Positions 1 to 64,000 of a stretch of 64,000 bases of DNA are shown piece by piece. Numbering within the stretch: position 1 is the stretch's first letter; every line of letters begins with the position of its first letter. Both the position numbers and the translations under genes were made by a program. The notes under the pieces were generated by a model. It had not been told where the DNA came from, did no database searches, and saw nothing but the letters and a program-made list of their open reading frames with translations. Location: positions 32,001-96,000 of IMG/VR virus record IMGVR_UViG_3300032288_004702. One strand, given 5' to 3'. The DNA is from a virus.

Positions 1-123
1 GCCAATGCCGGCAACAAAACACTCAACTATCCCCTGAGCCTCGTCCAGATTAATCGCTCCGGCCTTAGCGGAAATCCCGCTACCTAGCGAAGTTGACTTA
101 TATTCGAACAGTTCAGCCGGCAT
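1..123 (-). CDS. HK97-type prohead protease, N-terminal part (runs off window edge)
   Basis: Not in ORF track. Manual translation from ATG at 123 gives MPAELFEYKS...NLDEAQGIVECFVAGIG, resembling the N-terminus of phage prohead proteases; lies directly downstream of the portal. Confidence 0.7.
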   Translation of the reverse strand, partial: MPAELFEYKSTSLGSGISAKAGAINLDEAQGIVECFVAGIG

Positions 124-153
124 CAAGAGGCCCTTCTTTTGCGTCTATTCAAG

Positions 154-189
154 ATAATAAGCGATTGGGAAGTCTGTTCGTAGCAACTA
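154..189 (-). promoter_or_regulatory. Putative late promoter TAGTTGC-N23-TATTAT
   Basis: Same 7-mer and spacing as the sites at 14116 and 16173; upstream of the protease ATG. Confidence 0.6.
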
Positions 190-255
190 TTGCTTTAAGT
201 TTTGAGTATAAAGAAACCACTTATATTTTTGTGGTTAATATACTGAAACTAGCTA

Positions 256-2361
256 TTAAACAGTTTGTCCAAAGCTCCAGGCAGACCTAGTTTCCCGCTC
301 GGCAAGCTCTTCCTGCTCGTGGGCAAAAAAGTTTGTGTACATCTCAACAAGGCCGTCTCTGAAGAACGAGAATCTTCTTTCCTCATCTGCGTATTCAAAC
401 GACTTAATCATCAGTGAATTTATCTCGCTGAAGTTTTCGTCGTTTATTTTCTTGATTCTTGCAACATGTGCGTCAACCATTGTTCGTACATCTTTCGCCG
501 GCATCGCCTTTACTCTTATGCCGTTTTCCGATGCATCCTTGACTCTTGCCTCAAAAGAATCGTTAATGATTGACGAAATGACTGGTCGGAGGTCTTCGTC
601 AAACTGACGATTCCATGTGTCAATCGAAAGCACCGCATCTATGTCAAGCGTTCCGCCCATAAGGGCTTTTTTGGCTTTTGCTCCGCTGGCTTTTTCCAGA
701 ACAACGCGCTGCTGTCTTTCAACAACGCGCTCTATCCCGCGCGCAAGAATGTTCGACCACCGCTCAACTGCTAGCTCGGTTTTGTCTATCGACTCTTTTA
801 CGTCTTGTTGTTCATCTTCGGTTTTGGTTTCAATTTCATCAGATGCTGACGAAGCCATTGTCATAGGGCCTGGCGGCATTCCGGGGGCAGGTACTCCTGC
901 CATTGCCTCTGGCGGAACTGTTGTTTGGGCGAGCTGACCTTCTGTGGCAGATTCTGCGAGGGCTCCAGCCATTGTGTTGACATCGAGCGGAACGCTTTCG
1001 CCCGGAGGAGGAACCGGCCCAGGCACTCCCGGGGGCATACCCGGCATACCAGGCGGCATACCAGGCATTCCCGGCATTCCCGGCATGCCTGGTGCTCCAG
1101 GGATTTGCGTTTGCCCTTCTTCCATCTTCTTTTTTGTATTTGCTATAGGTATTAGGTTTGGATTCTGGAGCAAAGAGTCAGCCAAATCTGCTTCTACCTC
1201 TTTGCGCGAAGAGCCGATTCTGTATTCATTGGCACTGATGAGTCCAGACTGGAACTCCTGAAGAAGATATTTATCCCTCTCCTGCTTATAAAGCATAAGA
1301 ATAGGAACTTCCGAGGTATCAAAATCTAAGTAGTACTTCTCGTCAAGTTCGTCTAATGCTCTGGCCAAAGGCTCTAGGTGAGGAAGCATTGTTTCCATCC
1401 AGAACACCCGTATTTCCTCTGCGGCGTTGCTAAATGTTCTTCCAGCTGCATTACCGATGACTGATTCCGGTACGCCGAAGGCCGAAAGAATTTCCTCTTT
1501 TGTTATCTGTCTCATCTGGATGTAGGCAGCATCTCTTGGATTGGCAGATGTATCAACAAAGTCGACACCATCATCTGCCGCGATAACTGTGGTGTGCCCA
1601 GCCCTGGCCAGATTCCCCCTAAACCTGCTACGCAACTCTTCCTTGTCGTCCTCATCTATCTCGCCGCGGACAACCAATAGACCGCCAGGCCTGCCATCAT
1701 TCAGTAGATAATTTCTGTTATATAGCTTGGCTAGATTCTCAATCTCAATCGCCACGCCAGATGCCTCAAGGGGCGTAAGCGATAGATATGGGTCCAGCGG
1801 GTGCGGTCTTCTAACCCAGCAAACATCTTCTGGTTTTAAAAATTTCTTTTCTCCGTAAGGCATCTGTACTTCGTAGCCGGAAACAAATGTCTTTGGGTCT
1901 GGAATTGGCGCTGTCGATTGTGGTGGAAGAAGATTCAGTGCAATTATTCTTCCGTCTCGGCCATATATCTTTTCAATAAACGCGCCGCGCGTGCCCAATA
2001 GAAGCTGAGCAGAGAGCCTGTACCTAAAGATGAAGGAGTTTTCACCAATATTGGCCTTATTGTTCAGAAGCTCCAACAAAGTTGAACGGTTTGCTTCCCT
2101 GCCACGGACTATCTCGCCCTGATTGGAATTATCTTTCCTCAGGATTATTGGAAGCCGTGCTTGGTTGCCGGCAATTGCATCAATGCACCGATTAACCCAG
2201 GTGATTTTGGACATTCCCTCGCGGTATGCCCGCTCGATGTCCCACGAATCCCTATACGCCTTGCCGGCAAGGGATGGGTTGATGGAGATTGGCGCTCCAT
2301 ACCCAAGGTCTTTGCGAGACTGGGAATTTATATTCTTGTTTTGCGGCGAGTTCCAGCCCAT
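256..2361 (-). CDS. Phage portal protein (HK97 family) with Pro/Gly/Met linker and C-terminal extension
   Basis: Motifs CIDAIAGNQARLP, LLLGTRGAF, YLSLTPLEA, NDGRPGGLL, EEILSAFGVP, FSNAAE, ISANEYR match HK97-like portals. Confidence 0.92.
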   Translation of the reverse strand: MGWNSPQNKNINSQSRKDLGYGAPISINPSLAGKAYRDSWDIERAYREGMSKITWVNRCIDAIAGNQARLPIILRKDNSNQGEIVRGREANRSTLLELLNNKANIGENSFIFRYRLSAQLLLGTRGAFIEKIYGRDGRIIALNLLPPQSTAPIPDPKTFVSGYEVQMPYGEKKFLKPEDVCWVRRPHPLDPYLSLTPLEASGVAIEIENLAKLYNRNYLLNDGRPGGLLVVRGEIDEDDKEELRSRFRGNLARAGHTTVIAADDGVDFVDTSANPRDAAYIQMRQITKEEILSAFGVPESVIGNAAGRTFSNAAEEIRVFWMETMLPHLEPLARALDELDEKYYLDFDTSEVPILMLYKQERDKYLLQEFQSGLISANEYRIGSSRKEVEADLADSLLQNPNLIPIANTKKKMEEGQTQIPGAPGMPGMPGMPGMPPGMPGMPPGVPGPVPPPGESVPLDVNTMAGALAESATEGQLAQTTVPPEAMAGVPAPGMPPGPMTMASSASDEIETKTEDEQQDVKESIDKTELAVERWSNILARGIERVVERQQRVVLEKASGAKAKKALMGGTLDIDAVLSIDTWNRQFDEDLRPVISSIINDSFEARVKDASENGIRVKAMPAKDVRTMVDAHVARIKKINDENFSEINSLMIKSFEYADEERRFSFFRDGLVEMYTNFFAHEQEELAERETRSAWSFGQTV
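1016..1100 (-). repeat. Low-complexity PGM/PGMP repeats within portal
   Basis: Repeated (c)cggcat units encoding PGMPGMPGMPGMPPGMPGMPPG. Confidence 0.85.
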
Positions 2362-2368
2362 GCGTTAT

Positions 2369-2635
2369 CTACTCAGAACCCAGTAAAAAGCCGAAAATTC
2401 CACAACAAACACCAGCGACCACCCAACCGGCAGGCAAAAATATCAAACCTGCTCCAATACTGGTAAATATTATAAAGCAAAGCATTAATAAATTTGCGAA
2501 AGTACTGCGATTGGCTCTGTTTTTGATGAAACCCCAGGCCAGAACCATCGGTCTAGCGACCTTTCTGGCGGCAATTTTTAATGCTCTAGATGATTTACGA
2601 CGTTTATTTTTTATGTCTGCTGATGCTGGGGGCAT
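2369..2635 (-). CDS. Small membrane protein upstream of portal
   Basis: Basic N-terminus plus two hydrophobic segments; -10-like TACTGT 7 nt before the ATG (leaderless). Confidence 0.7.
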   Translation of the reverse strand: MPPASADIKNKRRKSSRALKIAARKVARPMVLAWGFIKNRANRSTFANLLMLCFIIFTSIGAGLIFLPAGWVVAGVCCGIFGFLLGSE

Positions 2636-2704
2636 GTAAGATACAGTAGCGCAGAAGTTGGCCCCAAAGTATTAAGGGCCCTATCGAATTGGTGCAAAGT
2701 TTCT

Positions 2705-4018
2705 ATGGCAGCAAAACCGAACTGGGAAGAAGTACTGGAGTATCTAAGCCCCAAAATGCCGCCATTTTGCCCCGAAGAGCCCTCCATCAACCAAAAAGTG
2801 TTTTTGCGAACAAACTCAATCGAGGCTCTTTTTGGCGGTGCTGCTGGGGGTGGCAAATCTTCGGCCCTATTGATGGCCGCACTGCAATACGTAGATGTCC
2901 CCAACTACTCGGCAATCCTTTTCCGTAGAACATTTGCCGACCTGTCACTTCCTGGGGCGCTAATGGACCGCTTCAAGTCGTGGATGAGCAACTACGACGA
3001 CGTGCATTGGAACAATAATACATTCGTGGCGACCTTCCCCTCCGGGGCAAGAATTTCCTTTGGTTACTTAAATAATGTCAATGACTATTTACGCTATAAG
3101 GGCTCAGAATTCCAGTTCATCGGCATGGATGAGGTCACAGAAATAAGAGAGTCCGACTATAGGTACCTCTTCTCTCGTCTTCGCCGCCCAGCAAGCGGTC
3201 CAATCGCTCAGGTCCCCCTAAGGATGAGGGCAGCATCAAACCCCGCACCCAATTGGGTTCGTCAACGATTTATTGTAGAAGGCAAGGAAACTGGCAGGGT
3301 ATTCGTCCCCTCAACCCTGAAGGACAACCCCGGAATTGATGCAGAGTCTTACCGACAGGCCCTGTCCGCCCTTGACCCCGTAGAAAGAAGGAGGCTCGAG
3401 GAAGGCGACTGGTGGTCAACAACACTGGGTAGCCTTTTTGAGCGAGAATCTTTTATAATTATTGACCCAGACGAGATTCCGGTGATTACAAATTCTGCTC
3501 GGGTTGTTAGATACTGGGACTTGGCCGCCACGGAACCCCACCAGGGGAACCCAGACCCCGACTGGACAGTAGGAACCCTTATGCTTTTTGACGGGGGAAT
3601 CGCATACATCCTGGACGTCAAAAAGGCCAGGGTTAAGGGTGAAAAAGTAGAACAGCTCATTGCTCAAACTGCTGAAGAGGACGGTTACGGCGTATCAATA
3701 AGAATGGAGCAGGAGCCGGGCTCGTCCGGGAAAGCCCTGGTTGACCAATATGCCAGATACGTCATCCCGGGTTACGATTTCGGCGCAATGCGCCCGAGCG
3801 GGGACAAAGTGACCAGAGCTAGGCCATTTGCGGCGGCGGCGGCAAACGGCAATGTCCGCCTCGTGCGAGCCTCATGGTTGACTGACTGGCTTGATGAATT
3901 TTCTTCGTTCCCTGAAGCGGCTAACCACGATGACCAAGTTGACTCGGCTGTTGGGGCATTTACGTACCTGACCGGACTGGGGTTGCCTCAGCGCAAAAGG
4001 GCATCTATACTCATCTGA
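2705..4018 (+). CDS. terL: Terminase large subunit
   Basis: Walker A GGAAGGGKS, Walker B FIGMDE, ASNP motif III, nuclease motifs YWDLA and HDDQVD. Confidence 0.95.
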   Translation: MAAKPNWEEVLEYLSPKMPPFCPEEPSINQKVFLRTNSIEALFGGAAGGGKSSALLMAALQYVDVPNYSAILFRRTFADLSLPGALMDRFKSWMSNYDDVHWNNNTFVATFPSGARISFGYLNNVNDYLRYKGSEFQFIGMDEVTEIRESDYRYLFSRLRRPASGPIAQVPLRMRAASNPAPNWVRQRFIVEGKETGRVFVPSTLKDNPGIDAESYRQALSALDPVERRRLEEGDWWSTTLGSLFERESFIIIDPDEIPVITNSARVVRYWDLAATEPHQGNPDPDWTVGTLMLFDGGIAYILDVKKARVKGEKVEQLIAQTAEEDGYGVSIRMEQEPGSSGKALVDQYARYVIPGYDFGAMRPSGDKVTRARPFAAAAANGNVRLVRASWLTDWLDEFSSFPEAANHDDQVDSAVGAFTYLTGLGLPQRKRASILI

Positions 4019-4057
4019 CATAGCCGCCAACCTAGACCTATACAAAGAGGTACTAAA

Positions 4058-4552
4058 ATGAGCTTGGAAAAAATCCAAGAGCTTCGTTCTGCAGTCATGA
4101 ACCTAGATAATGAAATCTATTCATTTCTAGCATCCAACCCTTCTCCAGAAGATGCTGGGGCAGCGCTGGCAGAGCTTAATTATCTAAAACGTGATGTTGC
4201 CCTCGTTTACGACTCATTTGCTGCCGCACTTTCTGAATTGATGGGGTCAATGGAGTCGCTAATGCTTGCAGATGGAACAACGATTGAAAAGAAGTCGGCA
4301 TATGACAGAAAAGGATGGAAGCACGCAGACCTTGGTTCCGCTGTTGCCGACAGGCTTGTAAAAATGTCTATAGACATGGATACTGGAGAGGTAACAAGGT
4401 CACCTAAAGAGATTGCCGAAGAGATGTTGACATACTGCGCTCCTTCCTACTGGAGAATCAAAGAACTCAACAAAATTGGCCTTAATGCCGACAACTTCAG
4501 CGAAGTTGGCGAACTCAAAACAAGCATCATTGTCCGAAAGCCAAAGTCATAG
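4058..4552 (+). CDS. Hypothetical protein
   Basis: 164-aa ORF with RBS (gagg), in operon context. Confidence 0.75.
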   Translation: MSLEKIQELRSAVMNLDNEIYSFLASNPSPEDAGAALAELNYLKRDVALVYDSFAAALSELMGSMESLMLADGTTIEKKSAYDRKGWKHADLGSAVADRLVKMSIDMDTGEVTRSPKEIAEEMLTYCAPSYWRIKELNKIGLNADNFSEVGELKTSIIVRKPKS

Positions 4553-4575
4553 AACACATGAGAGGAAGCAATCAA

Positions 4576-5250
4576 ATGAACTCAACAGAAGTAGCAAGAA
4601 TGCTTGCAGAGCCATTTCCTGAGGAGATGGAGAAAACAATCGTCAAGAGCGGTGTGCAGCTTGTCTACTTGCCCATCAGTGAAGTAATCAACCGTCTCAA
4701 TAAAGTTATTGGCGTCAACAATTGGTCATTCGAAATCATCTCTGTCCGCAGGGACGAGATTGATACCGACGAAATCATTGCCCACGTTTCGCTTGTTGCA
4801 ACAATTGATGGACTCACGGTTGTCAAACACGGTTTTGGTGGCCAATCAGTAAAGCGCCAGCGCAAAGACAACAAACCAGTAGACCTTGGCAATGATTTCA
4901 AGGGAGCCGTATCGGATGCCCTAAAGAAAGCAGCACAGCAGCTGGGGGTTGGCCTTTATCTTGCGCGTACAGCTGATGCTCTTGATGCGGAAGACGCACA
5001 AGCGTCGTCTGCACCAGCAAATGATGTTCCTACAGAAATTGATGAAAAGTGGGGCAACTTTGTTGCCATTACAAAAACGCTCACATCGGAGCAGAAGGAT
5101 TCTCTCAATATGTTCTGGGAGAAGCATTCTGGCGGGAAGCCGAAGCCAACCCGTTCTACCGCCACAGAGCAGGACATTGACGCCTTGGTCGTAGAGGCAA
5201 TGCGTTTGTCGTTCGGGGCAACTCTCGTTGAGCCAGACAATGCAGGCTGA
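4576..5250 (+). CDS. Rad52/22-family (Sak-like) single-strand annealing protein
   Basis: LVYLPISEVINRLNKVIGVNNWSF and KGAVSDALKKAAQQLGVGLYL; ATG 4576 preferred because of the gagga RBS. Confidence 0.88.
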   Translation: MNSTEVARMLAEPFPEEMEKTIVKSGVQLVYLPISEVINRLNKVIGVNNWSFEIISVRRDEIDTDEIIAHVSLVATIDGLTVVKHGFGGQSVKRQRKDNKPVDLGNDFKGAVSDALKKAAQQLGVGLYLARTADALDAEDAQASSAPANDVPTEIDEKWGNFVAITKTLTSEQKDSLNMFWEKHSGGKPKPTRSTATEQDIDALVVEAMRLSFGATLVEPDNAG

Positions 5251-6022
5251 TTCGCCTAGCCCGCTTGTCGCCCCAGACGTGCTGTCGCCGTCTTCAATAT
5301 CGACATTTCGTCAGTGCCCATTAAAGTTCAAGTTCAGCAAGATTGATGGCCTTCGTGACTCCCCAACCGAGGCAACAATGTTGGGAAATTTTGTTCACGA
5401 GATACTTGAAACAATGTATGCCCTTGAGCCGGCAGCCCGCACCAAAGACACCGCACGTAACATAGCAAGAGACCTATGGGCGTCAAAGTGGGAAGAACAG
5501 GTCTGCACGCTAATACACTCCGAAAAGGAACTTAAGTTATTCCGCTGGACAGCATGGTGGTGTGTCGAAAATCTTTGGTTGCTAGAAGAACCGGAATCAG
5601 TATCTCCGTGGGGCATAGAGGAGCACGTTGAGGGCGATATATCTGGAATTAGACTTCACGGGTATATTGACCGCCTCCACGTTGATGGCGATATTGCGCG
5701 TGTGTGTGACTACAAGACTGGCAAAACGCCCAAAAAGAACTATGTCGACGATAAATTCTTTCAGCTTATCATTTACACCCAGCTCCTGAAAAGCATAGGG
5801 ATTGAGGCAGAACGCTTTGAAGTGGAACTCCTTTATCTAAAAGATGGAGTTAGGTTTGAAAAGCAAATAACCCCTGATGACATTGAGAAAGTGGCCTCGG
5901 TTATAGCTGAAGTGCGAAATGGGATAGAGAAACGGTGTGTTGATGGTTATTTTGAACCAAACAAATCTATTCTCTGCAATTGGTGCGGGTTTAAGTCAAT
6001 GTGCCCAGCATGGCAGCGATAA
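5228..6022 (+). CDS. PD-(D/E)xK RecB/Cas4-like exonuclease
   Basis: LSPSSI..CP, GYIDRL, DYKTGK, QLxxY, C-terminal CNWC-x5-C. Confidence 0.9.
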   Translation: MSQTMQADSPSPLVAPDVLSPSSISTFRQCPLKFKFSKIDGLRDSPTEATMLGNFVHEILETMYALEPAARTKDTARNIARDLWASKWEEQVCTLIHSEKELKLFRWTAWWCVENLWLLEEPESVSPWGIEEHVEGDISGIRLHGYIDRLHVDGDIARVCDYKTGKTPKKNYVDDKFFQLIIYTQLLKSIGIEAERFEVELLYLKDGVRFEKQITPDDIEKVASVIAEVRNGIEKRCVDGYFEPNKSILCNWCGFKSMCPAWQR

Positions 6023-6037
6023 CGCATAACAAAATCT

Positions 6038-6595
6038 ATGAAAACAGCACAACACAAAAACAGGACACTACAAACACGTATGAGCATGCGTTGGAATGAT
6101 GACTCTTTTGCACGACTTGTTGCAGAGGAAGTAAAAAACAGAGTTACCCCATCGGAAAGGGACGAACTCCGCCATCCAGAAAACTGGGAGCGGTGGAAAA
6201 ACGCCCTTCTGGCGCTTTCGGAGAACCTACAGAACCAAATAGATAATGTTGAAGCAGACAGCGAGTCTGACCAGCGGCGCTACTCATCGCTTGGTTCAAA
6301 AGGTGGCAAGCTGACGAGCGAGACACAGCGTTACTACAGCGAAAAAGCAACACGTATCAAGCGGTTCAAGTACCACGTTGATAGACGTCTTGATGAAGTT
6401 TGCGTCATGATTGAGACCGGTGAGCAAAGCGATAATGACGGCTGGAAAGATGTCGAGTTCTATAGGCGCGCAATCATCACACACCGCAACCTCCTCAGAG
6501 AATTTGACCTAGAGGACACGGCAATCGACCGTTCTCTATGGGATGCCCTTGACGGAAAATGGACATTTGACTCAATCAATAACGACAACCTCTAG
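6038..6595 (+). CDS. Hypothetical coiled-coil protein
   Basis: 185-aa ORF in operon; start codon uncertain. Confidence 0.7.
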   Translation: MKTAQHKNRTLQTRMSMRWNDDSFARLVAEEVKNRVTPSERDELRHPENWERWKNALLALSENLQNQIDNVEADSESDQRRYSSLGSKGGKLTSETQRYYSEKATRIKRFKYHVDRRLDEVCVMIETGEQSDNDGWKDVEFYRRAIITHRNLLREFDLEDTAIDRSLWDALDGKWTFDSINNDNL

Positions 6596-6617
6596 CTGGT
6601 GTAATATCTCCGCTTAG

Positions 6618-6986
6618 ATGAAGCGGAAGAAGCCACTCAAGCGCACGCAACTTAAGCGAACACCAATAAAAAGAGCGTCAAAACCGATAGCCAAACGAAG
6701 CAAAAAGACAGAAAAAGTCTATGTTGAGAGGCGAAAACTGGTAGCAGAAATGCTTCTAGAATTTCCCCTTTGCTATGCATGCCCTATTTTTGCAAAGCAT
6801 GATGGTTTAGTCACTTTCGTACATAGAACAAGCGTGGACGTCCATGAATTGGTTCGTAGGTCGCAGGGTGGTTCAATACTTGAGCGAGAAAACCTGGTAA
6901 CGGTATGTAGGCAGTGCCACGCGAGAATAGGCAATGAACCGGGTTTATCCTTTTCGCTTGGACTCGCTAAACATTCATGGGAATGA
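6618..6986 (+). CDS. HNH endonuclease-like protein
   Basis: CYAC, DVHE-x2-RRSQGG, ENLVTVCRQCH. Confidence 0.82.
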   Translation: MKRKKPLKRTQLKRTPIKRASKPIAKRSKKTEKVYVERRKLVAEMLLEFPLCYACPIFAKHDGLVTFVHRTSVDVHELVRRSQGGSILERENLVTVCRQCHARIGNEPGLSFSLGLAKHSWE

Positions 6987-7000
6987 GTGTATTATTTAAT

Positions 7001-7080
7001 CATTCTCAGATATCGCTACCTGGGGATGGTATAGGTACATCGGCGGGCGGGTGCCAAACTGTGGCCACTGCCCGCCTTTG
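7001..7080 (+). ncRNA. Candidate small structured RNA / terminator
   Basis: TG-TATTAT -10 at 6990-6995; stem 7001-7009/7020-7028; GC hairpin 7042-7076 followed by TTTG. Confidence 0.35.
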
Positions 7081-7101
7081 TATTTGCTATAGTCAGCAAT
7101 T

Positions 7102-7629
7102 ATGCGCTTTATCGGCCTGGACCTTTCTCTTACGTCTACTGGCTACTCAATAAATGGAGAAACGGGCGTAATCAAGACAAACGCCAAGGGCCCGGAGCGC
7201 CTGTCAATTGTTTCAAATAAAATACTTGACTTGATTGCGGACAATGACATAGATGTAGTGATAATCGAGGGGTACTCATTCGCCTCCAGAAATGGCCAGG
7301 CTCACAGTATTGGCGAGCTCGGTGGGGCAGTGAGAATGAGGCTTTGGGAATTCAATATTCCATTTATAGACATTCCCCCAACATGCCGAGCAAAATTTGC
7401 AACAGGCAAAGGTAACGCCGGGAAAACAGAGGTTATATCATCTATTTCAGCGAAAACAGGACTGACATTCGAAGGTTCTGGGGCCGATGATGAATGCGAC
7501 GCGTGGGTTCTTGAACAAATGGGTTTGACATATATTGGTCAGTCAACGCAGTACTGGAATAAAGAGCAACTTAATGCCCTCGAGAAAGTAGACTGGGCTG
7601 AAATTGACAGAATCAGAGAGGGAAAATGA
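7102..7629 (+). CDS. ruvC: RuvC-like Holliday junction resolvase
   Basis: IGLDLSLTSTG, VIIEGY, KFATGKGNAGK, DDECDA; extended -10 TGCTATAGT 8 nt before the ATG. Confidence 0.88.
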   Translation: MRFIGLDLSLTSTGYSINGETGVIKTNAKGPERLSIVSNKILDLIADNDIDVVIIEGYSFASRNGQAHSIGELGGAVRMRLWEFNIPFIDIPPTCRAKFATGKGNAGKTEVISSISAKTGLTFEGSGADDECDAWVLEQMGLTYIGQSTQYWNKEQLNALEKVDWAEIDRIREGK

Positions 7630-7961
7630 GAACAACACCCATTAGCCAAGTCGATATTGAGCAGGAGCTGCTGCGCTTGATGGACACACTAGAAAACGAG
7701 ACAGAGCAATTTGAGTCTTTGTCTATGGATATGGCAAAAAAAGAAGCTCTCTATAAGGCGAACTGGGCACGCGAATATCTTTCGGCAAAGGGCTCTATCA
7801 AGGAGCGCGAAGCGTGGGCTGACTACAAGCTAGACCAGGAGCTGTTTGAATACAAGTGTGCAGAAGCTTTAGTTAAAGCGAAGAGAGAAAAACTTTTATC
7901 AGTCAGGTCATCCATGGATGCAATAAGAACACTGAACGCAAACGTAAGAACACAGGTGTAA
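7626..7961 (+). CDS. Helical protein, possibly UvsY-like recombination mediator
   Basis: All-helical with KGSIKEREAWAD pattern; lies in the recombination cluster. Confidence 0.5.
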   Translation: MRTTPISQVDIEQELLRLMDTLENETEQFESLSMDMAKKEALYKANWAREYLSAKGSIKEREAWADYKLDQELFEYKCAEALVKAKREKLLSVRSSMDAIRTLNANVRTQV

Positions 7962-7964
7962 CAA

Positions 7965-8843
7965 ATGTCAAACGGCATACATGAATCATTACTTTCCCTA
8001 GCAGTAGACATAGACACCCTGATACCACTAGACAACAACCCGCGGCGAGGTGATGTTGCTGCGATTATGTCCTCGTATAAAGAGTTTGGTCAAATAAAGC
8101 CAATAGTGATACGTCCGAACGATGATGGAACAGCAACCGTAATTGCTGGCAACCATCAGTTGCAGGCTGCAAAACAACTTGGATGGAACAAAATTGCAGC
8201 AGTCCCATATGACGTAGATGGCGAACGCGCAATAGCATTCGCAATAGCGGACAATAGAACAATGGAACTTGGCTACACGGAGCCAGAACTGCTTAATGAA
8301 GTAATCCTTGAATTGGCTGATGTTTACCCAGAGTTGATGACAGGACTCGGATGGGATGAATTCTCTACGGCGGAGATAGAGCAAAAAGTAATCCGCCAAG
8401 ACAATAGAGTTATCGAGCCTGGTGCTGGTTTTGTCCCGCCTGTCATAACTGACAATTCTGGTAACGGTTTCACGTCAAGCGGAACTGGGTTCGATAGATA
8501 TGGAGACTCAGGGGATGATGAAGAAGACGAGTACGAGCCTGTTCCCAATCGTCCATCGCTCGATAGAAATGCTGTCACTGTTACACAAACGGACGATGGA
8601 AAACAGAGAATAGACATAAGGCCTGGAATTGACCAAAACGACGCTGTTATTCGAGGCTCAACAACCGTTGCCCCTGGCTCTGCTCCACAGGCCGTAGTTC
8701 AATACACAATAGTATTTGACAACACAGCGCAACAGGCTAGGTGGTATGAATTTATTAAGTGGCTGCGCTCTGACTCTGCAGTAGTAGGAACAACGACTGC
8801 AGAAAAATTAATCGACTTTATTGACCAACACATAGAGATTTGA
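7965..8843 (+). CDS. ParB/Srx N-terminal domain protein with acidic C-terminal extension
   Basis: NNPRRGDV, SYKEFGQIKPIVI, VIAGNHQLQAAKQLGW, ADNRT. Confidence 0.88.
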   Translation: MSNGIHESLLSLAVDIDTLIPLDNNPRRGDVAAIMSSYKEFGQIKPIVIRPNDDGTATVIAGNHQLQAAKQLGWNKIAAVPYDVDGERAIAFAIADNRTMELGYTEPELLNEVILELADVYPELMTGLGWDEFSTAEIEQKVIRQDNRVIEPGAGFVPPVITDNSGNGFTSSGTGFDRYGDSGDDEEDEYEPVPNRPSLDRNAVTVTQTDDGKQRIDIRPGIDQNDAVIRGSTTVAPGSAPQAVVQYTIVFDNTAQQARWYEFIKWLRSDSAVVGTTTAEKLIDFIDQHIEI

Positions 8844-8844
8844 A

Positions 8845-9048
8845 ATGAATCAAGAACTAGAACAAAAATGTCGTTATCTTCTTAATCGCGGTAGAGTATC
8901 AAAGCAGGAATGCGTAGACATCCTGTCGATTCTCGATGAGCGCATATCCGAAGCAACCTACTGGAAAGCCGTCGCCGAAAAAGCACTCTCAGAGAATGGC
9001 GAGCTAAAAGCCGAAGTAGCAAGACTAAACCAAATAGCGCGGTACTGA
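8845..9048 (+). CDS. Hypothetical protein
   Basis: Tightly coupled 67-aa ORF. Confidence 0.65.
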   Translation: MNQELEQKCRYLLNRGRVSKQECVDILSILDERISEATYWKAVAEKALSENGELKAEVARLNQIARY

Positions 9049-9049
9049 A

Positions 9050-10189
9050 ATGACTCGCCAGCGTCTATTCTTGGACATGAGCTGCGTCGACGCTGCTCGT
9101 CAGAGGATTAGGCACGTTTACGACACATTTGATACCGTATGTGTTCAGTTCTCCGGTGGGAAAGATTCAACTGCTGTTCTTCTGTTGGCAAAAGAAGTTC
9201 ATGAAGAGCGCGGTCTCGGGCCAGTAAAAGTTATATTCCGTGATGAGGAAATGGTTAGCCCTGTAGTGGCTGAATATGTGGAGAAGGTCCGCAACTATGA
9301 CTGGGTTGATATGGAGTGGTACTGCTTGCCATACCCAGCAGAAATCTGGGTTCTTGGTTATCGGATAACGACACTACTTTGGAGCCAGGAGCGCTTTGAG
9401 CAGGACAGATGGGTAAGACAAATGCCACCATGGGCCATAAGCGGAAAGCACTTTGGGCTTAGTCACAGCGTTTCATTACCGGAGCAGACCGATTACTACA
9501 CGATGCAGGGGAAGAAGGGAAACGTTGCCTTCCTTACTGGCGTTCGGGCGAGCGAATCGATGGTCAGATACAGGTCTATTGTCCAGAAACTGCACGAAAA
9601 CTACATAAATACTCCCTACAAACTCAAAAAGGGAATACCCCTAAAGTTCGCAAAAGTCATTTATGACTGGAACACAAATGATGTCTTCAAGTTCATAATC
9701 GAAGAACATGGAGCAGAGTACTGCGAATACTATGACCTGGCGGCACTAACTGGAAGCAATACGAGAGTCGGTATACCACTTCATGCTACTGCTATTAGAA
9801 GAATTGGTGACGTAATCGCTACTGAGCCAGAATTTTACGACAGATTATTTGAGTGTTTCCCGTACATCGACGCACAGCGCAGGCTTTGGCCAGAATTTGA
9901 TTCCGAACAGCTAATAGAAAGCTATGCGCGTTTTGGCTTTGATGGGGCATCTAGTTTTATTGATGAGTACCTAGTTGGGGATAGGCGCAAAACTGAAGCA
10001 CGAGCATATGTCTCCAAGTTTAGAAAAAAACACCTAACAGACCCTCACGGGTACCCCGTTAGCTGGCTAATCAGAAATCTTATGCTTAACGATATCGACG
10101 TTAACTCCCCAACTCCAGTTGGGCCCAAAACAAAAGCCCACTCAATCAGGGCCGTGGAAATGGAAAGAGCTGATATTTATGAGTATTAA
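9050..10189 (+). CDS. PAPS-reductase superfamily protein (IbrA/YbdN-like)
   Basis: AARQRIRHVYD, PP-loop FSGGKDS, FRDEE, GVRASES-x2-R, IYDW-x3-DVF. Confidence 0.88.
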   Translation: MTRQRLFLDMSCVDAARQRIRHVYDTFDTVCVQFSGGKDSTAVLLLAKEVHEERGLGPVKVIFRDEEMVSPVVAEYVEKVRNYDWVDMEWYCLPYPAEIWVLGYRITTLLWSQERFEQDRWVRQMPPWAISGKHFGLSHSVSLPEQTDYYTMQGKKGNVAFLTGVRASESMVRYRSIVQKLHENYINTPYKLKKGIPLKFAKVIYDWNTNDVFKFIIEEHGAEYCEYYDLAALTGSNTRVGIPLHATAIRRIGDVIATEPEFYDRLFECFPYIDAQRRLWPEFDSEQLIESYARFGFDGASSFIDEYLVGDRRKTEARAYVSKFRKKHLTDPHGYPVSWLIRNLMLNDIDVNSPTPVGPKTKAHSIRAVEMERADIYEY

Positions 10190-10736
10190 TATTGAATATG
10201 TTGACCCATCTGTCCTTTCTGTACCAGATTGGCGCGCAACATATACTCTCAGGCCTGAGATGCTTGTTATTTCCGCATCTTTATCGCAGTTTGGATTTAT
10301 TCAGCCCATTCACGTCCGGCGAGAAACGGGCGAAATTATTGACGGTTCCGAAAGGTTCTTGCTGGCAACGAATATTCCACAAATATTAAGAAAAAGCTCA
10401 GGGAAGGTACCTGTTGTATTTCACGATGTTGACAAAATTGATGCAATGTTGATGCATTTGAGGCTCAACAGGGGTCATTCTCAGGTTCTGGCGCTCAAGA
10501 CTTCAAGCATAATTAGGTCAGTAAAGCGTTCTGGTAAATATGGTGTTGCCGACTTTGAGGACATGCTCTGCATGAGGGCTGAAGAATTATCGATAATGCT
10601 CGATGGTTCGTTGCTTAAAACTAGAAAACTGAAGGAGCATAACTATGCTCGCGCATGGATACCAATCGAGGCTCCCCCGGGTTCAATGGAGCAAGACCCT
10701 CTTTCTATTGAAAGACCCCCAAATCCTGACAGATAA
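10179..10736 (+). CDS. ParB-like protein (IbrB/YbdM-like)
   Basis: SLSQFGFIQPI, IIDGSER, RLNRG; overlaps the stop of the PAPS-reductase gene; ATG 10179 preferred over 10119. Confidence 0.8.
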   Translation: MSINIEYVDPSVLSVPDWRATYTLRPEMLVISASLSQFGFIQPIHVRRETGEIIDGSERFLLATNIPQILRKSSGKVPVVFHDVDKIDAMLMHLRLNRGHSQVLALKTSSIIRSVKRSGKYGVADFEDMLCMRAEELSIMLDGSLLKTRKLKEHNYARAWIPIEAPPGSMEQDPLSIERPPNPDR

Positions 10737-10782
10737 ATAAAGTCATTTTCTGGTATATTTAGAAAAAGACCAGAGGAGCCAC

Positions 10783-11505
10783 ATGCCCGGAGTACGCTAC
10801 GGCCCAGACATTACAGACGACGCTGCACAAATTCTTGACTTTGTCAGGGATGCTCAGGCGCGCATGCGAAAGGGTCTAAAGCTTTCTAAGCGCGACCAGG
10901 GCAGGTATGACGCATTTAGGGATGTCGCAGATAAGGTTTTCGGAGTCGGGAACAAGCGTTTTGACAAGGGGCAGTTTGGCGACCTTGCTGTACTAGCGCA
11001 ATATGGTGGCTCCAAGTCGCGCAGTAAGATAGCCAAGAGCTGGCGAACCGGCGGACAAATGAAAAAGTCCGTCACTCAGGAATTCATAGACAGAGGAACT
11101 CCTGGTGGCCGCAAGGCTGGAAGTACAAAAACGCCAAGCGATGCATGGTATGTCGGCAGAACAAATCCAAAACGACTACGCGAGGCAACCGCGCGCGCAC
11201 AGCGGCGTATGAATAGAAATGGAGCCACTTTTGGAAAAACCAAAATTGCTCCTCGTTCGACAAAGCCAGACAACTTTTTGGCGCAAGTTGACAAGCTTAA
11301 TATAACAAAAGCCAGAACGGGCTCGAGCGACATAGTCAACAGGCCTCGCGGAACCACGTCAGTTCGGAAACCGGGCGCACCAATTAGGCCACCGCTGCCA
11401 AAGTCTGCGGCGCGTGCGCAACAGCGTAAGCGAGCAAAGACTGGTACTAAGAAAGCTAGAGAATTGGCCGGGAAGGGCAAAACGGGTGGCAAGCGGAAGA
11501 AGTAA
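10783..11505 (+). CDS. Highly basic (Arg/Lys-rich) protein
   Basis: gagga RBS, own -10 (TGGTATATT), strongly K/R-rich. Confidence 0.75.
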   Translation: MPGVRYGPDITDDAAQILDFVRDAQARMRKGLKLSKRDQGRYDAFRDVADKVFGVGNKRFDKGQFGDLAVLAQYGGSKSRSKIAKSWRTGGQMKKSVTQEFIDRGTPGGRKAGSTKTPSDAWYVGRTNPKRLREATARAQRRMNRNGATFGKTKIAPRSTKPDNFLAQVDKLNITKARTGSSDIVNRPRGTTSVRKPGAPIRPPLPKSAARAQQRKRAKTGTKKARELAGKGKTGGKRKK

Positions 11506-11524
11506 TCTTGGCTCTTGGGCCAGA

Positions 11525-11917
11525 CTAGTCTCCGATTATTTTTTCATCATGGCGCCCAAACCCAGAGTCTCTCCCAAGGTCTTCTAGATAGTCCTCATAG
11601 AAAATATGGTCATCTCTGCCGATGTCCTCATTTATTAGAAAATCTTTTACCGATTTCGCCGGCTTCAGGCTTGCGATGTAATTCCCGTCGTTATCTTTGC
11701 CCAGAATCTTTATTCCGGTTGACGCCATTGCCGAAACTGTCATATCCCACAGGAAATCAGAGAAATCCTCCATGGCCCCCTCTTCATCGAGGCCCTCCTG
11801 TTCTTCCTCTAGGTAAAAAAACAAAACCTTCATGACGTTCTCAAAAACATCGACAGCTGCTGCTCTTTTTGACCCTTCATCGACAAAGAAATCAATTGAA
11901 GAAATATTTGTTTTCAC
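11525..11917 (-). CDS. Acidic hypothetical protein (paralog A)
   Basis: D/E-rich; MASTGIKILGKDNDGNYIASLKP is similar to the neighbouring ORF. Confidence 0.75.
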   Translation of the reverse strand: MKTNISSIDFFVDEGSKRAAAVDVFENVMKVLFFYLEEEQEGLDEEGAMEDFSDFLWDMTVSAMASTGIKILGKDNDGNYIASLKPAKSVKDFLINEDIGRDDHIFYEDYLEDLGRDSGFGRHDEKIIGD

Positions 11918-12216
11918 TGTAAGCCATTCTCCTTGCCAAAATGCTCTAATGAATCATACGGTTTAAATCTGGCCACGTATTCGCCGTGGGGGTTTTCCCC
12001 TATTACGTCCATTCCGGCTACGGCCATAATTATTGATGCCATACCGGAAGATTCCTCAATAAGTTCATCGAACTCATTCTCGGACATTGGTTCATCGTCC
12101 GGCATGAAGGCCATGAAAATCACCCTCGTAACCCTGTCAAGTATTTCTTGATTAATGTCTGATTTTTCAGAATTATCAAACTTCTTGGATACCTGAAATA
12201 TCTCATTTTTCTGCAC
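11914..12216 (-). CDS. Acidic hypothetical protein (paralog B)
   Basis: MAVAGMDVIGENPHGEYVARFKP; GTG 12216 lies 7 nt after a -10 (leaderless). Confidence 0.72.
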   Translation of the reverse strand: MQKNEIFQVSKKFDNSEKSDINQEILDRVTRVIFMAFMPDDEPMSENEFDELIEESSGMASIIMAVAGMDVIGENPHGEYVARFKPYDSLEHFGKENGLQ

Positions 12217-12223
12217 GGTTGCA

Positions 12224-12252
12224 AATCTACACCCTGACAGTGGCCTGGTCAA
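12224..12252 (-). promoter_or_regulatory. Canonical sigma70-type promoter TTGACC-N17-TAGATT
   Basis: Near-consensus hexamers with 17-nt spacer, 7 nt from a GTG start. Confidence 0.7.
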
Positions 12253-12336
12253 CGCCCCCTGCGTCCCCAGATATTAACTAGGTGTTAGAATTTGATACCG
12301 CATTTATTTGCAAAATCGCTTTAAACGGGAGCAGCC

Positions 12337-12981
12337 ATGATTGTCTCAGTCAACGATGTCAAGACATACATGGATATCAAGCTTTCTGCGCGTCAAGAGG
12401 ATGCCGCAGAAATCATTTTAGCCGGGCTACAGAGCGAGCTTGAGTCATTTCTGAGACGACCCATAGAGGTTGCGGAGTTTGAAGAAGAGCATCGACTCGA
12501 TGCCGGGCATGTCGGCGTGCCCATGGGGAGCTTCTTAACGGCAAACGACAATACGTATAACTCCTCATTTACGACCAGCCCGAGAAATGATATGACAACT
12601 TGGGCTACTCCGCCTCCGGCTATTTACTTCAAGAACACTCCAATAGTTTCGATACTGGAAGTAAAGGTCAAACCAGTTTTTGGACAGGAAAGGGTATTAG
12701 CGGAAGAGACCGATTACATACCAAGAAAATACGGAATAGATTACTATTATGGGTATTCAGACGACCTAGTCACCGTTACCTACACTGCTGGGCTAGATGG
12801 AGCGTCAATACCTGTTTTCAAGCTTCTCATACTGCGCGCAGCATCGCGTGAAATGCAGAACATGCACGACGATGTGGTTGGAGTCAAGGACATCACCACG
12901 CGAAATACTGGACCGTTGGTGACGGGGTTTCTTGATAGCGAGCTGGCGACTGTCCGCAAGTACCGTCGTGTCAGGGCGTAA
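12337..12981 (+). CDS. Head-tail adaptor/connector
   Basis: VSVNDVKTYM...LESFLRR N-terminus and VTVTYTAG motif; first gene of the neck block. Confidence 0.75.
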   Translation: MIVSVNDVKTYMDIKLSARQEDAAEIILAGLQSELESFLRRPIEVAEFEEEHRLDAGHVGVPMGSFLTANDNTYNSSFTTSPRNDMTTWATPPPAIYFKNTPIVSILEVKVKPVFGQERVLAEETDYIPRKYGIDYYYGYSDDLVTVTYTAGLDGASIPVFKLLILRAASREMQNMHDDVVGVKDITTRNTGPLVTGFLDSELATVRKYRRVRA

Positions 12982-12983
12982 TA

Positions 12984-13484
12984 ATGGCCGGTAAAGAAGT
13001 TTTTGTCTACATTAAAGACGTTGACTTTCATGGAGAAGACGCCAAAGACCGTCTCGAAAACATGAAAGACCGGGCGAAAAAAATGAGCCCTGTTTTGCAT
13101 TGGGCAAAAAATTACCTAGAGCGCGCTTACTCAAAAAACTTCACAACAATGGGTTCGTTGTCGGCCAAAGCGATGCTCAAAGGGGCATGGCCGCCCCTTG
13201 ATGAAGAGTATGCATCATGGAAGTTCGAGAGGGTCCCCGGTGCTCCGCCACTTGTGTTGACTGGAGAGCTTTTCAGAAGCGTTGCGAACATGGCATCAAG
13301 CCCCAAAAATGTAATAAGCGATATGGAGGGAACGTTTGTTATTGATAGCCCAATAGCTAAGTTCCATCAATACGGCACACAGGACATGCCGGCTCGCAAA
13401 ATTTTATTTGTTCCTCGTGACTTTGACAGGGACATCAATAAAAAGGCGACAAAATACATAGTTGAAGGAAGCAAGCTGACATGA
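12984..13484 (+). CDS. Virion morphogenesis protein (Mu gpG / P2 gpS-like)
   Basis: WPPL, LVLTGELFRS, AKFHQYGTQDMPARKIL. Confidence 0.82.
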   Translation: MAGKEVFVYIKDVDFHGEDAKDRLENMKDRAKKMSPVLHWAKNYLERAYSKNFTTMGSLSAKAMLKGAWPPLDEEYASWKFERVPGAPPLVLTGELFRSVANMASSPKNVISDMEGTFVIDSPIAKFHQYGTQDMPARKILFVPRDFDRDINKKATKYIVEGSKLT

Positions 13485-14089
13485 CGGCCCTAATGAATGG
13501 CTCACACTTCGCGAAGAAGTATGTCAATGATTATTTAAAAGCTGACCTGCCAATAAGACTCATTCGATATAGGAACGGCTGGAATCTCGATAGCACCGCA
13601 CTTCCGGACCCAGGGCAATTCATTGCCTACGAACCTTTGGCCATTGATGAGTGGCCGTCGATAATTACCGTCGCCTTATCAATGACTGGCTTGGAGCGTA
13701 TTGGTTATGACAGCACTGACCCCCTATACCGCGTCGGCTACAGCATGAGGACATATATATGGGTTAGGGACGAAGGCAACGAAGACACAACACTCATGAG
13801 AGACAGGCTGACAACAGTTGTTAGAAGTGCGCTTCTTGACTATCCATGTCTTAAGGCGTATGACTCAAGAACCACATTTAGGGCATTGATTTCGGAAAAT
13901 AGTATCCGTGAAGAATATTCCGATATCACTTTGCTTAAAGGCGACAGGATGATGGCCGGCGCATACATTGCTTACACGCTGGAACTTGATGAAGTAGTAA
14001 CACGCGAACCTCTTGGAATTGTTTCTGAAGTTGAGATAGAAGCAAGGTCTGCCGGCGCTGGTCAGGAAATGCCGTCCCTAAATGACTGA
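13481..14089 (+). CDS. Tail completion/terminator-like protein
   Basis: Position immediately before sheath; WPSIITV motif. Confidence 0.6.
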   Translation: MTALMNGSHFAKKYVNDYLKADLPIRLIRYRNGWNLDSTALPDPGQFIAYEPLAIDEWPSIITVALSMTGLERIGYDSTDPLYRVGYSMRTYIWVRDEGNEDTTLMRDRLTTVVRSALLDYPCLKAYDSRTTFRALISENSIREEYSDITLLKGDRMMAGAYIAYTLELDEVVTREPLGIVSEVEIEARSAGAGQEMPSLND

Positions 14090-14115
14090 AAACGTTCTTT
14101 TAAAAGTTCAATTCA

Positions 14116-14151
14116 TAGTTGCACAAAATAATAGAATCTCGTCTGTACAAT
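14116..14151 (+). promoter_or_regulatory. Putative late promoter TAGTTGC-N23-TACAAT
   Basis: Recurring motif; upstream of sheath gene. Confidence 0.62.
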
Positions 14152-14194
14152 TGACCATACAAACGGGATTCCCTATTCGAAACAGTGAGGTCCT

Positions 14195-15652
14195 ATGCCT
14201 GGCGTAGTCATTTCAACTTCAGTTAGAACCGGTCCATCAACGGAGACAGTTCGCGAGTCATCTCAGCTCTTCATTGTCGGCCTAACTGAGCGTGGTCCGT
14301 CCGACGAGCCAGTGCTTGTAGAAAGCCTTGCCGAGTTCGAGGATATTTTTGGTGGATACCAGTCGTGGTCGTACACCCATCCAACAATGGAGACATTCTT
14401 TGAAGAGGGCGGAACTCGCGCCTATGTGGCACGTGCCGTTGGGGCATCAGCCACCGTTGGTTCATTGACGCTGGTTGATGACGGTGATGATGATGTAATT
14501 ACGCTTACCGCAAACGGCGCAGGTGCATGGAGCGCCGATGTGGCAGTCAGCGTTTCGCACCCGACAGCATCGACTTTTAAGATTGACATCTGGTATGACG
14601 ATGTTCTTAAGTACACAACTGGAAATGTTTCTAGCGCTTCACAGGCTGTCGGTCGCATTAATCTGAGCGCTGTTGCAACACGTTACGTAACCGCGTCAGT
14701 AGATGACGCCACACTAACGCCAGCAGTTCTTTCTACTACTGCTCTCAGTGCCGGCAACGACCAAAAGGCTCTTGTGGATACTGGCGTATATGCAGCACAG
14801 CTTGAACTCTTCAATGATGCTCTTGGTGCCGGTGCTGTAGTGTGTGCCGAGGATTCAAGCGATGCTATGGGTGTCGAGCTAATTACGCACGCCAATACAT
14901 ATAGCCGGGTTGCTCTATTGTTCGATAGTGAAACAGCGACGGCCGCAGACGTCAAGACAAAGGCACTTTCGCTCCAGGCAGAATCTGGCTCGGAGCACGC
15001 GGCACTGTATTACCCATGGGTAGAGGTTCCTACTGGAACTCCAGGCGTTACACGCTTTATCCCACCGATTGGGTATGTTGCCGGCAAGCGTGCGGTCGCA
15101 CATAACCAGACCGGGCCACATCTACCTGCAGCAGGTTTGCTGTCATCGGCAAAATTCGTGGTTGGGATTAAGAGCGACATCAATAAAACCGTTGGTGATG
15201 ACCTGGACGAAAACTATGTCAACGCTATCCGGGTGATTCAAAACACAATCAGAGTCTATGGAGCTCGCTCGCTTTCTGCTGACACAGACAACTTCCGCTA
15301 TATCACGCAACAAGATGTTGTCAATACAATCGTCACGGAATGCTACCGCTCAATAGAGGACGTAGTTTTCAGCTCAATCGACGGAAGAAACACCATCTTT
15401 GCCAATATCGAATCACGACTAATCTCGATTCTTTCGGTAATGCGCAACATCGGTGCTCTTTACCCCGCATTTGATGCAAATGGCCGCCAGCTGGACAATG
15501 GGTACATTGTGAAGTGTGACTCCTCACTGAACCCAACATTGCAACTGGCTGACGGTCTGGTCAAGGCAAAGGTTGGCGTCCGCGTCAGCAGCGTCGGGGA
15601 CAGAATCGAAATTGACATTGTCAAGTCGAACCTCACTTCAACAGTGGTTTAA
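14195..15652 (+). CDS. Tail sheath protein
   Basis: MPGVVI, GLTERGP, FFEEGG-x2-AYVAR, ALYYPWV, PPIGYVAG, VNAIR, VYGARSL. Confidence 0.95.
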   Translation: MPGVVISTSVRTGPSTETVRESSQLFIVGLTERGPSDEPVLVESLAEFEDIFGGYQSWSYTHPTMETFFEEGGTRAYVARAVGASATVGSLTLVDDGDDDVITLTANGAGAWSADVAVSVSHPTASTFKIDIWYDDVLKYTTGNVSSASQAVGRINLSAVATRYVTASVDDATLTPAVLSTTALSAGNDQKALVDTGVYAAQLELFNDALGAGAVVCAEDSSDAMGVELITHANTYSRVALLFDSETATAADVKTKALSLQAESGSEHAALYYPWVEVPTGTPGVTRFIPPIGYVAGKRAVAHNQTGPHLPAAGLLSSAKFVVGIKSDINKTVGDDLDENYVNAIRVIQNTIRVYGARSLSADTDNFRYITQQDVVNTIVTECYRSIEDVVFSSIDGRNTIFANIESRLISILSVMRNIGALYPAFDANGRQLDNGYIVKCDSSLNPTLQLADGLVKAKVGVRVSSVGDRIEIDIVKSNLTSTVV

Positions 15653-15668
15653 TCGGAGGAAGTAACCA

Positions 15669-16166
15669 ATGGCAAAAGTAGCGCAGAGACAAGTACTTGC
15701 AACAATCGTTCCAAGCACTTTTACCAATAACGCTAAGCAGCAAACCAACGTGCAGGTGAACTTGCCGAAATGGAATGAGTTCCGCTTTGCTCAGGTCTCC
15801 GGTGGTGAAATCACCGCTTCTGTGGAGAAGATTTACGAGGGTGGCAAGTCTCGCCCAACCGTACTGTGTGCTCCTTCAGAAATAGGTGACATCACGCTTA
15901 CGGCCCACTACGACGACGACATGAACGCGGCAGAGACGGCAGCCGGTATTGGTGCAAAAATCAAGGGTTTGCGTAAGTATGTGGGTACGGCCTACTACAA
16001 CATTACGGTATCCGTTTACGACTGCGACATCAAGGACCCGACAAACGACCGTGTTTACACAAATGCGCTCCTAGTTGGCATGACTGAGCCAGAGGGTGAC
16101 TCCTCATCTGGAGCCCCCGCTACATTCGCCCTAACATTTGCCATTTCTGACGTCGACGCCGTCTGA
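15669..16166 (+). CDS. Tail tube protein
   Basis: Follows sheath; FAQVSGGEI, GDITLT, D-S-S-S-G-x-x-A-x-F-x-L-T-F. Confidence 0.85.
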   Translation: MAKVAQRQVLATIVPSTFTNNAKQQTNVQVNLPKWNEFRFAQVSGGEITASVEKIYEGGKSRPTVLCAPSEIGDITLTAHYDDDMNAAETAAGIGAKIKGLRKYVGTAYYNITVSVYDCDIKDPTNDRVYTNALLVGMTEPEGDSSSGAPATFALTFAISDVDAV

Positions 16167-16172
16167 TTAGGC

Positions 16173-16208
16173 TAGTTGCACGAATGGCACACAGACGTGT
16201 GCTAGTTT
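16173..16208 (+). promoter_or_regulatory. Putative late promoter TAGTTGC-N23-TAGTTT (leaderless)
   Basis: Recurring motif; ATG 7 nt after the -10. Confidence 0.6.
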
Positions 16209-16215
16209 CTGCGGC

Positions 16216-16767
16216 ATGAGCGAAAATTCATTGTACGTAAGCGAAGACTCCGATGATGCCAAGGGCGGCAAGAAGTCGCCCCAGCGCGACAGCGGCCTAT
16301 CCCAGGTGAAGGAAGAGACTCAACTTGAGCGCCTTCGTTCTGTTGTTAAAAAGAAGGTTGAACGCCCTGTTGTCCACATCCAGGTCCCTGAGCGTCCAGG
16401 CGTAAGCATCCGGGTTAGCCCAAATATCACCCAGAGCCAAATGAAGAACTGGCGAAAGAATGCTGGTGAGGATTCACGAAACGGTCTTGATGCGACAAAG
16501 TTTGCCTGCCTTGTTATTGGACACACCACTGTCGGTATCTGCATGGATGATGAAGAGATTTTCGACGAGAATGGTAATAATCTCAACTTTGCCCACCCAT
16601 CAATTCTTGAGATGACAGAGACAACACGCCCAGTCCCAGATGCGGTTCGAGCAATGTTTGGAGTTGACCCGCACGTTGAGTCGGCTGCACTGGCAATCCT
16701 CGATGCCGCTGGATACTCGGACACGGTTGCGGCGGTGGACCCTACGAAGGAATCTTCGACGAACTAG
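16216..16767 (+). CDS. Tail assembly chaperone
   Basis: Lies between tube and tape measure genes; ends ...VDPTKESSTN. Confidence 0.8.
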   Translation: MSENSLYVSEDSDDAKGGKKSPQRDSGLSQVKEETQLERLRSVVKKKVERPVVHIQVPERPGVSIRVSPNITQSQMKNWRKNAGEDSRNGLDATKFACLVIGHTTVGICMDDEEIFDENGNNLNFAHPSILEMTETTRPVPDAVRAMFGVDPHVESAALAILDAAGYSDTVAAVDPTKESSTN

Positions 16768-16940
16768 TTGAAGATTCCATTGTCACTTCAGCCGCGAGGC
16801 TAGGGGAACTTTTCCACGTCAACCCATTAGAGATAATGGATGTATCTGATAATGACTGGATGATTCTGCTTGCCTGTGCTAAAGTTATAAGTAACGACCG
16901 CGAAGAGCAAGAGCGAAAGTCGAAGACTCAGGGAGCCTAG
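16740..16940 (+). CDS. Tail assembly chaperone -1 frameshift extension (gpGT-like)
   Basis: The -1 frame is open 16680-16940 and encodes GIFDELVEDSIVTSAARLGELFHVNPLEIMDVSDNDWMILLACAKVISNDREEQERKSKTQGA, with no good independent start. Confidence 0.72.
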   Translation, partial: PYEGIFDELVEDSIVTSAARLGELFHVNPLEIMDVSDNDWMILLACAKVISNDREEQERKSKTQGA

Positions 16941-16997
16941 TCCCATAGCTCGGCCGCCTTACACTCACGTGACTTAAAAATCACTCTGGAGTAAGTA

Positions 16998-19900
16998 ATG
17001 GCCGACGAAACAGTCGATATTAAAATTAAGTTTGATGCCCAAACGGCTCAACTTAATAAAGCCATTGCAAAGCTTGCCCTTCTTGAAAAGCAGGTCCAAA
17101 AGCTCTCTAGTGGTAGAGAAAAAGCATTCGCCAAGCGCACAACTCAAGACCTCTTCAATGTAACAAAAGGTTGGAAGAGAAGCTTTGACTTTATAGACGC
17201 CGGTGCCAAAATGGCCGGCAAAGGCCTTACTAAGTTTCTCGGCCTGGCCATCAAGGGCGTAATTATAGAAATGGCAGCACTCGGTGCCGCGATGATTGCT
17301 GTTCACGCGCTTTTTGCGGCTGGGCAATTTTTAATGAAGGCGTATCGAGGGGCAATGCAGATGTTGGCCGCTGGGGCGGCCGGCGTAACGGTAGCAATTG
17401 CTGCTGCCTCCGCTGCAATACGCGAACAGCAGGCTGCCATATTTGCCTATAGAGGAAAGGGTGCACCAGCTTTTGGTTCTGCCATGAACCAAACACGAAT
17501 GGGAATGCGCAACCTCCAGATGGATGCTGACCTAGCAACCCTTGGTGTTGAGTCTTTGAATAAGGCCTACGGCAACATGTCAAAGACGATGAGCACATCT
17601 CAAATAAATACAAGCAAGGGCGCGATAAAAGCCCTCATGGACTTTGGGTCCGCAGGCCAGGACCCAGCAAAAGGCCTGGAGCAGGTTTCTATAGTCATAG
17701 CTGCCCTATCGGACAAGAAAAAGGGAATATCTGACGTCATAACCGAAGCCAAAAAACTTGGTCCAGAAATGGAACAAGCACTTAAGAAGGCAAATGTTAA
17801 GACAAAAAAGCAGTTTCAAGAACTGCTCATGTCTGGGGAGTTGGCCAAAAAGGGTGGAGTAGCCGGACAGTTCGACGCCGTTAACAACACGCTCATAAGC
17901 CAACTAAAAGGATACTTCCAACGCCTGCGCGGTGAATTCGCCGACTTTGGAGACCAATTTCTTGAGCCGCTAAAAGTTGCATTTGAAAAAGTGTTCGGCA
18001 CTATCAGGCGAGACCTACAGCGCGTTATGGGCGCTGTTATGTTCAGCTTTGGAACGCAGGGCGTAATTAACAACTTTTCTGGCGCAATCGAAAAGGCGTC
18101 TAACTGGCTTGTAAAAATGATTCGCGAATACCTGCCTGGTGCTATAGGTATGTTCGACAGAATCGGCGACTGGTTTACACGATTTAAGCGTGGGTGGAAC
18201 ATTGTTCTTGACCAAACTAGACCATTAATAGATGGAGCGCGTGTTCTTTACAAGGCATTTGACCCAGTATGGGAAGCGCTAAAGCGTGGCGCTGGGAACA
18301 TGACCCTTTTTAGGGAGCTGTTGATAGACAACAAAGACAATGTCGAGGAATTCGGCCAAAGGGTTGGAAACCTAATTGATGCCTTGTCTAAGTTCTTTAT
18401 GAACTTGAAAAAAATGTTCATGGACATGCTCCCGTTCCTGAATGACCTAGTCGGTGGCCTAACTGAAGTATTCAAGATGATTTCCGGCATGTTCACAATG
18501 GGCGCAGGGGGTGGGCTGGCAACTGCCCTCGCTCCGCTGCTTGGCTTTGGGATTCTCGGACGAACAATGGCTGGCGTTAAGGGTCGCCTGATGCCTGGCC
18601 AGGGCGTCATGAACCCAAATACTATGAACGTCACAGCTACAAATGTAAATATTGCCAACGCCGTTGGTCCGCGGGCAATGAATAGAACAATGATGGGTGG
18701 AGGTCCTGGCGCTGTTCCAAGCCCATACGGTCCAGTTCTATCTTCTGGTCGACTTCCATCTGGTGCACCAATGCCAGTTGCCCCTGGTGCAATACCAGCT
18801 GGGATGAGCGTTTACCCATCGAGCCCCCTTGCGCTACCTGCAGGAAAGATAAAAGACCTGTCTAAAAGCCCATATAGCACATTTGGGCAAAACGTTAAAC
18901 TCGGAAGCCGGATGATTGTTCGCGGAAGCGACTTTGAGCAAAGAAAGCTTGAGAGGATTACTAGCCGAGAAATGACTGGACGTGGAGTTGGCTACGCAAT
19001 GTTTGGCCAACCAGCAGACCCATACGCAAGCCCGACAATAATGACAAAAGACGGCCCAATAGCTAATCCTCGGTACAACCTGCTTGAAAGCGCTCGGTTC
19101 AGGGCAACACAATCCCTTAATGGCCGCTCAATGGATGAGATTCGCTCAATCGCAACTGCACGCGGAATAACTGTTGGCCCAGACGCAACGAGAGAGGCTC
19201 TTACTCAGCAGATATTACGCAAGAAGGGTGCAATAAAGCAATACAAGGACGAGCCGCGCCCTGTGTCGATAGGCCAGGGTATAGCAAACGATGCTCGTCG
19301 TGGTGCTCTTGCTATTGGCGGGGCAGTTGATAGAGCTCAATATGGAGCCAGACGTTTTGCTGGTGGAGTACGTGGTGGATTTGCTTACATGAACTCTGCA
19401 GCATTTGATGCAGAAAAGGGTGAGTACGTTAATCTCCAGGAACAAAAGGACGCAATACGCGCAAGACGAGACAGAATTCTCCAGCAACGTGGTGGCCGAT
19501 TGAGCAGAATGTCGGCAAATTTACAAGCTTTTAGAGATACGAATCGGGCCAATAGAACTGGTTCTAAATTTGGCAATGCTTATAACAATAAATTTGCCAA
19601 GAGCATGACTGGTCGCATGGGAACGGGAATGGGTTTGGGTCTTGCAAGTCAATACGCCCCAGAAGAAATGCGTGGGGCCATGGCGCTCGGCGCTACAGTT
19701 GCACAGTTCGACCCACGCGCAGGACTTGCCGTAGCTGGCCTTGGTGGTGCCATGAAGGCTAAGGGCGCAATGAAGGGCGCTCTTTCTGGTGCTGCCGGTG
19801 GAGCCGCACTAGGCGCAATGTTTGGACCACAGGCTGCACTTGCGGGCGCTGCGATTGGCCTTGTTTTTGGCGGAATCATGGGTGCCATAAATAAGGGTAA

Positions 19901-21785
19901 AGAAAATATGAAGCAGGCACGTGCTGCGGTTAGGGAGCAGTTCACGTCGCTTTACCAAACTGCTGCCGGTGCAGCTGGTAGCCAAATGGCGCAGAATAAG
20001 CTCCGTTTAGAGCGCGGCGAGAATATAACAGGGCAGACTGGTGCATTTGCCAACATGGGCAAAGAAATGTCAAAAAAGGCAGCCCAGGCAAGGCTTGACA
20101 TGATTGCATCCCTGGAGGCAGCTGGGGCCGTAGGTGAAAAAAATGATGATGGTTCAACCACCTATGACTATCACAACCGAAAGCAACAAACGCTCGATGC
20201 TTATTTTAGGACGGAAAGCGCTAAGGGGCTTACGGCTGACCAGAAAAAAGCAATGCGCAAAGCGGGTGGCACGACAATAGACGCGGTGTTGAAGGAAGGC
20301 GGGCTTCGTGATGACTACGGCAAAATTGATGACGTAAACGCCAAGCGCATTGCAGAGCTATCGAAAGCCACCGGCAAGAGCACTGCAGAACTAGAGTTGC
20401 TTGCCCAAACAATGGGGGTAAACCTATATGACGCAACGATGGACTACGATACGTTGCTCGGCAAATTCACCAAGAACCTTAGAAAAAATAAAGAACAGCT
20501 AAATGCAGCACTGACAGACGTTTTTCTCGCGGGAGCAAATCCATTCGCAAAAAATAGACAACAGAATGAAGCGCAGTACGCACTAAATCAGAACTTCCGG
20601 CAAATAGGCGACATCCTTAGGGGTGGCGGAAGTGAAGCTGAAAAAATGGGTGCTATCAACACCGGCATGGAGCAGGCGTTCTCGCAAATACTTACTGTTG
20701 CTGGTGGAGATGCGTTTAAAGCATACGAAATGTTCAACAAGATGTTCCGCGCCGGAGAGGGCAAGGGGCTATTTGCCGAAAACGCTGAATTTGCTGGAAT
20801 GGACAAATACTTTGCGAATAACCCATTATTCCAAGAAGCTGCATCATCAATAGATAAGGGAGTTGCAAAAGAAGCTGGCACTCAGGTCCGAGGAATTCTT
20901 GCCGACAAAGGCATGACTATTAATGGGGCAAAGCTTGAAAGCATAATTGAATCAATGTCGCCACAGGACAGGGAAAAATTCCTTAAAGACCTGTCTACGT
21001 ATGGTGCTGTGCCACCAGCTGGCGCAAATGCGAAAGGTTTTACAATTAGCCCGCTTCAGGCGGCCCTTGATTCTAAAGACCCAGCCAAGGCGCTGGCTGC
21101 GTTAAACCCAGCATTTGCTCAGCTGGAGATTGGAAAAACAGACAAAGGCGAAATGAATGAGCTGGTAAATGCTGCCGGCGATATGGCAACTGCGCTTGAA
21201 GAGTTCAATAAACTTGTGGGCGGATTTTTTACCGGACCTAACGGTGGACCGGACTGGTGGAATAAAGGGCTAAAAATAACTGGCTCCGGAGACGATATGC
21301 GCCTAATGCCTGGAGATACATCAAGTCCTCGTGGATGGATGGTTGGAGATACATCAACAAGCAAGCTTTCACAGACAATGTCGCGTCATGCGGCAATGAA
21401 TGGTCAATTAACTGGAAAGCGCACGATTACATCAAGTTTACGAAACTATGCTCTCGGCTCTCCAAGTTCTGACCATGCAACTGGGGCCGCATATGACCTA
21501 ACTGGGCAAAATCTTGGACAGTACGCAAAGCTTGTTCACGCTAATGGCGGTTTTGCCGAGTTCCACGGAAGCATGGCAAGCCGTCACCTACACGTAGTGC
21601 CTGGTCCCGGAGTAGGCGACACAAGTACTGTTCGCCCAGTTGCTTCAGTTTCTTCAGGCGGAGGTGGAACAACTAATTATTATTCAATTGAGATAAACGG
21701 CGCAAACGCATCTCCGGAGGCAATAGCAAATATGGTTATGGCCAAAATTGAGGCTAAAGAACGTTCCAACAGGGAGCGCAGATAA
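16998..21785 (+). CDS. Tape measure protein with C-terminal M15-like peptidase domain
   Basis: 1595 aa, helical and Ala/Gly-rich, follows the chaperone; C-terminal SDHATGAAYD...HLHV. Confidence 0.9.
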   Translation: MADETVDIKIKFDAQTAQLNKAIAKLALLEKQVQKLSSGREKAFAKRTTQDLFNVTKGWKRSFDFIDAGAKMAGKGLTKFLGLAIKGVIIEMAALGAAMIAVHALFAAGQFLMKAYRGAMQMLAAGAAGVTVAIAAASAAIREQQAAIFAYRGKGAPAFGSAMNQTRMGMRNLQMDADLATLGVESLNKAYGNMSKTMSTSQINTSKGAIKALMDFGSAGQDPAKGLEQVSIVIAALSDKKKGISDVITEAKKLGPEMEQALKKANVKTKKQFQELLMSGELAKKGGVAGQFDAVNNTLISQLKGYFQRLRGEFADFGDQFLEPLKVAFEKVFGTIRRDLQRVMGAVMFSFGTQGVINNFSGAIEKASNWLVKMIREYLPGAIGMFDRIGDWFTRFKRGWNIVLDQTRPLIDGARVLYKAFDPVWEALKRGAGNMTLFRELLIDNKDNVEEFGQRVGNLIDALSKFFMNLKKMFMDMLPFLNDLVGGLTEVFKMISGMFTMGAGGGLATALAPLLGFGILGRTMAGVKGRLMPGQGVMNPNTMNVTATNVNIANAVGPRAMNRTMMGGGPGAVPSPYGPVLSSGRLPSGAPMPVAPGAIPAGMSVYPSSPLALPAGKIKDLSKSPYSTFGQNVKLGSRMIVRGSDFEQRKLERITSREMTGRGVGYAMFGQPADPYASPTIMTKDGPIANPRYNLLESARFRATQSLNGRSMDEIRSIATARGITVGPDATREALTQQILRKKGAIKQYKDEPRPVSIGQGIANDARRGALAIGGAVDRAQYGARRFAGGVRGGFAYMNSAAFDAEKGEYVNLQEQKDAIRARRDRILQQRGGRLSRMSANLQAFRDTNRANRTGSKFGNAYNNKFAKSMTGRMGTGMGLGLASQYAPEEMRGAMALGATVAQFDPRAGLAVAGLGGAMKAKGAMKGALSGAAGGAALGAMFGPQAALAGAAIGLVFGGIMGAINKGKENMKQARAAVREQFTSLYQTAAGAAGSQMAQNKLRLERGENITGQTGAFANMGKEMSKKAAQARLDMIASLEAAGAVGEKNDDGSTTYDYHNRKQQTLDAYFRTESAKGLTADQKKAMRKAGGTTIDAVLKEGGLRDDYGKIDDVNAKRIAELSKATGKSTAELELLAQTMGVNLYDATMDYDTLLGKFTKNLRKNKEQLNAALTDVFLAGANPFAKNRQQNEAQYALNQNFRQIGDILRGGGSEAEKMGAINTGMEQAFSQILTVAGGDAFKAYEMFNKMFRAGEGKGLFAENAEFAGMDKYFANNPLFQEAASSIDKGVAKEAGTQVRGILADKGMTINGAKLESIIESMSPQDREKFLKDLSTYGAVPPAGANAKGFTISPLQAALDSKDPAKALAALNPAFAQLEIGKTDKGEMNELVNAAGDMATALEEFNKLVGGFFTGPNGGPDWWNKGLKITGSGDDMRLMPGDTSSPRGWMVGDTSTSKLSQTMSRHAAMNGQLTGKRTITSSLRNYALGSPSSDHATGAAYDLTGQNLGQYAKLVHANGGFAEFHGSMASRHLHVVPGPGVGDTSTVRPVASVSSGGGGTTNYYSIEINGANASPEAIANMVMAKIEAKERSNRERR

Positions 21786-23290
21786 TGGCTGTTGGAAATA
21801 TCGTTTACATCACTGTTGGTTATACAGAAACAGACAACGCGAGCCTTCGCAAGGGATACCCCGTAAAACGTAAGTATAAGCAGACGGAGAATACGCAATC
21901 GCCGAAATTCCCATCTTCATATATGGAAGTGTCCGACCAGCTTTATTGGTTTCCGTTCACGTCTCTTGGCGCATCTGATGAAAACTACATACCATACACG
22001 GTTGGTGATGAGTATGGGTGGTCGGACGACCAGGCGAAGCGCGCACCAGAGATACCGTATTCAAATCCACGGACGACAAAATATGACGACTTCCCTGTGG
22101 GGCAAAAAATTGTGTACGGCGGCTCGATATATGTAGCTACGCGCTATACATTTGATTGGGGCGAAACAAAGTTTGATGTTTCAATTAACCCATACAAAAC
22201 GGGACGAATAAGAAAGTGGCGTAAATTTACAGACACTTCTGATGAGTGGACGCAATACTGGTATCACCCGTTGCTAAAGCGTTTTTATACACTCGCTTCT
22301 ACTGACGAACTTCAAGAGCTGCCGGATTTTGACGAACCGTCACAATCCAGGTGGGACAGGTTCAAGGGCGACGCGAAAGACATGAATCTCAATAACTTCA
22401 CATTTGCTCAAATACGAGAACTTGTATCTACCGGCTCCGCCCTAACCACGGCGCAGTCTGCTGTTCAGTCGCTAGAAGAGAGGTCAATGTCGCCACTTAC
22501 TGGGCAGATTGAAGCTGGAACTGATGTCAGGGTCTCTAGCGTTCAGCAATCGGGGTCTTTTGTAATAAACAATAGTATCGCTGGTCAAAATGGGGAGGGG
22601 CAGCTCCTGCCAGACAACCTGCCGAAGATGATTCAACGCATGAGTACGGGTAAATCTGGTGTTAAAACAGTACTTGATACGTATGTATTTAACCTACGGC
22701 CAAACAATGTCTCATATTCAAATATAGGTATTACATGGACGGAAGTTGACAGGGTTAACAACTTCCCGCTAGTTGACTATAGAAATAACAAACTTATGAA
22801 AATAACTTTCGAGTTTGTTGTTGAAGCTCAGTTGATTGGGATATCAAGCCTTTACGAATCATGTGAAGATAGATTGAAACAAGTTCAGCGCATGGCAAGT
22901 AGGCCAGAGCTTGTAGTTTTTACGAATTTTGACTCATTATTCGGTGAAGTCTCTTTTGACAACTTGACCGCCTCTAATTATCGCGAGTGGGCAATTGTTG
23001 AGATGTCAATTAACTCAATTCAGCGAACACCTGCCGGCACGGATACTGCACAAGGTTCAATAAGCAGAGCAACAGTAAGTATGACAATTCAAGAAGTACG
23101 ACTCTCGCCTGACCAGGTTATTTTTATGCCAAAACTAAGAAAAGTTCCTGGCGTTCCAAATATCCCAACCGACATACCTGACCCAACACCATGTATAGAG
23201 CTTGCAACAGACACAGTCGTTGGAAAGGTGCCAGGCCTGAAATATAGCCCATGTTGGTATAAGAATAGGGGCCTCCCTGTTCCGGGGTGA
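21785..23290 (+). CDS. Tail tube initiator / baseplate protein
   Basis: Follows TMP; C-terminal half has a tube-like fold pattern (FNLRPNNVSYS...RATVSMTIQE). Confidence 0.6.
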   Translation: MAVGNIVYITVGYTETDNASLRKGYPVKRKYKQTENTQSPKFPSSYMEVSDQLYWFPFTSLGASDENYIPYTVGDEYGWSDDQAKRAPEIPYSNPRTTKYDDFPVGQKIVYGGSIYVATRYTFDWGETKFDVSINPYKTGRIRKWRKFTDTSDEWTQYWYHPLLKRFYTLASTDELQELPDFDEPSQSRWDRFKGDAKDMNLNNFTFAQIRELVSTGSALTTAQSAVQSLEERSMSPLTGQIEAGTDVRVSSVQQSGSFVINNSIAGQNGEGQLLPDNLPKMIQRMSTGKSGVKTVLDTYVFNLRPNNVSYSNIGITWTEVDRVNNFPLVDYRNNKLMKITFEFVVEAQLIGISSLYESCEDRLKQVQRMASRPELVVFTNFDSLFGEVSFDNLTASNYREWAIVEMSINSIQRTPAGTDTAQGSISRATVSMTIQEVRLSPDQVIFMPKLRKVPGVPNIPTDIPDPTPCIELATDTVVGKVPGLKYSPCWYKNRGLPVPG

Positions 23291-25020
23291 TAAGTATGTC
23301 TTCTAAGCTTTTTCTACCGCCAACAGTTGATACATACAGGGACAGCCTTAACGCCACAAATTTTCGTGGGCCTTTTGAGCGTAAAATAATTATTGCCTCT
23401 CTACCGGACAATCTCCAGGCTGACATTTCTCACAACGTTACTCAGGTAAGTGTTAGCTACTCGATATCGCTTGTTTCGGAGTTGTCATTTGACGTAATTG
23501 ACGTTGACCTGCTTATGTCTAGAAATAATTATTTCATACTTGGGCGAGACGTAATATACGAAACACAGACACTTGGTCGCGTTGATTCATATACCGGAGA
23601 AGTTCGCCCAGTTCGCCAGCTTTTTGAAATCTCCGATGTGACTGTTTCCCAGGGTCCAGGTGGTTCTGCCGTTTACTCAGTTAAGTGCTACACCAAGGCA
23701 ATACAGCAAATGAAACGGGATAAAAAACCCGGCTCAATTAAAGGCAATGGAAGTCAGTACATTAGGAATGCGGCGAAAAAATATGGACTTGAGGTGTATT
23801 ACCAGGAAACCTCAAAAGCTAAAACTATTTCGAAAGCCAGTGGTTCAAAGCAGACAGAATCGCTCTGGGACGTAATGCTCAGGCTCGCGGATGATGCAAA
23901 ATTTGTTTTATTTGAAGTAGATGGAATTTTGATATTTGCGTCTGAAAAATTTTTAATGCATAAATGGGGAACAAATATACGTTATGTTGAAAAAACTGTT
24001 GCTGACCCAAAGACAAAGAAGAAGAAAAAAAAGAGGCTTGCTAGGAGATTTATACCGCTTCAGTGGCCAAATGGTGGAGATGGGTATGTTGGCACTCCTG
24101 GGTATTTCCGGCTTGTAGAACGTCCAACATTTAGAAAATCAGCAAATGACCCATACGCAGGAGAGGGGAGCTGCCTAGTAGAAAGATTTAACGGAACGCA
24201 AATACGTCCGGGTATGACGGCATATGTTGGTCTTGTTCCAAACATGTCTGGTTATTACCTAATTGATTCTGTCTCGTATAACGAAATGGTTCCTGACCCA
24301 GTATCTGTTTCTTTTAGAACTCTTACAAGAGATGAAGAAAAAGAAAAAATTGAATTACTGCCAATAGGAAAAACATATCAACAGACAGCTTTAATTGGTC
24401 AACCGATTAGAACTACGGCAGAGGCCGCAAAAATAGAAAAAGGCAATCCAATTTCTAAGCCATCGGCAGATAAAAGAATAATTGGGGAAAACCTACCGAC
24501 AGCAGAATTTAGATATAGATACCCACAAATGGAATACGCCAACATATCTCGAACATATGCATCTGTTTTGGGTAAAGTTGAAGAAAGCACAAATCAAAGA
24601 AACACAGTGATAATTACTGGAAATATTGATTTATGGGAAAGACCCGTTCTACCAACTCTGAATAATTCGGGTACGCAAACAATCGGATACCAGACACTCT
24701 CCCAAGTGGTTCACGTTGTTACTGCTGGCTCAGAGTACAGGGCAATAATATTGCCGCTTCTCTACACCGAAGGCGGAATTCCAGTATTAAAAACAGAGGC
24801 TCAGGCTATTGAGAAATACAACAGCGCTGGGGGGTATTCTGGAACGGCAAAACATTTTGGGGTCGTATCCGGGCCAACAAGAAACGCTGCACTTCTAAAC
24901 GCCCGAGACTATTCTTTTCTGCTCAATCTGCAGCAAAGTTTGATAATGAGCAAGCGTTTTCCAGATTTTAGCCTGTCAACAATAGTCGCAACACCTGGCT
25001 CTGCTGACAGTCAGTGGTAA
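23287..25020 (+). CDS. Baseplate hub protein (Mu gp44 / gpD-like)
   Basis: ESLWDVMLRLADDAKFVLFEVDGILIF, IRPGMT, GYYLIDSVSY. Confidence 0.78.
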   Translation: MISMSSKLFLPPTVDTYRDSLNATNFRGPFERKIIIASLPDNLQADISHNVTQVSVSYSISLVSELSFDVIDVDLLMSRNNYFILGRDVIYETQTLGRVDSYTGEVRPVRQLFEISDVTVSQGPGGSAVYSVKCYTKAIQQMKRDKKPGSIKGNGSQYIRNAAKKYGLEVYYQETSKAKTISKASGSKQTESLWDVMLRLADDAKFVLFEVDGILIFASEKFLMHKWGTNIRYVEKTVADPKTKKKKKKRLARRFIPLQWPNGGDGYVGTPGYFRLVERPTFRKSANDPYAGEGSCLVERFNGTQIRPGMTAYVGLVPNMSGYYLIDSVSYNEMVPDPVSVSFRTLTRDEEKEKIELLPIGKTYQQTALIGQPIRTTAEAAKIEKGNPISKPSADKRIIGENLPTAEFRYRYPQMEYANISRTYASVLGKVEESTNQRNTVIITGNIDLWERPVLPTLNNSGTQTIGYQTLSQVVHVVTAGSEYRAIILPLLYTEGGIPVLKTEAQAIEKYNSAGGYSGTAKHFGVVSGPTRNAALLNARDYSFLLNLQQSLIMSKRFPDFSLSTIVATPGSADSQW

Positions 25021-25055
25021 ACGTGAACATGTTTAAGATTTAAAATAGTAAGGTT

Positions 25056-25418
25056 ATGAATATGCGCCCAGACATAGTTGATAGAACAAAATCCTCTTCC
25101 CACCCACTGCGGGCTGGACGATTCTACACTGGCGTCATTAAATCAGTTGACACCAGGGGGGCTGTTGTGGTGCATATTACAGAGTTGGGCTCTTCATATG
25201 AAAAGGTAGTGCCAATCGGAACTACGCCAGCAAACCATCTATCTGTTGGCGATGTAGTCAAATGCACATTTGCCGATGAATTTTTTAATGAGTTAATAGT
25301 TTTTGGAAGCGCACAAATAAAAGACTCCGATTATCCGACCATTGAGCAATACAACTCCCTTTTATCAACGGTAAATGACCTGGTTTCAAGAGTTGAAACG
25401 CTTGAGGGTGGTGCCTAA
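25056..25418 (+). CDS. Baseplate spike (gpV-like OB-fold)
   Basis: FYTGVIKSVD...VHITELG...SVGDVVKCTF; position. Confidence 0.7.
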   Translation: MNMRPDIVDRTKSSSHPLRAGRFYTGVIKSVDTRGAVVVHITELGSSYEKVVPIGTTPANHLSVGDVVKCTFADEFFNELIVFGSAQIKDSDYPTIEQYNSLLSTVNDLVSRVETLEGGA

Positions 25419-25420
25419 TT

Positions 25421-25723
25421 ATGCAGATGATTAAGTTTCCACTCAGGTTTGACTCCACTGGATTTGAGAAAATCGACGAAGGAACTACTGATTACTATTC
25501 TCAGCTTTTATCAATATGCATGTTGACCGAGCCTGGCACACACCCAATGAGCCCGCAGTTTGGTGCATATGACCCGTCGTTTAGGGTTATAGATAAAAGT
25601 ATTTTTGTTTTGAATGCTTCTCAGTTTGTACCAGAAGTAACAATAACAAATATTGACATATCCGAAAAAGACTCAGCAGACGGCGCAGTTAAAGTTGCCG
25701 TCTCTTTCAACATCAACACGTAG
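25421..25723 (+). CDS. Baseplate wedge gp25/gpW-like
   Basis: IKFPLRF, LTEPGTHPMSPQFG. Confidence 0.8.
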   Translation: MQMIKFPLRFDSTGFEKIDEGTTDYYSQLLSICMLTEPGTHPMSPQFGAYDPSFRVIDKSIFVLNASQFVPEVTITNIDISEKDSADGAVKVAVSFNINT

Positions 25724-25734
25724 GGATTGTAGCC

Positions 25735-27192
25735 ATGGCAGCAGATTTTTCAGAATATGTCGACCTTTCAATATTCGACAAAGAACCAGGAGATATATAT
25801 CGCGACGCCATTGAGCTGGCGCGGCTATCCCTGCCCGATTTTAATCTACGCGTAGGCACTCCAGAGGATGCAATATTTCAAGCTGCAGCGTACGTCGGCG
25901 CGCTAAACATTAACGCAATTAATAGGCTTCCAGACAGATTGATGGCTGGAATAGTTTCAATGCTTGGATACCAGCGACAAGAAGCAATACCAGCAGAAGT
26001 TGATGTTGAAATAACTATAGGCTCATACGAAGGCGGCGTCATACCCGTTGGGACGGTATTCGTTTATGACTCAGTATTCGAAGATGAAGTTCAGCAATAC
26101 GCATTCCAACTAACATCCGCATTGACGATACCCGCAACAATAGGGACCGATTACCCTTCCGAAATTGCCACAGTTACAGCAATTGAGGCTGGTGTAATGC
26201 CTCCGCTTACTGCGGGAACTGAACTTGCTGTCATTTCATCAGGTACAGATATTGTTTCTGTCGTAGTGGCCGATGATGCAAATTTTGCGAATGGCATAAA
26301 TGCTGATATGGATAATGAGTACCTTTCAAAGGCAACAACATATCTCCGGTCTCTTGCCTCTGCCCTTGTGAGACCATCTCAGGTTGATGCATATCTGCTA
26401 ACCAATTATCCAGGAATCGTGTCTAGGGCAAAAACATTTGACCTGACAAATGGCGACCCCGATGGTGGCGACATAACAACGAAGCGCTCTAGCGGAGTTA
26501 TACAAACATTTCTATCTAGCAACTTGGCAACAATAGAGACAGAGGCACCGCATTTGTTTATTGTTGGCGATGTTGTTGAGCTCGATATATTTAACTCGTC
26601 TGTCAGTGCAACATTTAATGGTACACATACGATAACTGGTGCTGACGACACAACGTTCAGCTTTGTAAAAGTTGCAGGAAATTCAGCCAGCACTGTTGTT
26701 ACCGGCTCGGCATATGCTGGGCAGGATGTCCCGGGATACGTAACAGTTGTCGCATACGGAAATAATACAGAACTTACTTCGCCGCAAAAAATTGATATCT
26801 TAAGCGAAATACGGGCGAAGTCTGTTGCCGGCCTAACAATTGAGCTAATTGACCCGACATTGGTGACGCTCGAAATATCTGGTTCAATAACACTGAACCA
26901 ACAATATGAACAAACATCCCTATATCAAACAATAGAGGATGCATTAGTAGAGTATTTAAGTCCATCAAAGTTCTCGTTTAATTTCGACAGAATAAGACAT
27001 AGCCAAGTTGTGTCACTAATTAGCGGCATTCCCGGTGTTGTCTATGTTGAGTCTCTGACGCTTACCCCCACTGGTAGCGGATGGTTGCCACAGCATGATA
27101 ATGATTTGCTGTTCAGGGACAAGGGTTCGCTGCCAATACTCTCACTAGACGACATTGATTTTACCTATGTCGCAGTAGACGTGGAGGGCTGA
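25735..27192 (+). CDS. Baseplate J-like wedge protein
   Basis: VIPVGTVF, NGINADMDNEYL, ISGIPGVVYV; contains an inserted beta domain. Confidence 0.85.
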   Translation: MAADFSEYVDLSIFDKEPGDIYRDAIELARLSLPDFNLRVGTPEDAIFQAAAYVGALNINAINRLPDRLMAGIVSMLGYQRQEAIPAEVDVEITIGSYEGGVIPVGTVFVYDSVFEDEVQQYAFQLTSALTIPATIGTDYPSEIATVTAIEAGVMPPLTAGTELAVISSGTDIVSVVVADDANFANGINADMDNEYLSKATTYLRSLASALVRPSQVDAYLLTNYPGIVSRAKTFDLTNGDPDGGDITTKRSSGVIQTFLSSNLATIETEAPHLFIVGDVVELDIFNSSVSATFNGTHTITGADDTTFSFVKVAGNSASTVVTGSAYAGQDVPGYVTVVAYGNNTELTSPQKIDILSEIRAKSVAGLTIELIDPTLVTLEISGSITLNQQYEQTSLYQTIEDALVEYLSPSKFSFNFDRIRHSQVVSLISGIPGVVYVESLTLTPTGSGWLPQHDNDLLFRDKGSLPILSLDDIDFTYVAVDVEG

Positions 27193-27193
27193 G

Positions 27194-28405
27194 GTGGCAC
27201 GCACGGTTAACCTTCTTTCAGACGCAAATGCACTTCTTAGGTTTTCGTCAAATGACGGCGCGAATATAGGAATATCATCTGTTGCATATGATTGGGAGAC
27301 AGAAAACGCAACGCTTTCCCTTATAAGTACTGAATTCGTTGTAAATACAAGATATGTACTTCAGGCTTTCCCGAGCAGCTCTGACGACGTGGTGATAAAG
27401 CTAGAAAATATTCCATTAAAAATATCCGATAACGGGAGAGTGCTGTCGGCAAATATGCGAATCAAAGCAAGCTCGCCGATGACCATTAATTCATTGCTCT
27501 ACGTCGATTCGGATTCTAATGCATATTCTGGGAACTCGTTATCCTATACAAGCGGACTATACAATGCAGTGCACACTAATCAAGTTGTGATTCCAGATGA
27601 CGAGACTCTTCATACAGTAACCATACTTATAACCATCTCTGGTCATTCGCCAGTGCCAATACACCTAACTTTGCCGCACCTAATACATGACATGGCATTA
27701 TTTGAAAACCCATTTGTCCGCCGGTCAAGAACCTTTCTTCCAGACTTTTACTTTGAAATAGATTCATCACAGACGCAGCCCTCATATCCATTTTTTAGAT
27801 TAATAGACATACTTACTGCAGCTGCCGGAGAAACAGCAATTGAGCACGACAGAATGTACGGGGTTGAAGTCGGTCAAGTTCCGCTTCCTGAACAAACGGC
27901 AGAATATTGGGCCCGCAGCTCGTTGGTATCTCCACGTTCTGTAAGAGATGCATACATACCGTGGCTTGCGCAATTTACCGGTGGACCGCTTCGTCAGAAT
28001 ATCCAGAAATCAGATGGTTCATTATTTTTTCAGAATGAAGGCGTGCGTCGGGATTTTATAGAGTGGCAGTTAGTAAATGGTTACTACGGGAGGGCATCTG
28101 GCTCAAGAGAAGCCATGACAGAGGCAGCCAAGCAAGTTCTGCTTTACACAAAGGATGGCACCCAGAGCACGCTGTCTGTTGCGGTAACCCCGCGTTATCT
28201 TGACGAACCCTTTACTGTTCGTGTCCAGACGCTAACGAATGAAACACCGGATGCTGACGCCGGCGAAGAAAGTGAGCTCGTATTGAAAACTGTTTCATGG
28301 GCCAAACCGATGGGATATCGAGTTTTGCATCAAACAGTTGACGAATTCTTCTTTTCGTTCGATGACCCAACGTTGGGCGTCCTGGACTCAATGAGGTTTG
28401 GGTAA
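27194..28405 (+). CDS. Baseplate wedge / tail protein I-like
   Basis: FLPDFY, YIPWLAQFTG, GSREAM, AKPMG. Confidence 0.72.
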   Translation: MARTVNLLSDANALLRFSSNDGANIGISSVAYDWETENATLSLISTEFVVNTRYVLQAFPSSSDDVVIKLENIPLKISDNGRVLSANMRIKASSPMTINSLLYVDSDSNAYSGNSLSYTSGLYNAVHTNQVVIPDDETLHTVTILITISGHSPVPIHLTLPHLIHDMALFENPFVRRSRTFLPDFYFEIDSSQTQPSYPFFRLIDILTAAAGETAIEHDRMYGVEVGQVPLPEQTAEYWARSSLVSPRSVRDAYIPWLAQFTGGPLRQNIQKSDGSLFFQNEGVRRDFIEWQLVNGYYGRASGSREAMTEAAKQVLLYTKDGTQSTLSVAVTPRYLDEPFTVRVQTLTNETPDADAGEESELVLKTVSWAKPMGYRVLHQTVDEFFFSFDDPTLGVLDSMRFG

Positions 28406-28443
28406 AATGATAAACTCGATTATTAAGATTCAGGAGAAATAAC

Positions 28444-29454
28444 ATGGCTGGCTCAGGAGTAAGGCTATTTGTATCGGGTGAAATCGCCTATGCAGCTGAC
28501 GTAAACACCTACCTAATGGACCAGGTGATTAGTCGATTTGCTGATGCCGATGCACGAGATGCTGCTTTCGGTGACGGAATCCCGGTATCACAGGGCGGCG
28601 ACGGCAAACCATCTCTTTCAGAAGGTAGATTTTGCTATCTCGACGACGTTAATGAAGTCCAATTTTACAATGGTGCCGCATGGCAATCCGCTTCACAGTT
28701 TACAGTCGGTGATGGAACAATTACAGAGGCCAAACTTGCTGCAAACTCTGTTACCTCTGACAAAATTGCGCCCGGAACCGTAATCGCCTCGGACATAGGC
28801 GATAACACAATTACGGAAGCAAAACTTACAACATCTGTAGCTGGTTCTGGCCTTTCTGGCGGAAACGGAACAGCACTGGCTGTAAATGTTGACAACTCAA
28901 CCGTAGAAATAAATTCGGATAATTTAAGAATTAAAGACCTTGGCGTAACAACCGCAAAAATAAATGACGGTGCAGTAACATCTGCAAAGCTTGATTCGGA
29001 TATTTCTATATCTGGCGACGTTGCGGCAGGCGGAAACCTAAATGTATCTGGGACTTCATTTATTGCTGAAATAATCGAGAAGGCTCATCTCGTCGGCTCG
29101 GCCTCTGGTACAGAGACAATTGACATTCTGACTGCTGGAATACATTTTTTTGAAACATCAAGCACATCTTCTTTTGTTCTTGATTTTATTGGTGATGGCT
29201 CTAATTCATTTAACAGCCTTACGTCTGTCGGCCAGTCCGTTACTGGCGTAATACTAGTTAACTGCGGTTCAACTTCATGCAAGCCGACCGCAATACGAGT
29301 TGATGGCGTTGCGCAAACAGTTAAATGGTTCGGTGGAGTTTCGTTCCCGGACGGGAGCGGTGGTGGAGCAATAGATTCGTACACAATAACGATTATAAAA
29401 ACCGCGGCTACGCCAACATATGTCGTATTGGCCAGTCAGTCAAAGTTTGCGTAA
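28444..29454 (+). CDS. Tail fibre protein
   Basis: N-terminal FVSGEIAYAADVNTYLMDQ; VTxAKI repeats; C-terminal VKWFGG...IDSYTITIIKT adaptor domain. Confidence 0.8.
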   Translation: MAGSGVRLFVSGEIAYAADVNTYLMDQVISRFADADARDAAFGDGIPVSQGGDGKPSLSEGRFCYLDDVNEVQFYNGAAWQSASQFTVGDGTITEAKLAANSVTSDKIAPGTVIASDIGDNTITEAKLTTSVAGSGLSGGNGTALAVNVDNSTVEINSDNLRIKDLGVTTAKINDGAVTSAKLDSDISISGDVAAGGNLNVSGTSFIAEIIEKAHLVGSASGTETIDILTAGIHFFETSSTSSFVLDFIGDGSNSFNSLTSVGQSVTGVILVNCGSTSCKPTAIRVDGVAQTVKWFGGVSFPDGSGGGAIDSYTITIIKTAATPTYVVLASQSKFA

Positions 29455-29468
29455 GGCTCGAGGTAATT

Positions 29469-31271
29469 ATGCCATTTCTCGGAGGCAGGGCATCAGCATC
29501 TCGCGGATTTTTTGGTGGCGGCTCCACGCCGACAGAACCAACAAATCTGTCTTCAATTGAGGGAAATCAACAGTTAACAATATCATTTGATGCCCCATCG
29601 TTTAATGGTGGTTTAAATATCTCAAACTATGAATATGCTCTTTCAACAAATAGCGGTTCATCGTATGGAGCCTGGACTCCGCTTTCTCCGGTAGACACAT
29701 CTTCGCCGATTATTATTGGTGAGCTAACAAATGGCCAGGAATATTACGTAAAACTGCGGGCTGCCAACCCTCTTGGCGGCGGACAGCAATCAGACCCGCT
29801 GTCCACAAATACGACACCATACACGGTGCCGGGTAAGCCGTCGATTACTGGGCTTACGCCTGGAAACGGGCAGGTTGAAGTAACTTATTCAGCGCCTGCA
29901 TCCAATGGCGGTAGGCCAATAACAAACTACTATATCCAGTACTCGTCCAATAATGGCTCAACATGGTCTAGCCCTATTGATTCTGGCAGCGACCTCAGCC
30001 ATCCGGTGACCGGTTTATCTAACGGTACCAACTATGTATTCAGGGTTTACGCCACAAATATTGCTGGGAATGGCCCTGTTTCCGATACGTCGTCATCCTC
30101 AAAGCCACGAACAGTACCAGCAAAGATTTCACCTGCGCCTACTTCGTCAGCGGGCGATAGAAGTTTCACTATCAGCTGGACAGCACCAAACGATGGCGGC
30201 AGCGATATTACTGGATACAGGGTTCAGTATTCTTCCGATGGCGGCTCAACGTGGGTCGGGACAGACACAACTACATCAACTTCTTATTCATGGGTTCCAC
30301 TTACAAATGGTACATCTTATATAGGAAAAGTTCAGGCATACAATATTGTTGGCAATGGTGAGTACTCTGATGCTTCAGTGGCAAGAACCCCAACATTTTC
30401 TGCCCCTGCACTTTCTGGGGACGGAAGCTGGGCGAGTTCTGCAAGCATTGGGGTGAGGCGAGTTTCGTGGACGGTCAACCCGACAGACGTATATGGCTCA
30501 AATGCTACTGCCGGTACAACAACAGAAATATACCTTCAGTGGATGTACGCAGATGGGACATGGTCAACACCAAATGCGGCAGAAGAATTAGTGGCGACAT
30601 ATACAGGAAACCAGTCATATAGCGGCTATGGCACAGCATTTGCTAATTCTAGTACTGTCGCTCCTGGTGAACAGTACAGGATACGCGCTAAACAATACTC
30701 AAGCGCAGAACCATCATATGCCATTTATACGTCATGGGTAAATATACAGATAATAGGGTACCAAACTCAATATTACGATACGTGGGTTGGTCTTTCGAAT
30801 GTTTCGTCGTCGTCAGAACTTGTTTCAGTTACCGGAACATCATTCACTCATACATATGCCGCGGCAGTGGGCGGAGTTAATACACAAAACTATGGAGACA
30901 TCCAACATAGGGCGGTTTCCGTCTATATAACCTCATATACTGGAGATTCTGGCACAACAATTTGCACATCATCAAGGTACTGGGGCCTATTTTGGTCCGG
31001 CAACTCAACCAGTGGAGGGACGAGCGGAAGCATTGATTACACTGGACTACAGCAGCCATGGTCAAACAACGCAGGGTCTACGCAGCGGAGCGCAACCTGG
31101 ACGCCAACCGCGACGAACTGGGGCGCCGTTGGAGCCGGCAGGGTTAGCGTAAAAGGTTTTGGCACTATAGCAACATGGTCGACAAGCCCTGACCAAAGAA
31201 TCAGGGTGCGAATTAGTGTTACTTACGAAAGACGACAGTGGACACAGAATGGCGGCTCGTTCCTGTATTAG
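29469..31271 (+). CDS. Fibronectin type III repeat tail protein
   Basis: Three FN3 repeats (WTAP-x-DGGSDITGY, GL-x-NG-x2-Y-x-FRV-x-A-x-N); ATG 29469 with gagg RBS. Confidence 0.85.
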   Translation: MPFLGGRASASRGFFGGGSTPTEPTNLSSIEGNQQLTISFDAPSFNGGLNISNYEYALSTNSGSSYGAWTPLSPVDTSSPIIIGELTNGQEYYVKLRAANPLGGGQQSDPLSTNTTPYTVPGKPSITGLTPGNGQVEVTYSAPASNGGRPITNYYIQYSSNNGSTWSSPIDSGSDLSHPVTGLSNGTNYVFRVYATNIAGNGPVSDTSSSSKPRTVPAKISPAPTSSAGDRSFTISWTAPNDGGSDITGYRVQYSSDGGSTWVGTDTTTSTSYSWVPLTNGTSYIGKVQAYNIVGNGEYSDASVARTPTFSAPALSGDGSWASSASIGVRRVSWTVNPTDVYGSNATAGTTTEIYLQWMYADGTWSTPNAAEELVATYTGNQSYSGYGTAFANSSTVAPGEQYRIRAKQYSSAEPSYAIYTSWVNIQIIGYQTQYYDTWVGLSNVSSSSELVSVTGTSFTHTYAAAVGGVNTQNYGDIQHRAVSVYITSYTGDSGTTICTSSRYWGLFWSGNSTSGGTSGSIDYTGLQQPWSNNAGSTQRSATWTPTATNWGAVGAGRVSVKGFGTIATWSTSPDQRIRVRISVTYERRQWTQNGGSFLY

Positions 31272-31298
31272 GATGAGTTAAGGGGATAATATTTCAGC

Positions 31299-31523
31299 AT
31301 GAGCGATACAGACGACATTTATATAATCCCGGATTGTCAACCTACTGATTTTGCCTCGGGAGATATAGCACTTGCCGACAATGAAACAGTGCTATACAGA
31401 ATTTCTGAATGTTACAAATGTGATGAGTTCATTAGAGAATCATCACTCTGCAGGCAAAGTGGTTGTCAAATTTCAATAAAAGTGAAAGTCAGTAATTCCA
31501 CATGCCCAATAGGAATATGGTGA
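31299..31523 (+). CDS. Small Cys-rich protein (CxxC...CxxxGC...CPxxxW)
   Basis: RISECYKCDEF...LCRQSGC...CPIGIW. Confidence 0.72.
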   Translation: MSDTDDIYIIPDCQPTDFASGDIALADNETVLYRISECYKCDEFIRESSLCRQSGCQISIKVKVSNSTCPIGIW

Positions 31524-31524
31524 C

Positions 31525-31746
31525 ATGAGGGAGAGAAGGGCAAACCCTCTAGATTTTTTTAAAACGTCGACAAAGTATGTCGACGACGAGACTGCCGAGT
31601 TGCGATACTCGATATGCGATGGATGCGAATTTTTCTTGCAAATCACAAAACAGTGCCGCAAGTGTGGCTGTTTTATGCATCTAAAGACAAAAATTGCACA
31701 CGCTGAATGCCCGATTAACAAGTGGGGTCCGGTCCTGACAGATTAA
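31525..31746 (+). CDS. Small Cys-rich protein (paralog)
   Basis: RYSICDGCEFF...QCRKCGCFM...CPINKW. Confidence 0.8.
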   Translation: MRERRANPLDFFKTSTKYVDDETAELRYSICDGCEFFLQITKQCRKCGCFMHLKTKIAHAECPINKWGPVLTD

Positions 31747-32804
31747 CTGTTCAGCTCGTACCATCCACCTCCCCATAGTGTTTCAAGTCTCCTGAAGTAT
31801 CGCTCATACATCAAACCTACAGCGTCGAGGCCGTATCTGTTCTTTGCGTATTGACCTATTGCCCGCCTATCAAGCTTTTCAGCATTAAGTGCCGCGTCAA
31901 TAAATTCCCGGAGTGTGTGACATCTAAAACCAGTTACCCCATCTTGCACTGTTTCTGTGAACGCCCCCCAGTCCGTTGATATTACGGGCGAGCCGCAGGC
32001 CATGGCCTCAATTGCGACAGTCCCAAATGGCTCAACGTATATTGTTGGAGTGAAAGTGGCTATTGCTCCACCCATTAATTTTGCTCTCTCTTCAGTCCCT
32101 ACTACGCCAACATACTCACCGTATTCCGGGGGTATTCCCTGACCTGCAATAATTAACCGCTTCCCAAGGTGTTTGCAAACATCTACAGCAATTTGATAAC
32201 CCTTGCGCTCTATTAGTCTTCCGATGTAGAGGTAGTAGTCATCTGGTTCTATTTGTGTCGGAAAATCATCGACATCTATATAGCTAGGTATTACGGTATC
32301 GTAGAACTTGCCATCTAGTACATGCGGGTCAGTAACTTTGGAGCCATAACAGGAGTGCATCCATGCATACGACTCAAAAACTTTGTACTTAGCGAAAGAA
32401 CCGCCGTATCCAATTCCGAACTCTACGCTTAGCTCGTCTGGAAAAGCATCTGCAATTGGCTTAGAGGCATAACCGGCGATGAGGCAAATAAAGTCCTTGT
32501 GCTCAAGACGCTTACGCATCTGATAAATAACATTTCCATTAAAAGTAACCCAGTGGGGCAGATTCCAGTCAAATGATGCTGCTGAATAGTGATTTTGCCC
32601 AACTGCTTGCAGCCGCTGCTCCTCGGTAATGCACATAATATGCTCATCACATGACGCTTCATTGAACTCTCCACCGTAAAGAAACACGGTATGGCCCAAG
32701 TTCTTCATCATTATGCAGAACTTGCGGACCTTCTCCGTATAAGCGCAGGCTGTAAATTCTTCAGTAGTGTTGGTGTGTGGTAGTGAAACTACGTGGAAAC
32801 GCAT
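31743..32804 (-). CDS. GT-B (GT4-like) glycosyltransferase
   Basis: YIGRLIERKG, EPFGTVAIEAMACGSPVI, DGVTGF. Confidence 0.93.
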   Translation of the reverse strand: MRFHVVSLPHTNTTEEFTACAYTEKVRKFCIMMKNLGHTVFLYGGEFNEASCDEHIMCITEEQRLQAVGQNHYSAASFDWNLPHWVTFNGNVIYQMRKRLEHKDFICLIAGYASKPIADAFPDELSVEFGIGYGGSFAKYKVFESYAWMHSCYGSKVTDPHVLDGKFYDTVIPSYIDVDDFPTQIEPDDYYLYIGRLIERKGYQIAVDVCKHLGKRLIIAGQGIPPEYGEYVGVVGTEERAKLMGGAIATFTPTIYVEPFGTVAIEAMACGSPVISTDWGAFTETVQDGVTGFRCHTLREFIDAALNAEKLDRRAIGQYAKNRYGLDAVGLMYERYFRRLETLWGGGWYELNS

Positions 32805-32813
32805 TAAACCATC

Positions 32814-33782
32814 TTAATACTTGATAATGTAATTAACCGTAAGCATGGGCTGGATGTTTTCAACTGCGGAACTGGCCGTATACCCACCGTCCGTCGTGTT
32901 TGACGTGCTCGGTCCGCCTGTTGTTAGGTTGTTTGTATCAACCGTGACTGTATGTGCATGGCTATTGACACCATGCGAATGGTCGGAACTATGTCTATGG
33001 TCGTACATGCCATGGTTGTGGTATGGGTTTGAGTCGCCAGAGGTGCCGTTTGTGAACGAATGTTGATGGCTTCCTTCGTACTCCGATATTCCATAATTGG
33101 AAAGGTTTTGGCCCGATGCCGAAACCCTGGCTCTTGCCGTTCCCGACCCGGCATCAGTTACAAAATAAAGCCTATGCTCGTGATAGCCGGCTGAGTAATG
33201 GGTGTGGTCGACGCTGTGGTTGTGATTAATCGATACCGACTCTGTTCCGCTGGGGCTGGGAGAGCCTATTCCTGCAGATGCGGTGGTCGTACTGGTGGAT
33301 GTACCACCACTATTTCCCGTATTTGTTCCCACAGTATGGGCATGGCTGGCACTGTGGGTATGGCTATTAAGGCCATGGACGTGCGCCGGCATATTGTTGG
33401 CCACTAGCGTTACGGATTCTGTTCCATACCAAGAGCCCAATGCCCTATTGGTAAGAGTAGAGCCGCCCGATATTGCCCCGGATGACGCAGAGGTGCCACC
33501 GCCAGAACCCTGACCGGCCCCAACTAGCGTTCGTCCTTTTGTGTTTGGAACATGAAAGGTTGTACTTCCGTCGCCAGCTCCAAATGTGGTTGATATTGCT
33601 GCAAACAAGTTTGCATAGGTTGTTCTTGAATATGTAGAACCATCGCATAGCAGCCAACCGTCGGGGGCAGACGAGCCTGCATACGGCATCATCGCACCCG
33701 GAGGTATCAATTCAAATCCAGCAGGAACAGAGTCTGTCGATACGGTAATCCCGTCCTTTACGGCAAATTTAGTTCTCGGCAT
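32814..33782 (-). CDS. Tail-collar domain fibre with 11 HxH motifs
   Basis: PPGAMMPYAGSSAPDGWLLCDG...GDGSTTF, repeated HxH, ends NIQP...NYIIKY. Confidence 0.9.
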   Translation of the reverse strand: MPRTKFAVKDGITVSTDSVPAGFELIPPGAMMPYAGSSAPDGWLLCDGSTYSRTTYANLFAAISTTFGAGDGSTTFHVPNTKGRTLVGAGQGSGGGTSASSGAISGGSTLTNRALGSWYGTESVTLVANNMPAHVHGLNSHTHSASHAHTVGTNTGNSGGTSTSTTTASAGIGSPSPSGTESVSINHNHSVDHTHYSAGYHEHRLYFVTDAGSGTARARVSASGQNLSNYGISEYEGSHQHSFTNGTSGDSNPYHNHGMYDHRHSSDHSHGVNSHAHTVTVDTNNLTTGGPSTSNTTDGGYTASSAVENIQPMLTVNYIIKY

Positions 33783-34140
33783 TCCGGTCCTCCTGCTGTG
33801 CGAGCTTTTGTTCGCTAGTCATTGCTGACCATGTTGACTCAAATGCATCAATATCCCAGTTTGCCCAAGTTGCAGGGACGCCCTGCCCAGGTAATGGACC
33901 TAGGTCTACGACATATGGCAATGGACTCTCAACAGTACTTGTTATATCCCGAACCCCTTGTCTCCAGATTCTCCAGTCATTTTTTATTTCATCAGACAGT
34001 GGGGAATCCGGTGATTGAGTCCAATCGCTTTCTTTTAACAAAACATCCCTCATCTGACGCAAAGCAGCCAATAGCTCTTCCTGTGTTGTCGCTGGCTTAT
34101 CAAACGGCGCAAGTGGCCAGCCATATATCTGAATTCTCAT
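33769..34140 (-). CDS. Tail fibre assembly chaperone
   Basis: LRQMRDVLLKESDWTQSPDSPL...WRIWRQGVRDIT. Confidence 0.85.
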   Translation of the reverse strand: MRIQIYGWPLAPFDKPATTQEELLAALRQMRDVLLKESDWTQSPDSPLSDEIKNDWRIWRQGVRDITSTVESPLPYVVDLGPLPGQGVPATWANWDIDAFESTWSAMTSEQKLAQQEDRNAEN

Positions 34141-34304
34141 GATTTATGACTTCCTTGCTCTTTTTCTTTTCTGATACTGTCTATGGCGGCTTTTGTCGTA
34201 TCAACGTCACCACCAAGGTGGTGTTTGGCAAACTGCTCCAGCATTGCCAGTTCCACGATTTCAACATCGCTATACACGACTACTTCTTTTTGAATATTTT
34301 CCAT
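34137..34304 (-). CDS. Small hypothetical protein
   Basis: Coupled ORF; ATG 34304 preferred. Confidence 0.55.
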   Translation of the reverse strand: MENIQKEVVVYSDVEIVELAMLEQFAKHHLGGDVDTTKAAIDSIRKEKEQGSHKS

Positions 34305-35065
34305 CTTTTTTTCCCACCATTTATAGGGCACTCGCTCAACATTTTATCAACCTTTATGCGTTCGCGCCTGTATGGACCCGCCGTTCCATCATGTGGCGCT
34401 ATGTGCCCCATCCCAAAACCAGTAGTGGCGACGTATTTAAAGTAGGACTCATCGTTGAAAACGATTTCCTCAAAATCTGAGTCTCTCTTAAACGGAATCA
34501 ACTGTGCAATTGGTGTTCCGACTTTTATGGAGAATGGGGCATTCCCCGTTATGTTTAGAACGATGTTGGCCAGGTGGTAATAATCTGTATTTATTATTGC
34601 CGGAAGAACTGAGAAGTTTTCATTCGGCTCCCAGTGAATAGGCAGAAGAATGGTTGACCACCCAGGCGCAGTCTCGAATCTCCAGGGGTTCACGAGTTTC
34701 GGATACTGCCCTGTTTCTATTTGCCTCATATCGGTTACTGGACACGAGCCGGTTGACTCATAAGCAAAGCCCTGAACGTTGTTGATACCAGCCTGGGGGC
34801 TGAAGTCATCCCCGCCCGTCTCCCAAGCTCCATGAGAATCTGGTCTAAATCGGTAGTTTGTCCAAAGGGGAAGGGTTACACCTGCCCCTAGATAATCGAT
34901 TGTCCCTGCGCAGCGCCTGATGGAGCCCTGATGTTTCCCAATTCTTTTAAACCATGAAGGCTGATTGGTAACGCTGTTTACGAATGGCGGAAACTCCATC
35001 ATTCTGTTGTCAACTGGAGTAAATCTAATTTGACCGGGTTTTACAGGGGGGAGCTTATGGCTCAT
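34280..35065 (-). CDS. dUTPase-like-fold hypothetical protein (DUF6065-like)
   Basis: IRRCAG, PWRFETAPGWS, PAIINTDYY, IKVGTPIAQLIPFKR; ATGA overlap with the halogenase stop. Confidence 0.65.
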   Translation of the reverse strand: MSHKLPPVKPGQIRFTPVDNRMMEFPPFVNSVTNQPSWFKRIGKHQGSIRRCAGTIDYLGAGVTLPLWTNYRFRPDSHGAWETGGDDFSPQAGINNVQGFAYESTGSCPVTDMRQIETGQYPKLVNPWRFETAPGWSTILLPIHWEPNENFSVLPAIINTDYYHLANIVLNITGNAPFSIKVGTPIAQLIPFKRDSDFEEIVFNDESYFKYVATTGFGMGHIAPHDGTAGPYRRERIKVDKMLSECPINGGKKRWKIFKKK

Positions 35066-36612
35066 TTGTACAACCATTCTTCATCGGGAGACGAAAGCTC
35101 TCTTAAAGCGGTTGCGTGGTCAACTAATTCATGGTTGTGTCTGCCCTGTCGCATTTTATCAATTTCGTAAAATACCTGTTCACGTATGGCCATCATATTC
35201 ATAGCGCGAGTGCAGGCATCTTTGCTTATTATTCCCTGGCCTTGGGCCACGTGGGCCAGGTGTGGAGCTTGGAACATTTCTCCTGAATTTGATTCGAAGT
35301 CATAACGTGACGGAGGTTTTTCTGACCAAAGCTCTATCAATTCTTGCAACTCTTCATTTATTGGCATGTTCGACATTTCTTTCCAAAAGGGAGTATCTTG
35401 TCTGTCGGTATAATAATGAAGCCTAATCATTGTCAGTATGTTGCGCATCATTTTGTCAAAACCCTTATTGAAATGTTTTTGCGACGCCGTGTGTCCCGGT
35501 GCGTAGGATGCAATATATGGAATTGACTGCCTAACTTGTTGAATCGTCGAACCAATGCTTGTCGCCTCAAGTGGCTCGACAAAAGAAGAAGCTAAACCTA
35601 TTGCTATGCAGTTTTTCACCCATGAATTTCTCAAATATCCGGCATCAAATGAAATTATTCGCGGATTTTCTACTTTGTATCCGGTCATTTTTTCTGCTTC
35701 AGCGATTGCCTGTTCCGGTGCCAAAAACTCGGAACAGAATACATAACCGTTTCCTCGACGCTCTTGAGTAGGAATCTCCCACATCCACCCCGAAGAAGCA
35801 GCCCTTGCTCTGGTGTATGGCCGTATCTTCCCATTTGGGTCACTTTCAGTTGGGAAAGGTATCGCTGTGTTGCTAAGAAGATACTTATTAAACGAAACCC
35901 ATTCTGTGTTGCCTAGCTTTGTCATCAAAAGTCTATTAAATCCACTCGCATCAAACCAAAAATCTGCATTGACTTCATCGCCTTGTGCAGTCTTTATTGA
36001 CTTAATGTTCCCATTTTCCGGGTTGACCAATACTTCCGAAACATCTCCATCGACAAACTTGACAGAACGCTTGAATGCGAGTGAAATAAAATACTCGTTT
36101 AGCTTAAACGTGTCAAAATGAAACTGATTCGTACTTGAGTGCAGTCCATTACGGCTTATTTTATCTTTTATGATTCCAACGCTTGATGTGTTTGGGGTAA
36201 ATAATCTGTCCTGCTCCATTAATCCCATGTAGGTTCCATAGAGACCAAAAGCAAAGATGTCGTCTACGGCCCCAACGCTGTGAAAATAGTCTGGATTTTT
36301 ATTGCACCAGTTTTCATACCTAATCCCATATTTATGGGTGGCGGATGTGGCGACAATCATTTCCTCCAAAGGGATTTCGCATATATCCATGAACTGGCGC
36401 CAATGCTCAGTGGAGCCCTCACCAACGCCGATTATTCCAATCTTTGATGAAGAAACTACGGTTATTTCAGATAGCGGAAAGGCTTTTCTGAGCAGCAAGG
36501 ATGCGATAAGACCGGCAGTGCCGGAGCCAACAATTGCTACTGATTGCGGCTTTTGACCAATTCCATTTGTGCGAATGTTTGTTAGGTCTTGGTTAGTCAC
36601 CATGTTTGACAT
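35062..36612 (-). CDS. Flavin-dependent tryptophan halogenase family protein
   Basis: GSGTAG FAD motif, GVGEGS, catalytic-Lys region ATHKYGIRYENW, FHFD, WMWEIP (WxWxIP), GLASSFVEPLEATSI. Confidence 0.93.
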   Translation of the reverse strand: MSNMVTNQDLTNIRTNGIGQKPQSVAIVGSGTAGLIASLLLRKAFPLSEITVVSSSKIGIIGVGEGSTEHWRQFMDICEIPLEEMIVATSATHKYGIRYENWCNKNPDYFHSVGAVDDIFAFGLYGTYMGLMEQDRLFTPNTSSVGIIKDKISRNGLHSSTNQFHFDTFKLNEYFISLAFKRSVKFVDGDVSEVLVNPENGNIKSIKTAQGDEVNADFWFDASGFNRLLMTKLGNTEWVSFNKYLLSNTAIPFPTESDPNGKIRPYTRARAASSGWMWEIPTQERRGNGYVFCSEFLAPEQAIAEAEKMTGYKVENPRIISFDAGYLRNSWVKNCIAIGLASSFVEPLEATSIGSTIQQVRQSIPYIASYAPGHTASQKHFNKGFDKMMRNILTMIRLHYYTDRQDTPFWKEMSNMPINEELQELIELWSEKPPSRYDFESNSGEMFQAPHLAHVAQGQGIISKDACTRAMNMMAIREQVFYEIDKMRQGRHNHELVDHATALRELSSPDEEWLYK

Positions 36613-37300
36613 ATACGGTAAACGCTATCTGTGTTGGGATGTGGAAAGAAGTGAACAGCCCGGAGTTTAGTATCTGCTGATGTACTAGATATGCGCCAGT
36701 TTCATCCCCGTTTTCATAGAGATTCCCCAAATCTGAAGCATTTGAAACAACCAAAACACCATTGCTGTTCAGCGAAGAGATGACAGCATCTAGCAGATGC
36801 TCGTTAAAACCGAGAGACTGACAATAAACGAGAGCCATATCCTGTGTTCCAGCAAGAGAGGCAATATCAGAATAATTGACGGTTGTAAAGTTATCAAAAA
36901 TTGAAACATCTGAATACTTGCACACACTTTGTGTGATAATCGTATTTAAGACAGTAACTTCGTCAATATATGGGGCAACCCTTGTTAGGCTTTCTAAGGC
37001 ACCAACAACAAACATTTTCTGCGGTTGGCGCATTCTCACAAGGGCTTCGACTATGTCTACACATGCAGCAATTAGGTTTCTGAATTCTGCATTGTCGTCT
37101 GAGCCGAGAATGAACGAATGGAACTCGTCTACAAAAATAACGCGCTCTAATGGTATGCCTGATGAGTCATATACTTGACGCATCTTGACATAGATATTTT
37201 TCAGTTCGTTATCAGAAAGAACTGGGGCAGAGTCACCGTTAGCCCTAGTGTGCATGGACCTGGCAATGCGAGACATTTCCTCAATTGTGAAATTAGGCAT
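36593..37300 (-). CDS. Degenerate class I O-methyltransferase-like protein
   Basis: LVRMRQPQKMFVVG, DMALV, LNSNGVLVVSN, HIPTQIAFTVYVK align with a catechol-type OMT layout, but the SAM motif is eroded. Confidence 0.5.
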   Translation of the reverse strand: MPNFTIEEMSRIARSMHTRANGDSAPVLSDNELKNIYVKMRQVYDSSGIPLERVIFVDEFHSFILGSDDNAEFRNLIAACVDIVEALVRMRQPQKMFVVGALESLTRVAPYIDEVTVLNTIITQSVCKYSDVSIFDNFTTVNYSDIASLAGTQDMALVYCQSLGFNEHLLDAVISSLNSNGVLVVSNASDLGNLYENGDETGAYLVHQQILNSGLFTSFHIPTQIAFTVYVKHGD

Positions 37301-37529
37301 TTGTTGCCTCCTCGATTAATGGCGCAAGGAATTTTGCAAAATATAGATGACGCAATTCTCCGTATGCCCGGTTGTACTCTGCAGGGGTGAGATTTGACCT
37401 TAGCCCGCTTTTGACAGTTTTATAGTTTTCCTCGGTTACGGTCATATCCGAAACTCCGGCTAGTCCGCAGATGCGAATCATTCTTGTTTCCACATACTGC
37501 ATGTGGTCCTCTAGCGAATAGCTAATCAT
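37293..37529 (-). CDS. Hypothetical protein
   Basis: ATG 37529 with gagga RBS; overlaps both neighbours. Confidence 0.6.
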   Translation of the reverse strand: MISYSLEDHMQYVETRMIRICGLAGVSDMTVTEENYKTVKSGLRSNLTPAEYNRAYGELRHLYFAKFLAPLIEEATNA

Positions 37530-37779
37530 CGTCTTCCTCTTGTTTAAATGACGGCATTGGCGTCGACATGAAAATGCACCTAAACTTATCACCTTCTGAG
37601 TCGATGACAGCATGTTGGGTTAGGTCGTATTTTTTGGCTACCCACTCCATCTCGTCGTAATCTGCTTCAACCAGGTCTTGGTGGTCTTTTTCTTTTAGTG
37701 AATCGCCATCCCATGGCCTTCTATTTCTTATGTTTCCTATTGGTCTAAAATGCGATGAAAAATAACTGAATATACTCAT
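37522..37779 (-). CDS. Hypothetical protein
   Basis: Translationally coupled to the oxygenase gene. Confidence 0.6.
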   Translation of the reverse strand: MSIFSYFSSHFRPIGNIRNRRPWDGDSLKEKDHQDLVEADYDEMEWVAKKYDLTQHAVIDSEGDKFRCIFMSTPMPSFKQEEDDD

Positions 37780-38357
37780 CTAAACCACGTCACTAACGAA
37801 TATTTAGTCCCAGCGACCACGGGGTGCGCTATATGGAGATATGGAAAATTGCTAGGAAACATAACTACCGAACCTGCTTCGCATTCTACGGTTGTATCAA
37901 ATAGGGGGAACTCTAAACTTCCGCCCGATTCGGGGGAAACAAGGTTTGCAACCATACTGAAAACTCTGGCGTTATCCCTGAAATGGTCATAGTGGCTATG
38001 GTATTCAGACTCTGGCAAATATTTGAGCACTTGATACGGCTCGAACACTGCGCTCGCTATTAAATATTCTTTTCTATAGTCTTCCGCAACCTCAGCAACC
38101 TGGTCTCCTATTGTTCTTTGAAAAAACTTAGACAATTCGGTTTCTGGATATGGTTTCATAAATGAAACTAACGAGCAGGATAAAGAAGTGCGATATTGCG
38201 TTATGGCACCCTGGCCAACACCAGACGAACCCCATCCGAGCTCTGACCATTCATTTTCAATTTCTTCATTAAGCATATTTATAAAAGATTTCGCCATATC
38301 TGGCTCGAAAACTTCTTTATATACGGTTATGCAGGTTGCTGGTTTTTCAATTTTCAT
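37776..38357 (-). CDS. 2OG-Fe(II) oxygenase (prolyl-4-hydroxylase-like)
   Basis: RTS, YQVLKY, HYD, GGSLEF, FPSNFPYLH, VVAGTKYSLVTW. Confidence 0.92.
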   Translation of the reverse strand: MKIEKPATCITVYKEVFEPDMAKSFINMLNEEIENEWSELGWGSSGVGQGAITQYRTSLSCSLVSFMKPYPETELSKFFQRTIGDQVAEVAEDYRKEYLIASAVFEPYQVLKYLPESEYHSHYDHFRDNARVFSMVANLVSPESGGSLEFPLFDTTVECEAGSVVMFPSNFPYLHIAHPVVAGTKYSLVTWFR

Positions 38358-38776
38358 ACAACCTCAAAGGAAGATACTAAAAATTTTTCATCATTATCGA
38401 ATATGGCAAATTCATATGTGCCTGCTTCATGGAAGCGAGTTCTAAACTTTACGACGTGGCGCTCCAGGACTGTTGGTTTATGGCTAGTTTTAACCCCGGC
38501 TGGCGAAACAGTTTCCATTCTTGTTTCTCGGCCCATATTGAGAAATTCGTTTGTTACGTCTACAGAAAAAATACGGCCGGACTTAACTGTCTCGTCGTGG
38601 TTGGCGGCACAAAACTCAGGAACTGAAATAATAGAAATTGATTCCTTATTTATACCGTCTCCAATGGAGCCAGTCCTGATTGACAGCTGGGCATCTTTTG
38701 CGAGTTTTTCAGCTTCTTTTGGTACTACCAAATCATTTTCAACTAGAAAATGCGGGACATAGACAAAACGTTTCAT
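38354..38776 (-). CDS. Hypothetical protein
   Basis: Coupled 140-aa ORF. Confidence 0.7.
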   Translation of the reverse strand: MKRFVYVPHFLVENDLVVPKEAEKLAKDAQLSIRTGSIGDGINKESISIISVPEFCAANHDETVKSGRIFSVDVTNEFLNMGRETRMETVSPAGVKTSHKPTVLERHVVKFRTRFHEAGTYEFAIFDNDEKFLVSSFEVV

Positions 38777-39009
38777 TGAAGCTCATTTAGCTTACTTTCA
38801 ATTAGCTCCAAGGCCGAAACAAGACCCCTGACCCTATTGTATTCACCGGCAAATGAACCATCCGTTGATGTTGGAAGCTCGTCAACAGAAGCAAAGGTAT
38901 CCGGGTCTATGCCTAGGCGAATAAGGATGTTGTAAATCTCTGTCGTGATTCCGGCTTTCGAGTTCCGAAGGGCCATCTCTTTTTGTTGATTTGTCAAACC
39001 AAGGTCCAT
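38773..39009 (-). CDS. Hypothetical protein
   Basis: ggag RBS; coupled 78-aa ORF. Confidence 0.7.
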   Translation of the reverse strand: MDLGLTNQQKEMALRNSKAGITTEIYNILIRLGIDPDTFASVDELPTSTDGSFAGEYNRVRGLVSALELIESKLNELQ

Positions 39010-39017
39010 TTTTTCTC

Positions 39018-40769
39018 CTAAACATTCAGTAGGACATAGGAACTTCCAGAAGATGCGGAAAAATTATCCGAATCGGCCGTAAGACCAGCCCTTGTATCAT
39101 ATGTAATCGTAGCATCTATGGAGTCGGTAAGGACGAGGATTGAGCCCCCTCCACCTGCTCCACCACGCTTTCCAGTTGAGCCTATTCCGCCTGTTCCCCC
39201 TGCGCCACCCGCTCCGCCGGCGCCCCCTGCTCCGCCTGCCCCTCCAGCCCCTCCGGCGCCCCCCACTCCGCCTGGTCCGCCTGGTCCACCTGCATAGTGG
39301 CTATTGGGGTTCGGGTGTGTATGTGGTGCTACGTGGTGATGGTGCCAGGTGGGTGTAGTTGTTGGATGGTGTGCATGTGTGTGGCTATGGTGCGGAAGGC
39401 CAAAATGAGCATGGACATGTCCATCGTGTCCGCCAAACGAACCGTGATAAACGCCTGAGTGGTGATACCCGTTTCCGTCTCCATGGCTATGGCCACCGTG
39501 GCCGTTCGGCTTTTGGTGGTAGTGGGGGAACGGGTGACTGTGGCTTATCTGGAAATAAGCATGCCACCAATGACCATCCCAGTGATGAGCGCCACCATGT
39601 GGACCATCATTATGCGGGTGGTGATAGTGACCAGCATGGTGATGGTGTGGTCCTAGATAGTGATGACCCTTGCCGCCATCAACGTGGGCCCTAACGGAGT
39701 GCGCATGCCGGTCTGAGTGATTTGTGTAATGGTGATGGTGGGAATAATTTCGCGCATCAGGGTTTGGTACGGAGGTTGCCGGGTTTGAGTGAGTAATTCC
39801 AGGCGCTGCAGAGCCGGGAGTTCCTGCAGAGCCGGGAGTTCCTGTGGCCCCAGATGCTCCAGGAGAACCGCTAGCCCCACTTGCGCCAACTGCTCCGGTT
39901 GTTCCAGGGCTTCCAGCAGAACCCGTAGAACCGGACATTCCTAGTGAAATAAATTTTCCCGAACCTGTGATGTACTTTGCCACAATGCAGACAACGCCAC
40001 CACCCATCCCGCCAGTTCCTCCAGCGCCTCCAGCTCCACCAACGCCAGAAGCACCAGGACTACCACTAGCACCACGATTTCCACTAGCACCCGAAGCGCC
40101 CACGGAACCAGGTGAACCCGAAGCACCTGGATAGCCTTTTCCACCAGAAGCGCCAACGGTTGAAGCATTTGGTGGATATGCGCCATTAGCCCCTGGAGTG
40201 CCAGTAGCACCAGCGGAGCCAGCAGAACCAGGAGAGCCAGTAGCACCAGGAGAGCCGGTGGCACCAGCAGAACCAGCAGGCGAGGAACCGGATGCGCCCA
40301 CCGAACCAGTTGAGCCGCGCGAGCCACCAGACATTGGTGAAACACCAAGTGTTGGGTCAATCATTAATCCACCAGACATGGCACTAATGTCTTTATATAG
40401 GTAGGAAGGCAATGCTGTAACGCCGGGGTTGGTCCCACCGCCACCCTGACCGCCGGTTCTGTATGTTATTGCGCCAGAAGTATGACCCTTTAATGTCCCA
40501 TCAGAAACAGCACTTGCTGGCTCCCCTATGGTTCCCGATGTAACGGAACCCAAACCAATGTACCCATCGTTAACTAAAGTGTTTTTTACAAAGACTCTGT
40601 AACCGTTTGTATTGAGAAAAACGCCAGAGTTAACGGTCAAATTATTGTAATACATGTCTGAAGTGATTGATGTATCAGAAGTGATTGTTACGTCGCCGTC
40701 TGTTCCACTCCCGTAGATTCCGTCATTTCCAGAACGACCGACACTTGACTCAACCCTATTGATAGCCAT
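39018..40769 (-). CDS. Glycine-rich fibre/adhesin with inserted His-rich domain
   Basis: YGSGTDGDV...NGYRVFVKNTL core, GxxGxx arms, ~165-aa segment with ~51 His. Confidence 0.85.
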   Translation of the reverse strand: MAINRVESSVGRSGNDGIYGSGTDGDVTITSDTSITSDMYYNNLTVNSGVFLNTNGYRVFVKNTLVNDGYIGLGSVTSGTIGEPASAVSDGTLKGHTSGAITYRTGGQGGGGTNPGVTALPSYLYKDISAMSGGLMIDPTLGVSPMSGGSRGSTGSVGASGSSPAGSAGATGSPGATGSPGSAGSAGATGTPGANGAYPPNASTVGASGGKGYPGASGSPGSVGASGASGNRGASGSPGASGVGGAGGAGGTGGMGGGVVCIVAKYITGSGKFISLGMSGSTGSAGSPGTTGAVGASGASGSPGASGATGTPGSAGTPGSAAPGITHSNPATSVPNPDARNYSHHHHYTNHSDRHAHSVRAHVDGGKGHHYLGPHHHHAGHYHHPHNDGPHGGAHHWDGHWWHAYFQISHSHPFPHYHQKPNGHGGHSHGDGNGYHHSGVYHGSFGGHDGHVHAHFGLPHHSHTHAHHPTTTPTWHHHHVAPHTHPNPNSHYAGGPGGPGGVGGAGGAGGAGGAGGAGGAGGAGGTGGIGSTGKRGGAGGGGSILVLTDSIDATITYDTRAGLTADSDNFSASSGSSYVLLNV

Positions 40770-40771
40770 AA

Positions 40772-41535
40772 CTACACCCGCGTAATGTAGATATATGTTC
40801 CAGGATTTTGACCAGTCACATCTGTTGATATTCCACTAGGAAGAGAGGAACCGGAAGAAACAACAATAATCACTCCGCCACCAGCAGGAGCTGTTCCTGG
40901 TGCTTTTATATATGCCGTTCCAGAAGAAGGTCCAGAAATGTATCTTGCTGCGATTATCACAACACCACCGCCAGCCTCGCCTGCACCGCCGGCACCTCCA
41001 CGTAGGAAACTTGGTCCACCGGATGCCGTAACGGCATAACCAGTAATAGCCTGATGTGCAACTCTGAAATAGTTTGGGCCACCCATCGCATCAGTTGGAG
41101 CCGTTGCCGAATATCCAGTAGCTGAGCCACCGAGAGAATGCGTTACAGCAGTTGCTGCTTCACCACCCTGCGCAATAGAACCAGCGGTTGAATAACCAGA
41201 CGTATATCCGATTGTCGCATTCGTTCCTGCAAACTTAAGAGTCCCCTTAACGAACACCCTGTATCCGTTCGGCTGAAGACGACAGCTTGTGTTGATTGTT
41301 AGGTCGTTGAAGAACATATCGCGCGTCATTGTGTAGACGCTTGCAGAAGGGCCCATCCCAAGTATGGTTGTTGAGCCATCAAGAACAACATCACCATCCG
41401 AGCCGTTGCCGTACACAATGTCAGCACCTTCGTTGTAGTAGGCAACCCACACAGAACCATCCCACTGCCAACTCTTTGAACCGACAGTATAAATCTGGTT
41501 TGTGTATGGAGAAGACGGAAAAGTAATCGCAGGCA

Positions 41536-41536
<1 letters not shown>
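40772..41536 (-). CDS. Glycine-rich fibre protein (short paralog of 39018-40769)
   Basis: N-terminal FPSSP...WQWDG; YGNGSDGDV...NGYRVFVKGTL; GGGVVIIAARYISG. Confidence 0.82.
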
Positions 41537-45532
<3,996 letters not shown>

Positions 45533-45578
45533 GACCTCAATCGCTTCCTTATGAAACCCCCCTCAAGGGGCTATAGGG

Positions 45579-45767
45579 CTACTTTGTTTTGCCGAACGCT
45601 GCGTCGTTCTTGTTAAAGTAACGCATTGCAACGGGGAGAAGTGCAGCCCATAGCGCATTAAGTGCAGCTTTTGGGTCGCCTGTTGCAGCATATGCTGCTA
45701 CTGCTGCACCAATAACGCTTCTCGCATATGATGCGACCATTGCTTTTTGCTGGACTGATAGCTTCAT
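45579..45767 (-). CDS. Small membrane protein, holin-like
   Basis: ASYARS...ALLPVAMRYFNKNDAAFG, a pattern typical of actinophage holin-like proteins. Confidence 0.65.
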   Translation of the reverse strand: MKLSVQQKAMVASYARSVIGAAVAAYAATGDPKAALNALWAALLPVAMRYFNKNDAAFGKTK

Positions 45768-45776
45768 AATTATTCC

Positions 45777-47096
45777 TTATCCAGTTACAACGATTGTGTA
45801 ATCATTGGCCGAAATTGTTCCGTTCATCACAACAGTAACAGTGTTTACGTTTGCGCGAGTTGTATCTGCAAAAACCGTTGCGCCTGTGGCAACTTCATAC
45901 ACTTGAACCATTACATCAGTTGTATTAAAATTATGGGTTACAGTTGTTGTTGAAACACCTACTGAAGATGCAGCACATCCCTGCTTCGCAACTCTTGCCA
46001 GCGCCGGAGTGCTGGTCGTACGGCCAGTTGCCTCTGATGCGGCAGAAGCAAGGTTTGTTCTTGCACCAGACTCTGAAGATGAGCCAGTACCGCCGTCAAC
46101 AACGGCGATGTCAGTGCCATTCCATGTACCGGTAGTAATAGTGCCGAGGGTCGTAATGCTTGATTGACCAACATATGTTGACGCGATATCAATCGAGTCG
46201 GCATTGACGGTTATTCTGTCGGATGTTCCGACGGCATCAATCGTATTGCCAGCTTTAGTAAGACCGGCTCCAGCAGTGATTTGTCCAGCACCAGAAAACT
46301 GCGCCCAGTTGATTGCATCGGTTCCAACAGTAATTGGGCCATTGCTTGTTACTACCCACCCGCTATCTGCGTTTGTGGTTCCCTCTTCAACAAAAGTAAA
46401 CGCCCCACCAGATACTTCGCCGGCACCATCGAAATCTGTAGCACGAACCGCCGCACCGGTCTCCTGAACAACATAAATGCCGTTTTCTGATGCTGTGGTC
46501 TGATTCTTGACAAGGACTCTGTCTCCAGCAACTAGTGTTACTGTTGTGTCAATTGTGTCGCCGGCTTCAAGTTGGTTTGCAAGGTTTACTGGACCAGTTG
46601 TTGCCGCTCTAACTGATTGCTTTACGTCAAGGCCAGAGCGTGCAGCGTCAACATACCCCTTTGTGGCGGCATGAGCTGGGTCTGTTGGTGTAGCAACTTT
46701 TATATTTCCGCTTGCATCGCGGATAACTAGCTTACTTGCAGTTGCCTCGGATGTTGCATCACCAAGTTTTGTAAAATCTGATGACGTCATCAAACCAGCG
46801 CTTGCTGATGTAGCAAGATTTGGGGTGATAGTTATCTGTCCGCCAGACTCGGTTATTGTCAGGGCAGTTGAGTATGAGCCCCCAGACACAACACCCGCAT
46901 CAGCGCCAATGCCAGCAACTATTTTTCGCCATGCAGCTGCCGTCGCGTCATATACTTTAATAACGCCATCAACGCTATTGAAGTACATGCGACCATCGAA
47001 CAGGTTGGTATTCGGGTCAGACGCAAGAACCTCGAATGTCGCATTCAGAATTTGATTCTGATTTAGGTCAAGATTTGTTACGAATTTTGTTGCCAT
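45777..47096 (-). CDS. Fibre / virion appendage protein
   Basis: AATKGYVD, GLDVKQSVRAATT, GDRVLVKNQT...NGIYVV, C-terminal VTHNFNT. Confidence 0.82.
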   Translation of the reverse strand: MATKFVTNLDLNQNQILNATFEVLASDPNTNLFDGRMYFNSVDGVIKVYDATAAAWRKIVAGIGADAGVVSGGSYSTALTITESGGQITITPNLATSASAGLMTSSDFTKLGDATSEATASKLVIRDASGNIKVATPTDPAHAATKGYVDAARSGLDVKQSVRAATTGPVNLANQLEAGDTIDTTVTLVAGDRVLVKNQTTASENGIYVVQETGAAVRATDFDGAGEVSGGAFTFVEEGTTNADSGWVVTSNGPITVGTDAINWAQFSGAGQITAGAGLTKAGNTIDAVGTSDRITVNADSIDIASTYVGQSSITTLGTITTGTWNGTDIAVVDGGTGSSSESGARTNLASAASEATGRTTSTPALARVAKQGCAASSVGVSTTTVTHNFNTTDVMVQVYEVATGATVFADTTRANVNTVTVVMNGTISANDYTIVVTG

Positions 47097-47108
47097 TTGT
47101 CCTTGCCT

Positions 47109-47420
47109 TTAGGTCAGATAAGCGAATCCCGAAAATGCCGACGTGAACTCCACCTTTATTTGGGAATCACTAATATATGTTACCTCACCAATAACTACGG
47201 TATCTGCAGTATCAACAACGGTTATTGACGGACGACCCCCCAGCGAGTGGCTAATTACCCACTCTTCTGAGGCAACTGGCTGACTGTGAACATGTCTTCT
47301 TGTGTTGCCGCCATTTGCCGCTAAACGAACTACAACTTGATTTGGTGCATCCTGGTTTACGACAACTTTATTCGCCGTATCCTCGGTAACAATTACGTTA
47401 TTTGGGACGCTATTGCTCAT
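47109..47420 (-). CDS. Small virion adaptor protein
   Basis: WVISHSLGGRPSITVVD...FSGFAYLT. Confidence 0.7.
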   Translation of the reverse strand: MSNSVPNNVIVTEDTANKVVVNQDAPNQVVVRLAANGGNTRRHVHSQPVASEEWVISHSLGGRPSITVVDTADTVVIGEVTYISDSQIKVEFTSAFSGFAYLT

Positions 47421-47800
47421 CTCGTAACCTCTGGACTGAGATTAAAAGTTCCCTGCAAAACTCTTGACACAACATTCTGTGCGCTGATTATCTCTACGTC
47501 ATAAACTCCGCTTGTCGATACGGAGGCAGTAACATCAGCCGAGGCGTGTATCAGTATTTTATTTGTATCGCCTGCTACTGGGTTTATAGTTAGGCCGCCA
47601 TTGCCGGTCGTTAGTTCAAGAAGAAAGTTAGATGAGTCAATAGTTCTTCTAACTTGCATTCTTGCGGAGTACCCGGATAGGTCAAACGGTATAAATGTTT
47701 GACCTGATGGGTCGGTTGCTAGGTCTGGCTGCTCTATTTCAATCGTGCGAGAAAAAGTTGACCCCTGTTGGCACGTCATGTTGTAGTTACCGGCCAACAT
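47417..47800 (-). CDS. Fibre attachment protein (BppU N-terminal / LtfC-like)
   Basis: QGSTF, DLSGYSARMQVR, GVYDVEI, RVLQGTFNLSPEVTR; ATG 47800 with ggagg RBS. Confidence 0.75.
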   Translation of the reverse strand: MLAGNYNMTCQQGSTFSRTIEIEQPDLATDPSGQTFIPFDLSGYSARMQVRRTIDSSNFLLELTTGNGGLTINPVAGDTNKILIHASADVTASVSTSGVYDVEIISAQNVVSRVLQGTFNLSPEVTR

Positions 47801-47838
47801 TGCAGAAACTGCCTCCAAAATAAACGACTACACCAATG

Positions 47839-47874
47839 ATTGTAGATTATTCAGCTCCCTAGTCAGCTCAAGTA
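47839..47874 (-). promoter_or_regulatory. Putative late promoter TACTTGA-N23-TACAAT heading the fibre/tailoring operon
   Basis: Recurring motif and spacing. Confidence 0.55.
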
Positions 47875-47955
47875 TTTACTGCATCTGCCTTTAATTGTCT
47901 CAATATCTATTTATGTTCAAGGTCCGCAATTTTAGAATAGTCTTGAGAAGATTTT

Positions 47956-49047
47956 ATGAAGAAGCCGCAAAAACCTACAGTTGCATTTCTCACGCATGAC
48001 TGGGCGTGGGGAACCGACCCACTCCAGCCAAATGGATGTGCATGGTATAGATGCAAGCTCCCGTCAGATGAGCTCAATAAGCGTGGATGGTTTACCGCAA
48101 CTGGTTTCCCTGGATTTAACAACCAGCGAGGATTTGGGATGTTGGTGGACGGGGGGAGGGCTGTTCACGGCTGGGACATAATAGTTTTAAAACTGTTGAT
48201 GCAGAAAGAGATACTCGAGTCAATCCCAAAAGCTCAAGCTATGGGCCAAAAAATAGTTGTAGATATTGACGACTGGTTTGACGGATTGTCTAAGTCGAAC
48301 AGGGCGCATGAAGCAACAGACCCAAAGAAGAACCCTGCGTCAAATAGGGAAATCTATGCCCAAATAATTATGGCAGCAGACGCTGTCATCACGTCAACAC
48401 CGTTTCTTTTCGAGTACTACGGCAAAAAGCGTGACAATGTATTTATGGTCAGAAACGGCATAGACCTTGATAGATGGAAGAAAAAATCAATAACAAATAC
48501 GCGAAAGACAAGAGTTGGGTGGGTTGGGGCAACCCACTGGCGGTCAAACGACCTAGAACAATTGTCTGGCTTTATGGGGAAATATATAAGGTCTCGCAAT
48601 ATTCTATTTCATCATTCGGGGCATAACGACAGTGCGCCATTGGCCAGCGAACTAATAGGTGTTGATAGGTCTCTGTCAAAAACGAGCCCAATGGCCCCAA
48701 TACTTCAATACCCGGCGTTATTAACTCCGATTGATATTGGAATTATCCCACTTAACAACATTCAGTTCAACCATGCTAAATCTTTTATAAAAGGCCTTGA
48801 GTATGCCGCTGCTGGCGTCCCTTTCATTTCTTCATACTCACCCGAGTATCAGTATTTAGCAGACAACGGAATAGGACGCATAGCTAATACAGAAAAAGAA
48901 TGGATATATCATTTAGACGAATTGCTAGACATCAATAAAAGACGGGATGATGCATTGGAAAACCTTTCGCACATACACAAGTTTTCAATGGATTCTCGAG
49001 GGGACGACTGGGACGCAACAATGAGATTTATAAAGGACAACATATGA
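47956..49047 (+). CDS. Glycosyltransferase (GT-B)
   Basis: GCAWYR, VVDIDD, VGWVG, DIGIIPL-x4-FNHAKSFIKGLEYAAAGVP. Confidence 0.88.
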   Translation: MKKPQKPTVAFLTHDWAWGTDPLQPNGCAWYRCKLPSDELNKRGWFTATGFPGFNNQRGFGMLVDGGRAVHGWDIIVLKLLMQKEILESIPKAQAMGQKIVVDIDDWFDGLSKSNRAHEATDPKKNPASNREIYAQIIMAADAVITSTPFLFEYYGKKRDNVFMVRNGIDLDRWKKKSITNTRKTRVGWVGATHWRSNDLEQLSGFMGKYIRSRNILFHHSGHNDSAPLASELIGVDRSLSKTSPMAPILQYPALLTPIDIGIIPLNNIQFNHAKSFIKGLEYAAAGVPFISSYSPEYQYLADNGIGRIANTEKEWIYHLDELLDINKRRDDALENLSHIHKFSMDSRGDDWDATMRFIKDNI

Positions 49048-49865
49048 ATACTGAATATAAAGAACACCTTGAAGCACAGTACGCAGAACTAACAGTTCCG
49101 GCTCCAGAACCAGGGCCAGCGGACTGGAATGACGATGGTTTTGTAATCAAGAAGGGGTTGATACCGGAAAATCTGATGGAAGAGTACGAGGCATGTTGGA
49201 TTGACAACAATGCAGAGTACGTAGACGGGAAGCTATCAATGACACGGCCCGGCGGATGGCCAGACTGCACACCGTACCGCAGACATCAAGAAGTGATGGA
49301 CATCCTCACCTATAAGGAAATATCCGACACAATGGAGGAGCTAATAGGCGAACCAGCTGCTGTTCACCTAAACCTAACTGGGTGGGTAACAACAACTAGA
49401 GATTGGCACCAAGATACGTATCTCAATCCTCCGCATGTTGGCGATTACTACGTGGCAATCTGGATAGCACTAGAAACGATAAATCCAGATTCTGGGCCAT
49501 TTCAACTGGTTCCAGGCTCGCATAGATGGCCAACTGTTACTCAGGAAAAAATCCTTAACGCTCTTCCAGAAGATAAACGCGATTATCGTTGGCCTCGATT
49601 CAGTGAAGAAATACTGACTCCAATATTTACGCACGAAATAGAAAAAAGAAATGCTGAAGTTTTGACTTATTTACCGGAGCGTGGAGACGTTCTCTTTTGG
49701 CATGGTCGACTGCTTCATAGGGGTTCAAAGCCAAATAATCCATCGCTTGCGCGTAAATCGCTGATTGCTCACTATTCAGGAATAAACCACAGACAGGATA
49801 TGCCAAAAGCATTAAAACACGTAGATGGATGGTACTTTCCAATAGATGGGGGTAATAACGTATGA
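49044..49865 (+). CDS. Phytanoyl-CoA dioxygenase (PhyH) family 2OG-Fe(II) oxygenase
   Basis: DGFVI, WHQD, WIALE, GPFQLVPGSH, GDVLFWHGRLLHRG, RKSLIAHY. Confidence 0.9.
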   Translation: MNTEYKEHLEAQYAELTVPAPEPGPADWNDDGFVIKKGLIPENLMEEYEACWIDNNAEYVDGKLSMTRPGGWPDCTPYRRHQEVMDILTYKEISDTMEELIGEPAAVHLNLTGWVTTTRDWHQDTYLNPPHVGDYYVAIWIALETINPDSGPFQLVPGSHRWPTVTQEKILNALPEDKRDYRWPRFSEEILTPIFTHEIEKRNAEVLTYLPERGDVLFWHGRLLHRGSKPNNPSLARKSLIAHYSGINHRQDMPKALKHVDGWYFPIDGGNNV

Positions 49866-50440
49866 GCAACTATCTAAACGCTGGATGTGGAACGCATTAC
49901 GCAAAAGGTTGGATAAATACAGATACATGGGAGACAGACGACACAACCCCAGATGTTCGTGTTGAGCCAGGAAAACCGTACCCATTCGAGGAAAATTTTT
50001 TTGATGCCGTATTTCTGGGGCATGTTCTGGAGCACATTCCATGGAAAGAAGTTCCGGCATTCCTCGCAGATATGAAGAGGGTCGCAAAACCGGGAGCAAA
50101 GTTTTTAATATGTGGTCCCGACGTCTTCAAGACAATCCATAGATGGGCGAATGGGCAGGAACCATGGGAAATGGTTATGTCGGTATTGGAGCATCTTGAC
50201 GTAGAGAATCACAGCGTGCCTGGTCTTGAGTGGTGGGATGGGGCACATCATCATTGGAATTGTCATAACGACCGTGTTGTAAAACTGCTTGATTCATGTG
50301 GTTTCTCGAACATTACTGACGTATTTGATGTAATTCCAAAGAATCCTCTTGGGAAAAACTGGAATGACGGGAAAATAAACTGGCCAGTCGTCGGTCATTG
50401 GCATTGGCACTTTGCGGTTACTTGTATAAACAATAAATAA
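49862..50440 (+). CDS. Class I SAM-dependent methyltransferase (type 11-like)
   Basis: LNAGCG, PFEENFFD, HVLEHI, RVAKPG. Confidence 0.88.
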   Translation: MSNYLNAGCGTHYAKGWINTDTWETDDTTPDVRVEPGKPYPFEENFFDAVFLGHVLEHIPWKEVPAFLADMKRVAKPGAKFLICGPDVFKTIHRWANGQEPWEMVMSVLEHLDVENHSVPGLEWWDGAHHHWNCHNDRVVKLLDSCGFSNITDVFDVIPKNPLGKNWNDGKINWPVVGHWHWHFAVTCINNK

Positions 50441-50454
50441 TAATACTGTAAAAT
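50419..50454 (+). promoter_or_regulatory. Putative late promoter TACTTGT-N23-TAAAAT
   Basis: Recurring motif and spacing; upstream of the PA14 gene. Confidence 0.5.
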
Positions 50455-50475
50455 TGCTCCGGGTGTATCGGAGGA

Positions 50476-52584
50476 TTGATGGCAGAGCGTTTATTACGCA
50501 TTTCACGAGCTCTTATATGGCTACCAGCATGTCTAGCGCTAGCAATAAGCTTATTTATACCAAATGCTTTTGCTTCCTCTGAAGTAGAGCCAGGGATTGC
50601 TCTTACTGTATATAACAATTTTGGTTACAACAATGCTCCGCCTATGCCGGATGTTTCTGGAAGACCAATAGTCGGGACAACAACAGTTCTGCAAGTTAAT
50701 CAAAACTTTGACCAATATCCATTATTCAATATGTATGAGGACTTTATTGTCCATTACGAGGGATATATAACACCAAGCGTTTCCGGAAGTTTTAGATTTT
50801 GGCCACAGGCAGACGATGGAACAAAACTATATATAGATGATGTGCTTGTTCAAAACGACTGGAGAGATAAGGGTGGCGGCGGCGCTTTATCTAGTTATGT
50901 CACGTTTGAAGCTGGCGTATCTAAAAAGTTTGAGATGTGGTTTTATGAAAATGGAGGCGGTGCATGGACAACGCTTTATTGGGATATTGGTTCTGGCTGG
51001 GAAATAGTTCCAGAGTCGGCTTTCACTAAAACAGTTGTACCAACAACTACAACCACAACAACAATACCTAAACGCCTTGGGACGCCAACAAATATTTCCC
51101 TAGCAGATACCGGCCATTCAATAATTGTTGATTGGGATGCAGCGAGTGATGATTCTGGAATTTCTCCAGAAAGATATGCAGTTTCTTGGGCTACTGGGCA
51201 GCTTGGATGGGGGTTGCCTACTGGAAATGTTGGCGATATTAATGCATTAAATACCGAACTAGAACTTGATTATTCATTATTTTCCTCTACTGGAGGAATT
51301 GATTCAGAGTACGAAATAAGAGTAAGGGCTGATAACGACACAGACGCAACTTACTCAGAATGGTCGCTCTCCGTACAGTTGAAGATTGGGACTACCCCAA
51401 CTCCGCCAACAACTACAACAAGTACTACAACTACGACTAGTACTACGACTACAACAGTTCCTGAATCATCAACATCTATTGATGAGCCAACTACTACAAC
51501 AATTCCAGTAGAAGACCCTCTTCCGACTCCCACTCCTCTTCCGGAATCGGAAATGCCTCGAACTGACACACAGCCCGCAGAACAACCAAAAGAGGAAGGG
51601 CAAATAGAAGTCCCAACAGGGACAACACAACCAGAAGAACAACCAGAAAATTCACCTGACAATTCTATAGTCCCAGAAGATACTCAAGACTCTATTAATC
51701 AGCAAGAAGATGTCACAAACGAGGTTCCAGTCGATGAAGACCAGCAGGCTGATGTATCTGTAAATAATATTGAAGAAATAACAGCTGATGAAATTACCCC
51801 AGAAGTTGCAAACGAAATAGTTGATGTTCTTACTAGTGGAGAAGCAAGCGAAGAACAAATTGTTGCAGCTGTTGACGCTCTTCTTGAATCAGAAAGCATC
51901 GATAATGAACTGGCAGCAGAACTTGCCACATCTGAAGAAGTACTACAGGCAGTTACAGAAGAACAGGCAGAAGAAATTTTTGATGCTATTGATGAATCAT
52001 CTCTTACGGAAGAAGAAGCACTAGCAATTGTAGAAGCAGTACAGGAAGCCCCTGATGAGGTACGTGAAACGTTCGAAGACACGGTTGACCTATTTAGTGG
52101 AACTTTTGACACGTATCAGATGGTTGGCCAGACAATCAGTGTTGGGGAACGTAGGACAATCGTTGCGGTAAACTTAATTGCAGCAACTGCAACCGCAACT
52201 GCCCTTGCCGGAGGCGCCCCAGGCCCTACTGGAGGCGGCGGTGGCGGCAGCTCGCCTTCCGGGGGCGGAACACCAGGAGGTTCTTCTGGGAAAAAGCCAG
52301 AAGAAGGCGAAGAAGAACAAGAAATGGCCGGGGAGATAGCCGGGGATGGCGTCAACTGGGTATCACAGATAAGTATCTATAAAACCGTAGGCGAGGAGAG
52401 AGTCTTGGATTTGAAGGCATTCATTAAGAAGTTTTGGCTAGGAGTCCTGAACCTGGGGTTCACGATTGCTGGCTCCGTAGTTGTCTACTTCACGCTTTCT
52501 GGGCCAATTCAGAAAATAGCCCTAGTGTCAACCATTCTTGCTTTTGCTTCATCTATGTACTTGCATATGAAAGAGCCAGATTAA
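50476..52584 (+). CDS. Secreted, membrane-anchored PA14 + FN3 protein with Thr-rich and acidic stalk
   Basis: Signal peptide (..NAFA), PA14 motifs ADDG and YENGGGA, FN3, poly-Thr, acidic repeats, C-terminal TM helices. Confidence 0.85.
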   Translation: MMAERLLRISRALIWLPACLALAISLFIPNAFASSEVEPGIALTVYNNFGYNNAPPMPDVSGRPIVGTTTVLQVNQNFDQYPLFNMYEDFIVHYEGYITPSVSGSFRFWPQADDGTKLYIDDVLVQNDWRDKGGGGALSSYVTFEAGVSKKFEMWFYENGGGAWTTLYWDIGSGWEIVPESAFTKTVVPTTTTTTTIPKRLGTPTNISLADTGHSIIVDWDAASDDSGISPERYAVSWATGQLGWGLPTGNVGDINALNTELELDYSLFSSTGGIDSEYEIRVRADNDTDATYSEWSLSVQLKIGTTPTPPTTTTSTTTTTSTTTTTVPESSTSIDEPTTTTIPVEDPLPTPTPLPESEMPRTDTQPAEQPKEEGQIEVPTGTTQPEEQPENSPDNSIVPEDTQDSINQQEDVTNEVPVDEDQQADVSVNNIEEITADEITPEVANEIVDVLTSGEASEEQIVAAVDALLESESIDNELAAELATSEEVLQAVTEEQAEEIFDAIDESSLTEEEALAIVEAVQEAPDEVRETFEDTVDLFSGTFDTYQMVGQTISVGERRTIVAVNLIAATATATALAGGAPGPTGGGGGGSSPSGGGTPGGSSGKKPEEGEEEQEMAGEIAGDGVNWVSQISIYKTVGEERVLDLKAFIKKFWLGVLNLGFTIAGSVVVYFTLSGPIQKIALVSTILAFASSMYLHMKEPD

Positions 52585-52731
52585 GCCAATATTGTGACTG
52601 TCTTTTTGTAAGACTCAATTTTTAGCAAACTTTCTTATTGTACAATTGGTTTTATGGCGCTGCGACGGAAAGACAATAAGCCCCAGAGCCCCAAACCCGT
52701 ACAAACACTCCCAAGAAGGAAGGCTAAAAAA

Positions 52732-53325
52732 ATGCCATCTAAGTACCCATACAAGAAAATGGTTCTTCCCAAAGAGGTTGAAAAAGTTGGGAATGGGAAG
52801 CTCACGCCGGAAATGCTTAAAAAGGTCAAGACTGGCGGGCAGATGTGGACGTGGGCAGCAATTGCTTTCAACCAGATGTACGTAGATGCCGAAAAAGCCG
52901 GGTTTGTTCTTAAGAATGTCGGAGATTTCCGCCCATTTGATGCTCAGCTAGCGATGTTCAAGGACCGCTACAGCGTCAAAGACGAGGGCCGGAAGCCGCA
53001 GGTCACCAGAGAGTATGAGGGTAAAAAGTGGTACCTCAAGCCTGGTAAAGCCCCCAGCTCCACGCCGGGCAAGTCAAATCACGGTTTCGGACTGGCTATT
53101 GACCTTGGTTACGACGTGAAGGGGAAGCTCACATCAATGGGCGGCAAGTGCCTCGACTGGATGTGTGAAAACGCTCCGAAGTACGGATTCTACCTACAGG
53201 GCGATGACCCGAAGTCACCAGAATTTGAAGCGTGGCACTGGCAGTACGTGTGTGGCGACAATCCTCCAGCAGAAGTCAAAACTCGCTACGAAGAGCGTCA
53301 AGCAGCTAAAGCAGCTGGCCAGTAA
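52732..53325 (+). CDS. Endolysin, M15 (VanY-like) Zn peptidase
   Basis: R-x3-Q, PGKSNHGFGLAIDL, EAWHWQY; ATG 52732 has an RBS (52654 is a possible leaderless start). Confidence 0.88.
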   Translation: MPSKYPYKKMVLPKEVEKVGNGKLTPEMLKKVKTGGQMWTWAAIAFNQMYVDAEKAGFVLKNVGDFRPFDAQLAMFKDRYSVKDEGRKPQVTREYEGKKWYLKPGKAPSSTPGKSNHGFGLAIDLGYDVKGKLTSMGGKCLDWMCENAPKYGFYLQGDDPKSPEFEAWHWQYVCGDNPPAEVKTRYEERQAAKAAGQ

Positions 53326-53340
53326 AAGACTTAGATATCA

Positions 53341-53589
53341 GTGGAAGCTGTACTTGTTGCAATAGTTGGCGTCATCGGTGCCATTGCGGTTGCCTTAATT
53401 GAATCAGGGCGGCGCACAAGCAAGGCTAGATGGGAAGAAAACAAAGCAGACCATAACTTTGTTGTAGACAAGATTGAAAACCTTGGCAAAAGCCTTGGAA
53501 TATCTATTGACAGAGTTGAAAAAGGCGTAGAGCGTACAGAAGCAAAGGTCGACCAACACATTCGTGACCATGCAAAAGGGGATGTGTAG
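53341..53589 (+). CDS. Membrane protein of lysis region
   Basis: N-terminal TM followed by coiled coil ending DQHIRDH. Confidence 0.75.
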   Translation: MEAVLVAIVGVIGAIAVALIESGRRTSKARWEENKADHNFVVDKIENLGKSLGISIDRVEKGVERTEAKVDQHIRDHAKGDV

Positions 53590-53816
53590 TGAAAATAAAA
53601 GATAAGTTAATGATTTACATAACGCTTGGAATACTTGGTTTTATTGGTCTCGTTGTTATCGGTGAATACTCGTCAATGCTTGCACAGCAGTTTTCTACTG
53701 GTGAAAAATACAGTACAAACTCTGACGCTATTGCTCTTGTCCAAAACGCTCTTGTTGGTCTTATTGGAATCATCGGTGGATATTTTGCTGGTAAAAGCAA
53801 GAGTGATGGAGAATAG
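53589..53816 (+). CDS. Two-TM membrane protein (holin-like)
   Basis: Two hydrophobic helices; GLIGIIGGYFAG. Confidence 0.7.
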   Translation: MKIKDKLMIYITLGILGFIGLVVIGEYSSMLAQQFSTGEKYSTNSDAIALVQNALVGLIGIIGGYFAGKSKSDGE

Positions 53817-53818
53817 TA

Positions 53819-54028
53819 ATGGCTAGTAAGAAACCTGCTAAACCAATTGCTGGCCAGTCAAAGCAAGTGACACAAGACCCTGCAGTTTACGGCTCTCCGC
53901 TTATGTTTATTGGCGGCAAAAGCGCATCATGCGCATGCAATAAATGCGGAAAGCTAACTGTGCGAGGAATGGTCAGAGTTAAAAACGATGCCTACTACTG
54001 TTCCGCGGGGTGCGCTTCACGTTCGTAA
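53819..54028 (+). CDS. Small Zn-finger protein
   Basis: CNKC...YCSAGC. Confidence 0.65.
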   Translation: MASKKPAKPIAGQSKQVTQDPAVYGSPLMFIGGKSASCACNKCGKLTVRGMVRVKNDAYYCSAGCASRS

Positions 54029-54064
54029 GTTATAAAACTTAATTTTTCACACAAGGAGAGAGGT

Positions 54065-55513
54065 GTGTCTGTTTTGGGGATGTCATTTAAACGTTTTATT
54101 GGGGCTGTTTGTTTAGTAGCCGCTGCTGCTATTCCGTTTTCAGTATCGGTTTCACCAAGTGATTCAGGATTGCTCATTGGAGGCTCGCCGGCAAAAGCGA
54201 CGACCGGAGGTGGCCCAATAGTTCTCGACGGCATGGACCCTGTTTGCCACTCTGGGTATGAAGGAACATGGGGTTATATAGCTCAAGTTCTAAAGAAAAC
54301 ATACGACTCAGTAACTTCTATCAATAATGGAACAATTGCTGTCCTTGGTGCTAATGGTGCAAATAACTCGTGCGGTGGAAACTGGAATACACTTCTTACA
54401 ACAAAATATCTAGGCCAGTTCACTACTGCGCCAACGGTTAACTTCTATAACTCAACAACACAAGTAACAGACTTTTTCACAAACATAAACACTCTTAAGC
54501 CAGCAATAATTTGGATACCAGACAACTGGAGCCGTTCTTCTGCCGTTGAGGCACTGTTCACGTCAAATGCTGAAGTTATAGCTGACTTTGTAAACTCCGG
54601 TGGCGGCATTTTTGCCAACATGGGAACTTATGGATGGCTAACTGCGCTATTGCCAAGCGCCGTATATAACAATGGCGGATGCAATGGTGGGCCAGATGCA
54701 ACTGCAGATGGAACTGCAGATTTTGGCCTAACAAACACAATGGTCGCGGCCTGTTGGCACGGCTACTTCACAGGGAATGTAGGAACGTTAAAGACTCTTG
54801 TTGATTACCCATATCCCTCTATAACGAGCACACGGAAAGCCGTGTCAATTGGCGGGGGGAGCGTAAGCCTCCCTAGTTCTTTCACATTGGCAATAAGCCC
54901 AACATCCCCAAATGCTGGCGAAGATTTAACAATTACTGCTACTGCACAAACGCTCGCTGGAGTTCCACAGGCTGGCGTCACCGTAACAGTAACAGTAAGC
55001 GCCGGGCCGGATGCCGGTCAGACGTTCACTGCAACCACAAATGCAAGTGGTGTTGCAATAATAACCGTGCGAACTAATTCAACAGGCTCAGCCACCTATA
55101 CAGCTAATGCAACTGTGAATGGTGTGTCAAAAACAGTTTCGGCAACTGTTTCATGGAATCCTCCAACAACAACTATTGCTCCGAGCACAACCGAGGCTAC
55201 GACTACAACTGTTGCCCCAACTACAACAGCCCCAAGTACAACTATTGCGTCAACAACCACACAAGTGCAAATACCGAGCACAACCCAAGCAGTAGTAGTC
55301 CCTCAAACTTCAGTACTTCCCACAACATCTACGCCTCCAGAAACAAGCACTACACAGCAATTAATAGTACCAACAACAGTTCATGACCATAGTTCACATT
55401 CTCATGGACCGCTCCCGACAACTGGAGCAAATGCAAAAGCTATGTACGTGCTTGCTCTTCTTCTGTTTGCAACCGGCGTGCTTTTACTGGGATTTAAAAA
55501 GGAGAGAAGATGA
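54065..55513 (+). CDS. LPXTG cell-wall-anchored surface protein (Ig-like domain, Thr-rich stalk)
   Basis: Signal peptide, Big-1-like ATTNASGVA, Thr-rich stalk, LPTTG + hydrophobic helix + KKERR tail. Confidence 0.85.
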   Translation: MSVLGMSFKRFIGAVCLVAAAAIPFSVSVSPSDSGLLIGGSPAKATTGGGPIVLDGMDPVCHSGYEGTWGYIAQVLKKTYDSVTSINNGTIAVLGANGANNSCGGNWNTLLTTKYLGQFTTAPTVNFYNSTTQVTDFFTNINTLKPAIIWIPDNWSRSSAVEALFTSNAEVIADFVNSGGGIFANMGTYGWLTALLPSAVYNNGGCNGGPDATADGTADFGLTNTMVAACWHGYFTGNVGTLKTLVDYPYPSITSTRKAVSIGGGSVSLPSSFTLAISPTSPNAGEDLTITATAQTLAGVPQAGVTVTVTVSAGPDAGQTFTATTNASGVAIITVRTNSTGSATYTANATVNGVSKTVSATVSWNPPTTTIAPSTTEATTTTVAPTTTAPSTTIASTTTQVQIPSTTQAVVVPQTSVLPTTSTPPETSTTQQLIVPTTVHDHSSHSHGPLPTTGANAKAMYVLALLLFATGVLLLGFKKERR

Positions 55514-55842
55514 AAAAAGAGATATTCGCAAACATATTGATGCGCATTGTTGCAACTTTTGCCGCATCAGGGCTCGGCGTCATAGGTGCGGGAACTATTG
55601 CTGGCGTCCCAGTGTGGAAGTCGGTATTTATGGCCGGGATTGCCGGCGTAGCAACGGTGATTGAGGGTTTGTCGCGCGCCTTCCTTGACGATGGCAAGCT
55701 GACAGCAAAAGAAATAAATGCAGTCTTCTCTCGTTTTGATAAAAAGGGAGCAGCGGTAAGCGATGAAGAAATCTCCAACCACGAAGAGACCGTCGCGAAA
55801 AGAGTTCGCGCTAGCAAAAATACTTCTGCCGCAGGGGAATGA
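55510..55842 (+). CDS. Holin-like membrane protein
   Basis: RIVATFAASGLGVIGAG...LSRAFLDDGKLT-x2-EIN-x2-F. Confidence 0.7.
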   Translation: MKKEIFANILMRIVATFAASGLGVIGAGTIAGVPVWKSVFMAGIAGVATVIEGLSRAFLDDGKLTAKEINAVFSRFDKKGAAVSDEEISNHEETVAKRVRASKNTSAAGE

Positions 55843-55922
55843 ATAGTGGTAATTTGTGATTAGGCCCTGCCGTCTGTAAAGGGACGTAGTGATTTTTTCA
55901 AATTTATCCGAAGTGACACAAA

Positions 55923-56267
55923 ATGGCGAAAAACCAGGAAGTTGACCAGGTTTGGCACAACGACGGGCACACTCTTCAACTCCGAATAAACAAAGGAGAA
56001 CTAGAGGTCCTCGAAGTCACCTGTCCTCACGAAGAAAACGCCGCATGCAAGAACATCGCCGGGGACTGCGCCGTGACATGGTTTGTGAATCGTTTTGGGA
56101 TGGAGTGCAACGGCGGGATATGCCCTCCGAGTGAATTCCTAGAAATATCATGGACACTGGTTGGGGACATAAATAATTTCGACTCATGCCAGGTTTGGTT
56201 CATGCCCCTGACTGACGAAATCTTTAATGCCTGGGTAGTTGCAAATAGCCAGTCTATACAGGCGTAA
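55923..56267 (+). CDS. Hypothetical Cys-containing protein
   Basis: 114-aa ORF. Confidence 0.7.
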   Translation: MAKNQEVDQVWHNDGHTLQLRINKGELEVLEVTCPHEENAACKNIAGDCAVTWFVNRFGMECNGGICPPSEFLEISWTLVGDINNFDSCQVWFMPLTDEIFNAWVVANSQSIQA

Positions 56268-56727
56268 TTTTTTTATACTTTTTCTTATTGTTGCGCTTGC
56301 GGATTAAGTCCTCAATCTGATTAAGAATCTTATCTTCTGCGTCAAGCTTTTCCATCAAAGTCATTGTGCTGCTATTGATGATTCTAATTTTTTCGTAGGC
56401 GTTTTCTAGGTAATTTACGCCAACCGTTCGCCACCTAAATTCCCTGTAATGGGCGGCAGCCTCAATCATTGCCTTTACGCCTGCCTCGGTAACTAACCAA
56501 GTATTCGCATCTATGCGCTCAATCAAACCAGCTTTTCTTAGTTTGTTTGCTGGGACTAGAAAGTCTTGATTTGTTTTTTCGTTAGGGAACAGGCCACTCA
56601 AGCATCTTTTTATCTCTTGAGTAGTGAACTTGCATTTTCTCGATGTCCCGTAATAGAGAATTGTATAAGCCCTGCTTTTATAGGGGAATACGGGCCTTGC
56701 GCTTGTGACAATCCGCGAAGAAACCAT
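56254..56727 (-). CDS. Winged-helix-like protein
   Basis: KLRKAGLIER...WLVTEAG wing motif. Confidence 0.6.
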   Translation of the reverse strand: MVSSRIVTSARPVFPYKSRAYTILYYGTSRKCKFTTQEIKRCLSGLFPNEKTNQDFLVPANKLRKAGLIERIDANTWLVTEAGVKAMIEAAAHYREFRWRTVGVNYLENAYEKIRIINSSTMTLMEKLDAEDKILNQIEDLIRKRNNKKKYKKITPV

Positions 56728-56742
56728 GCAGCGGAACTTTAC

Positions 56743-57195
56743 CTAGAATGGAGCCGATTCACTACCTTGTTCTGAAACTTCTGCTTGCTCATTGATGCTC
56801 GACCTGAGCATAGATATAGCACGCAAAAAGTTATGTATATCAGGTTGCTCTAAAATTGATTTGTTGTTACATCTGTAGACATTTTGGCGATTGACTTTTG
56901 TCTTTGTAATTAGCCCTGAATTAATCAACTGCTTAACTGTTTTATCAATCATCGTTTCACTTAGGTCCAGATAAACAGATATGGCCCTGATTGTCATTGT
57001 TGGGTCTTCGATAATCGCTGAAAGAACACGGCCCGTCGTTGACAGAAGACTTACTTCATGTTCCTTGTGGTATCTAAGTATTTTTTTGCTGTCTAGCGTT
57101 TGCATCACTTTTTCTATAGTGACGTCATTTCCGCCTTCTTGAGCAATGGCTTCTTCCAGTGCTTTTTTAATATCTTCGACTTTTTGAGACCTCAA
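56743..57195 (-). CDS. Winged-helix (MarR/AsnC-like) DNA-binding protein
   Basis: DPTMTIRAISVYLDLSETMIDKTVKQLINSGLITK. Confidence 0.8.
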   Translation of the reverse strand: MRSQKVEDIKKALEEAIAQEGGNDVTIEKVMQTLDSKKILRYHKEHEVSLLSTTGRVLSAIIEDPTMTIRAISVYLDLSETMIDKTVKQLINSGLITKTKVNRQNVYRCNNKSILEQPDIHNFLRAISMLRSSINEQAEVSEQGSESAPF

Positions 57196-57313
57196 GAGAT
57201 ACCTACACCCATGTAGTTTGATGGTGTACTATGTGAACAACGGTGTGAACATCATTGAGAGCACCACATAAAAGAACAATCACAATCCGACAATAGCAGG
57301 AAGAGGGGGGCGC

Positions 57314-57592
57314 GTGCTCAAAGATTCACTACAGAAACTTATTGACAATCCGGGCAGGGAGAGGGATTGCAAACTTGGGAATATTATTAATTCCCTTGAT
57401 AAAGATACCGCCACAATTCTTGTCGACGCCTTAAAAAGCGACGCTTCGACAATGGGAATAGTGCGAGCCCTGAAGGATGAAGGTCTTCCGGTCAGCAGGG
57501 AGTACTTGGGCGAAAAAAGGAATACGTGCTTCAAGGCCGGTTCCCCAAGCTGCTGCCTAACTCAGACTGAAGCGAAAACAGAGGTAAAGTAA
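57314..57592 (+). CDS. Hypothetical protein
   Basis: Coupled to the phosphoesterase gene; Cys-containing. Confidence 0.65.
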   Translation: MLKDSLQKLIDNPGRERDCKLGNIINSLDKDTATILVDALKSDASTMGIVRALKDEGLPVSREYLGEKRNTCFKAGSPSCCLTQTEAKTEVK

Positions 57593-58806
57593 TGTCAACA
57601 AAAAAAGATGGGCTTAAATCAACTCTTAAAAATATTGCCGATAGCGCTAATCGGGAGTCGAACAGCAAAAAGGTCCTCAATGACATTGCGGCCATGCTGG
57701 AACGCAAAGGCATCGACCCCAGCGAAGTGGGGAACATACAAAAGGTATCCCTCTATCAGTCGGTAACAAAGAACCCAGATACAGGGGAAGCAATTGTTCA
57801 CGACCTGCAGGCAATCCAGTTTAGTCCTTCTTGGGAAACCGGACCGCAGTGGCCCGTTATCCAGCAAGGCCCCAAAATACAACTACAAAAGCCAAGGACA
57901 AAATCGGGCACCCCAAAGCAGTGGGAAACGGCAGTCATCGTCCCTGATATACAAATAGGTTTCTACCGCAAATCAATAGATTCTGTAGAGCTTGAGCCAA
58001 TTCATGACGAGTCAGCAATAGCTGTTGCCCTTGCCGTTATTGAGGAAATGAACCCAGACCAAGTTGTAATGGTCGGCGACAACCTCGATTTCGCCGAATT
58101 AGGCAAATATCTCACTGCCGCACCATTTAAACAGATGCTTCAGGCGTCTATCGATAGGGCAACAATGCTTTGCGCCCAAATGAGGGCAGCCGCACCAAAT
58201 GCGAAAATCACTTGGATTGCTGGCAACCACGAAGCAAGAATGGCTAGATATATCCAAACGAATGCAGAAGCGGCATTTGGAATCACTAGAGGCAAGGCAA
58301 ACGATGAACTCCGCGAGGGGTGGCCAGTGATGTCTGTACCATTCCTGTGCCGAATGGACGAATTTGGCGTTGATTACCTGCCCGGATACCCGGAATCAGC
58401 CCACTATTTGAACTCAAATCTTGTCGTTGTACACGGTGACAAAGTTGTATCAAACAACTCAACCACTAAAAAGTACCTAGACAACGAAAGAATTTCGGTG
58501 ATATACGGACACATCCACCGCAACGAGCTTGCCTACCGCACCTATCGGACCGACCAGGGGCCACGGACAATTATGGCCGCAAGCCCTGGTTGTCTCTGCA
58601 GGGTGGACGGCGCTGTTCCCTCCACGAAATCTGGAATGGATGAATTCGGTAGGCCAATTCTCCAGGGAGCAGAGAACTGGCAGCAAGGACTAGGTGTAGT
58701 TACCTATCAGCCATTCGGCTCCGGAAACGAGTGGTTCAACTATGAGCCAATGTGGATATACAAGGGCAGAGGAATTCTTCGAGGCAAGGAATACGTCGCA
58801 GAATGA
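57592..58806 (+). CDS. Calcineurin-like metallophosphoesterase
   Basis: PDIQ, GDNLD, GNHE, HGD, GHIH. Confidence 0.88.
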   Translation: MSTKKDGLKSTLKNIADSANRESNSKKVLNDIAAMLERKGIDPSEVGNIQKVSLYQSVTKNPDTGEAIVHDLQAIQFSPSWETGPQWPVIQQGPKIQLQKPRTKSGTPKQWETAVIVPDIQIGFYRKSIDSVELEPIHDESAIAVALAVIEEMNPDQVVMVGDNLDFAELGKYLTAAPFKQMLQASIDRATMLCAQMRAAAPNAKITWIAGNHEARMARYIQTNAEAAFGITRGKANDELREGWPVMSVPFLCRMDEFGVDYLPGYPESAHYLNSNLVVVHGDKVVSNNSTTKKYLDNERISVIYGHIHRNELAYRTYRTDQGPRTIMAASPGCLCRVDGAVPSTKSGMDEFGRPILQGAENWQQGLGVVTYQPFGSGNEWFNYEPMWIYKGRGILRGKEYVAE

Positions 58807-59042
58807 GCCAAGATGAGCCTTTCGATTACGAGAGGTACACAGAGCAAGACCTTTACAGGGACCTAGAAGTTCTCAGGAAAGCTGGAATTATCCAAATAGA
58901 GGGTATCTCGGACGACGGTCAGTGGCTGTATAGCATGACCGAAGTCGGCAAAGAACTCATGACTAATTCGATTGACGAGAACTACGAAGTACTTGCACGT
59001 ATATTCGAGAGCATTGAAAGAATCGATGAACAGGACGAGTAA
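58803..59042 (+). CDS. Small acidic winged-helix-like protein
   Basis: LRKAGII...YSMTEVG; ATGA overlap with the upstream stop. Confidence 0.6.
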   Translation: MSQDEPFDYERYTEQDLYRDLEVLRKAGIIQIEGISDDGQWLYSMTEVGKELMTNSIDENYEVLARIFESIERIDEQDE

Positions 59043-59047
59043 AACAA

Positions 59048-59680
59048 ATGACAACAGTTATAGCGATACAAGGAGAAGGATTCGCAGTCCTCGCATCTGA
59101 TACAAGAATCACGTCCTTCTCCGACGATGGGCCCGCATATCACATGGCCACGCTTGGGTCTGGGGTATCCAAGATAGCCACAAACGGCAAATACCTAATA
59201 GGGACAGCTGGTGACCTTAGGGCCATAAACCTTCTCACCCACGCCTTCTCCCCGCCACCCGCTCCGGTTGGCATAAAAGGCAAGAAGCTCGACCAGTTTA
59301 TTACAGCTAAATTTATCCCATCGCTGAGAGCATGCTTTGACCTGCACGGCTACTCGCCCCCGGAAAACAAAGAGAATAAGAATCACAACGCCGAGCAGGG
59401 CTCGTCAATTCTTCTCGTTGTCAATGCCACTATTTACATGATTGACAACGACTACTCCTGGCTAAGCGATGCTTCTGGCTACTATGCAGTAGGCAGTGGT
59501 TCGGACTACGCGCTCGGAGCCGTGAATGCCCTTGCTGGAGGCAAGAAACTTTCCCCAGTTCAGGCAAAAGGTATTTGCCTCAAGGCCCTTAGTATCTCTG
59601 CCAAGCTAGACCCACATACCGGCTCTCCGTACCACACGTACATCCAGACAATGGAACCAAAGACGCCGGCCAAGAAGTAA
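59048..59680 (+). CDS. Ntn-hydrolase (proteasome beta / HslV-like) peptidase
   Basis: N-terminal MTT nucleophile, ASD-x-RIT, K(I), AVGSGS, D-x2-TG. Confidence 0.85.
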   Translation: MTTVIAIQGEGFAVLASDTRITSFSDDGPAYHMATLGSGVSKIATNGKYLIGTAGDLRAINLLTHAFSPPPAPVGIKGKKLDQFITAKFIPSLRACFDLHGYSPPENKENKNHNAEQGSSILLVVNATIYMIDNDYSWLSDASGYYAVGSGSDYALGAVNALAGGKKLSPVQAKGICLKALSISAKLDPHTGSPYHTYIQTMEPKTPAKK

Positions 59681-59692
59681 GTAGATAAATTT

Positions 59693-59950
59693 ATGAGCGA
59701 AACAACATGGACATGGCTACTTTTCTTGATGGAAATAGTAGGCGTATACGGAAGCTATACCGTCGGGAACAAGCGGTGGCACGGGCACATGATTGTCGCG
59801 CTCCACTCATTCCCATGGGCTATCTACTCGATATTGTTTGACAAGCCAGGCTTTCTTGCTATGTGGCTTCTATGGCAGTGGGTCCACTGGAGAAACATGT
59901 ACAAGTGGCTCAAGGACGGAAAACAAGGCCCTGCCCCACACGGACATTAG
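59693..59950 (+). CDS. Small PnuC-like three-TM membrane protein
   Basis: Trp-rich hydrophobic helices ending RNMYKW. Confidence 0.6.
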   Translation: MSETTWTWLLFLMEIVGVYGSYTVGNKRWHGHMIVALHSFPWAIYSILFDKPGFLAMWLLWQWVHWRNMYKWLKDGKQGPAPHGH

Positions 59951-60214
59951 ATAAATCTATCTGCGAAGTAGATTTACTTTTGCTATAAGGGCTACTAGCG
60001 ATATTGCTATTAGATGCATATGACCTCCGCATAGATAGTACTCAGGTCATTTAGCGCTAATCGCACCAAACATGTAGACATTCGGCACGACCCCTGGACC
60101 AAATAGGGGTAAGGCAGAGTAGATAAGTGTCAGTAGGGACAAGGCAGGGCATAAAACGCTGCCAAAAACATGCGCCGCATCATTCCTTCCACGTTTCTGA
60201 ATTCCGCGTAAGCC

Positions 60215-60301
60215 TCATATGCCAAATACACGGAGTAACAGAGAAGCTATAGGAACTACATAGAGGGAGATAAAGACAATCTCCTTTTTTGCTTTCTTCA
60301 C
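60215..60301 (-). CDS. 28-aa single-TM peptide
   Basis: AGGAGG RBS, GTG start, MKKAKKEIVFISLYVVPIASLLLRVFGI; not in ORF track. Confidence 0.5.
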   Translation of the reverse strand: MKKAKKEIVFISLYVVPIASLLLRVFGI

Positions 60302-60471
60302 CCAAGACCTCCTTTGTTGGCTGGTTGCCTCAGATAGTGCCGGGAATTTCCTCTAGCGCATACTCCACCTACCACAAAAGACACAAAAACTACTAGACAC
60401 GCACGACACCACACTTATGGTGTAGAAATATAAAAGGAGAGAAAAAAGGGGAGATTTCTCAGGAGACTCAC

Positions 60472-60822
60472 TTGTCAGACGCCGGCAAAAAGCCCACACA
60501 AAAATCACCCAATAAAAATGGGCAACCAGATACAGGACTAGATATACCTCGTAAGTCTTGGTTTGACCTTGCTAGTTGCAAAGGGAAAACCGAACTTATG
60601 TTTCCCAAACAACATAAGGACATTACATACATTGCGCAGGCGCGAGCCATCTGCAAATCATGCCCAGTGAAGAAGGAGTGTTTGGAGTACGCCCTAGAGT
60701 TCCCACCGGCAGATATGCATGGGGTATGGGCTGGTTTGACTAGTAGGCAGCTGGCGGCCGAACAGCGAAGACGCAAGATAAAGCCAACCCGACCAACCCT
60801 TGCACAGATGTGGGGGGACTAG
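60472..60822 (+). CDS. whiB: WhiB-family transcription factor
   Basis: W-x3-ASC, ARAICKSCPV-x2-ECL, GVWAG turn. Confidence 0.95.
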   Translation: MSDAGKKPTQKSPNKNGQPDTGLDIPRKSWFDLASCKGKTELMFPKQHKDITYIAQARAICKSCPVKKECLEYALEFPPADMHGVWAGLTSRQLAAEQRRRKIKPTRPTLAQMWGD

Positions 60823-60905
60823 TGATTGGGACCCTGGTTACATTCGCAGTGGTAATCGCCGGCATTATCTATATGGAGAGAGGGCTCTTCAAAGATAAAG
60901 ACTAG
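60822..60905 (+). CDS. 27-aa single-TM peptide
   Basis: GTG overlapping the whiB stop; MIGTLVTFAVVIAGIIYMERGLFKDKD. Confidence 0.45.
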   Translation: MIGTLVTFAVVIAGIIYMERGLFKDKD

Positions 60906-60980
60906 TGGAGCCCTCGGTCAGGATTGAACTGACGACCTACCGCTTACAAGGCGGTTGCTCTACCACTGAGCTACAAGGGC
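60906..60980 (-). tRNA. tRNA-Thr(UGU)
   Basis: GCCCTTGTAGCTCAGTGGTAGAGCAACCGCCTTGTAAGCGGTAGGTCGTCAGTTCAATCCTGACCGAGGGCTCCA: full cloverleaf, anticodon TGT, encoded CCA. Confidence 0.96.
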
Positions 60981-61165
60981 AAGTGTCAGGCAGAAGCCAA
61001 AGGTTCGAACAATGCACCCACCTGACAGGGGAATGGTAGCGCAGGAATAATCAAATCATCAACCGAATAAAGACGCAAAAAGGGCTGGAAAGTTACCGCC
61101 CGCGTCGGATTTTCAAATTTTTTAAAATTTTGTAATTGCTAATTACCGATTGTCAAGAGTTGCGG

Positions 61166-61510
61166 CTACTGAATTCTCAGATTGCAAGTCTCACAAAATT
61201 GCATGTCATTTAATTGGGTAATTTTTTTGTCGCACTCTTTTTTGCCGCACGGCTGCAGGATGTGCTCTCCCCGGATGTAGGCCAGCACGGTCTCTTCTAC
61301 TGTGGGGATAGAGAACTGTGCGGAGCCGGCGTTGGGTATCCCCTTGTCAGCCCGGATGAATTCCCAGACGGCGTACAAGATGACGTCATTTACTGCTAAA
61401 CCCTTTTTGCGGGCATAGTCGATTATCTCGTTTTTCTGTTTGCCCTTCATGCGGACATTCAAGACGACGTACTTATCTACAAAGCGCGTCTTTTCTGCGC
61501 GCCGGCCCAT
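61166..61510 (-). CDS. Ribbon-helix-helix protein with C-terminal Zn ribbon
   Basis: VVLNVRM-x4-KNEIIDYA-x3-GLAVND; C-x4-C...CETC. Confidence 0.75.
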   Translation of the reverse strand: MGRRAEKTRFVDKYVVLNVRMKGKQKNEIIDYARKKGLAVNDVILYAVWEFIRADKGIPNAGSAQFSIPTVEETVLAYIRGEHILQPCGKKECDKKITQLNDMQFCETCNLRIQ

Positions 61511-61674
61511 CAGCTGTCGCGTTCGACTAGGGCTTTGATGTAGTCAGTGAGGGTGAGGTCTACTGCCTCCGCCTGGGCAATGAGTTTTTCTTTGAACTCT
61601 TTACTTACTCGGAGAGTGAGGGTGACTACCGGTTTTGTTGGTTGTGTAACAGGGCGGCCGGGATTGCGCTTCAT
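61510..61674 (-). CDS. Arc-like ribbon-helix-helix protein (54 aa)
   Basis: Missed by ORF track: MKRNPGRPVTQPTKPVVTLTLRVSKEFKEKLIAQAEAVDLTLTDYIKALVERDS; TGATG coupling; -10 TAAATT 6 nt before ATG. Confidence 0.8.
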   Translation of the reverse strand: MKRNPGRPVTQPTKPVVTLTLRVSKEFKEKLIAQAEAVDLTLTDYIKALVERDS

Positions 61675-61683
61675 GCCCCGAAT

Positions 61684-61824
61684 TTACTGCAATACGAATA
61701 GCCTCATTGCAACAACGATGCAAAACACGCATACTAGCCTAAAGAACAAATCAAAAGGGGAGTACATTATTTTCCAAATCAAAGTTGTGGAACAAATGAG
61801 AGCAAGTATTTTGAGAAACAACAT
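61684..61824 (-). CDS. Small two-TM membrane protein
   Basis: 46-aa hydrophobic ORF from ATG 61824. Confidence 0.45.
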   Translation of the reverse strand: MLFLKILALICSTTLIWKIMYSPFDLFFRLVCVFCIVVAMRLFVLQ

Positions 61825-61846
61825 TTGGGCAACTCCAATTGGGTAA

Positions 61847-62341
61847 TTATTTTTGGGCAATCTTTTTTGACGGGGGGTCTGGTACAGCGTACTTATCTCC
61901 CTCGAGCTGGGAGACAATCTTTTCGTACATCGAGCAGAATGCTGCCCTGTCTGCATTGGTGTGGAGGTTATAGGCAGACTGGCCCATTGCCTGAACGGTT
62001 TTAGAGAGTGCCTCTGATACCTCTATGGACGGAGGCATACCAGAGTTGACCTCCTGGGATAGGGTAATCCATTTACCCCAAGCAATAAGGGGGTCATCGA
62101 ATGGGGGTATTTTTGTGGTGTTATCAATTGTGGCTTTTCTGAGCTCACCTGGTCGGGGCATAAAGTCTCGAGTTACTGCCATATTGCGGAAAGAGCGCTT
62201 GACATCTGCGAGCTCGAGGTCGTGCAGGAGCTCGTACCATGCATTGAGGAGAGCCTGAACCTCTTCGTCCTTTGTGGGCATCTCTAGGCGGTAGGTGGCA
62301 TAGGCCTGGTCTACTAGCTCTACCAGCTCTGACTTGTTCAT
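61847..62341 (-). CDS. Replicative helicase loader/inhibitor (G39P-like)
   Basis: AWYELLHDL-x3-DV...FMPRPGELR, AW motif; follows the initiator-like gene. Confidence 0.72.
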   Translation of the reverse strand: MNKSELVELVDQAYATYRLEMPTKDEEVQALLNAWYELLHDLELADVKRSFRNMAVTRDFMPRPGELRKATIDNTTKIPPFDDPLIAWGKWITLSQEVNSGMPPSIEVSEALSKTVQAMGQSAYNLHTNADRAAFCSMYEKIVSQLEGDKYAVPDPPSKKIAQK

Positions 62342-62712
62342 TCGTTTGCCCAGTTAGATTTAGCTGATTTATTGCCGGCGTCGTACAGCTCCTGGAACTT
62401 CTCTACATGAGCTGCATCTCGGAATATGACGGATATGTCATTGTAGGCAGTCTTCTGTTTGTTCTTCCCCATATGGAAGTCTGACAGTGCACAGCCGGCG
62501 ATGGCCTCTTTGCAGCCCTCGACGTTGTATACGGCGATTGCCCATCTGAGGTCTCTCTCGCGCTTGATGTCGAGCTGGGCGCGCTTCTTGCCCATTGTGT
62601 GCTTCCAGTATTCGAAGACTTCCAGCACCAGAGGGAAAGCTACTTTCTTTCCAATCTCTACTTTGTTCTTATTGTGGGCATTTGGCCCACGCCCCTTCTT
62701 TTCAGTACTCAT
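62338..62712 (-). CDS. Stand-alone replication initiator C-terminal-like domain
   Basis: VFEYWK...AIAGCALSDFHMGKN...YNDI-x2-IFRD-x3-VEKF; leaderless ATG 62712. Confidence 0.6.
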   Translation of the reverse strand: MSTEKKGRGPNAHNKNKVEIGKKVAFPLVLEVFEYWKHTMGKKRAQLDIKRERDLRWAIAVYNVEGCKEAIAGCALSDFHMGKNKQKTAYNDISVIFRDAAHVEKFQELYDAGNKSAKSNWANE

Positions 62713-62719
62713 CTTGTCC

Positions 62720-62749
62720 AATCTAGTTGAAGTCTTCCGCCACCGTCAA
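62720..62749 (-). promoter_or_regulatory. Promoter TTGACG-N18-TAGATT (leaderless)
   Basis: Near-consensus hexamers; ATG 7 nt downstream. Confidence 0.7.
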
Positions 62750-63029
62750 ACAAATTCGGGAAAATCTGATTTTGGACAGACTTCACCTTAAGTCCCTTTG
62801 TCACTTTGGTAGGAGATTTAACTCTCGTTATTTCCGTGAATGGAATCTATTGCCGCTTGGCCAGTAAAGATACTTTGGAGGGGGGTTCGGGGGGAACCTT
62901 TACAAATGTTTTGCAAAAGGGCAACCCGAAAAACACCTCCCCTCGAAGGTGTCGAAAAATTCTGTAGGCGTGACGCTGGCCGGCGTCTGGAAATTTCCAA
63001 TTTCGCTCTATCGAGCTAGATGGTCGATG

Positions 63030-63058
63030 ACGATAGCAGGCTCTTCCACCACCGTCAA
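63030..63058 (-). promoter_or_regulatory. Promoter TTGACG-N17-TATCGT
   Basis: Shares 16/17 nt (TTGACGGTGGYGGAAGA) with the promoter at 62733-62749. Confidence 0.62.
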
Positions 63059-63122
63059 CCACTACCCGGGGATTTTTTATTTTTCTCCACGGCCGCCGGG
63101 CCGGCGCGGAAAAATCTGACAA

Positions 63123-63158
63123 AACTTGCAAGCACGACTAATTACATCGTGGTAAGTT
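63123..63158 (+). promoter_or_regulatory. Putative late-type promoter AACTTGC-N23-TAAGTT
   Basis: Recurring motif and spacing; followed by a structured non-coding segment. Confidence 0.5.
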
Positions 63159-63161
63159 AGC

Positions 63162-63270
63162 GGGGCTTCTTACGGGTTCCCCCTTTCGCCCGGAAAGAAG
63201 TAGCCCCCGGGTTGAGTTCGTTGATGGGTTGGTAGGTGGCCGTCTTCGACTCCCCGGGGGCACCTTCGCT
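63162..63270 (+). ncRNA. Candidate two-hairpin small RNA
   Basis: Hairpin with TTCCCCTTTC loop, then a long stem 63203-63211/63253-63261. Confidence 0.4.
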
Positions 63271-63274
63271 TTAT

Positions 63275-63691
63275 CTACTCTCCACCCCAGTAGTCTTTGT
63301 TCTTTTTCTTGCTGCTGTGCCGCGGGAGGAATTTTGATGATGCTGCTTCCTGCTGCAGCTGCGCCTGCCGCTGAGCTGCACGTGGGTCTGAGAGTTTGGC
63401 AAGAATTTCCTTGGTCTCGCCATCGAGGCCGCCACCGACAGTCTTCGAGTAATTCGACGGGTGCTCCATCCGGTTGCGTGCTTTTTCTTTTATTTCCTCT
63501 TCGAGAAGAAATTGCTGCAGCTCTAGCTCGAGCAGGGTTTGTGCGTTTTTTTCGATATTCCGCGGATTCGTCAGTGTCCGGTATTTAAATCTATCCAGGT
63601 ACCTGCCGGCGACGCCGGCCATGGCAGCAATAAAAACGATAATTGTTGCAACTGCTGCCGCGGTGAGAATCATTGAGATAAATGTGTTCAT
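63275..63691 (-). CDS. Membrane-anchored hypothetical protein
   Basis: N-terminal TM helix plus coiled coil. Confidence 0.7.
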   Translation of the reverse strand: MNTFISMILTAAAVATIIVFIAAMAGVAGRYLDRFKYRTLTNPRNIEKNAQTLLELELQQFLLEEEIKEKARNRMEHPSNYSKTVGGGLDGETKEILAKLSDPRAAQRQAQLQQEAASSKFLPRHSSKKKNKDYWGGE

Positions 63692-63816
63692 GATTGTTTT
63701 TTCCTTTGTTCAAATTTATTGATTATTTCTTCCAGACGGCCGTCGTTTACTCGAGGGACCAGCCAGAAAAAGAACCAGAAGACCATGGCCATGTATGAGA
63801 AAAATGCAATTTTCAT
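63688..63816 (-). CDS. 42-aa membrane peptide
   Basis: ATGA-coupled at both ends; MKIAFFSYMAMVFWFFFWLVP... Confidence 0.55.
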   Translation of the reverse strand: MKIAFFSYMAMVFWFFFWLVPRVNDGRLEEIINKFEQRKKQS

Positions 63817-63962
63817 TCGCCGACCTCGTCGAGGTATGAGTCCCTAAGACCATCGCAATAATCCTGATATTGCGCTTTTATCTCGGCCTCACGTAGAAGA
63901 TGGTCATCCCGACGGCTTTCCTCAAAAGCCAGGAATTCTGCATTGATGTTTTCAGGGCCCAT
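63813..63962 (-). CDS. 49-aa acidic hypothetical protein
   Basis: MGPENINAEF...DEVGE, coupled to the downstream ORF. Confidence 0.55.
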   Translation of the reverse strand: MGPENINAEFLAFEESRRDDHLLREAEIKAQYQDYCDGLRDSYLDEVGE

Positions 63963-64000
63963 GGTTACCTGCCGGCGGCCAGAAGTTCTTCGTGTTTTTC

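Follow-up and report, generated by a model that had tools for sequence, protein, structure and literature searches.

Organization of the locus

The window analyzed here is a 64,000-nucleotide stretch of DNA from an uncultured tailed phage, not a T4-like cyanophage, with a 156-kb genome. Its minus strand carries a run of 20 consecutive ORFs, g01 to g20, extending from 47818 down to 31743. ORF coordinates place each of these genes in overlap with its neighbor or within a gap of at most 46 nt, in agreement with the continuous run of overlapping or closely spaced genes described in a first-pass annotation. Collagen-like and tail-collar fiber genes occur on both sides of a flavin-dependent halogenase, a prolyl-4-hydroxylase (P4H)-like oxygenase, a dUTPase-fold gene and a GT4 glycosyltransferase, so the reported flanking of the enzymes by structural genes also stands. 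The features are:

47819..47955, no strand: divergent intergenic region on the 5' side of the operon, putative promoter, one ATAAATA at 47908-47914
47417..47818, minus: g01, 133 aa, phrog_1084
47109..47420, minus: g02, 103 aa (ORF list, PHROG scan)
45777..47096, minus: g03, 439 aa, fiber or virion-type protein (tail-fiber, virion and head-decoration PHROG matches)
45579..45767, minus: g04, 62-aa small protein, kept beside g03 in relatives
42818..45532, minus: g05, 904-aa collagen-like fiber with GPT/GAT repeats (Collagen 1.7e-45; tail-fiber PHROGs)
41536..42813, minus: g06, 425-aa collagen-like fiber (Collagen 2.2e-10), N-terminal module common to g07
40772..41536, minus: g07, 254-aa Gly-rich protein, predicted single-chain beta-helix (AF2 model), paralog of g08
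39018..40769, minus: g08, 583 aa, predicted beta-helix core with collagen-like G-X-Y tracts and a His-rich domain; candidate substrate
39252..39806, minus: His-rich domain of g08, residues 322-506 (51 His, 4 Trp, 9 Tyr, 18 Pro)
38773..39009, minus: g09, 78-aa helical-looking small protein, frequent in the cassette
38354..38776, minus: g10, 140 aa, frequent in the cassette
37776..38357, minus: g11, P4H-like 2OG-Fe(II) oxygenase (PF13640, 2OG-FeII_Oxy_3, 3e-12)
37522..37779, minus: g12, 85-aa small ORF, variable, close relatives only
37293..37613, minus: g13, small ORF, variable, accompanies g14
36593..37300, minus: g14, 235 aa, variable insert in 17/80 loci
35062..36612, minus: g15, intact flavin-dependent halogenase (Trp_halogenase 2e-101), clade A of phage halogenases
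34280..35077, minus: g16, 265-aa dUTPase-fold protein (structural model), homolog of Syn9 gp43
34137..34331, minus: g17, 64-aa small ORF, poorly conserved
33769..34140, minus: g18, tail-fiber assembly chaperone (Phage_tail_APC 2.9e-12)
32814..33782, minus: g19, tail-collar fiber protein (Collar 6.6e-23), 11 HxH triplets
31743..32804, minus: g20, GT4 glycosyltransferase (domain matches)

Domain matches for g11, g18, g19 and g20 bear out the 2OG oxygenase, chaperone, HxH tail-collar fiber and GT4 of the first reading. Its "fiber attachment proteins" are putative, g03 being the only one that matches fiber, virion and head-decoration PHROGs, and g03-seeded loci identify this gene as a mobile fiber module also found in phages that lack the enzyme cassette. 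A degenerate O-methyltransferase had been proposed for g14, for which Pfam and PHROG scans returned no match; the language-model lead to methyltransferases scored 0.87, under the 0.9 lead threshold. The proposed late promoter fared no better: a sigma-70 scan gave 13 sites, fewer than the 23.7 in shuffled sequences, and ATAAATA is enriched (19 vs 9) yet mostly intragenic. In most relatives that have it, g20 is 83-88% identical (56% and 68% in two more distant contigs), unlike their other genes, which have diverged to 45-60%.

The Gly-rich proteins g07 and g08

The AF2 model of g07 (pLDDT 86) has beta-solenoid structure matches with Z up to 6.2. The protein is a paralog of g08 (1e-14), and its N-terminus matches that of g06 (BLASTP 2e-10), defining a common N-terminal module. 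With a module common to a collagen fiber and a predicted solenoid like those of adhesins and tailspikes, g07 looks virion-attached.

g08 contains 52 His (8.9%), 51 of which fall in residues 322-506, and 4 Trp (0.7%), all within this domain. The His/Trp-rich domain of the earlier description is thus His-rich and not Trp-rich. Every g08 ortholog of at least 380 aa has the His-rich domain, the sequence of which is variable. Trp is unconserved in the g07 ortholog alignment and, in many g08 orthologs, the His-rich domain has none, which argues against the substrate having been defined by its Trp. HxH triplets in fiber tips of the T4 gp37/gp12 type bind Fe or Zn, and g19 (11) and g08 (18) have dense triplets of this kind. 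The g08 domain differs from these tips in being far denser (51 His per 185 residues), variable in sequence, and inserted in a predicted single-chain beta-helix paralog, not a trimeric needle.

Collagen repeats were found in g05, g06 and g08. X-Pro-Gly triplets range from 0 to 17 across g08 orthologs, and G-P-x-G outnumbers G-x-P-G by 38 to 2 in g05 and 16 to 0 in g06. Pro therefore sits at the X position of the g05 and g06 repeats, which is not the classical X-Pro-Gly site.

Halogenase, oxygenase and dUTPase-fold protein

The halogenase g15 is intact, as first reported: across 61 orthologs, the GxGxxG motif, the Lys, WxWxIP and the Glu show little or no variation. Phage halogenases form two clades with a deep split (support 100/100). 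The nearest solved halogenases include BrvH, for which free tryptophan is reported not to be a substrate and no native one is known (PMC7754283). A viral member of the same enzyme family is VirX1 of cyanophage Syn10 (PDB 6qgm, E 8.8e-45), which has a large, accessible active site and also lacks a known native substrate (PMC8407142). Judging from the halogenases of its genus-mate Syn9, VirX1 would belong to the clade other than that of g15. Identity between g15 and these Syn9-type halogenases is estimated at about 26% or less, as the genus-mates fall below the best 40 matches, the weakest of which are about 25-28% identical.

The solved structures closest to g11 are collagen-type P4Hs, PBCV-1 vCPH (5c5t) and the Bacillus anthracis enzyme (3itq/5hv0). 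The putative metal triad H122-x-D124 and H175, together with K185, aligns with these structures, and the g11 gene adjoins genes for collagen-like proteins. Compared with these P4Hs, g11 is a putative enzyme that matches weakly (E about 1e-3), and the X-Pro-Gly substrate motif is unconserved in g08 orthologs and nearly absent in g05 and g06. Proteomics of purified virions of cyanophage S-SCSM2R detected a 2OG "prolyl 3,4-dihydroxylase" (PMC12801897).

The dUTPase-like assignment of g16 holds at the level of the fold (model pLDDT 86, structure match Z 10.6). The protein has two invariant Cys and partly keeps motifs III and IV, with the catalytic Asp of motif III replaced. No canonical dUTPase was found in the source genome. 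In S-RIM4 and Halorubrum virus Serpecor1, homologs of g16 occur singly, next to genes for ribonucleotide reductase.

Co-inheritance of the cassette

Across uncultured phage contigs, g07, g08, the g11 oxygenase, the g15 halogenase and g16 behave as an all-or-none cassette. Among well-flanked loci (unique, with flanks of 7 kb or more on each side), all 31 with the halogenase have g07, g08, g11 and g16, and all 33 with g07 have g08, the halogenase and g16, 31 of them with g11. The small proteins are frequent companions (g09 in 29/31 halogenase loci and 31/33 g07 loci; g10 in 25/31 and 28/33). In 76 of 77 unique loci no more than 300 nt separate g16 from the halogenase, the same holds for g08 and g07 in 67 of 68, and the grouping is kept in rearranged loci (L062-65, L043-46, L067-68). 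Since the loci of any one phage family share ancestry, these counts are not independent events.

The same-lineage set comprises 14 records (sheath identity 66-87%), of which 4 have both halogenase and g07 and 10 have neither. The latter include two complete sibling genomes, which lack g07, g08 and the halogenase throughout and whose fetched regions contain none of the five cassette genes. One of the two, G008, retains g01, g02, g03, a giant collagen fiber, Collar proteins, a PF13640 2OG oxygenase and GT4, and is without g07, g08, halogenase and g16. The cassette is therefore accessory, gained or lost as a unit while flanking genes vary. This all-or-none covariation with g07 and g08 speaks against a scatter of metabolic genes, in line with the first-pass view.

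Comparison with known systems

The enzyme set itself is not new. The Syn9 trio of halogenase, dUTPase-fold protein and oxygenase was reported by Iyer et al. in 2010 and interpreted as secondary-metabolite synthesis, not protein tailoring (PMC2938197). The Syn9/Syn10-type neighborhood likewise sits just downstream of tail-fiber and Gly-rich genes. It differs in having two halogenases and ten dioxygenases, against one halogenase and one P4H-like oxygenase at the g01-g20 locus, where no JmjC/MINA member was detected, and in belonging to T4-like cyanophages, unlike the source phage.

A comparable order occurs in seven Kyanoviridae phages (Syn9, Syn10, P-TIM40, S-SZBM1, S-WAM1, P-RSM6 and, by coordinates, S-CREM1): tail fiber, PF21722 Gly-rich proteins, a small gene, one or more halogenases, a g16 homolog in Syn9, Syn10 and P-TIM40, then 2OG oxygenases. 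Among cultured phages, 10/10 carriers of a Syn9-gp38-like protein have a halogenase. No homology was detectable between g07 or His-rich g08 and the Syn9 PF21722 proteins, and g15 belongs to the other deep halogenase clade; by sequence comparison, then, the Kyanoviridae arrangement is convergent. The suggested survey of halogenase and fiber co-occurrence thus gives a positive result in another phage family, unrelated to the first and with a Gly-rich protein family of its own. In HTVC008M, S-B64, S-PM2 and P-SSM2, halogenase-oxygenase pairs are found away from fiber genes.

The RiPP flavin halogenases SrpI, MibH and ChlH are encoded beside a ribosomally made substrate that they halogenate post-translationally, and the peptide-acting flavin halogenases named in the literature that we found (SrpI, ChlH, engineered RebH) all act on Trp (PMC10858898, PMC12615548). 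Those enzymes modify peptidyl-Trp of short precursors, leader-guided in several cases (SrpI), whereas the candidate substrate g08 is of structural type, 583 aa long, and its Trp are not conserved. The description of the locus as RiPP-like is not supported, as no leader or core precursor, recognition element, protease or exporter was seen there.

Possible functions of the cassette

Our preferred reading, to which we give a probability of roughly 40%, is that g01-g20 form a late virion-appendage operon with an accessory sub-module, comprising g07, His-rich g08, the small helpers g09 and g10 and three enzymes, in which the enzymes would mature g07 and g08 while still cytoplasmic, prior to assembly. 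The data show which genes are present, that the catalytic motifs are intact, the folds, the close packing and the all-or-none inheritance of the cassette; we infer every chemical step and the identity of the substrate. In the collagen-like and His/Pro-rich portions of g08, g11 would hydroxylate Pro or possibly another side chain, and it might act on the collagen fibers g05 and g06 as well. With reduced flavin supplied by the host, g15 may halogenate electron-rich side chains (Tyr, His or, where present, Trp) in the exposed His-rich domain. The catalytically altered g16 could be the obligate partner of the halogenase, for example a substrate-presenting or scaffolding subunit, and GT4 with the neighboring trio of GT, PhyH and methyltransferase may decorate the proteins further. 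The linkage evidence partly supports this fiber-tailoring idea. Also in its favor are the virion-attached look of g07, the collagen-type P4H relatives of g11, the 2OG enzyme in S-SCSM2R virions and the reported inactivity of BrvH on free tryptophan. Counting against it are the Trp specificity of the peptide-acting halogenases set beside the unconserved Trp of g07 and g08, the fluctuating number of X-Pro-Gly triplets in g08 orthologs, the halogenase-oxygenase pairs remote from fibers in four phages, the tendency of tail-fiber regions to gather accessory genes, and g16, whose fold is that of a nucleotide enzyme and whose homologs neighbor ribonucleotide reductase genes.

It is somewhat unlikely that the enzymes instead make or alter a halogenated and hydroxylated metabolite of amino-acid origin while hitch-hiking with a mobile fiber module, or that the His-rich protein binds their product or a metal. 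Such a role would match the published interpretation of the enzyme set (PMC2938197), the activity of the characterized relatives VirX1 and BrvH on free small aromatics (PMC8407142, PMC7754283), the several phages in which the halogenase-oxygenase pair has no fiber genes nearby, and the lack of conserved Trp in g07 and g08. Against it, none of the 20 operon genes matched a peptide synthetase, a precursor-supplying gene or an exporter in Pfam and PHROG scans, the genes belong to a translationally packed structural operon, and all-or-none inheritance with g07 and g08 is accompanied by the convergent link to an unrelated Gly-rich family elsewhere.

A division of functions, with the P4H-like oxygenase and glycosyltransferases tailoring fibers and the halogenase/g16 pair unrelated to the virion, is unlikely, although G008 keeps a PF13640 oxygenase, GT4 and a giant collagen fiber without the pair or g07 and g08, and the g03-type fiber loci L169 and L185 have several 2OG oxygenases and no halogenase. 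The resemblance of g11 to collagen P4Hs would fit this division, as would the proposal that bacterial collagen-like and tail-collar proteins are dioxygenase substrates (Iyer et al., PMC2938197). It leaves unexplained, however, why g07 and g08 never occur without halogenase and g16, or the reverse, and the Pro position in the g05 and g06 repeats is not the classical one.

Chance linkage of unrelated accessory enzymes carried by descent in a hypervariable tail-fiber region is very unlikely. Tail-fiber regions are mosaic recombination hot spots that gather accessory genes, loci within a lineage are not independent, and the variable inserts g12-g14 interrupt the block; yet the cassette comes or goes as a unit while its flanks vary, its grouping survives rearrangement, and a similar order recurs where the Gly-rich proteins are not homologous and the halogenases belong to another, deeply split clade. 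That g16 binds a (deoxy)uridine or cytidine nucleotide whose base the halogenase modifies, giving modified DNA or a nucleotide signal, is highly improbable despite the fold and residual motifs of g16, the missing canonical dUTPase and the ribonucleotide reductase neighbors in two other viruses, since the genes are part of a structural operon rather than grouped with replication genes, and are linked all-or-none to fiber-type proteins, and we know of no flavin halogenase that acts on nucleotides.

Because g07 and g08 are always inherited with the halogenase, the oxygenase and the dUTPase-shaped protein, they are concrete, if unproven, candidates for the target of viral halogenases.

Layout of the fibre operon

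The window covers bases 32001-96000 of a virus record that is 156,276 bp long with direct terminal repeats, and portal, large terminase, tail sheath and baseplate wedge genes mark it as a myovirus-type phage. Megablast of the whole region and tblastn of g07 and g08 gave no match among cultured phages, so no annotated close relative was usable. The large terminase (2705-4018, plus strand) has its best cultured matches in the Methanothermobacter viruses psiM2 and psiM100 and in Gordonia phages, at about 42-44% identity.

Twenty consecutive minus-strand ORFs (g01 to g20) run from 47818 down to 31743, with neighbours overlapping or at most 46 nt apart by their coordinates. This packing is compatible with, rather than proof of, a single transcription unit. 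The late promoter proposed in the first-pass annotation was not recovered: sigma-70 promoter and terminator scans of the window performed no better than on shuffled sequence, and the T4-late-like heptamer ATAAATA, enriched in the window (19 occurrences versus 9 expected), is mostly intragenic, which leaves gene packing as the sole argument for co-transcription. The gene content listed in that annotation agrees with the Pfam/PHROG-type family assignments of g03 to g20.

Assigned genes of the operon (all minus strand, from 47818 downwards)
g03: fibre or virion-type protein
g05 and g06: collagen-like fibres
g07: Gly-rich protein
g08, 39018-40769: Gly- and His-rich protein with collagen-like tracts, 583 aa
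g11: 2OG-FeII_Oxy_3 oxygenase
g15: Trp_halogenase (2e-101)
g16: weak dUTPase match
g18: tail-fibre chaperone
g19: Collar protein with 11 HxH triplets
g20, 31743-32804: GT4 glycosyltransferase

The proposed pseudo-methyltransferase, g14, had no family match and only a sub-threshold language-model lead; the attachment role given to g01-g03 is putative.

Beside the operon, a divergent unit of three plus-strand genes (47956-50440) is made up of phrog_7162 (a glycosyltransferase), a PhyH dioxygenase (3e-17) and a Methyltransf_11 protein. In some relatives (L010, L056, L060, L076) the phrog_7162 gene occurs close to the cassette as well. Two tandem small paralogues of 74 and 73 aa (31299-31746, plus strand; phrog_13558, one DUF6171) converge on the end of the operon and recur beside the fibre region in about 20 related contigs. 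Beyond the divergent unit, 50476-53325 (plus strand) encodes a 702-aa PA14-domain protein followed by a VanY-type D-Ala-D-Ala carboxypeptidase that is likely the endolysin.

Co-inheritance of the halogenase cassette

IMG/VR was searched with the halogenase and with alignments of g07 and g03 as seeds, and ORFs were scored with profiles built from orthologues. Unique loci flanked by 7 kb or more to either side are called well-flanked; they share descent and are not phylogenetically independent. A cassette emerged from these comparisons, comprising the Gly-rich paralogues g07 and g08, the oxygenase g11, the halogenase g15 and the dUTPase-fold protein g16. The 31 well-flanked halogenase loci carry g07, g08, g11 and g16 without exception; seen from g07, the well-flanked loci carry g08, the halogenase and g16 in 33/33 cases and g11 in 31/33. 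The genes also lie close together, g16 at most 300 nt from the halogenase in 76 of 77 unique loci and g08 at most 300 nt from g07 in 67 of 68, and the grouping is kept through rearrangements. Among the compared loci g09 and g10 are usually present, and g12-g14 and g17-g20 vary.

The cassette is, by gene content, accessory within its lineage. Fourteen same-lineage records (sheath 66-87% identical) have the halogenase and g07 either both present (4) or both absent (10, two complete genomes among them). The complete sibling genome G008 retains g01, g02, g03, a 2102-aa collagen protein, three Collar proteins, a PF13640 oxygenase and a GT4; g07, g08, the halogenase and g16 are missing from its operon. 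Loci of at least 15 kb found through g03 (n = 30) contain none of these four genes in 25 cases and all four in 3; of the other two, one breaks off right behind g07 and g08, and the other carries only g16 of the four. The G008 frame thus separates two layers: a general collagen/Collar fibre with a P4H-like oxygenase and a GT4, and a separable g07-g08-halogenase-g16 module.

The GT4 g20 has a history of its own. It is 83-88% identical in most contigs carrying it, in which the halogenase and fibre genes have diverged to 45-65%; identity is lower in the more distant L051 (56%) and L081 (68%), and 67% to the copy in G008. This pattern of identities suggests either unusually strong constraint or recent exchange.

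Bacterial and archaeal genomes yielded relatives of g16 on only two MAG contigs. One (L312, PBNR01000003.1; Gammaproteobacteria MAG, g16 38% identical) has all five cassette genes, and the other (L311, RHAS01000028.1; Actinomycetota MAG, g16 72% identical) has cassette genes and ends before g07. Both contigs are probably viral and so add no bacterial context, and with their binning in conflict they assign no host to the phage.

The halogenase, oxygenase and dUTPase-fold protein

Genes for "tryptophan halogenases" have been listed in phages since 2005, and the halogenase of cyanophage Syn10, VirX1, was characterised in 2019; the natural substrate of these enzymes and their benefit to the phage are still unknown (PMC2984593, PMC8407142), and phage prnA is described in reviews of cyanophages as a gene of unknown function (PMC2984593). 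The description of g15 as intact holds across 61 orthologues: the Gly residues of the FAD-binding motif (GSGTAG, residues 29-34) are invariant, and the WxWxIP region (GWMWEIP, 275-281), the catalytic, chloramine-forming Lys (K94, in THKYG) and two conserved Glu (E346 and E349, in FVEPLE) are invariant or nearly so. Aligned by sequence to structures of Trp halogenases in search of the C-terminal module for free Trp, g15 is matched to about residue 430-447 of 516, and the nearest solved relatives include BrvH (6frl) and Xcc4156 (6y1w). No flavin reductase (PF01613) matched in the 156-kb genome, so reduced flavin would have to come from the host.

Nearest to the oxygenase g11 are two collagen-type prolyl 4-hydroxylases, one from PBCV-1 and one from Bacillus anthracis, which align with its iron triad (H122-Y-D124, H175) and its 2OG-binding basic residue (K185). 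X-Pro-Gly type triplets are found in g08 (12 G-x-P-G) and g05 (2), with none in g06. As a conserved P4H site in g08 they were rejected, since content ranges from 0 to 17 among orthologues.

The dUTPase-like character given to g16 is borne out at the level of fold. Its model (pLDDT 86) has a dUTPase fold (Z 10.6), the top 22 matches of the structural search all being of the dUTPase or dCTP-deaminase superfamily, and Foldseek supports the fold as well. The g16 profile aligns to dUTPase at motifs III and IV ("vvhTDyYh" versus "GViDsDYrG"). Where dUTPase has the first, catalytic Asp of motif III, the consensus has His and the window Asn, which makes an ordinary dUTPase unlikely. The Pfam score against PF00692 is 17.6, below the cut-off of 22. 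Two cysteines, C56 and C112, are invariant in orthologues. No canonical dUTPase was found in the genome, and database searches with g16 returned only unnamed hypothetical proteins. Genes of the g16 family adjoin ribonucleotide reductase genes in S-RIM4 (L083) and in Halorubrum virus Serpecor1 (L238), with no annotated halogenase within the fetched 10-12 kb, and so may have a nucleotide-related role in some viruses.

g07 and g08 as candidate substrates

The two Gly-rich proteins that travel with the halogenase are paralogues. Residues 322-506 of g08 hold 51 of its 52 His, so that the His-rich half of the earlier "His/Trp-rich" label stands; the Trp half does not, there being only 4 Trp, all in that domain. 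Trp was rejected as a conserved target because it is not conserved in orthologues of either g07 or g08. The weak matches of g08 to tail-fibre PHROGs probably stem from its collagen tracts. g07 is predicted to form a single-chain beta-solenoid (pLDDT 86) whose structural matches are generic and middling (bactofilin, adhesins, a tailspike; Z up to 6.2); it matched nothing in Pfam, even at E 5, and has its N-terminal module in common with the collagen fibre g06.

The first-pass annotation had seen here a RiPP-like cluster. None of the 20 operon genes matched a family of RiPP precursors (leader plus core), recognition elements, proteases or exporters, and the small ORFs g09 and g10 are without Trp. 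The system may work as a substrate-plus-tailoring cluster, yet it is no member of the RiPP clusters.

Halogenase neighbourhoods in other phages

The locus is a variant of the halogenase-dioxygenase neighbourhood of the Kyanoviridae cyanophage Syn9. There, gp38 and gp39 (Gly-rich, PF21722) are followed by gp40, two halogenases, gp43, gp44 and a series of 2OG oxygenases. By hhalign (97.6%), g16 is a homologue of Syn9 gp43; g15 and g16, which overlap by 16 nt, reproduce the Syn9-type order of halogenase then dUTPase-fold protein with conserved Cys. Similar orders are found in Syn10, the source of VirX1, and in P-TIM40, S-SZBM1, S-WAM1 and P-RSM6, and by coordinates in S-CREM1. The neighbourhoods differ in their dioxygenases: the Syn9 type has a tandem array of unrelated enzymes including a JmjC/MINA type, whereas this operon has a single PF13640 oxygenase, with no JmjC match found and a second dioxygenase (PhyH) in the divergent operon at 49044-49865.

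A maximum-likelihood tree divides phage halogenases into two deep clades (100/100), one with the Syn9 type and the other with this lineage, S-H38, P-SSM2, S-SRM01, S-PM2 and HTVC008M. All PF21722 genes in the genomes of Syn9, P-TIM40 and S-SZBM1 directly adjoin a halogenase, and each of 10 cultured phages with a Syn9-gp38-like protein has a halogenase; in 7 the two are adjacent, and in Sf-FP1, Sf-CH3 and S-RIM44 some 70 kb separates them. In S-SRM01 the halogenase has a tail-fibre gene on one side and a Gly-rich "adhesin tip" gene on the other. The link of halogenases to Gly-rich proteins is thus present in both clades. The counter-examples are S-B64, S-PM2, P-SSM2 and HTVC008M, whose halogenases are surrounded by genes for replication, nucleotides or packaging, in most cases with a 2OG oxygenase adjoining. 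The two Gly-rich families have no detectable homology, and g07 was rejected as a homologue of the Syn9 gp38-like proteins (hhalign probability 0.7%).

Two of these genomes have further peculiarities. The halogenase of pelagiphage HTVC008M sits between the two terminase subunit genes, 8 kb from a block of four 2OG oxygenases and a gene annotated as "ferrochelatase", which the sole PF21722 gene of the genome adjoins (L086, locus 1-3949). The S-PM2 halogenase region (L306, locus 7995-9470) is unannotated in the RefSeq record and reads as one ORF of 75 aa and another of 410 aa, each with a match to the halogenase profile; to judge from these ORFs, the gene may be frameshifted or split.

Interpretation

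The most likely reading, to which we give a probability of roughly 0.4, is that the cassette would encode appendage proteins together with their own maturation enzymes. The first-pass observation is largely confirmed, with three corrections, and its fibre-tailoring interpretation is partly supported, by linkage. Outside support comes from a 2OG "prolyl 3,4-dihydroxylase" detected in purified S-SCSM2R virions (PMC12801897). The weak points of the maturation reading are the lack of a conserved Trp in g07 or g08, the variable X-Pro-Gly content of g08, the nucleotide-enzyme fold of g16, found beside ribonucleotide reductase genes in two other viruses, and the phylogenetic non-independence of the loci.

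The main rival, a pathway for a small molecule whose genes are simply carried along with a mobile fibre module, is doubtful but has a precedent, the Syn9 neighbourhood having been read as organo-halogen secondary-metabolite synthesis (Iyer et al. 2010, PMC2938197); the all-or-none linkage points instead to a protein substrate. For bacterial operons, the same study suggested that dioxygenases act on the collagen-like and tail-collar proteins encoded with them, so neither the enzyme set nor the general notion of collagen-like proteins as dioxygenase targets is new. Ranked next, and unlikely, is a split model that confines action on fibres to the oxygenase and the glycosyltransferases: G008 keeps such a frame, and the halogenase here is tied to g07 and g08. 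Linkage by chance is improbable, and nucleotide halogenation, suggested by the fold of g16, is very improbable.

Returning to maturation, the literature found describes neither the compact cassette with its His-rich beta-helix partners nor the all-or-none linkage pointing to a protein substrate for the halogenase. We tentatively propose, from gene neighbourhoods, that tailed phages of at least two families might use enzymatic halogenation and hydroxylation to harden their receptor-binding appendages or to retune them, with Gly-rich, His/Tyr/Trp-bearing proteins of the fibre tip as the targets. The native substrates of viral halogenases such as VirX1 would then be virion proteins (gp38-like in Syn9 and Syn10; g07 and g08 here), and the dUTPase-fold protein would serve the halogenase as a partner subunit of a new type.

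The all-or-none linkage and the parallel arrangement around VirX1's own gene provide specific, expressible candidate substrates that are present in cultured phages. The locus is of value because it points to candidate protein substrates on which viral halogenases can be tested, which makes an open question accessible to mass spectrometry. Should the maturation idea fail, the published small-molecule reading would be strengthened. If it is true, these would be, to our knowledge, the first halogenated virion proteins, with an extra layer of host-range determination for the phages and protein-acting halogenases for biocatalysis.

Follow-up and report, generated by a model that had tools for sequence, protein, structure and literature searches.

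The phage adhesin gp38 consists of a beta-helix, a glycine-rich polyglycine-II (PGII) sandwich and distal variable loops, and its gene follows the fibre genes (PMC12032242). For the tip of T4 gp37, His-coordinated Fe is described in PMC11705849, which cites Bartual 2010. In our literature search, we found no description of His-rich phage fibre domains or of fibre-linked phage halogenases. Proteins that resemble parts of such an architecture are found elsewhere: the snow flea antifreeze protein is an antiparallel PGII bundle with Gly-X-X repeats, and the Nereis jaw protein Nvjp-1 and the His-rich flanks of the mussel byssal preCols are His/Gly-rich and metal-hardened.

Here, we describe a gene in the window, the stretch of 64,000 nucleotides of viral DNA that was analysed, whose product comprises a core, four Gly-rich arms and a His-rich domain (Table 1). 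The source is an uncultured 156-kb myovirus, the host of which is probably an actinobacterium. Tail sheath and baseplate genes are present in the genome, and the clues to the host are two WhiB genes and sheath proteins whose nearest relatives are from actinophages. Since phages carrying this protein family mostly encode WhiB proteins, their hosts are probably actinobacteria in general. The ORF starts 2 nt past the stop of a 254-aa paralogue, in a tightly packed minus-strand run in which two collagen-like fibre genes, followed by the paralogue, precede it. This gene order is conserved in about 20 loci, and at least 20 have the paralogue immediately before the gene. The position of the gene suggests that the protein is incorporated into the virion.

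Table 1 Features of the His-rich fibre-module gene and its neighbourhood (positions in the window).
Feature	Position	Strand	Remarks
Whole ORF, fibre-module protein: beta-solenoid core, four Gly-rich arms and His-rich tip	39018..40769	(-)	583 aa
N-terminal part of beta-solenoid core, aa 13-147	40329..40733	(-)	pLDDT 83-98; hhalign to paralogue family 99.5%
Arm 1 (outward Gly-X-Y) and distal turn 1 AYPPNASTV, aa 148-205	40155..40328	(-)	turn pLDDT ~80 (window model)
Arm 2 (returning Gly-X-Y, GGX repeats at end), aa 206-257	39999..40154	(-)	triplet tracts, arm lengths
Middle core strands, aa 258-276, VVCIVAKYITGSGKFISL	39942..39998	(-)	pLDDT >90
Arm 3 (outward Gly-X-Y), aa 277-323	39801..39941	(-)	Pfam Collagen match
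His-rich tip domain, aa 324-492	39294..39800	(-)	51 His, all 4 Trp
Arm 4 (returning, GGA/GGX repeats), aa 493-542	39144..39293	(-)	triplet tracts, arm lengths
C-terminal core strands, aa 543-583	39021..39143	(-)	pLDDT 83-96
254-aa paralogue, same core without both insertions	40772..41536	(-)	BLASTP, hhalign
Two collagen-like (GPT/GAT) tail-fibre genes, directly upstream, same tightly packed run	41536..45532	(-)	
Two small conserved ORFs (78 and 140 aa), directly downstream	38354..39009	(-)	no family match
2OG-Fe(II) oxygenase, prolyl-4-hydroxylase-like	37776..38357	(-)	PF13640, E 3e-12; syntenic
Flavin-dependent Trp-halogenase family gene	35062..36612	(-)	PF04820, E 2e-101

The core was modelled by AF2 with pLDDT above 85, and the 12 residues in front of it are weakly conserved and of low pLDDT. 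Column conservation is 0.77 in the middle core block (aa 248-278) and 0.75 in the C-terminal one (aa 536-583). The best structural matches of the core were beta-helix proteins (VIA-align, Z 5-7), and its matches in the ESM Atlas were three viral clusters with TM 0.53-0.61; an ESM Atlas feature search gave no usable match. The initial annotation had proposed that the core is shared with the adjacent paralogue, which lacks the two insertions. This was confirmed for the absence of both insertions and for the N-terminal core (BLASTP 1e-14; hhalign 99.5%), but the motifs GGGVV..A.YI.G and GGG.I.V can be followed in the paralogue by eye only (17-aa match, E 1.3). The paralogue carries an N-terminal FP.SP...W.WDG module, common to the collagen-like fibres. 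The 583-aa protein lacks this module and thus a recognisable means of attachment, which counts against the model favoured below. The N-terminal core, with the motif YG.G.DG.V...NG.R.FVK, was found in 105 proteins at E <=1e-3, all of them named 'hypothetical protein'. Longer fibre-like proteins in two loci, L029 and L030, carry the same core at their C-terminus, and the His-free relatives in these loci had no Pfam match.

The two insertions provide four arms of the GxxGxx/GGA type, two of which flank the His domain, as had been recognised at the outset. In total, 66 Gly-X-Y triplets are arranged in five tracts (5+11, 18, 15 and 17 triplets in arms 1 to 4, respectively). The earlier term 'polyglycine stalk' is thus correct as to a Gly-rich stalk, but the sequence is a Gly-X-Y/GGA repeat rather than polyglycine, and residues 277-320 score as Pfam Collagen (PF01391; 37.9 bits at a cut-off of 27.2). 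This labelling of one arm as Collagen counts against a PGII reading. Compared to the phage's own collagen tracts, the arms have more Gly (44% vs 33-36%); their Pro content is 6%, with 12 of the 15 Pro at the Y position of the Gly-X-Y register, and the X position is mostly occupied by S, A or G. The tandem DNA repeats of the gene are confined to the arms. Among the homologues, the arm lengths fall into the classes (40,32,26,33), (55,46,41,49), (58,52,47,50) and (70,64,59,62), and the lengths of arms 2-4 co-vary with r 0.95-0.98. As these classes are common to related sequences, the co-variation reflects few independent concerted changes (about 3-4). In a short-armed homologue (L015, 536 aa), AF2 predicted the core and all four arms, as far as the points where the chain enters and leaves the His domain, with pLDDT 91-98, and DSSP assigned neither helix nor strand to the arms. 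The concerted lengths and these ordered arms in the model support the view that the four arms behave as one bundle. The arms probably adopt a PGII conformation; antiparallel hairpins emanating from one core and changing length in concert fit poorly to parallel homotrimeric collagen helices.

Residues 326-492 (39296-39792; 167 aa) contain 51 His (30.5%), 21 Gly, 15 Pro, 9 Tyr and 4 Trp, the latter at positions 397, 401, 402 and 475. In the remaining 416 residues of the protein, there is just 1 His and no Trp. These values bear out the initial annotation, which had described a domain of about 165 aa with about 30% His and all Trp of the protein, including the strings HHWDGHWWH and TWHHHH. Also borne out was a mirrored layout, with a Pro-rich segment followed by HHHH at the entry and HHHH followed by a Pro-rich segment at the exit, which is kept in the homologue consensus. 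The same applies to the suggested out-and-back excursion, in that the domain lies between two antiparallel Gly-rich arms rising from the core common with the paralogue. A weak direct-repeat homology connects the Pro-rich segments at entry and exit (hhalign P 7.5e-4, 13 columns), and a comparison of the two halves of the domain for internal duplication gave a weak signal (P 0.026).

The extreme composition and the origin from a metagenome-assembled contig could suggest that this stretch arose by an error of assembly or reading frame, or is a functionless expansion of a simple repeat. The homologues are, however, His-rich in this very frame: dozens of metagenomic homologues retain the domain in the same frame, and it recurs in many independent assemblies and sources. 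A His-rich stretch is present in 16 database homologues, in 17 distinct ORFs among 25 viral loci, and in 71 of the 120 proteins fetched by the family searches. At least 80% conservation was found for 26 of the 51 His, alongside conserved Asn, Asp, Gly, Pro and Trp, and the conserved motifs include H.HH.GH.HHPHNDGPHGG.HHW..H.WHA, HQKPNGH and GGHDGH. Comparison to L006 and L008 gave dN values of 0.048-0.084 with saturated dS, indicating purifying selection; there is no tandem DNA repeat within the domain, and the His codons are mixed (CAC 30, CAT 21). The in-frame homologues, the conserved His, the low dN at saturated dS and the lack of DNA repeats show that the domain is not an artefact, and we regard that explanation as refuted, with next to no probability left to it. 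Hypervariability of the insert among related phages, which had been put forward for checking, was not found among close relatives, as column conservation is 0.62 over the domain and about 0.8 over residues 376-425. Across the wider family, in contrast, the insert is replaced by unrelated modules.

We also considered a trimeric needle of the gp37 type, in which three intertwined chains would hold a column of Fe(II)/Zn by axial HxH pairs, as in a longer version of the tip of the T4 long tail fibre. T4 gp37 is reported to bind seven Fe ions by HxH motifs (PMC11705849, citing Bartual 2010). The domain contains 12 HxH and 3 HxHxH, has an out-and-back topology and stands in a fibre context, AF2 hints at long beta-hairpins with low confidence, and the same phage encodes a classical tail-collar plus HxH fibre (32814-33782). 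But the number of HxH corresponds to that in 5000 shuffles of the same composition (10.6 +/- 2.8, P 0.37), as do the HxHxH (P 0.38) and HH counts (P 0.37-0.61 for all three). As the HxH spacing is not above chance, the domain is probably not a classical gp37-type needle. In addition, no PDB chain was matched by sequence, conserved non-His residues (HNDGPHGG, HQKPNG) point to specific sites instead of a periodic zipper, and four equal, co-varying antiparallel arms from one core presumably cannot share a single three-fold axis. We therefore consider a needle quite unlikely.

With regard to physicochemical properties, aliphatic residues number only 9 in the domain, Cys and Glu are absent, the GRAVY is -1.46, and the computed net charge rises from about +2 at pH 7 to +23 at pH 6 and +36 at pH 5.5. 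AF2 pLDDT in this region is 28-77, so that the isolated domain could be disordered. These properties would be compatible with a metal-free, largely flexible polycationic adhesin that is switched by pH and sticks to anionic wall polymers (teichoic acids, phosphates) in mild acid, the more so as the host is probably Gram-positive, judging from the WhiB genes and the actinophage-like sheath, and as unrelated tips of the family are repeatedly His-rich. On the other hand, His and other residues alike are strictly conserved position by position, and dN is low, which argues for a defined fold, and the pH of freshwater is usually above the pKa of His. Such a polycationic adhesin appears improbable to us.

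The His domain had no match in Pfam or among PDB sequences, and among 1.84 billion representatives it matched only members of the same family. Profile A3 matched no PDB sequence at E <=10, and PDB sequence searches with the profiles A1 and A3 gave nothing meaningful. Neither the region nor the protein nor the paralogue matched any of 50,697 GenBank phage records (megablast, tblastn). In Pfam, PHROGs and NCBIfam, the paralogue and the His domain remained without a match and the arms had collagen-type matches only, and Foldseek of both models against the PDB yielded no match at E <=0.001. Structural matches in BFVD had rmsd values of 15-30 A, were driven by the Gly-rich sequence and were rejected. 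The His tip is most likely of a kind that has not been described before.

At least 12 unrelated tip modules occur at the same insertion point in the wider family; 8 of them contain at least 11% His, and turn 1 also acquires His in some homologues. What the family exchanges at this site is its 'business end', and the most likely role of the His domain is therefore that of the ligand-binding tip. The conservation of the domain within its clade is unusual for a receptor-contacting tip and speaks against this role. Our preferred explanation, to which we assign about equal chances of being right or wrong, is that the gene product is a structural protein of the tail-fibre module, with a four-arm Gly-rich bundle that carries a metal-loaded, pH-sensitive, host-binding His tip. 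According to this model, three separated segments common with the 254-aa paralogue would build the beta-solenoid core, which sends out two Gly-X-Y hairpins. The four antiparallel arms, with 16-18 triplets each, would pack side by side into a single PGII-type bundle of roughly 15 nm, assuming full extension with about 3.1 A per residue. At its far end, the bundle would display the short turn and the 167-residue His domain, which most likely folds around several divalent ions (Zn, Fe, Ni or Cu) via imidazoles and Asp/Asn. This metal-loaded and strongly pH-sensitive tip would then bind the host envelope. The anatomy of the protein, its conservation, the concerted arm lengths, the modular position of the tip and the absence of known relatives are observations; virion incorporation, the PGII conformation and the binding of metal and receptor are inferred.

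The genes downstream suggest that the tip could instead, or in addition, be chiefly a substrate of the halogenase and the 2OG oxygenase, with His, Tyr, Trp or Pro being halogenated, hydroxylated or cross-linked. PDB searches matched the former to halogenases (E 5e-56) and the latter, with E of about 1e-3, to prolyl 4-hydroxylases. Of the lineages with a His-rich tip that were examined, 6/6 (the window clade, P0056, P0077, P0045, P0098 and P0074) have a Trp_halogenase gene no more than five genes downstream, compared to 0/7 of the His-poor lineages examined, including L030. The module is also found in other genome contexts, e.g. with a capsid gene 5 kb upstream. The confinement of all four Trp to the His domain and the preference of the arm Pro for the Y position are in line with this possibility, X-Pro-Gly being the classical site of prolyl-4-hydroxylase. 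On the tree of the N-terminal core, however, the co-occurrence amounts to only 1-2 independent contrasts, and shared descent could account for it. Moreover, Trp is scarce or missing in several of the His-rich tips (none in the L020 domain and one per protein in P0077 and P0045), and the 2OG gene is also located beside His-free tips. The relationship between the oxygenase and Y-position Pro in the arms is weak, with 12-14 such Pro in three oxygenase-positive proteins and 1-3 in four others. We know of no halogenase of this family that acts on His and, to our knowledge, no connection with the virion is known for phage halogenases such as VirX1. An enzyme substrate as the main role of the tip is therefore fairly unlikely; such a role would be compatible with metal binding. 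A combination of both ideas, in which the His tip, the halogenase and the prolyl-hydroxylase-like oxygenase form one inherited unit and the phage halogenates and/or hydroxylates its own tip and loads it with metal to obtain a hardened or chemically unusual adhesive appendage, is unlikely in our estimation.

If the preferred model of a metal-loaded host-binding tip is true, the family represents a new, widespread and unannotated scaffold for host recognition by phages, consisting of a beta-solenoid, a glycine-rich stalk of tunable length and a plug-in tip, with probable hosts among the actinobacteria, a group with poorly known receptor-binding proteins. With its 51 His and next to no hydrophobic core, the conserved domain would then stand at the extreme of protein folding organised by metal. 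The number of metal ions per virion could far exceed the seven Fe per T4 fibre tip, on which the 'Ferrojan horse' idea, that phages act as ligands for metals in natural waters, is based. The halogenase co-occurrence would also give a testable hint as to which natural substrates phage halogenases act on; if tailoring of the tip occurs, it would offer a natural protein substrate for such an enzyme and a viral counterpart of the Zn-hardened, halogenated His/Gly-rich jaw proteins.

Among known systems, gp38 of the phages S16 and PP01 (PDB 6f45 chain D and 9v85) appears similar in layout, with a beta-helix, a glycine-rich PGII-type bundle, a distal variable element and a position in the fibre module. 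The proposed likeness to T-even gp38 probably holds for the layout, but membership in the gp38 family is not supported. Here, hhalign of the family alignments A5 and A4 against S16 gp38 gave a probability of 0.1-0.2%, and the gp38 chains 6f45_D and 9v85_C were among the structural matches with Z of only 4.3-4.6 over 117-125 aligned residues; the family profile A2 gave no gp38 match among PDB sequences at E <=1. The architectures also differ in that there are four long Gly-X-Y arms here versus ten short strands in gp38, and that the variable element is a whole domain here versus four-residue loops in gp38. In addition, gp38 is a monomer attached to the trimeric fibre tip by an N-terminal domain, the like of which was not recognised in our protein. 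The T4 gp37 needle shares with the protein a phage fibre tip, an out-and-back path of the chain and many potentially metal-coordinating His, but there is no sequence similarity, HxH is not enriched here over a composition of 30% His with HH and HHHH runs, and a trimer is topologically awkward for four arms. With the snow flea antifreeze protein and the PGRS domains (GGA/GGN) of mycobacterial PE_PGRS proteins, the arms share Gly tripeptide repeats with small residues in strands of alternating direction (PMC7830552), and arm 4 has GGA repeats as well, with the PGII conformation being presumed in our case, and the proteins and their functions are unrelated. Collagen-like fibres (PF01391; BclA-type GPT repeats, as in the two upstream genes) likewise have Gly at every third residue, but differ from the arms, in which Pro is mostly at Y and not at X, in their Gly and Pro contents. 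Finally, Nvjp-1 and the preCols are eukaryotic, unrelated in sequence and alike by composition only, with about 25-35% His together with Gly and aromatic residues, next to collagen-like sequence and with halogenation chemistry nearby.

The His-rich domain proposed in the initial annotation corresponds to aa 326-492 of a 583-aa protein, and these 167 residues comprise 51 His (30.5%), 21 Gly, 15 Pro, 9 Tyr and every Trp that the protein has (four, at positions 397, 401, 402 and 475), the other 416 residues holding a single His. The sequence strings quoted there were found, as was the mirrored layout, with a Pro-rich segment followed by HHHH at the entry and HHHH followed by a Pro-rich segment at the exit. 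Using the His region alone as query in a word-indexed search, we retrieved 16 proteins of 515-585 aa with 40-63% identity over the region, and a scan of viral contigs yielded 25 loci with 17 distinct ORFs carrying 32-67 His in the same frame. In an alignment of 33 sequences, conservation reaches 80% or more at 26 of the 51 His and also at non-His positions, among them N387, D388, P390, G392, W402, K420, P421 and N422. Averaged over alignment columns, the His domain has a conservation of 0.62 versus 0.70-0.77 for the core, and aa 376-425 reach about 0.8, the highest of any stretch in the protein. The dN is 0.048 towards the homologous locus L006 and 0.084 towards L008 (dS is saturated), the His codons are mixed, and DNA tandem repeats are confined to the Gly-rich arms. 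An assembly or frame artefact, in which homologues would not be His-rich in this frame, is practically inconceivable given the in-frame His-richness of the homologues, the conserved His, the low dN and the mixed codons; the domain is a real and unusual feature. Its best-conserved motif, HWDGHWWHAYF, aligns with an N-terminal module that the collagen-like fibres and the 254-aa paralogue have in common (the two segments score E 0.023 in BLASTP), which may reflect a shared Trp-rich beta-hairpin or chance.

Coordinates of the features discussed (bare numbers are window positions; G000:C1, sequence of the phage genome itself; L, numbered homologous loci on viral contigs)
Feature	Position	Strand	Details
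583-aa protein	39018-40769	-	
HWDGHWWHAYF motif	39560-39592	-	aa 396-406
254-aa paralogue	40772-41536	-	
W.WDG..W..Y module of paralogue	41435-41467	-	aa 24-34
Two small ORFs	38354-39009	-	78 and 140 aa; adjoin the 583-aa gene in nearly all related loci
2OG oxygenase	37776-38357	-	likeness to prolyl 4-hydroxylases, PDB E about 1e-3
Flavin-dependent Trp-halogenase-family gene	35062-36612	-	related loci L035, L036, L037, L040, L041
Tail-collar and HxH fibre	32814-33782	-	322 aa; PF07484 Phage Tail Collar, E 6.6e-23
WhiB-like gene	G000:C1:1119-1337	-	PF02467, above Pfam cut-off, 57.8 bits
WhiB-like gene	60559-60750	+	PF02467, above Pfam cut-off, 55.9 bits
Homologues differing in arm 2	L008:6663-8567; L009:6663-8513		76 vs 58 residues
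Longer fibre-like proteins	L029:4424-6496; L030:5809-6930		

As annotated, the N-terminal core is common to the 254-aa paralogue (BLASTP 1e-14, hhalign 99.5%), which lacks both insertions. With 33 sequences, AlphaFold2 modelled the window protein at pLDDT >85 for aa 20-80, 250-280 and 530-583 and <50 for the His domain; for the short-armed homologue L015 (536 aa, 56 sequences), the core and all four arms reached pLDDT 91-98 right to where the chain enters and leaves the His domain, and DSSP assigned the arms neither helix nor strand. The top matches in an exhaustive structural comparison were the beta-helix proteins pertactin, IcsA, bactofilin and FHA; their Z of 5-7 indicates no more than a shared arrangement. 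The N-terminal core alone retrieved 105 proteins, every one named only 'hypothetical protein'. The same beta-solenoid plus Gly-rich module also makes up the C-terminal part of longer fibre-like proteins in unrelated phages (L029 and L030), where it lacks a His tip; it matched no Pfam or PHROG family.

The 583-aa protein contains 66 Gly-X-Y triplets in tracts of 5+11, 18, 15 and 17. The arms are 44% Gly with mostly S, A or G at X, and their rare Pro (6%) occupy the Y position in 12 of 15 cases, whereas the phage's own collagen-like fibres (GPT/GAT) have Pro at X. The path of the arms, out, back, out and back from one and the same core, makes them antiparallel, so not every arm can form a homotrimeric collagen helix along a common axis. 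Among 32 distinct homologues, arm lengths fall into the classes (40,32,26,33), (55,46,41,49), (58,52,47,50) and (70,64,59,62), one step between classes being exactly four triplets more in every arm, and the lengths of arms 2-4 are correlated (Pearson r 0.95-0.98). The exception is L008, with 18 additional aa in arm 2; it differs from the near-identical L009 solely by this duplication, which may be recent slippage or an assembly difference. Of the polyglycine-II bundle proposed initially, the single four-stranded arrangement is suggested mainly by the concerted lengths and the AlphaFold2 confidence, while the polyglycine-II conformation itself we infer.

Among close relatives the insert is not hypervariable, but across the family the same site bears unrelated modules. 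Of 120 proteins fetched in family searches, 71 are His-rich (15% His or more over some stretch of 100 residues). In the 73 that could be segmented, the elements between arms 3 and 4 form 12 BLAST-unrelated clusters, so the His domain, conserved within its clade, sits at the exchangeable distal site of the scaffold. Eight of the 12 clusters have at least 11% His, among them HPAGHNPHV tandem repeats, HHHVTAHHH/PTPPTP types and short His/Cys tips; a Cys/Trp domain and an F/P/N-rich domain are His-free. The turn of the first hairpin also gains His in some homologues. The recurrence of His-richness in unrelated modules points to selection on composition.

The virus record to which the window belongs (156,276 bp, direct terminal repeats) has genes for a tail sheath and for a wedge protein of the baseplate. 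The host is likely actinobacterial, because the closest cultured sheath proteins (36% identity) are from Gordonia, Arthrobacter and Brevibacterium phages and two WhiB-like genes are present; several related contigs (L033, L034, L037 and L038) carry WhiB genes as well. Within a run of closely spaced minus-strand genes, the 583-aa gene comes fourth, after two collagen-like fibre genes and the 254-aa paralogue, starting 2 nt past the stop of the latter; neither protein had a match among 50,697 GenBank phage records. Downstream lie the two small ORFs, which matched no family and are candidate fibre assembly factors, then the oxygenase and halogenase genes, and about 20 loci retain this order, the most distant at about 40% identity. 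When contigs of family members bearing other tips were scored, a Trp-halogenase gene lay within five genes downstream in 6/6 His-rich versus 0/7 His-poor lineages, which amounts to one or two independent contrasts on the N-core tree, where His-poor, halogenase-free members partly form their own clade. Some of these lineages have different genome contexts, and several His-rich tips lack Trp; we treat the link as a lead rather than a result. That enzymes tailor the His domain, a reading compatible with metal binding, appears rather unlikely. X-Pro-Gly is the classical prolyl-4-hydroxylase site, and the 12 arm Pro at Y form it; across the family the link to the oxygenase is weak.

With 9 aliphatic residues, no Cys, no Glu and a GRAVY of -1.46, the His domain is unlikely to have a conventional hydrophobic core. 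Its computed charge rises from about +2 at pH 7 to +23 at pH 6, and a metal-free polycation switched by pH seems to us improbable; the strictly conserved His together with Asn, Asp, Gly, Pro and Trp suggest putative defined metal sites. Counts of HxH, HxHxH, HH and HHHH do not exceed those of shuffles, so the domain is no gp37-type periodic HxH zipper, and a trimeric HxH needle is poorly credible. By its sequence, the 322-aa fibre of the same phage is of the classical HxH metal-needle type, with 23 His and many HxH motifs in the half after the collar domain.

Among 1.84 billion cluster representatives, only 10 matched a His-domain profile, and each either shares the architecture or is a piece of it; searches of Pfam and, up to E 10, of PDB sequences gave no match to the domain. 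The likeness to gp38 adhesins drawn initially would be one of layout only (hhalign probability 0.1-0.2% against S16 gp38; Z 4.3-4.6 for two solved gp38 adhesins in the structural comparison). The His domain is a new domain family, on a new scaffold that appears gp38-like in layout but is non-homologous. By analogy with the His-bound Fe of T4 gp37 (PMC11705849) and with the architecture of gp38 (PMC12032242), our preferred reading, at about even odds, is that the His domain would be a metal-loaded binding tip carried on a glycine-rich stalk.
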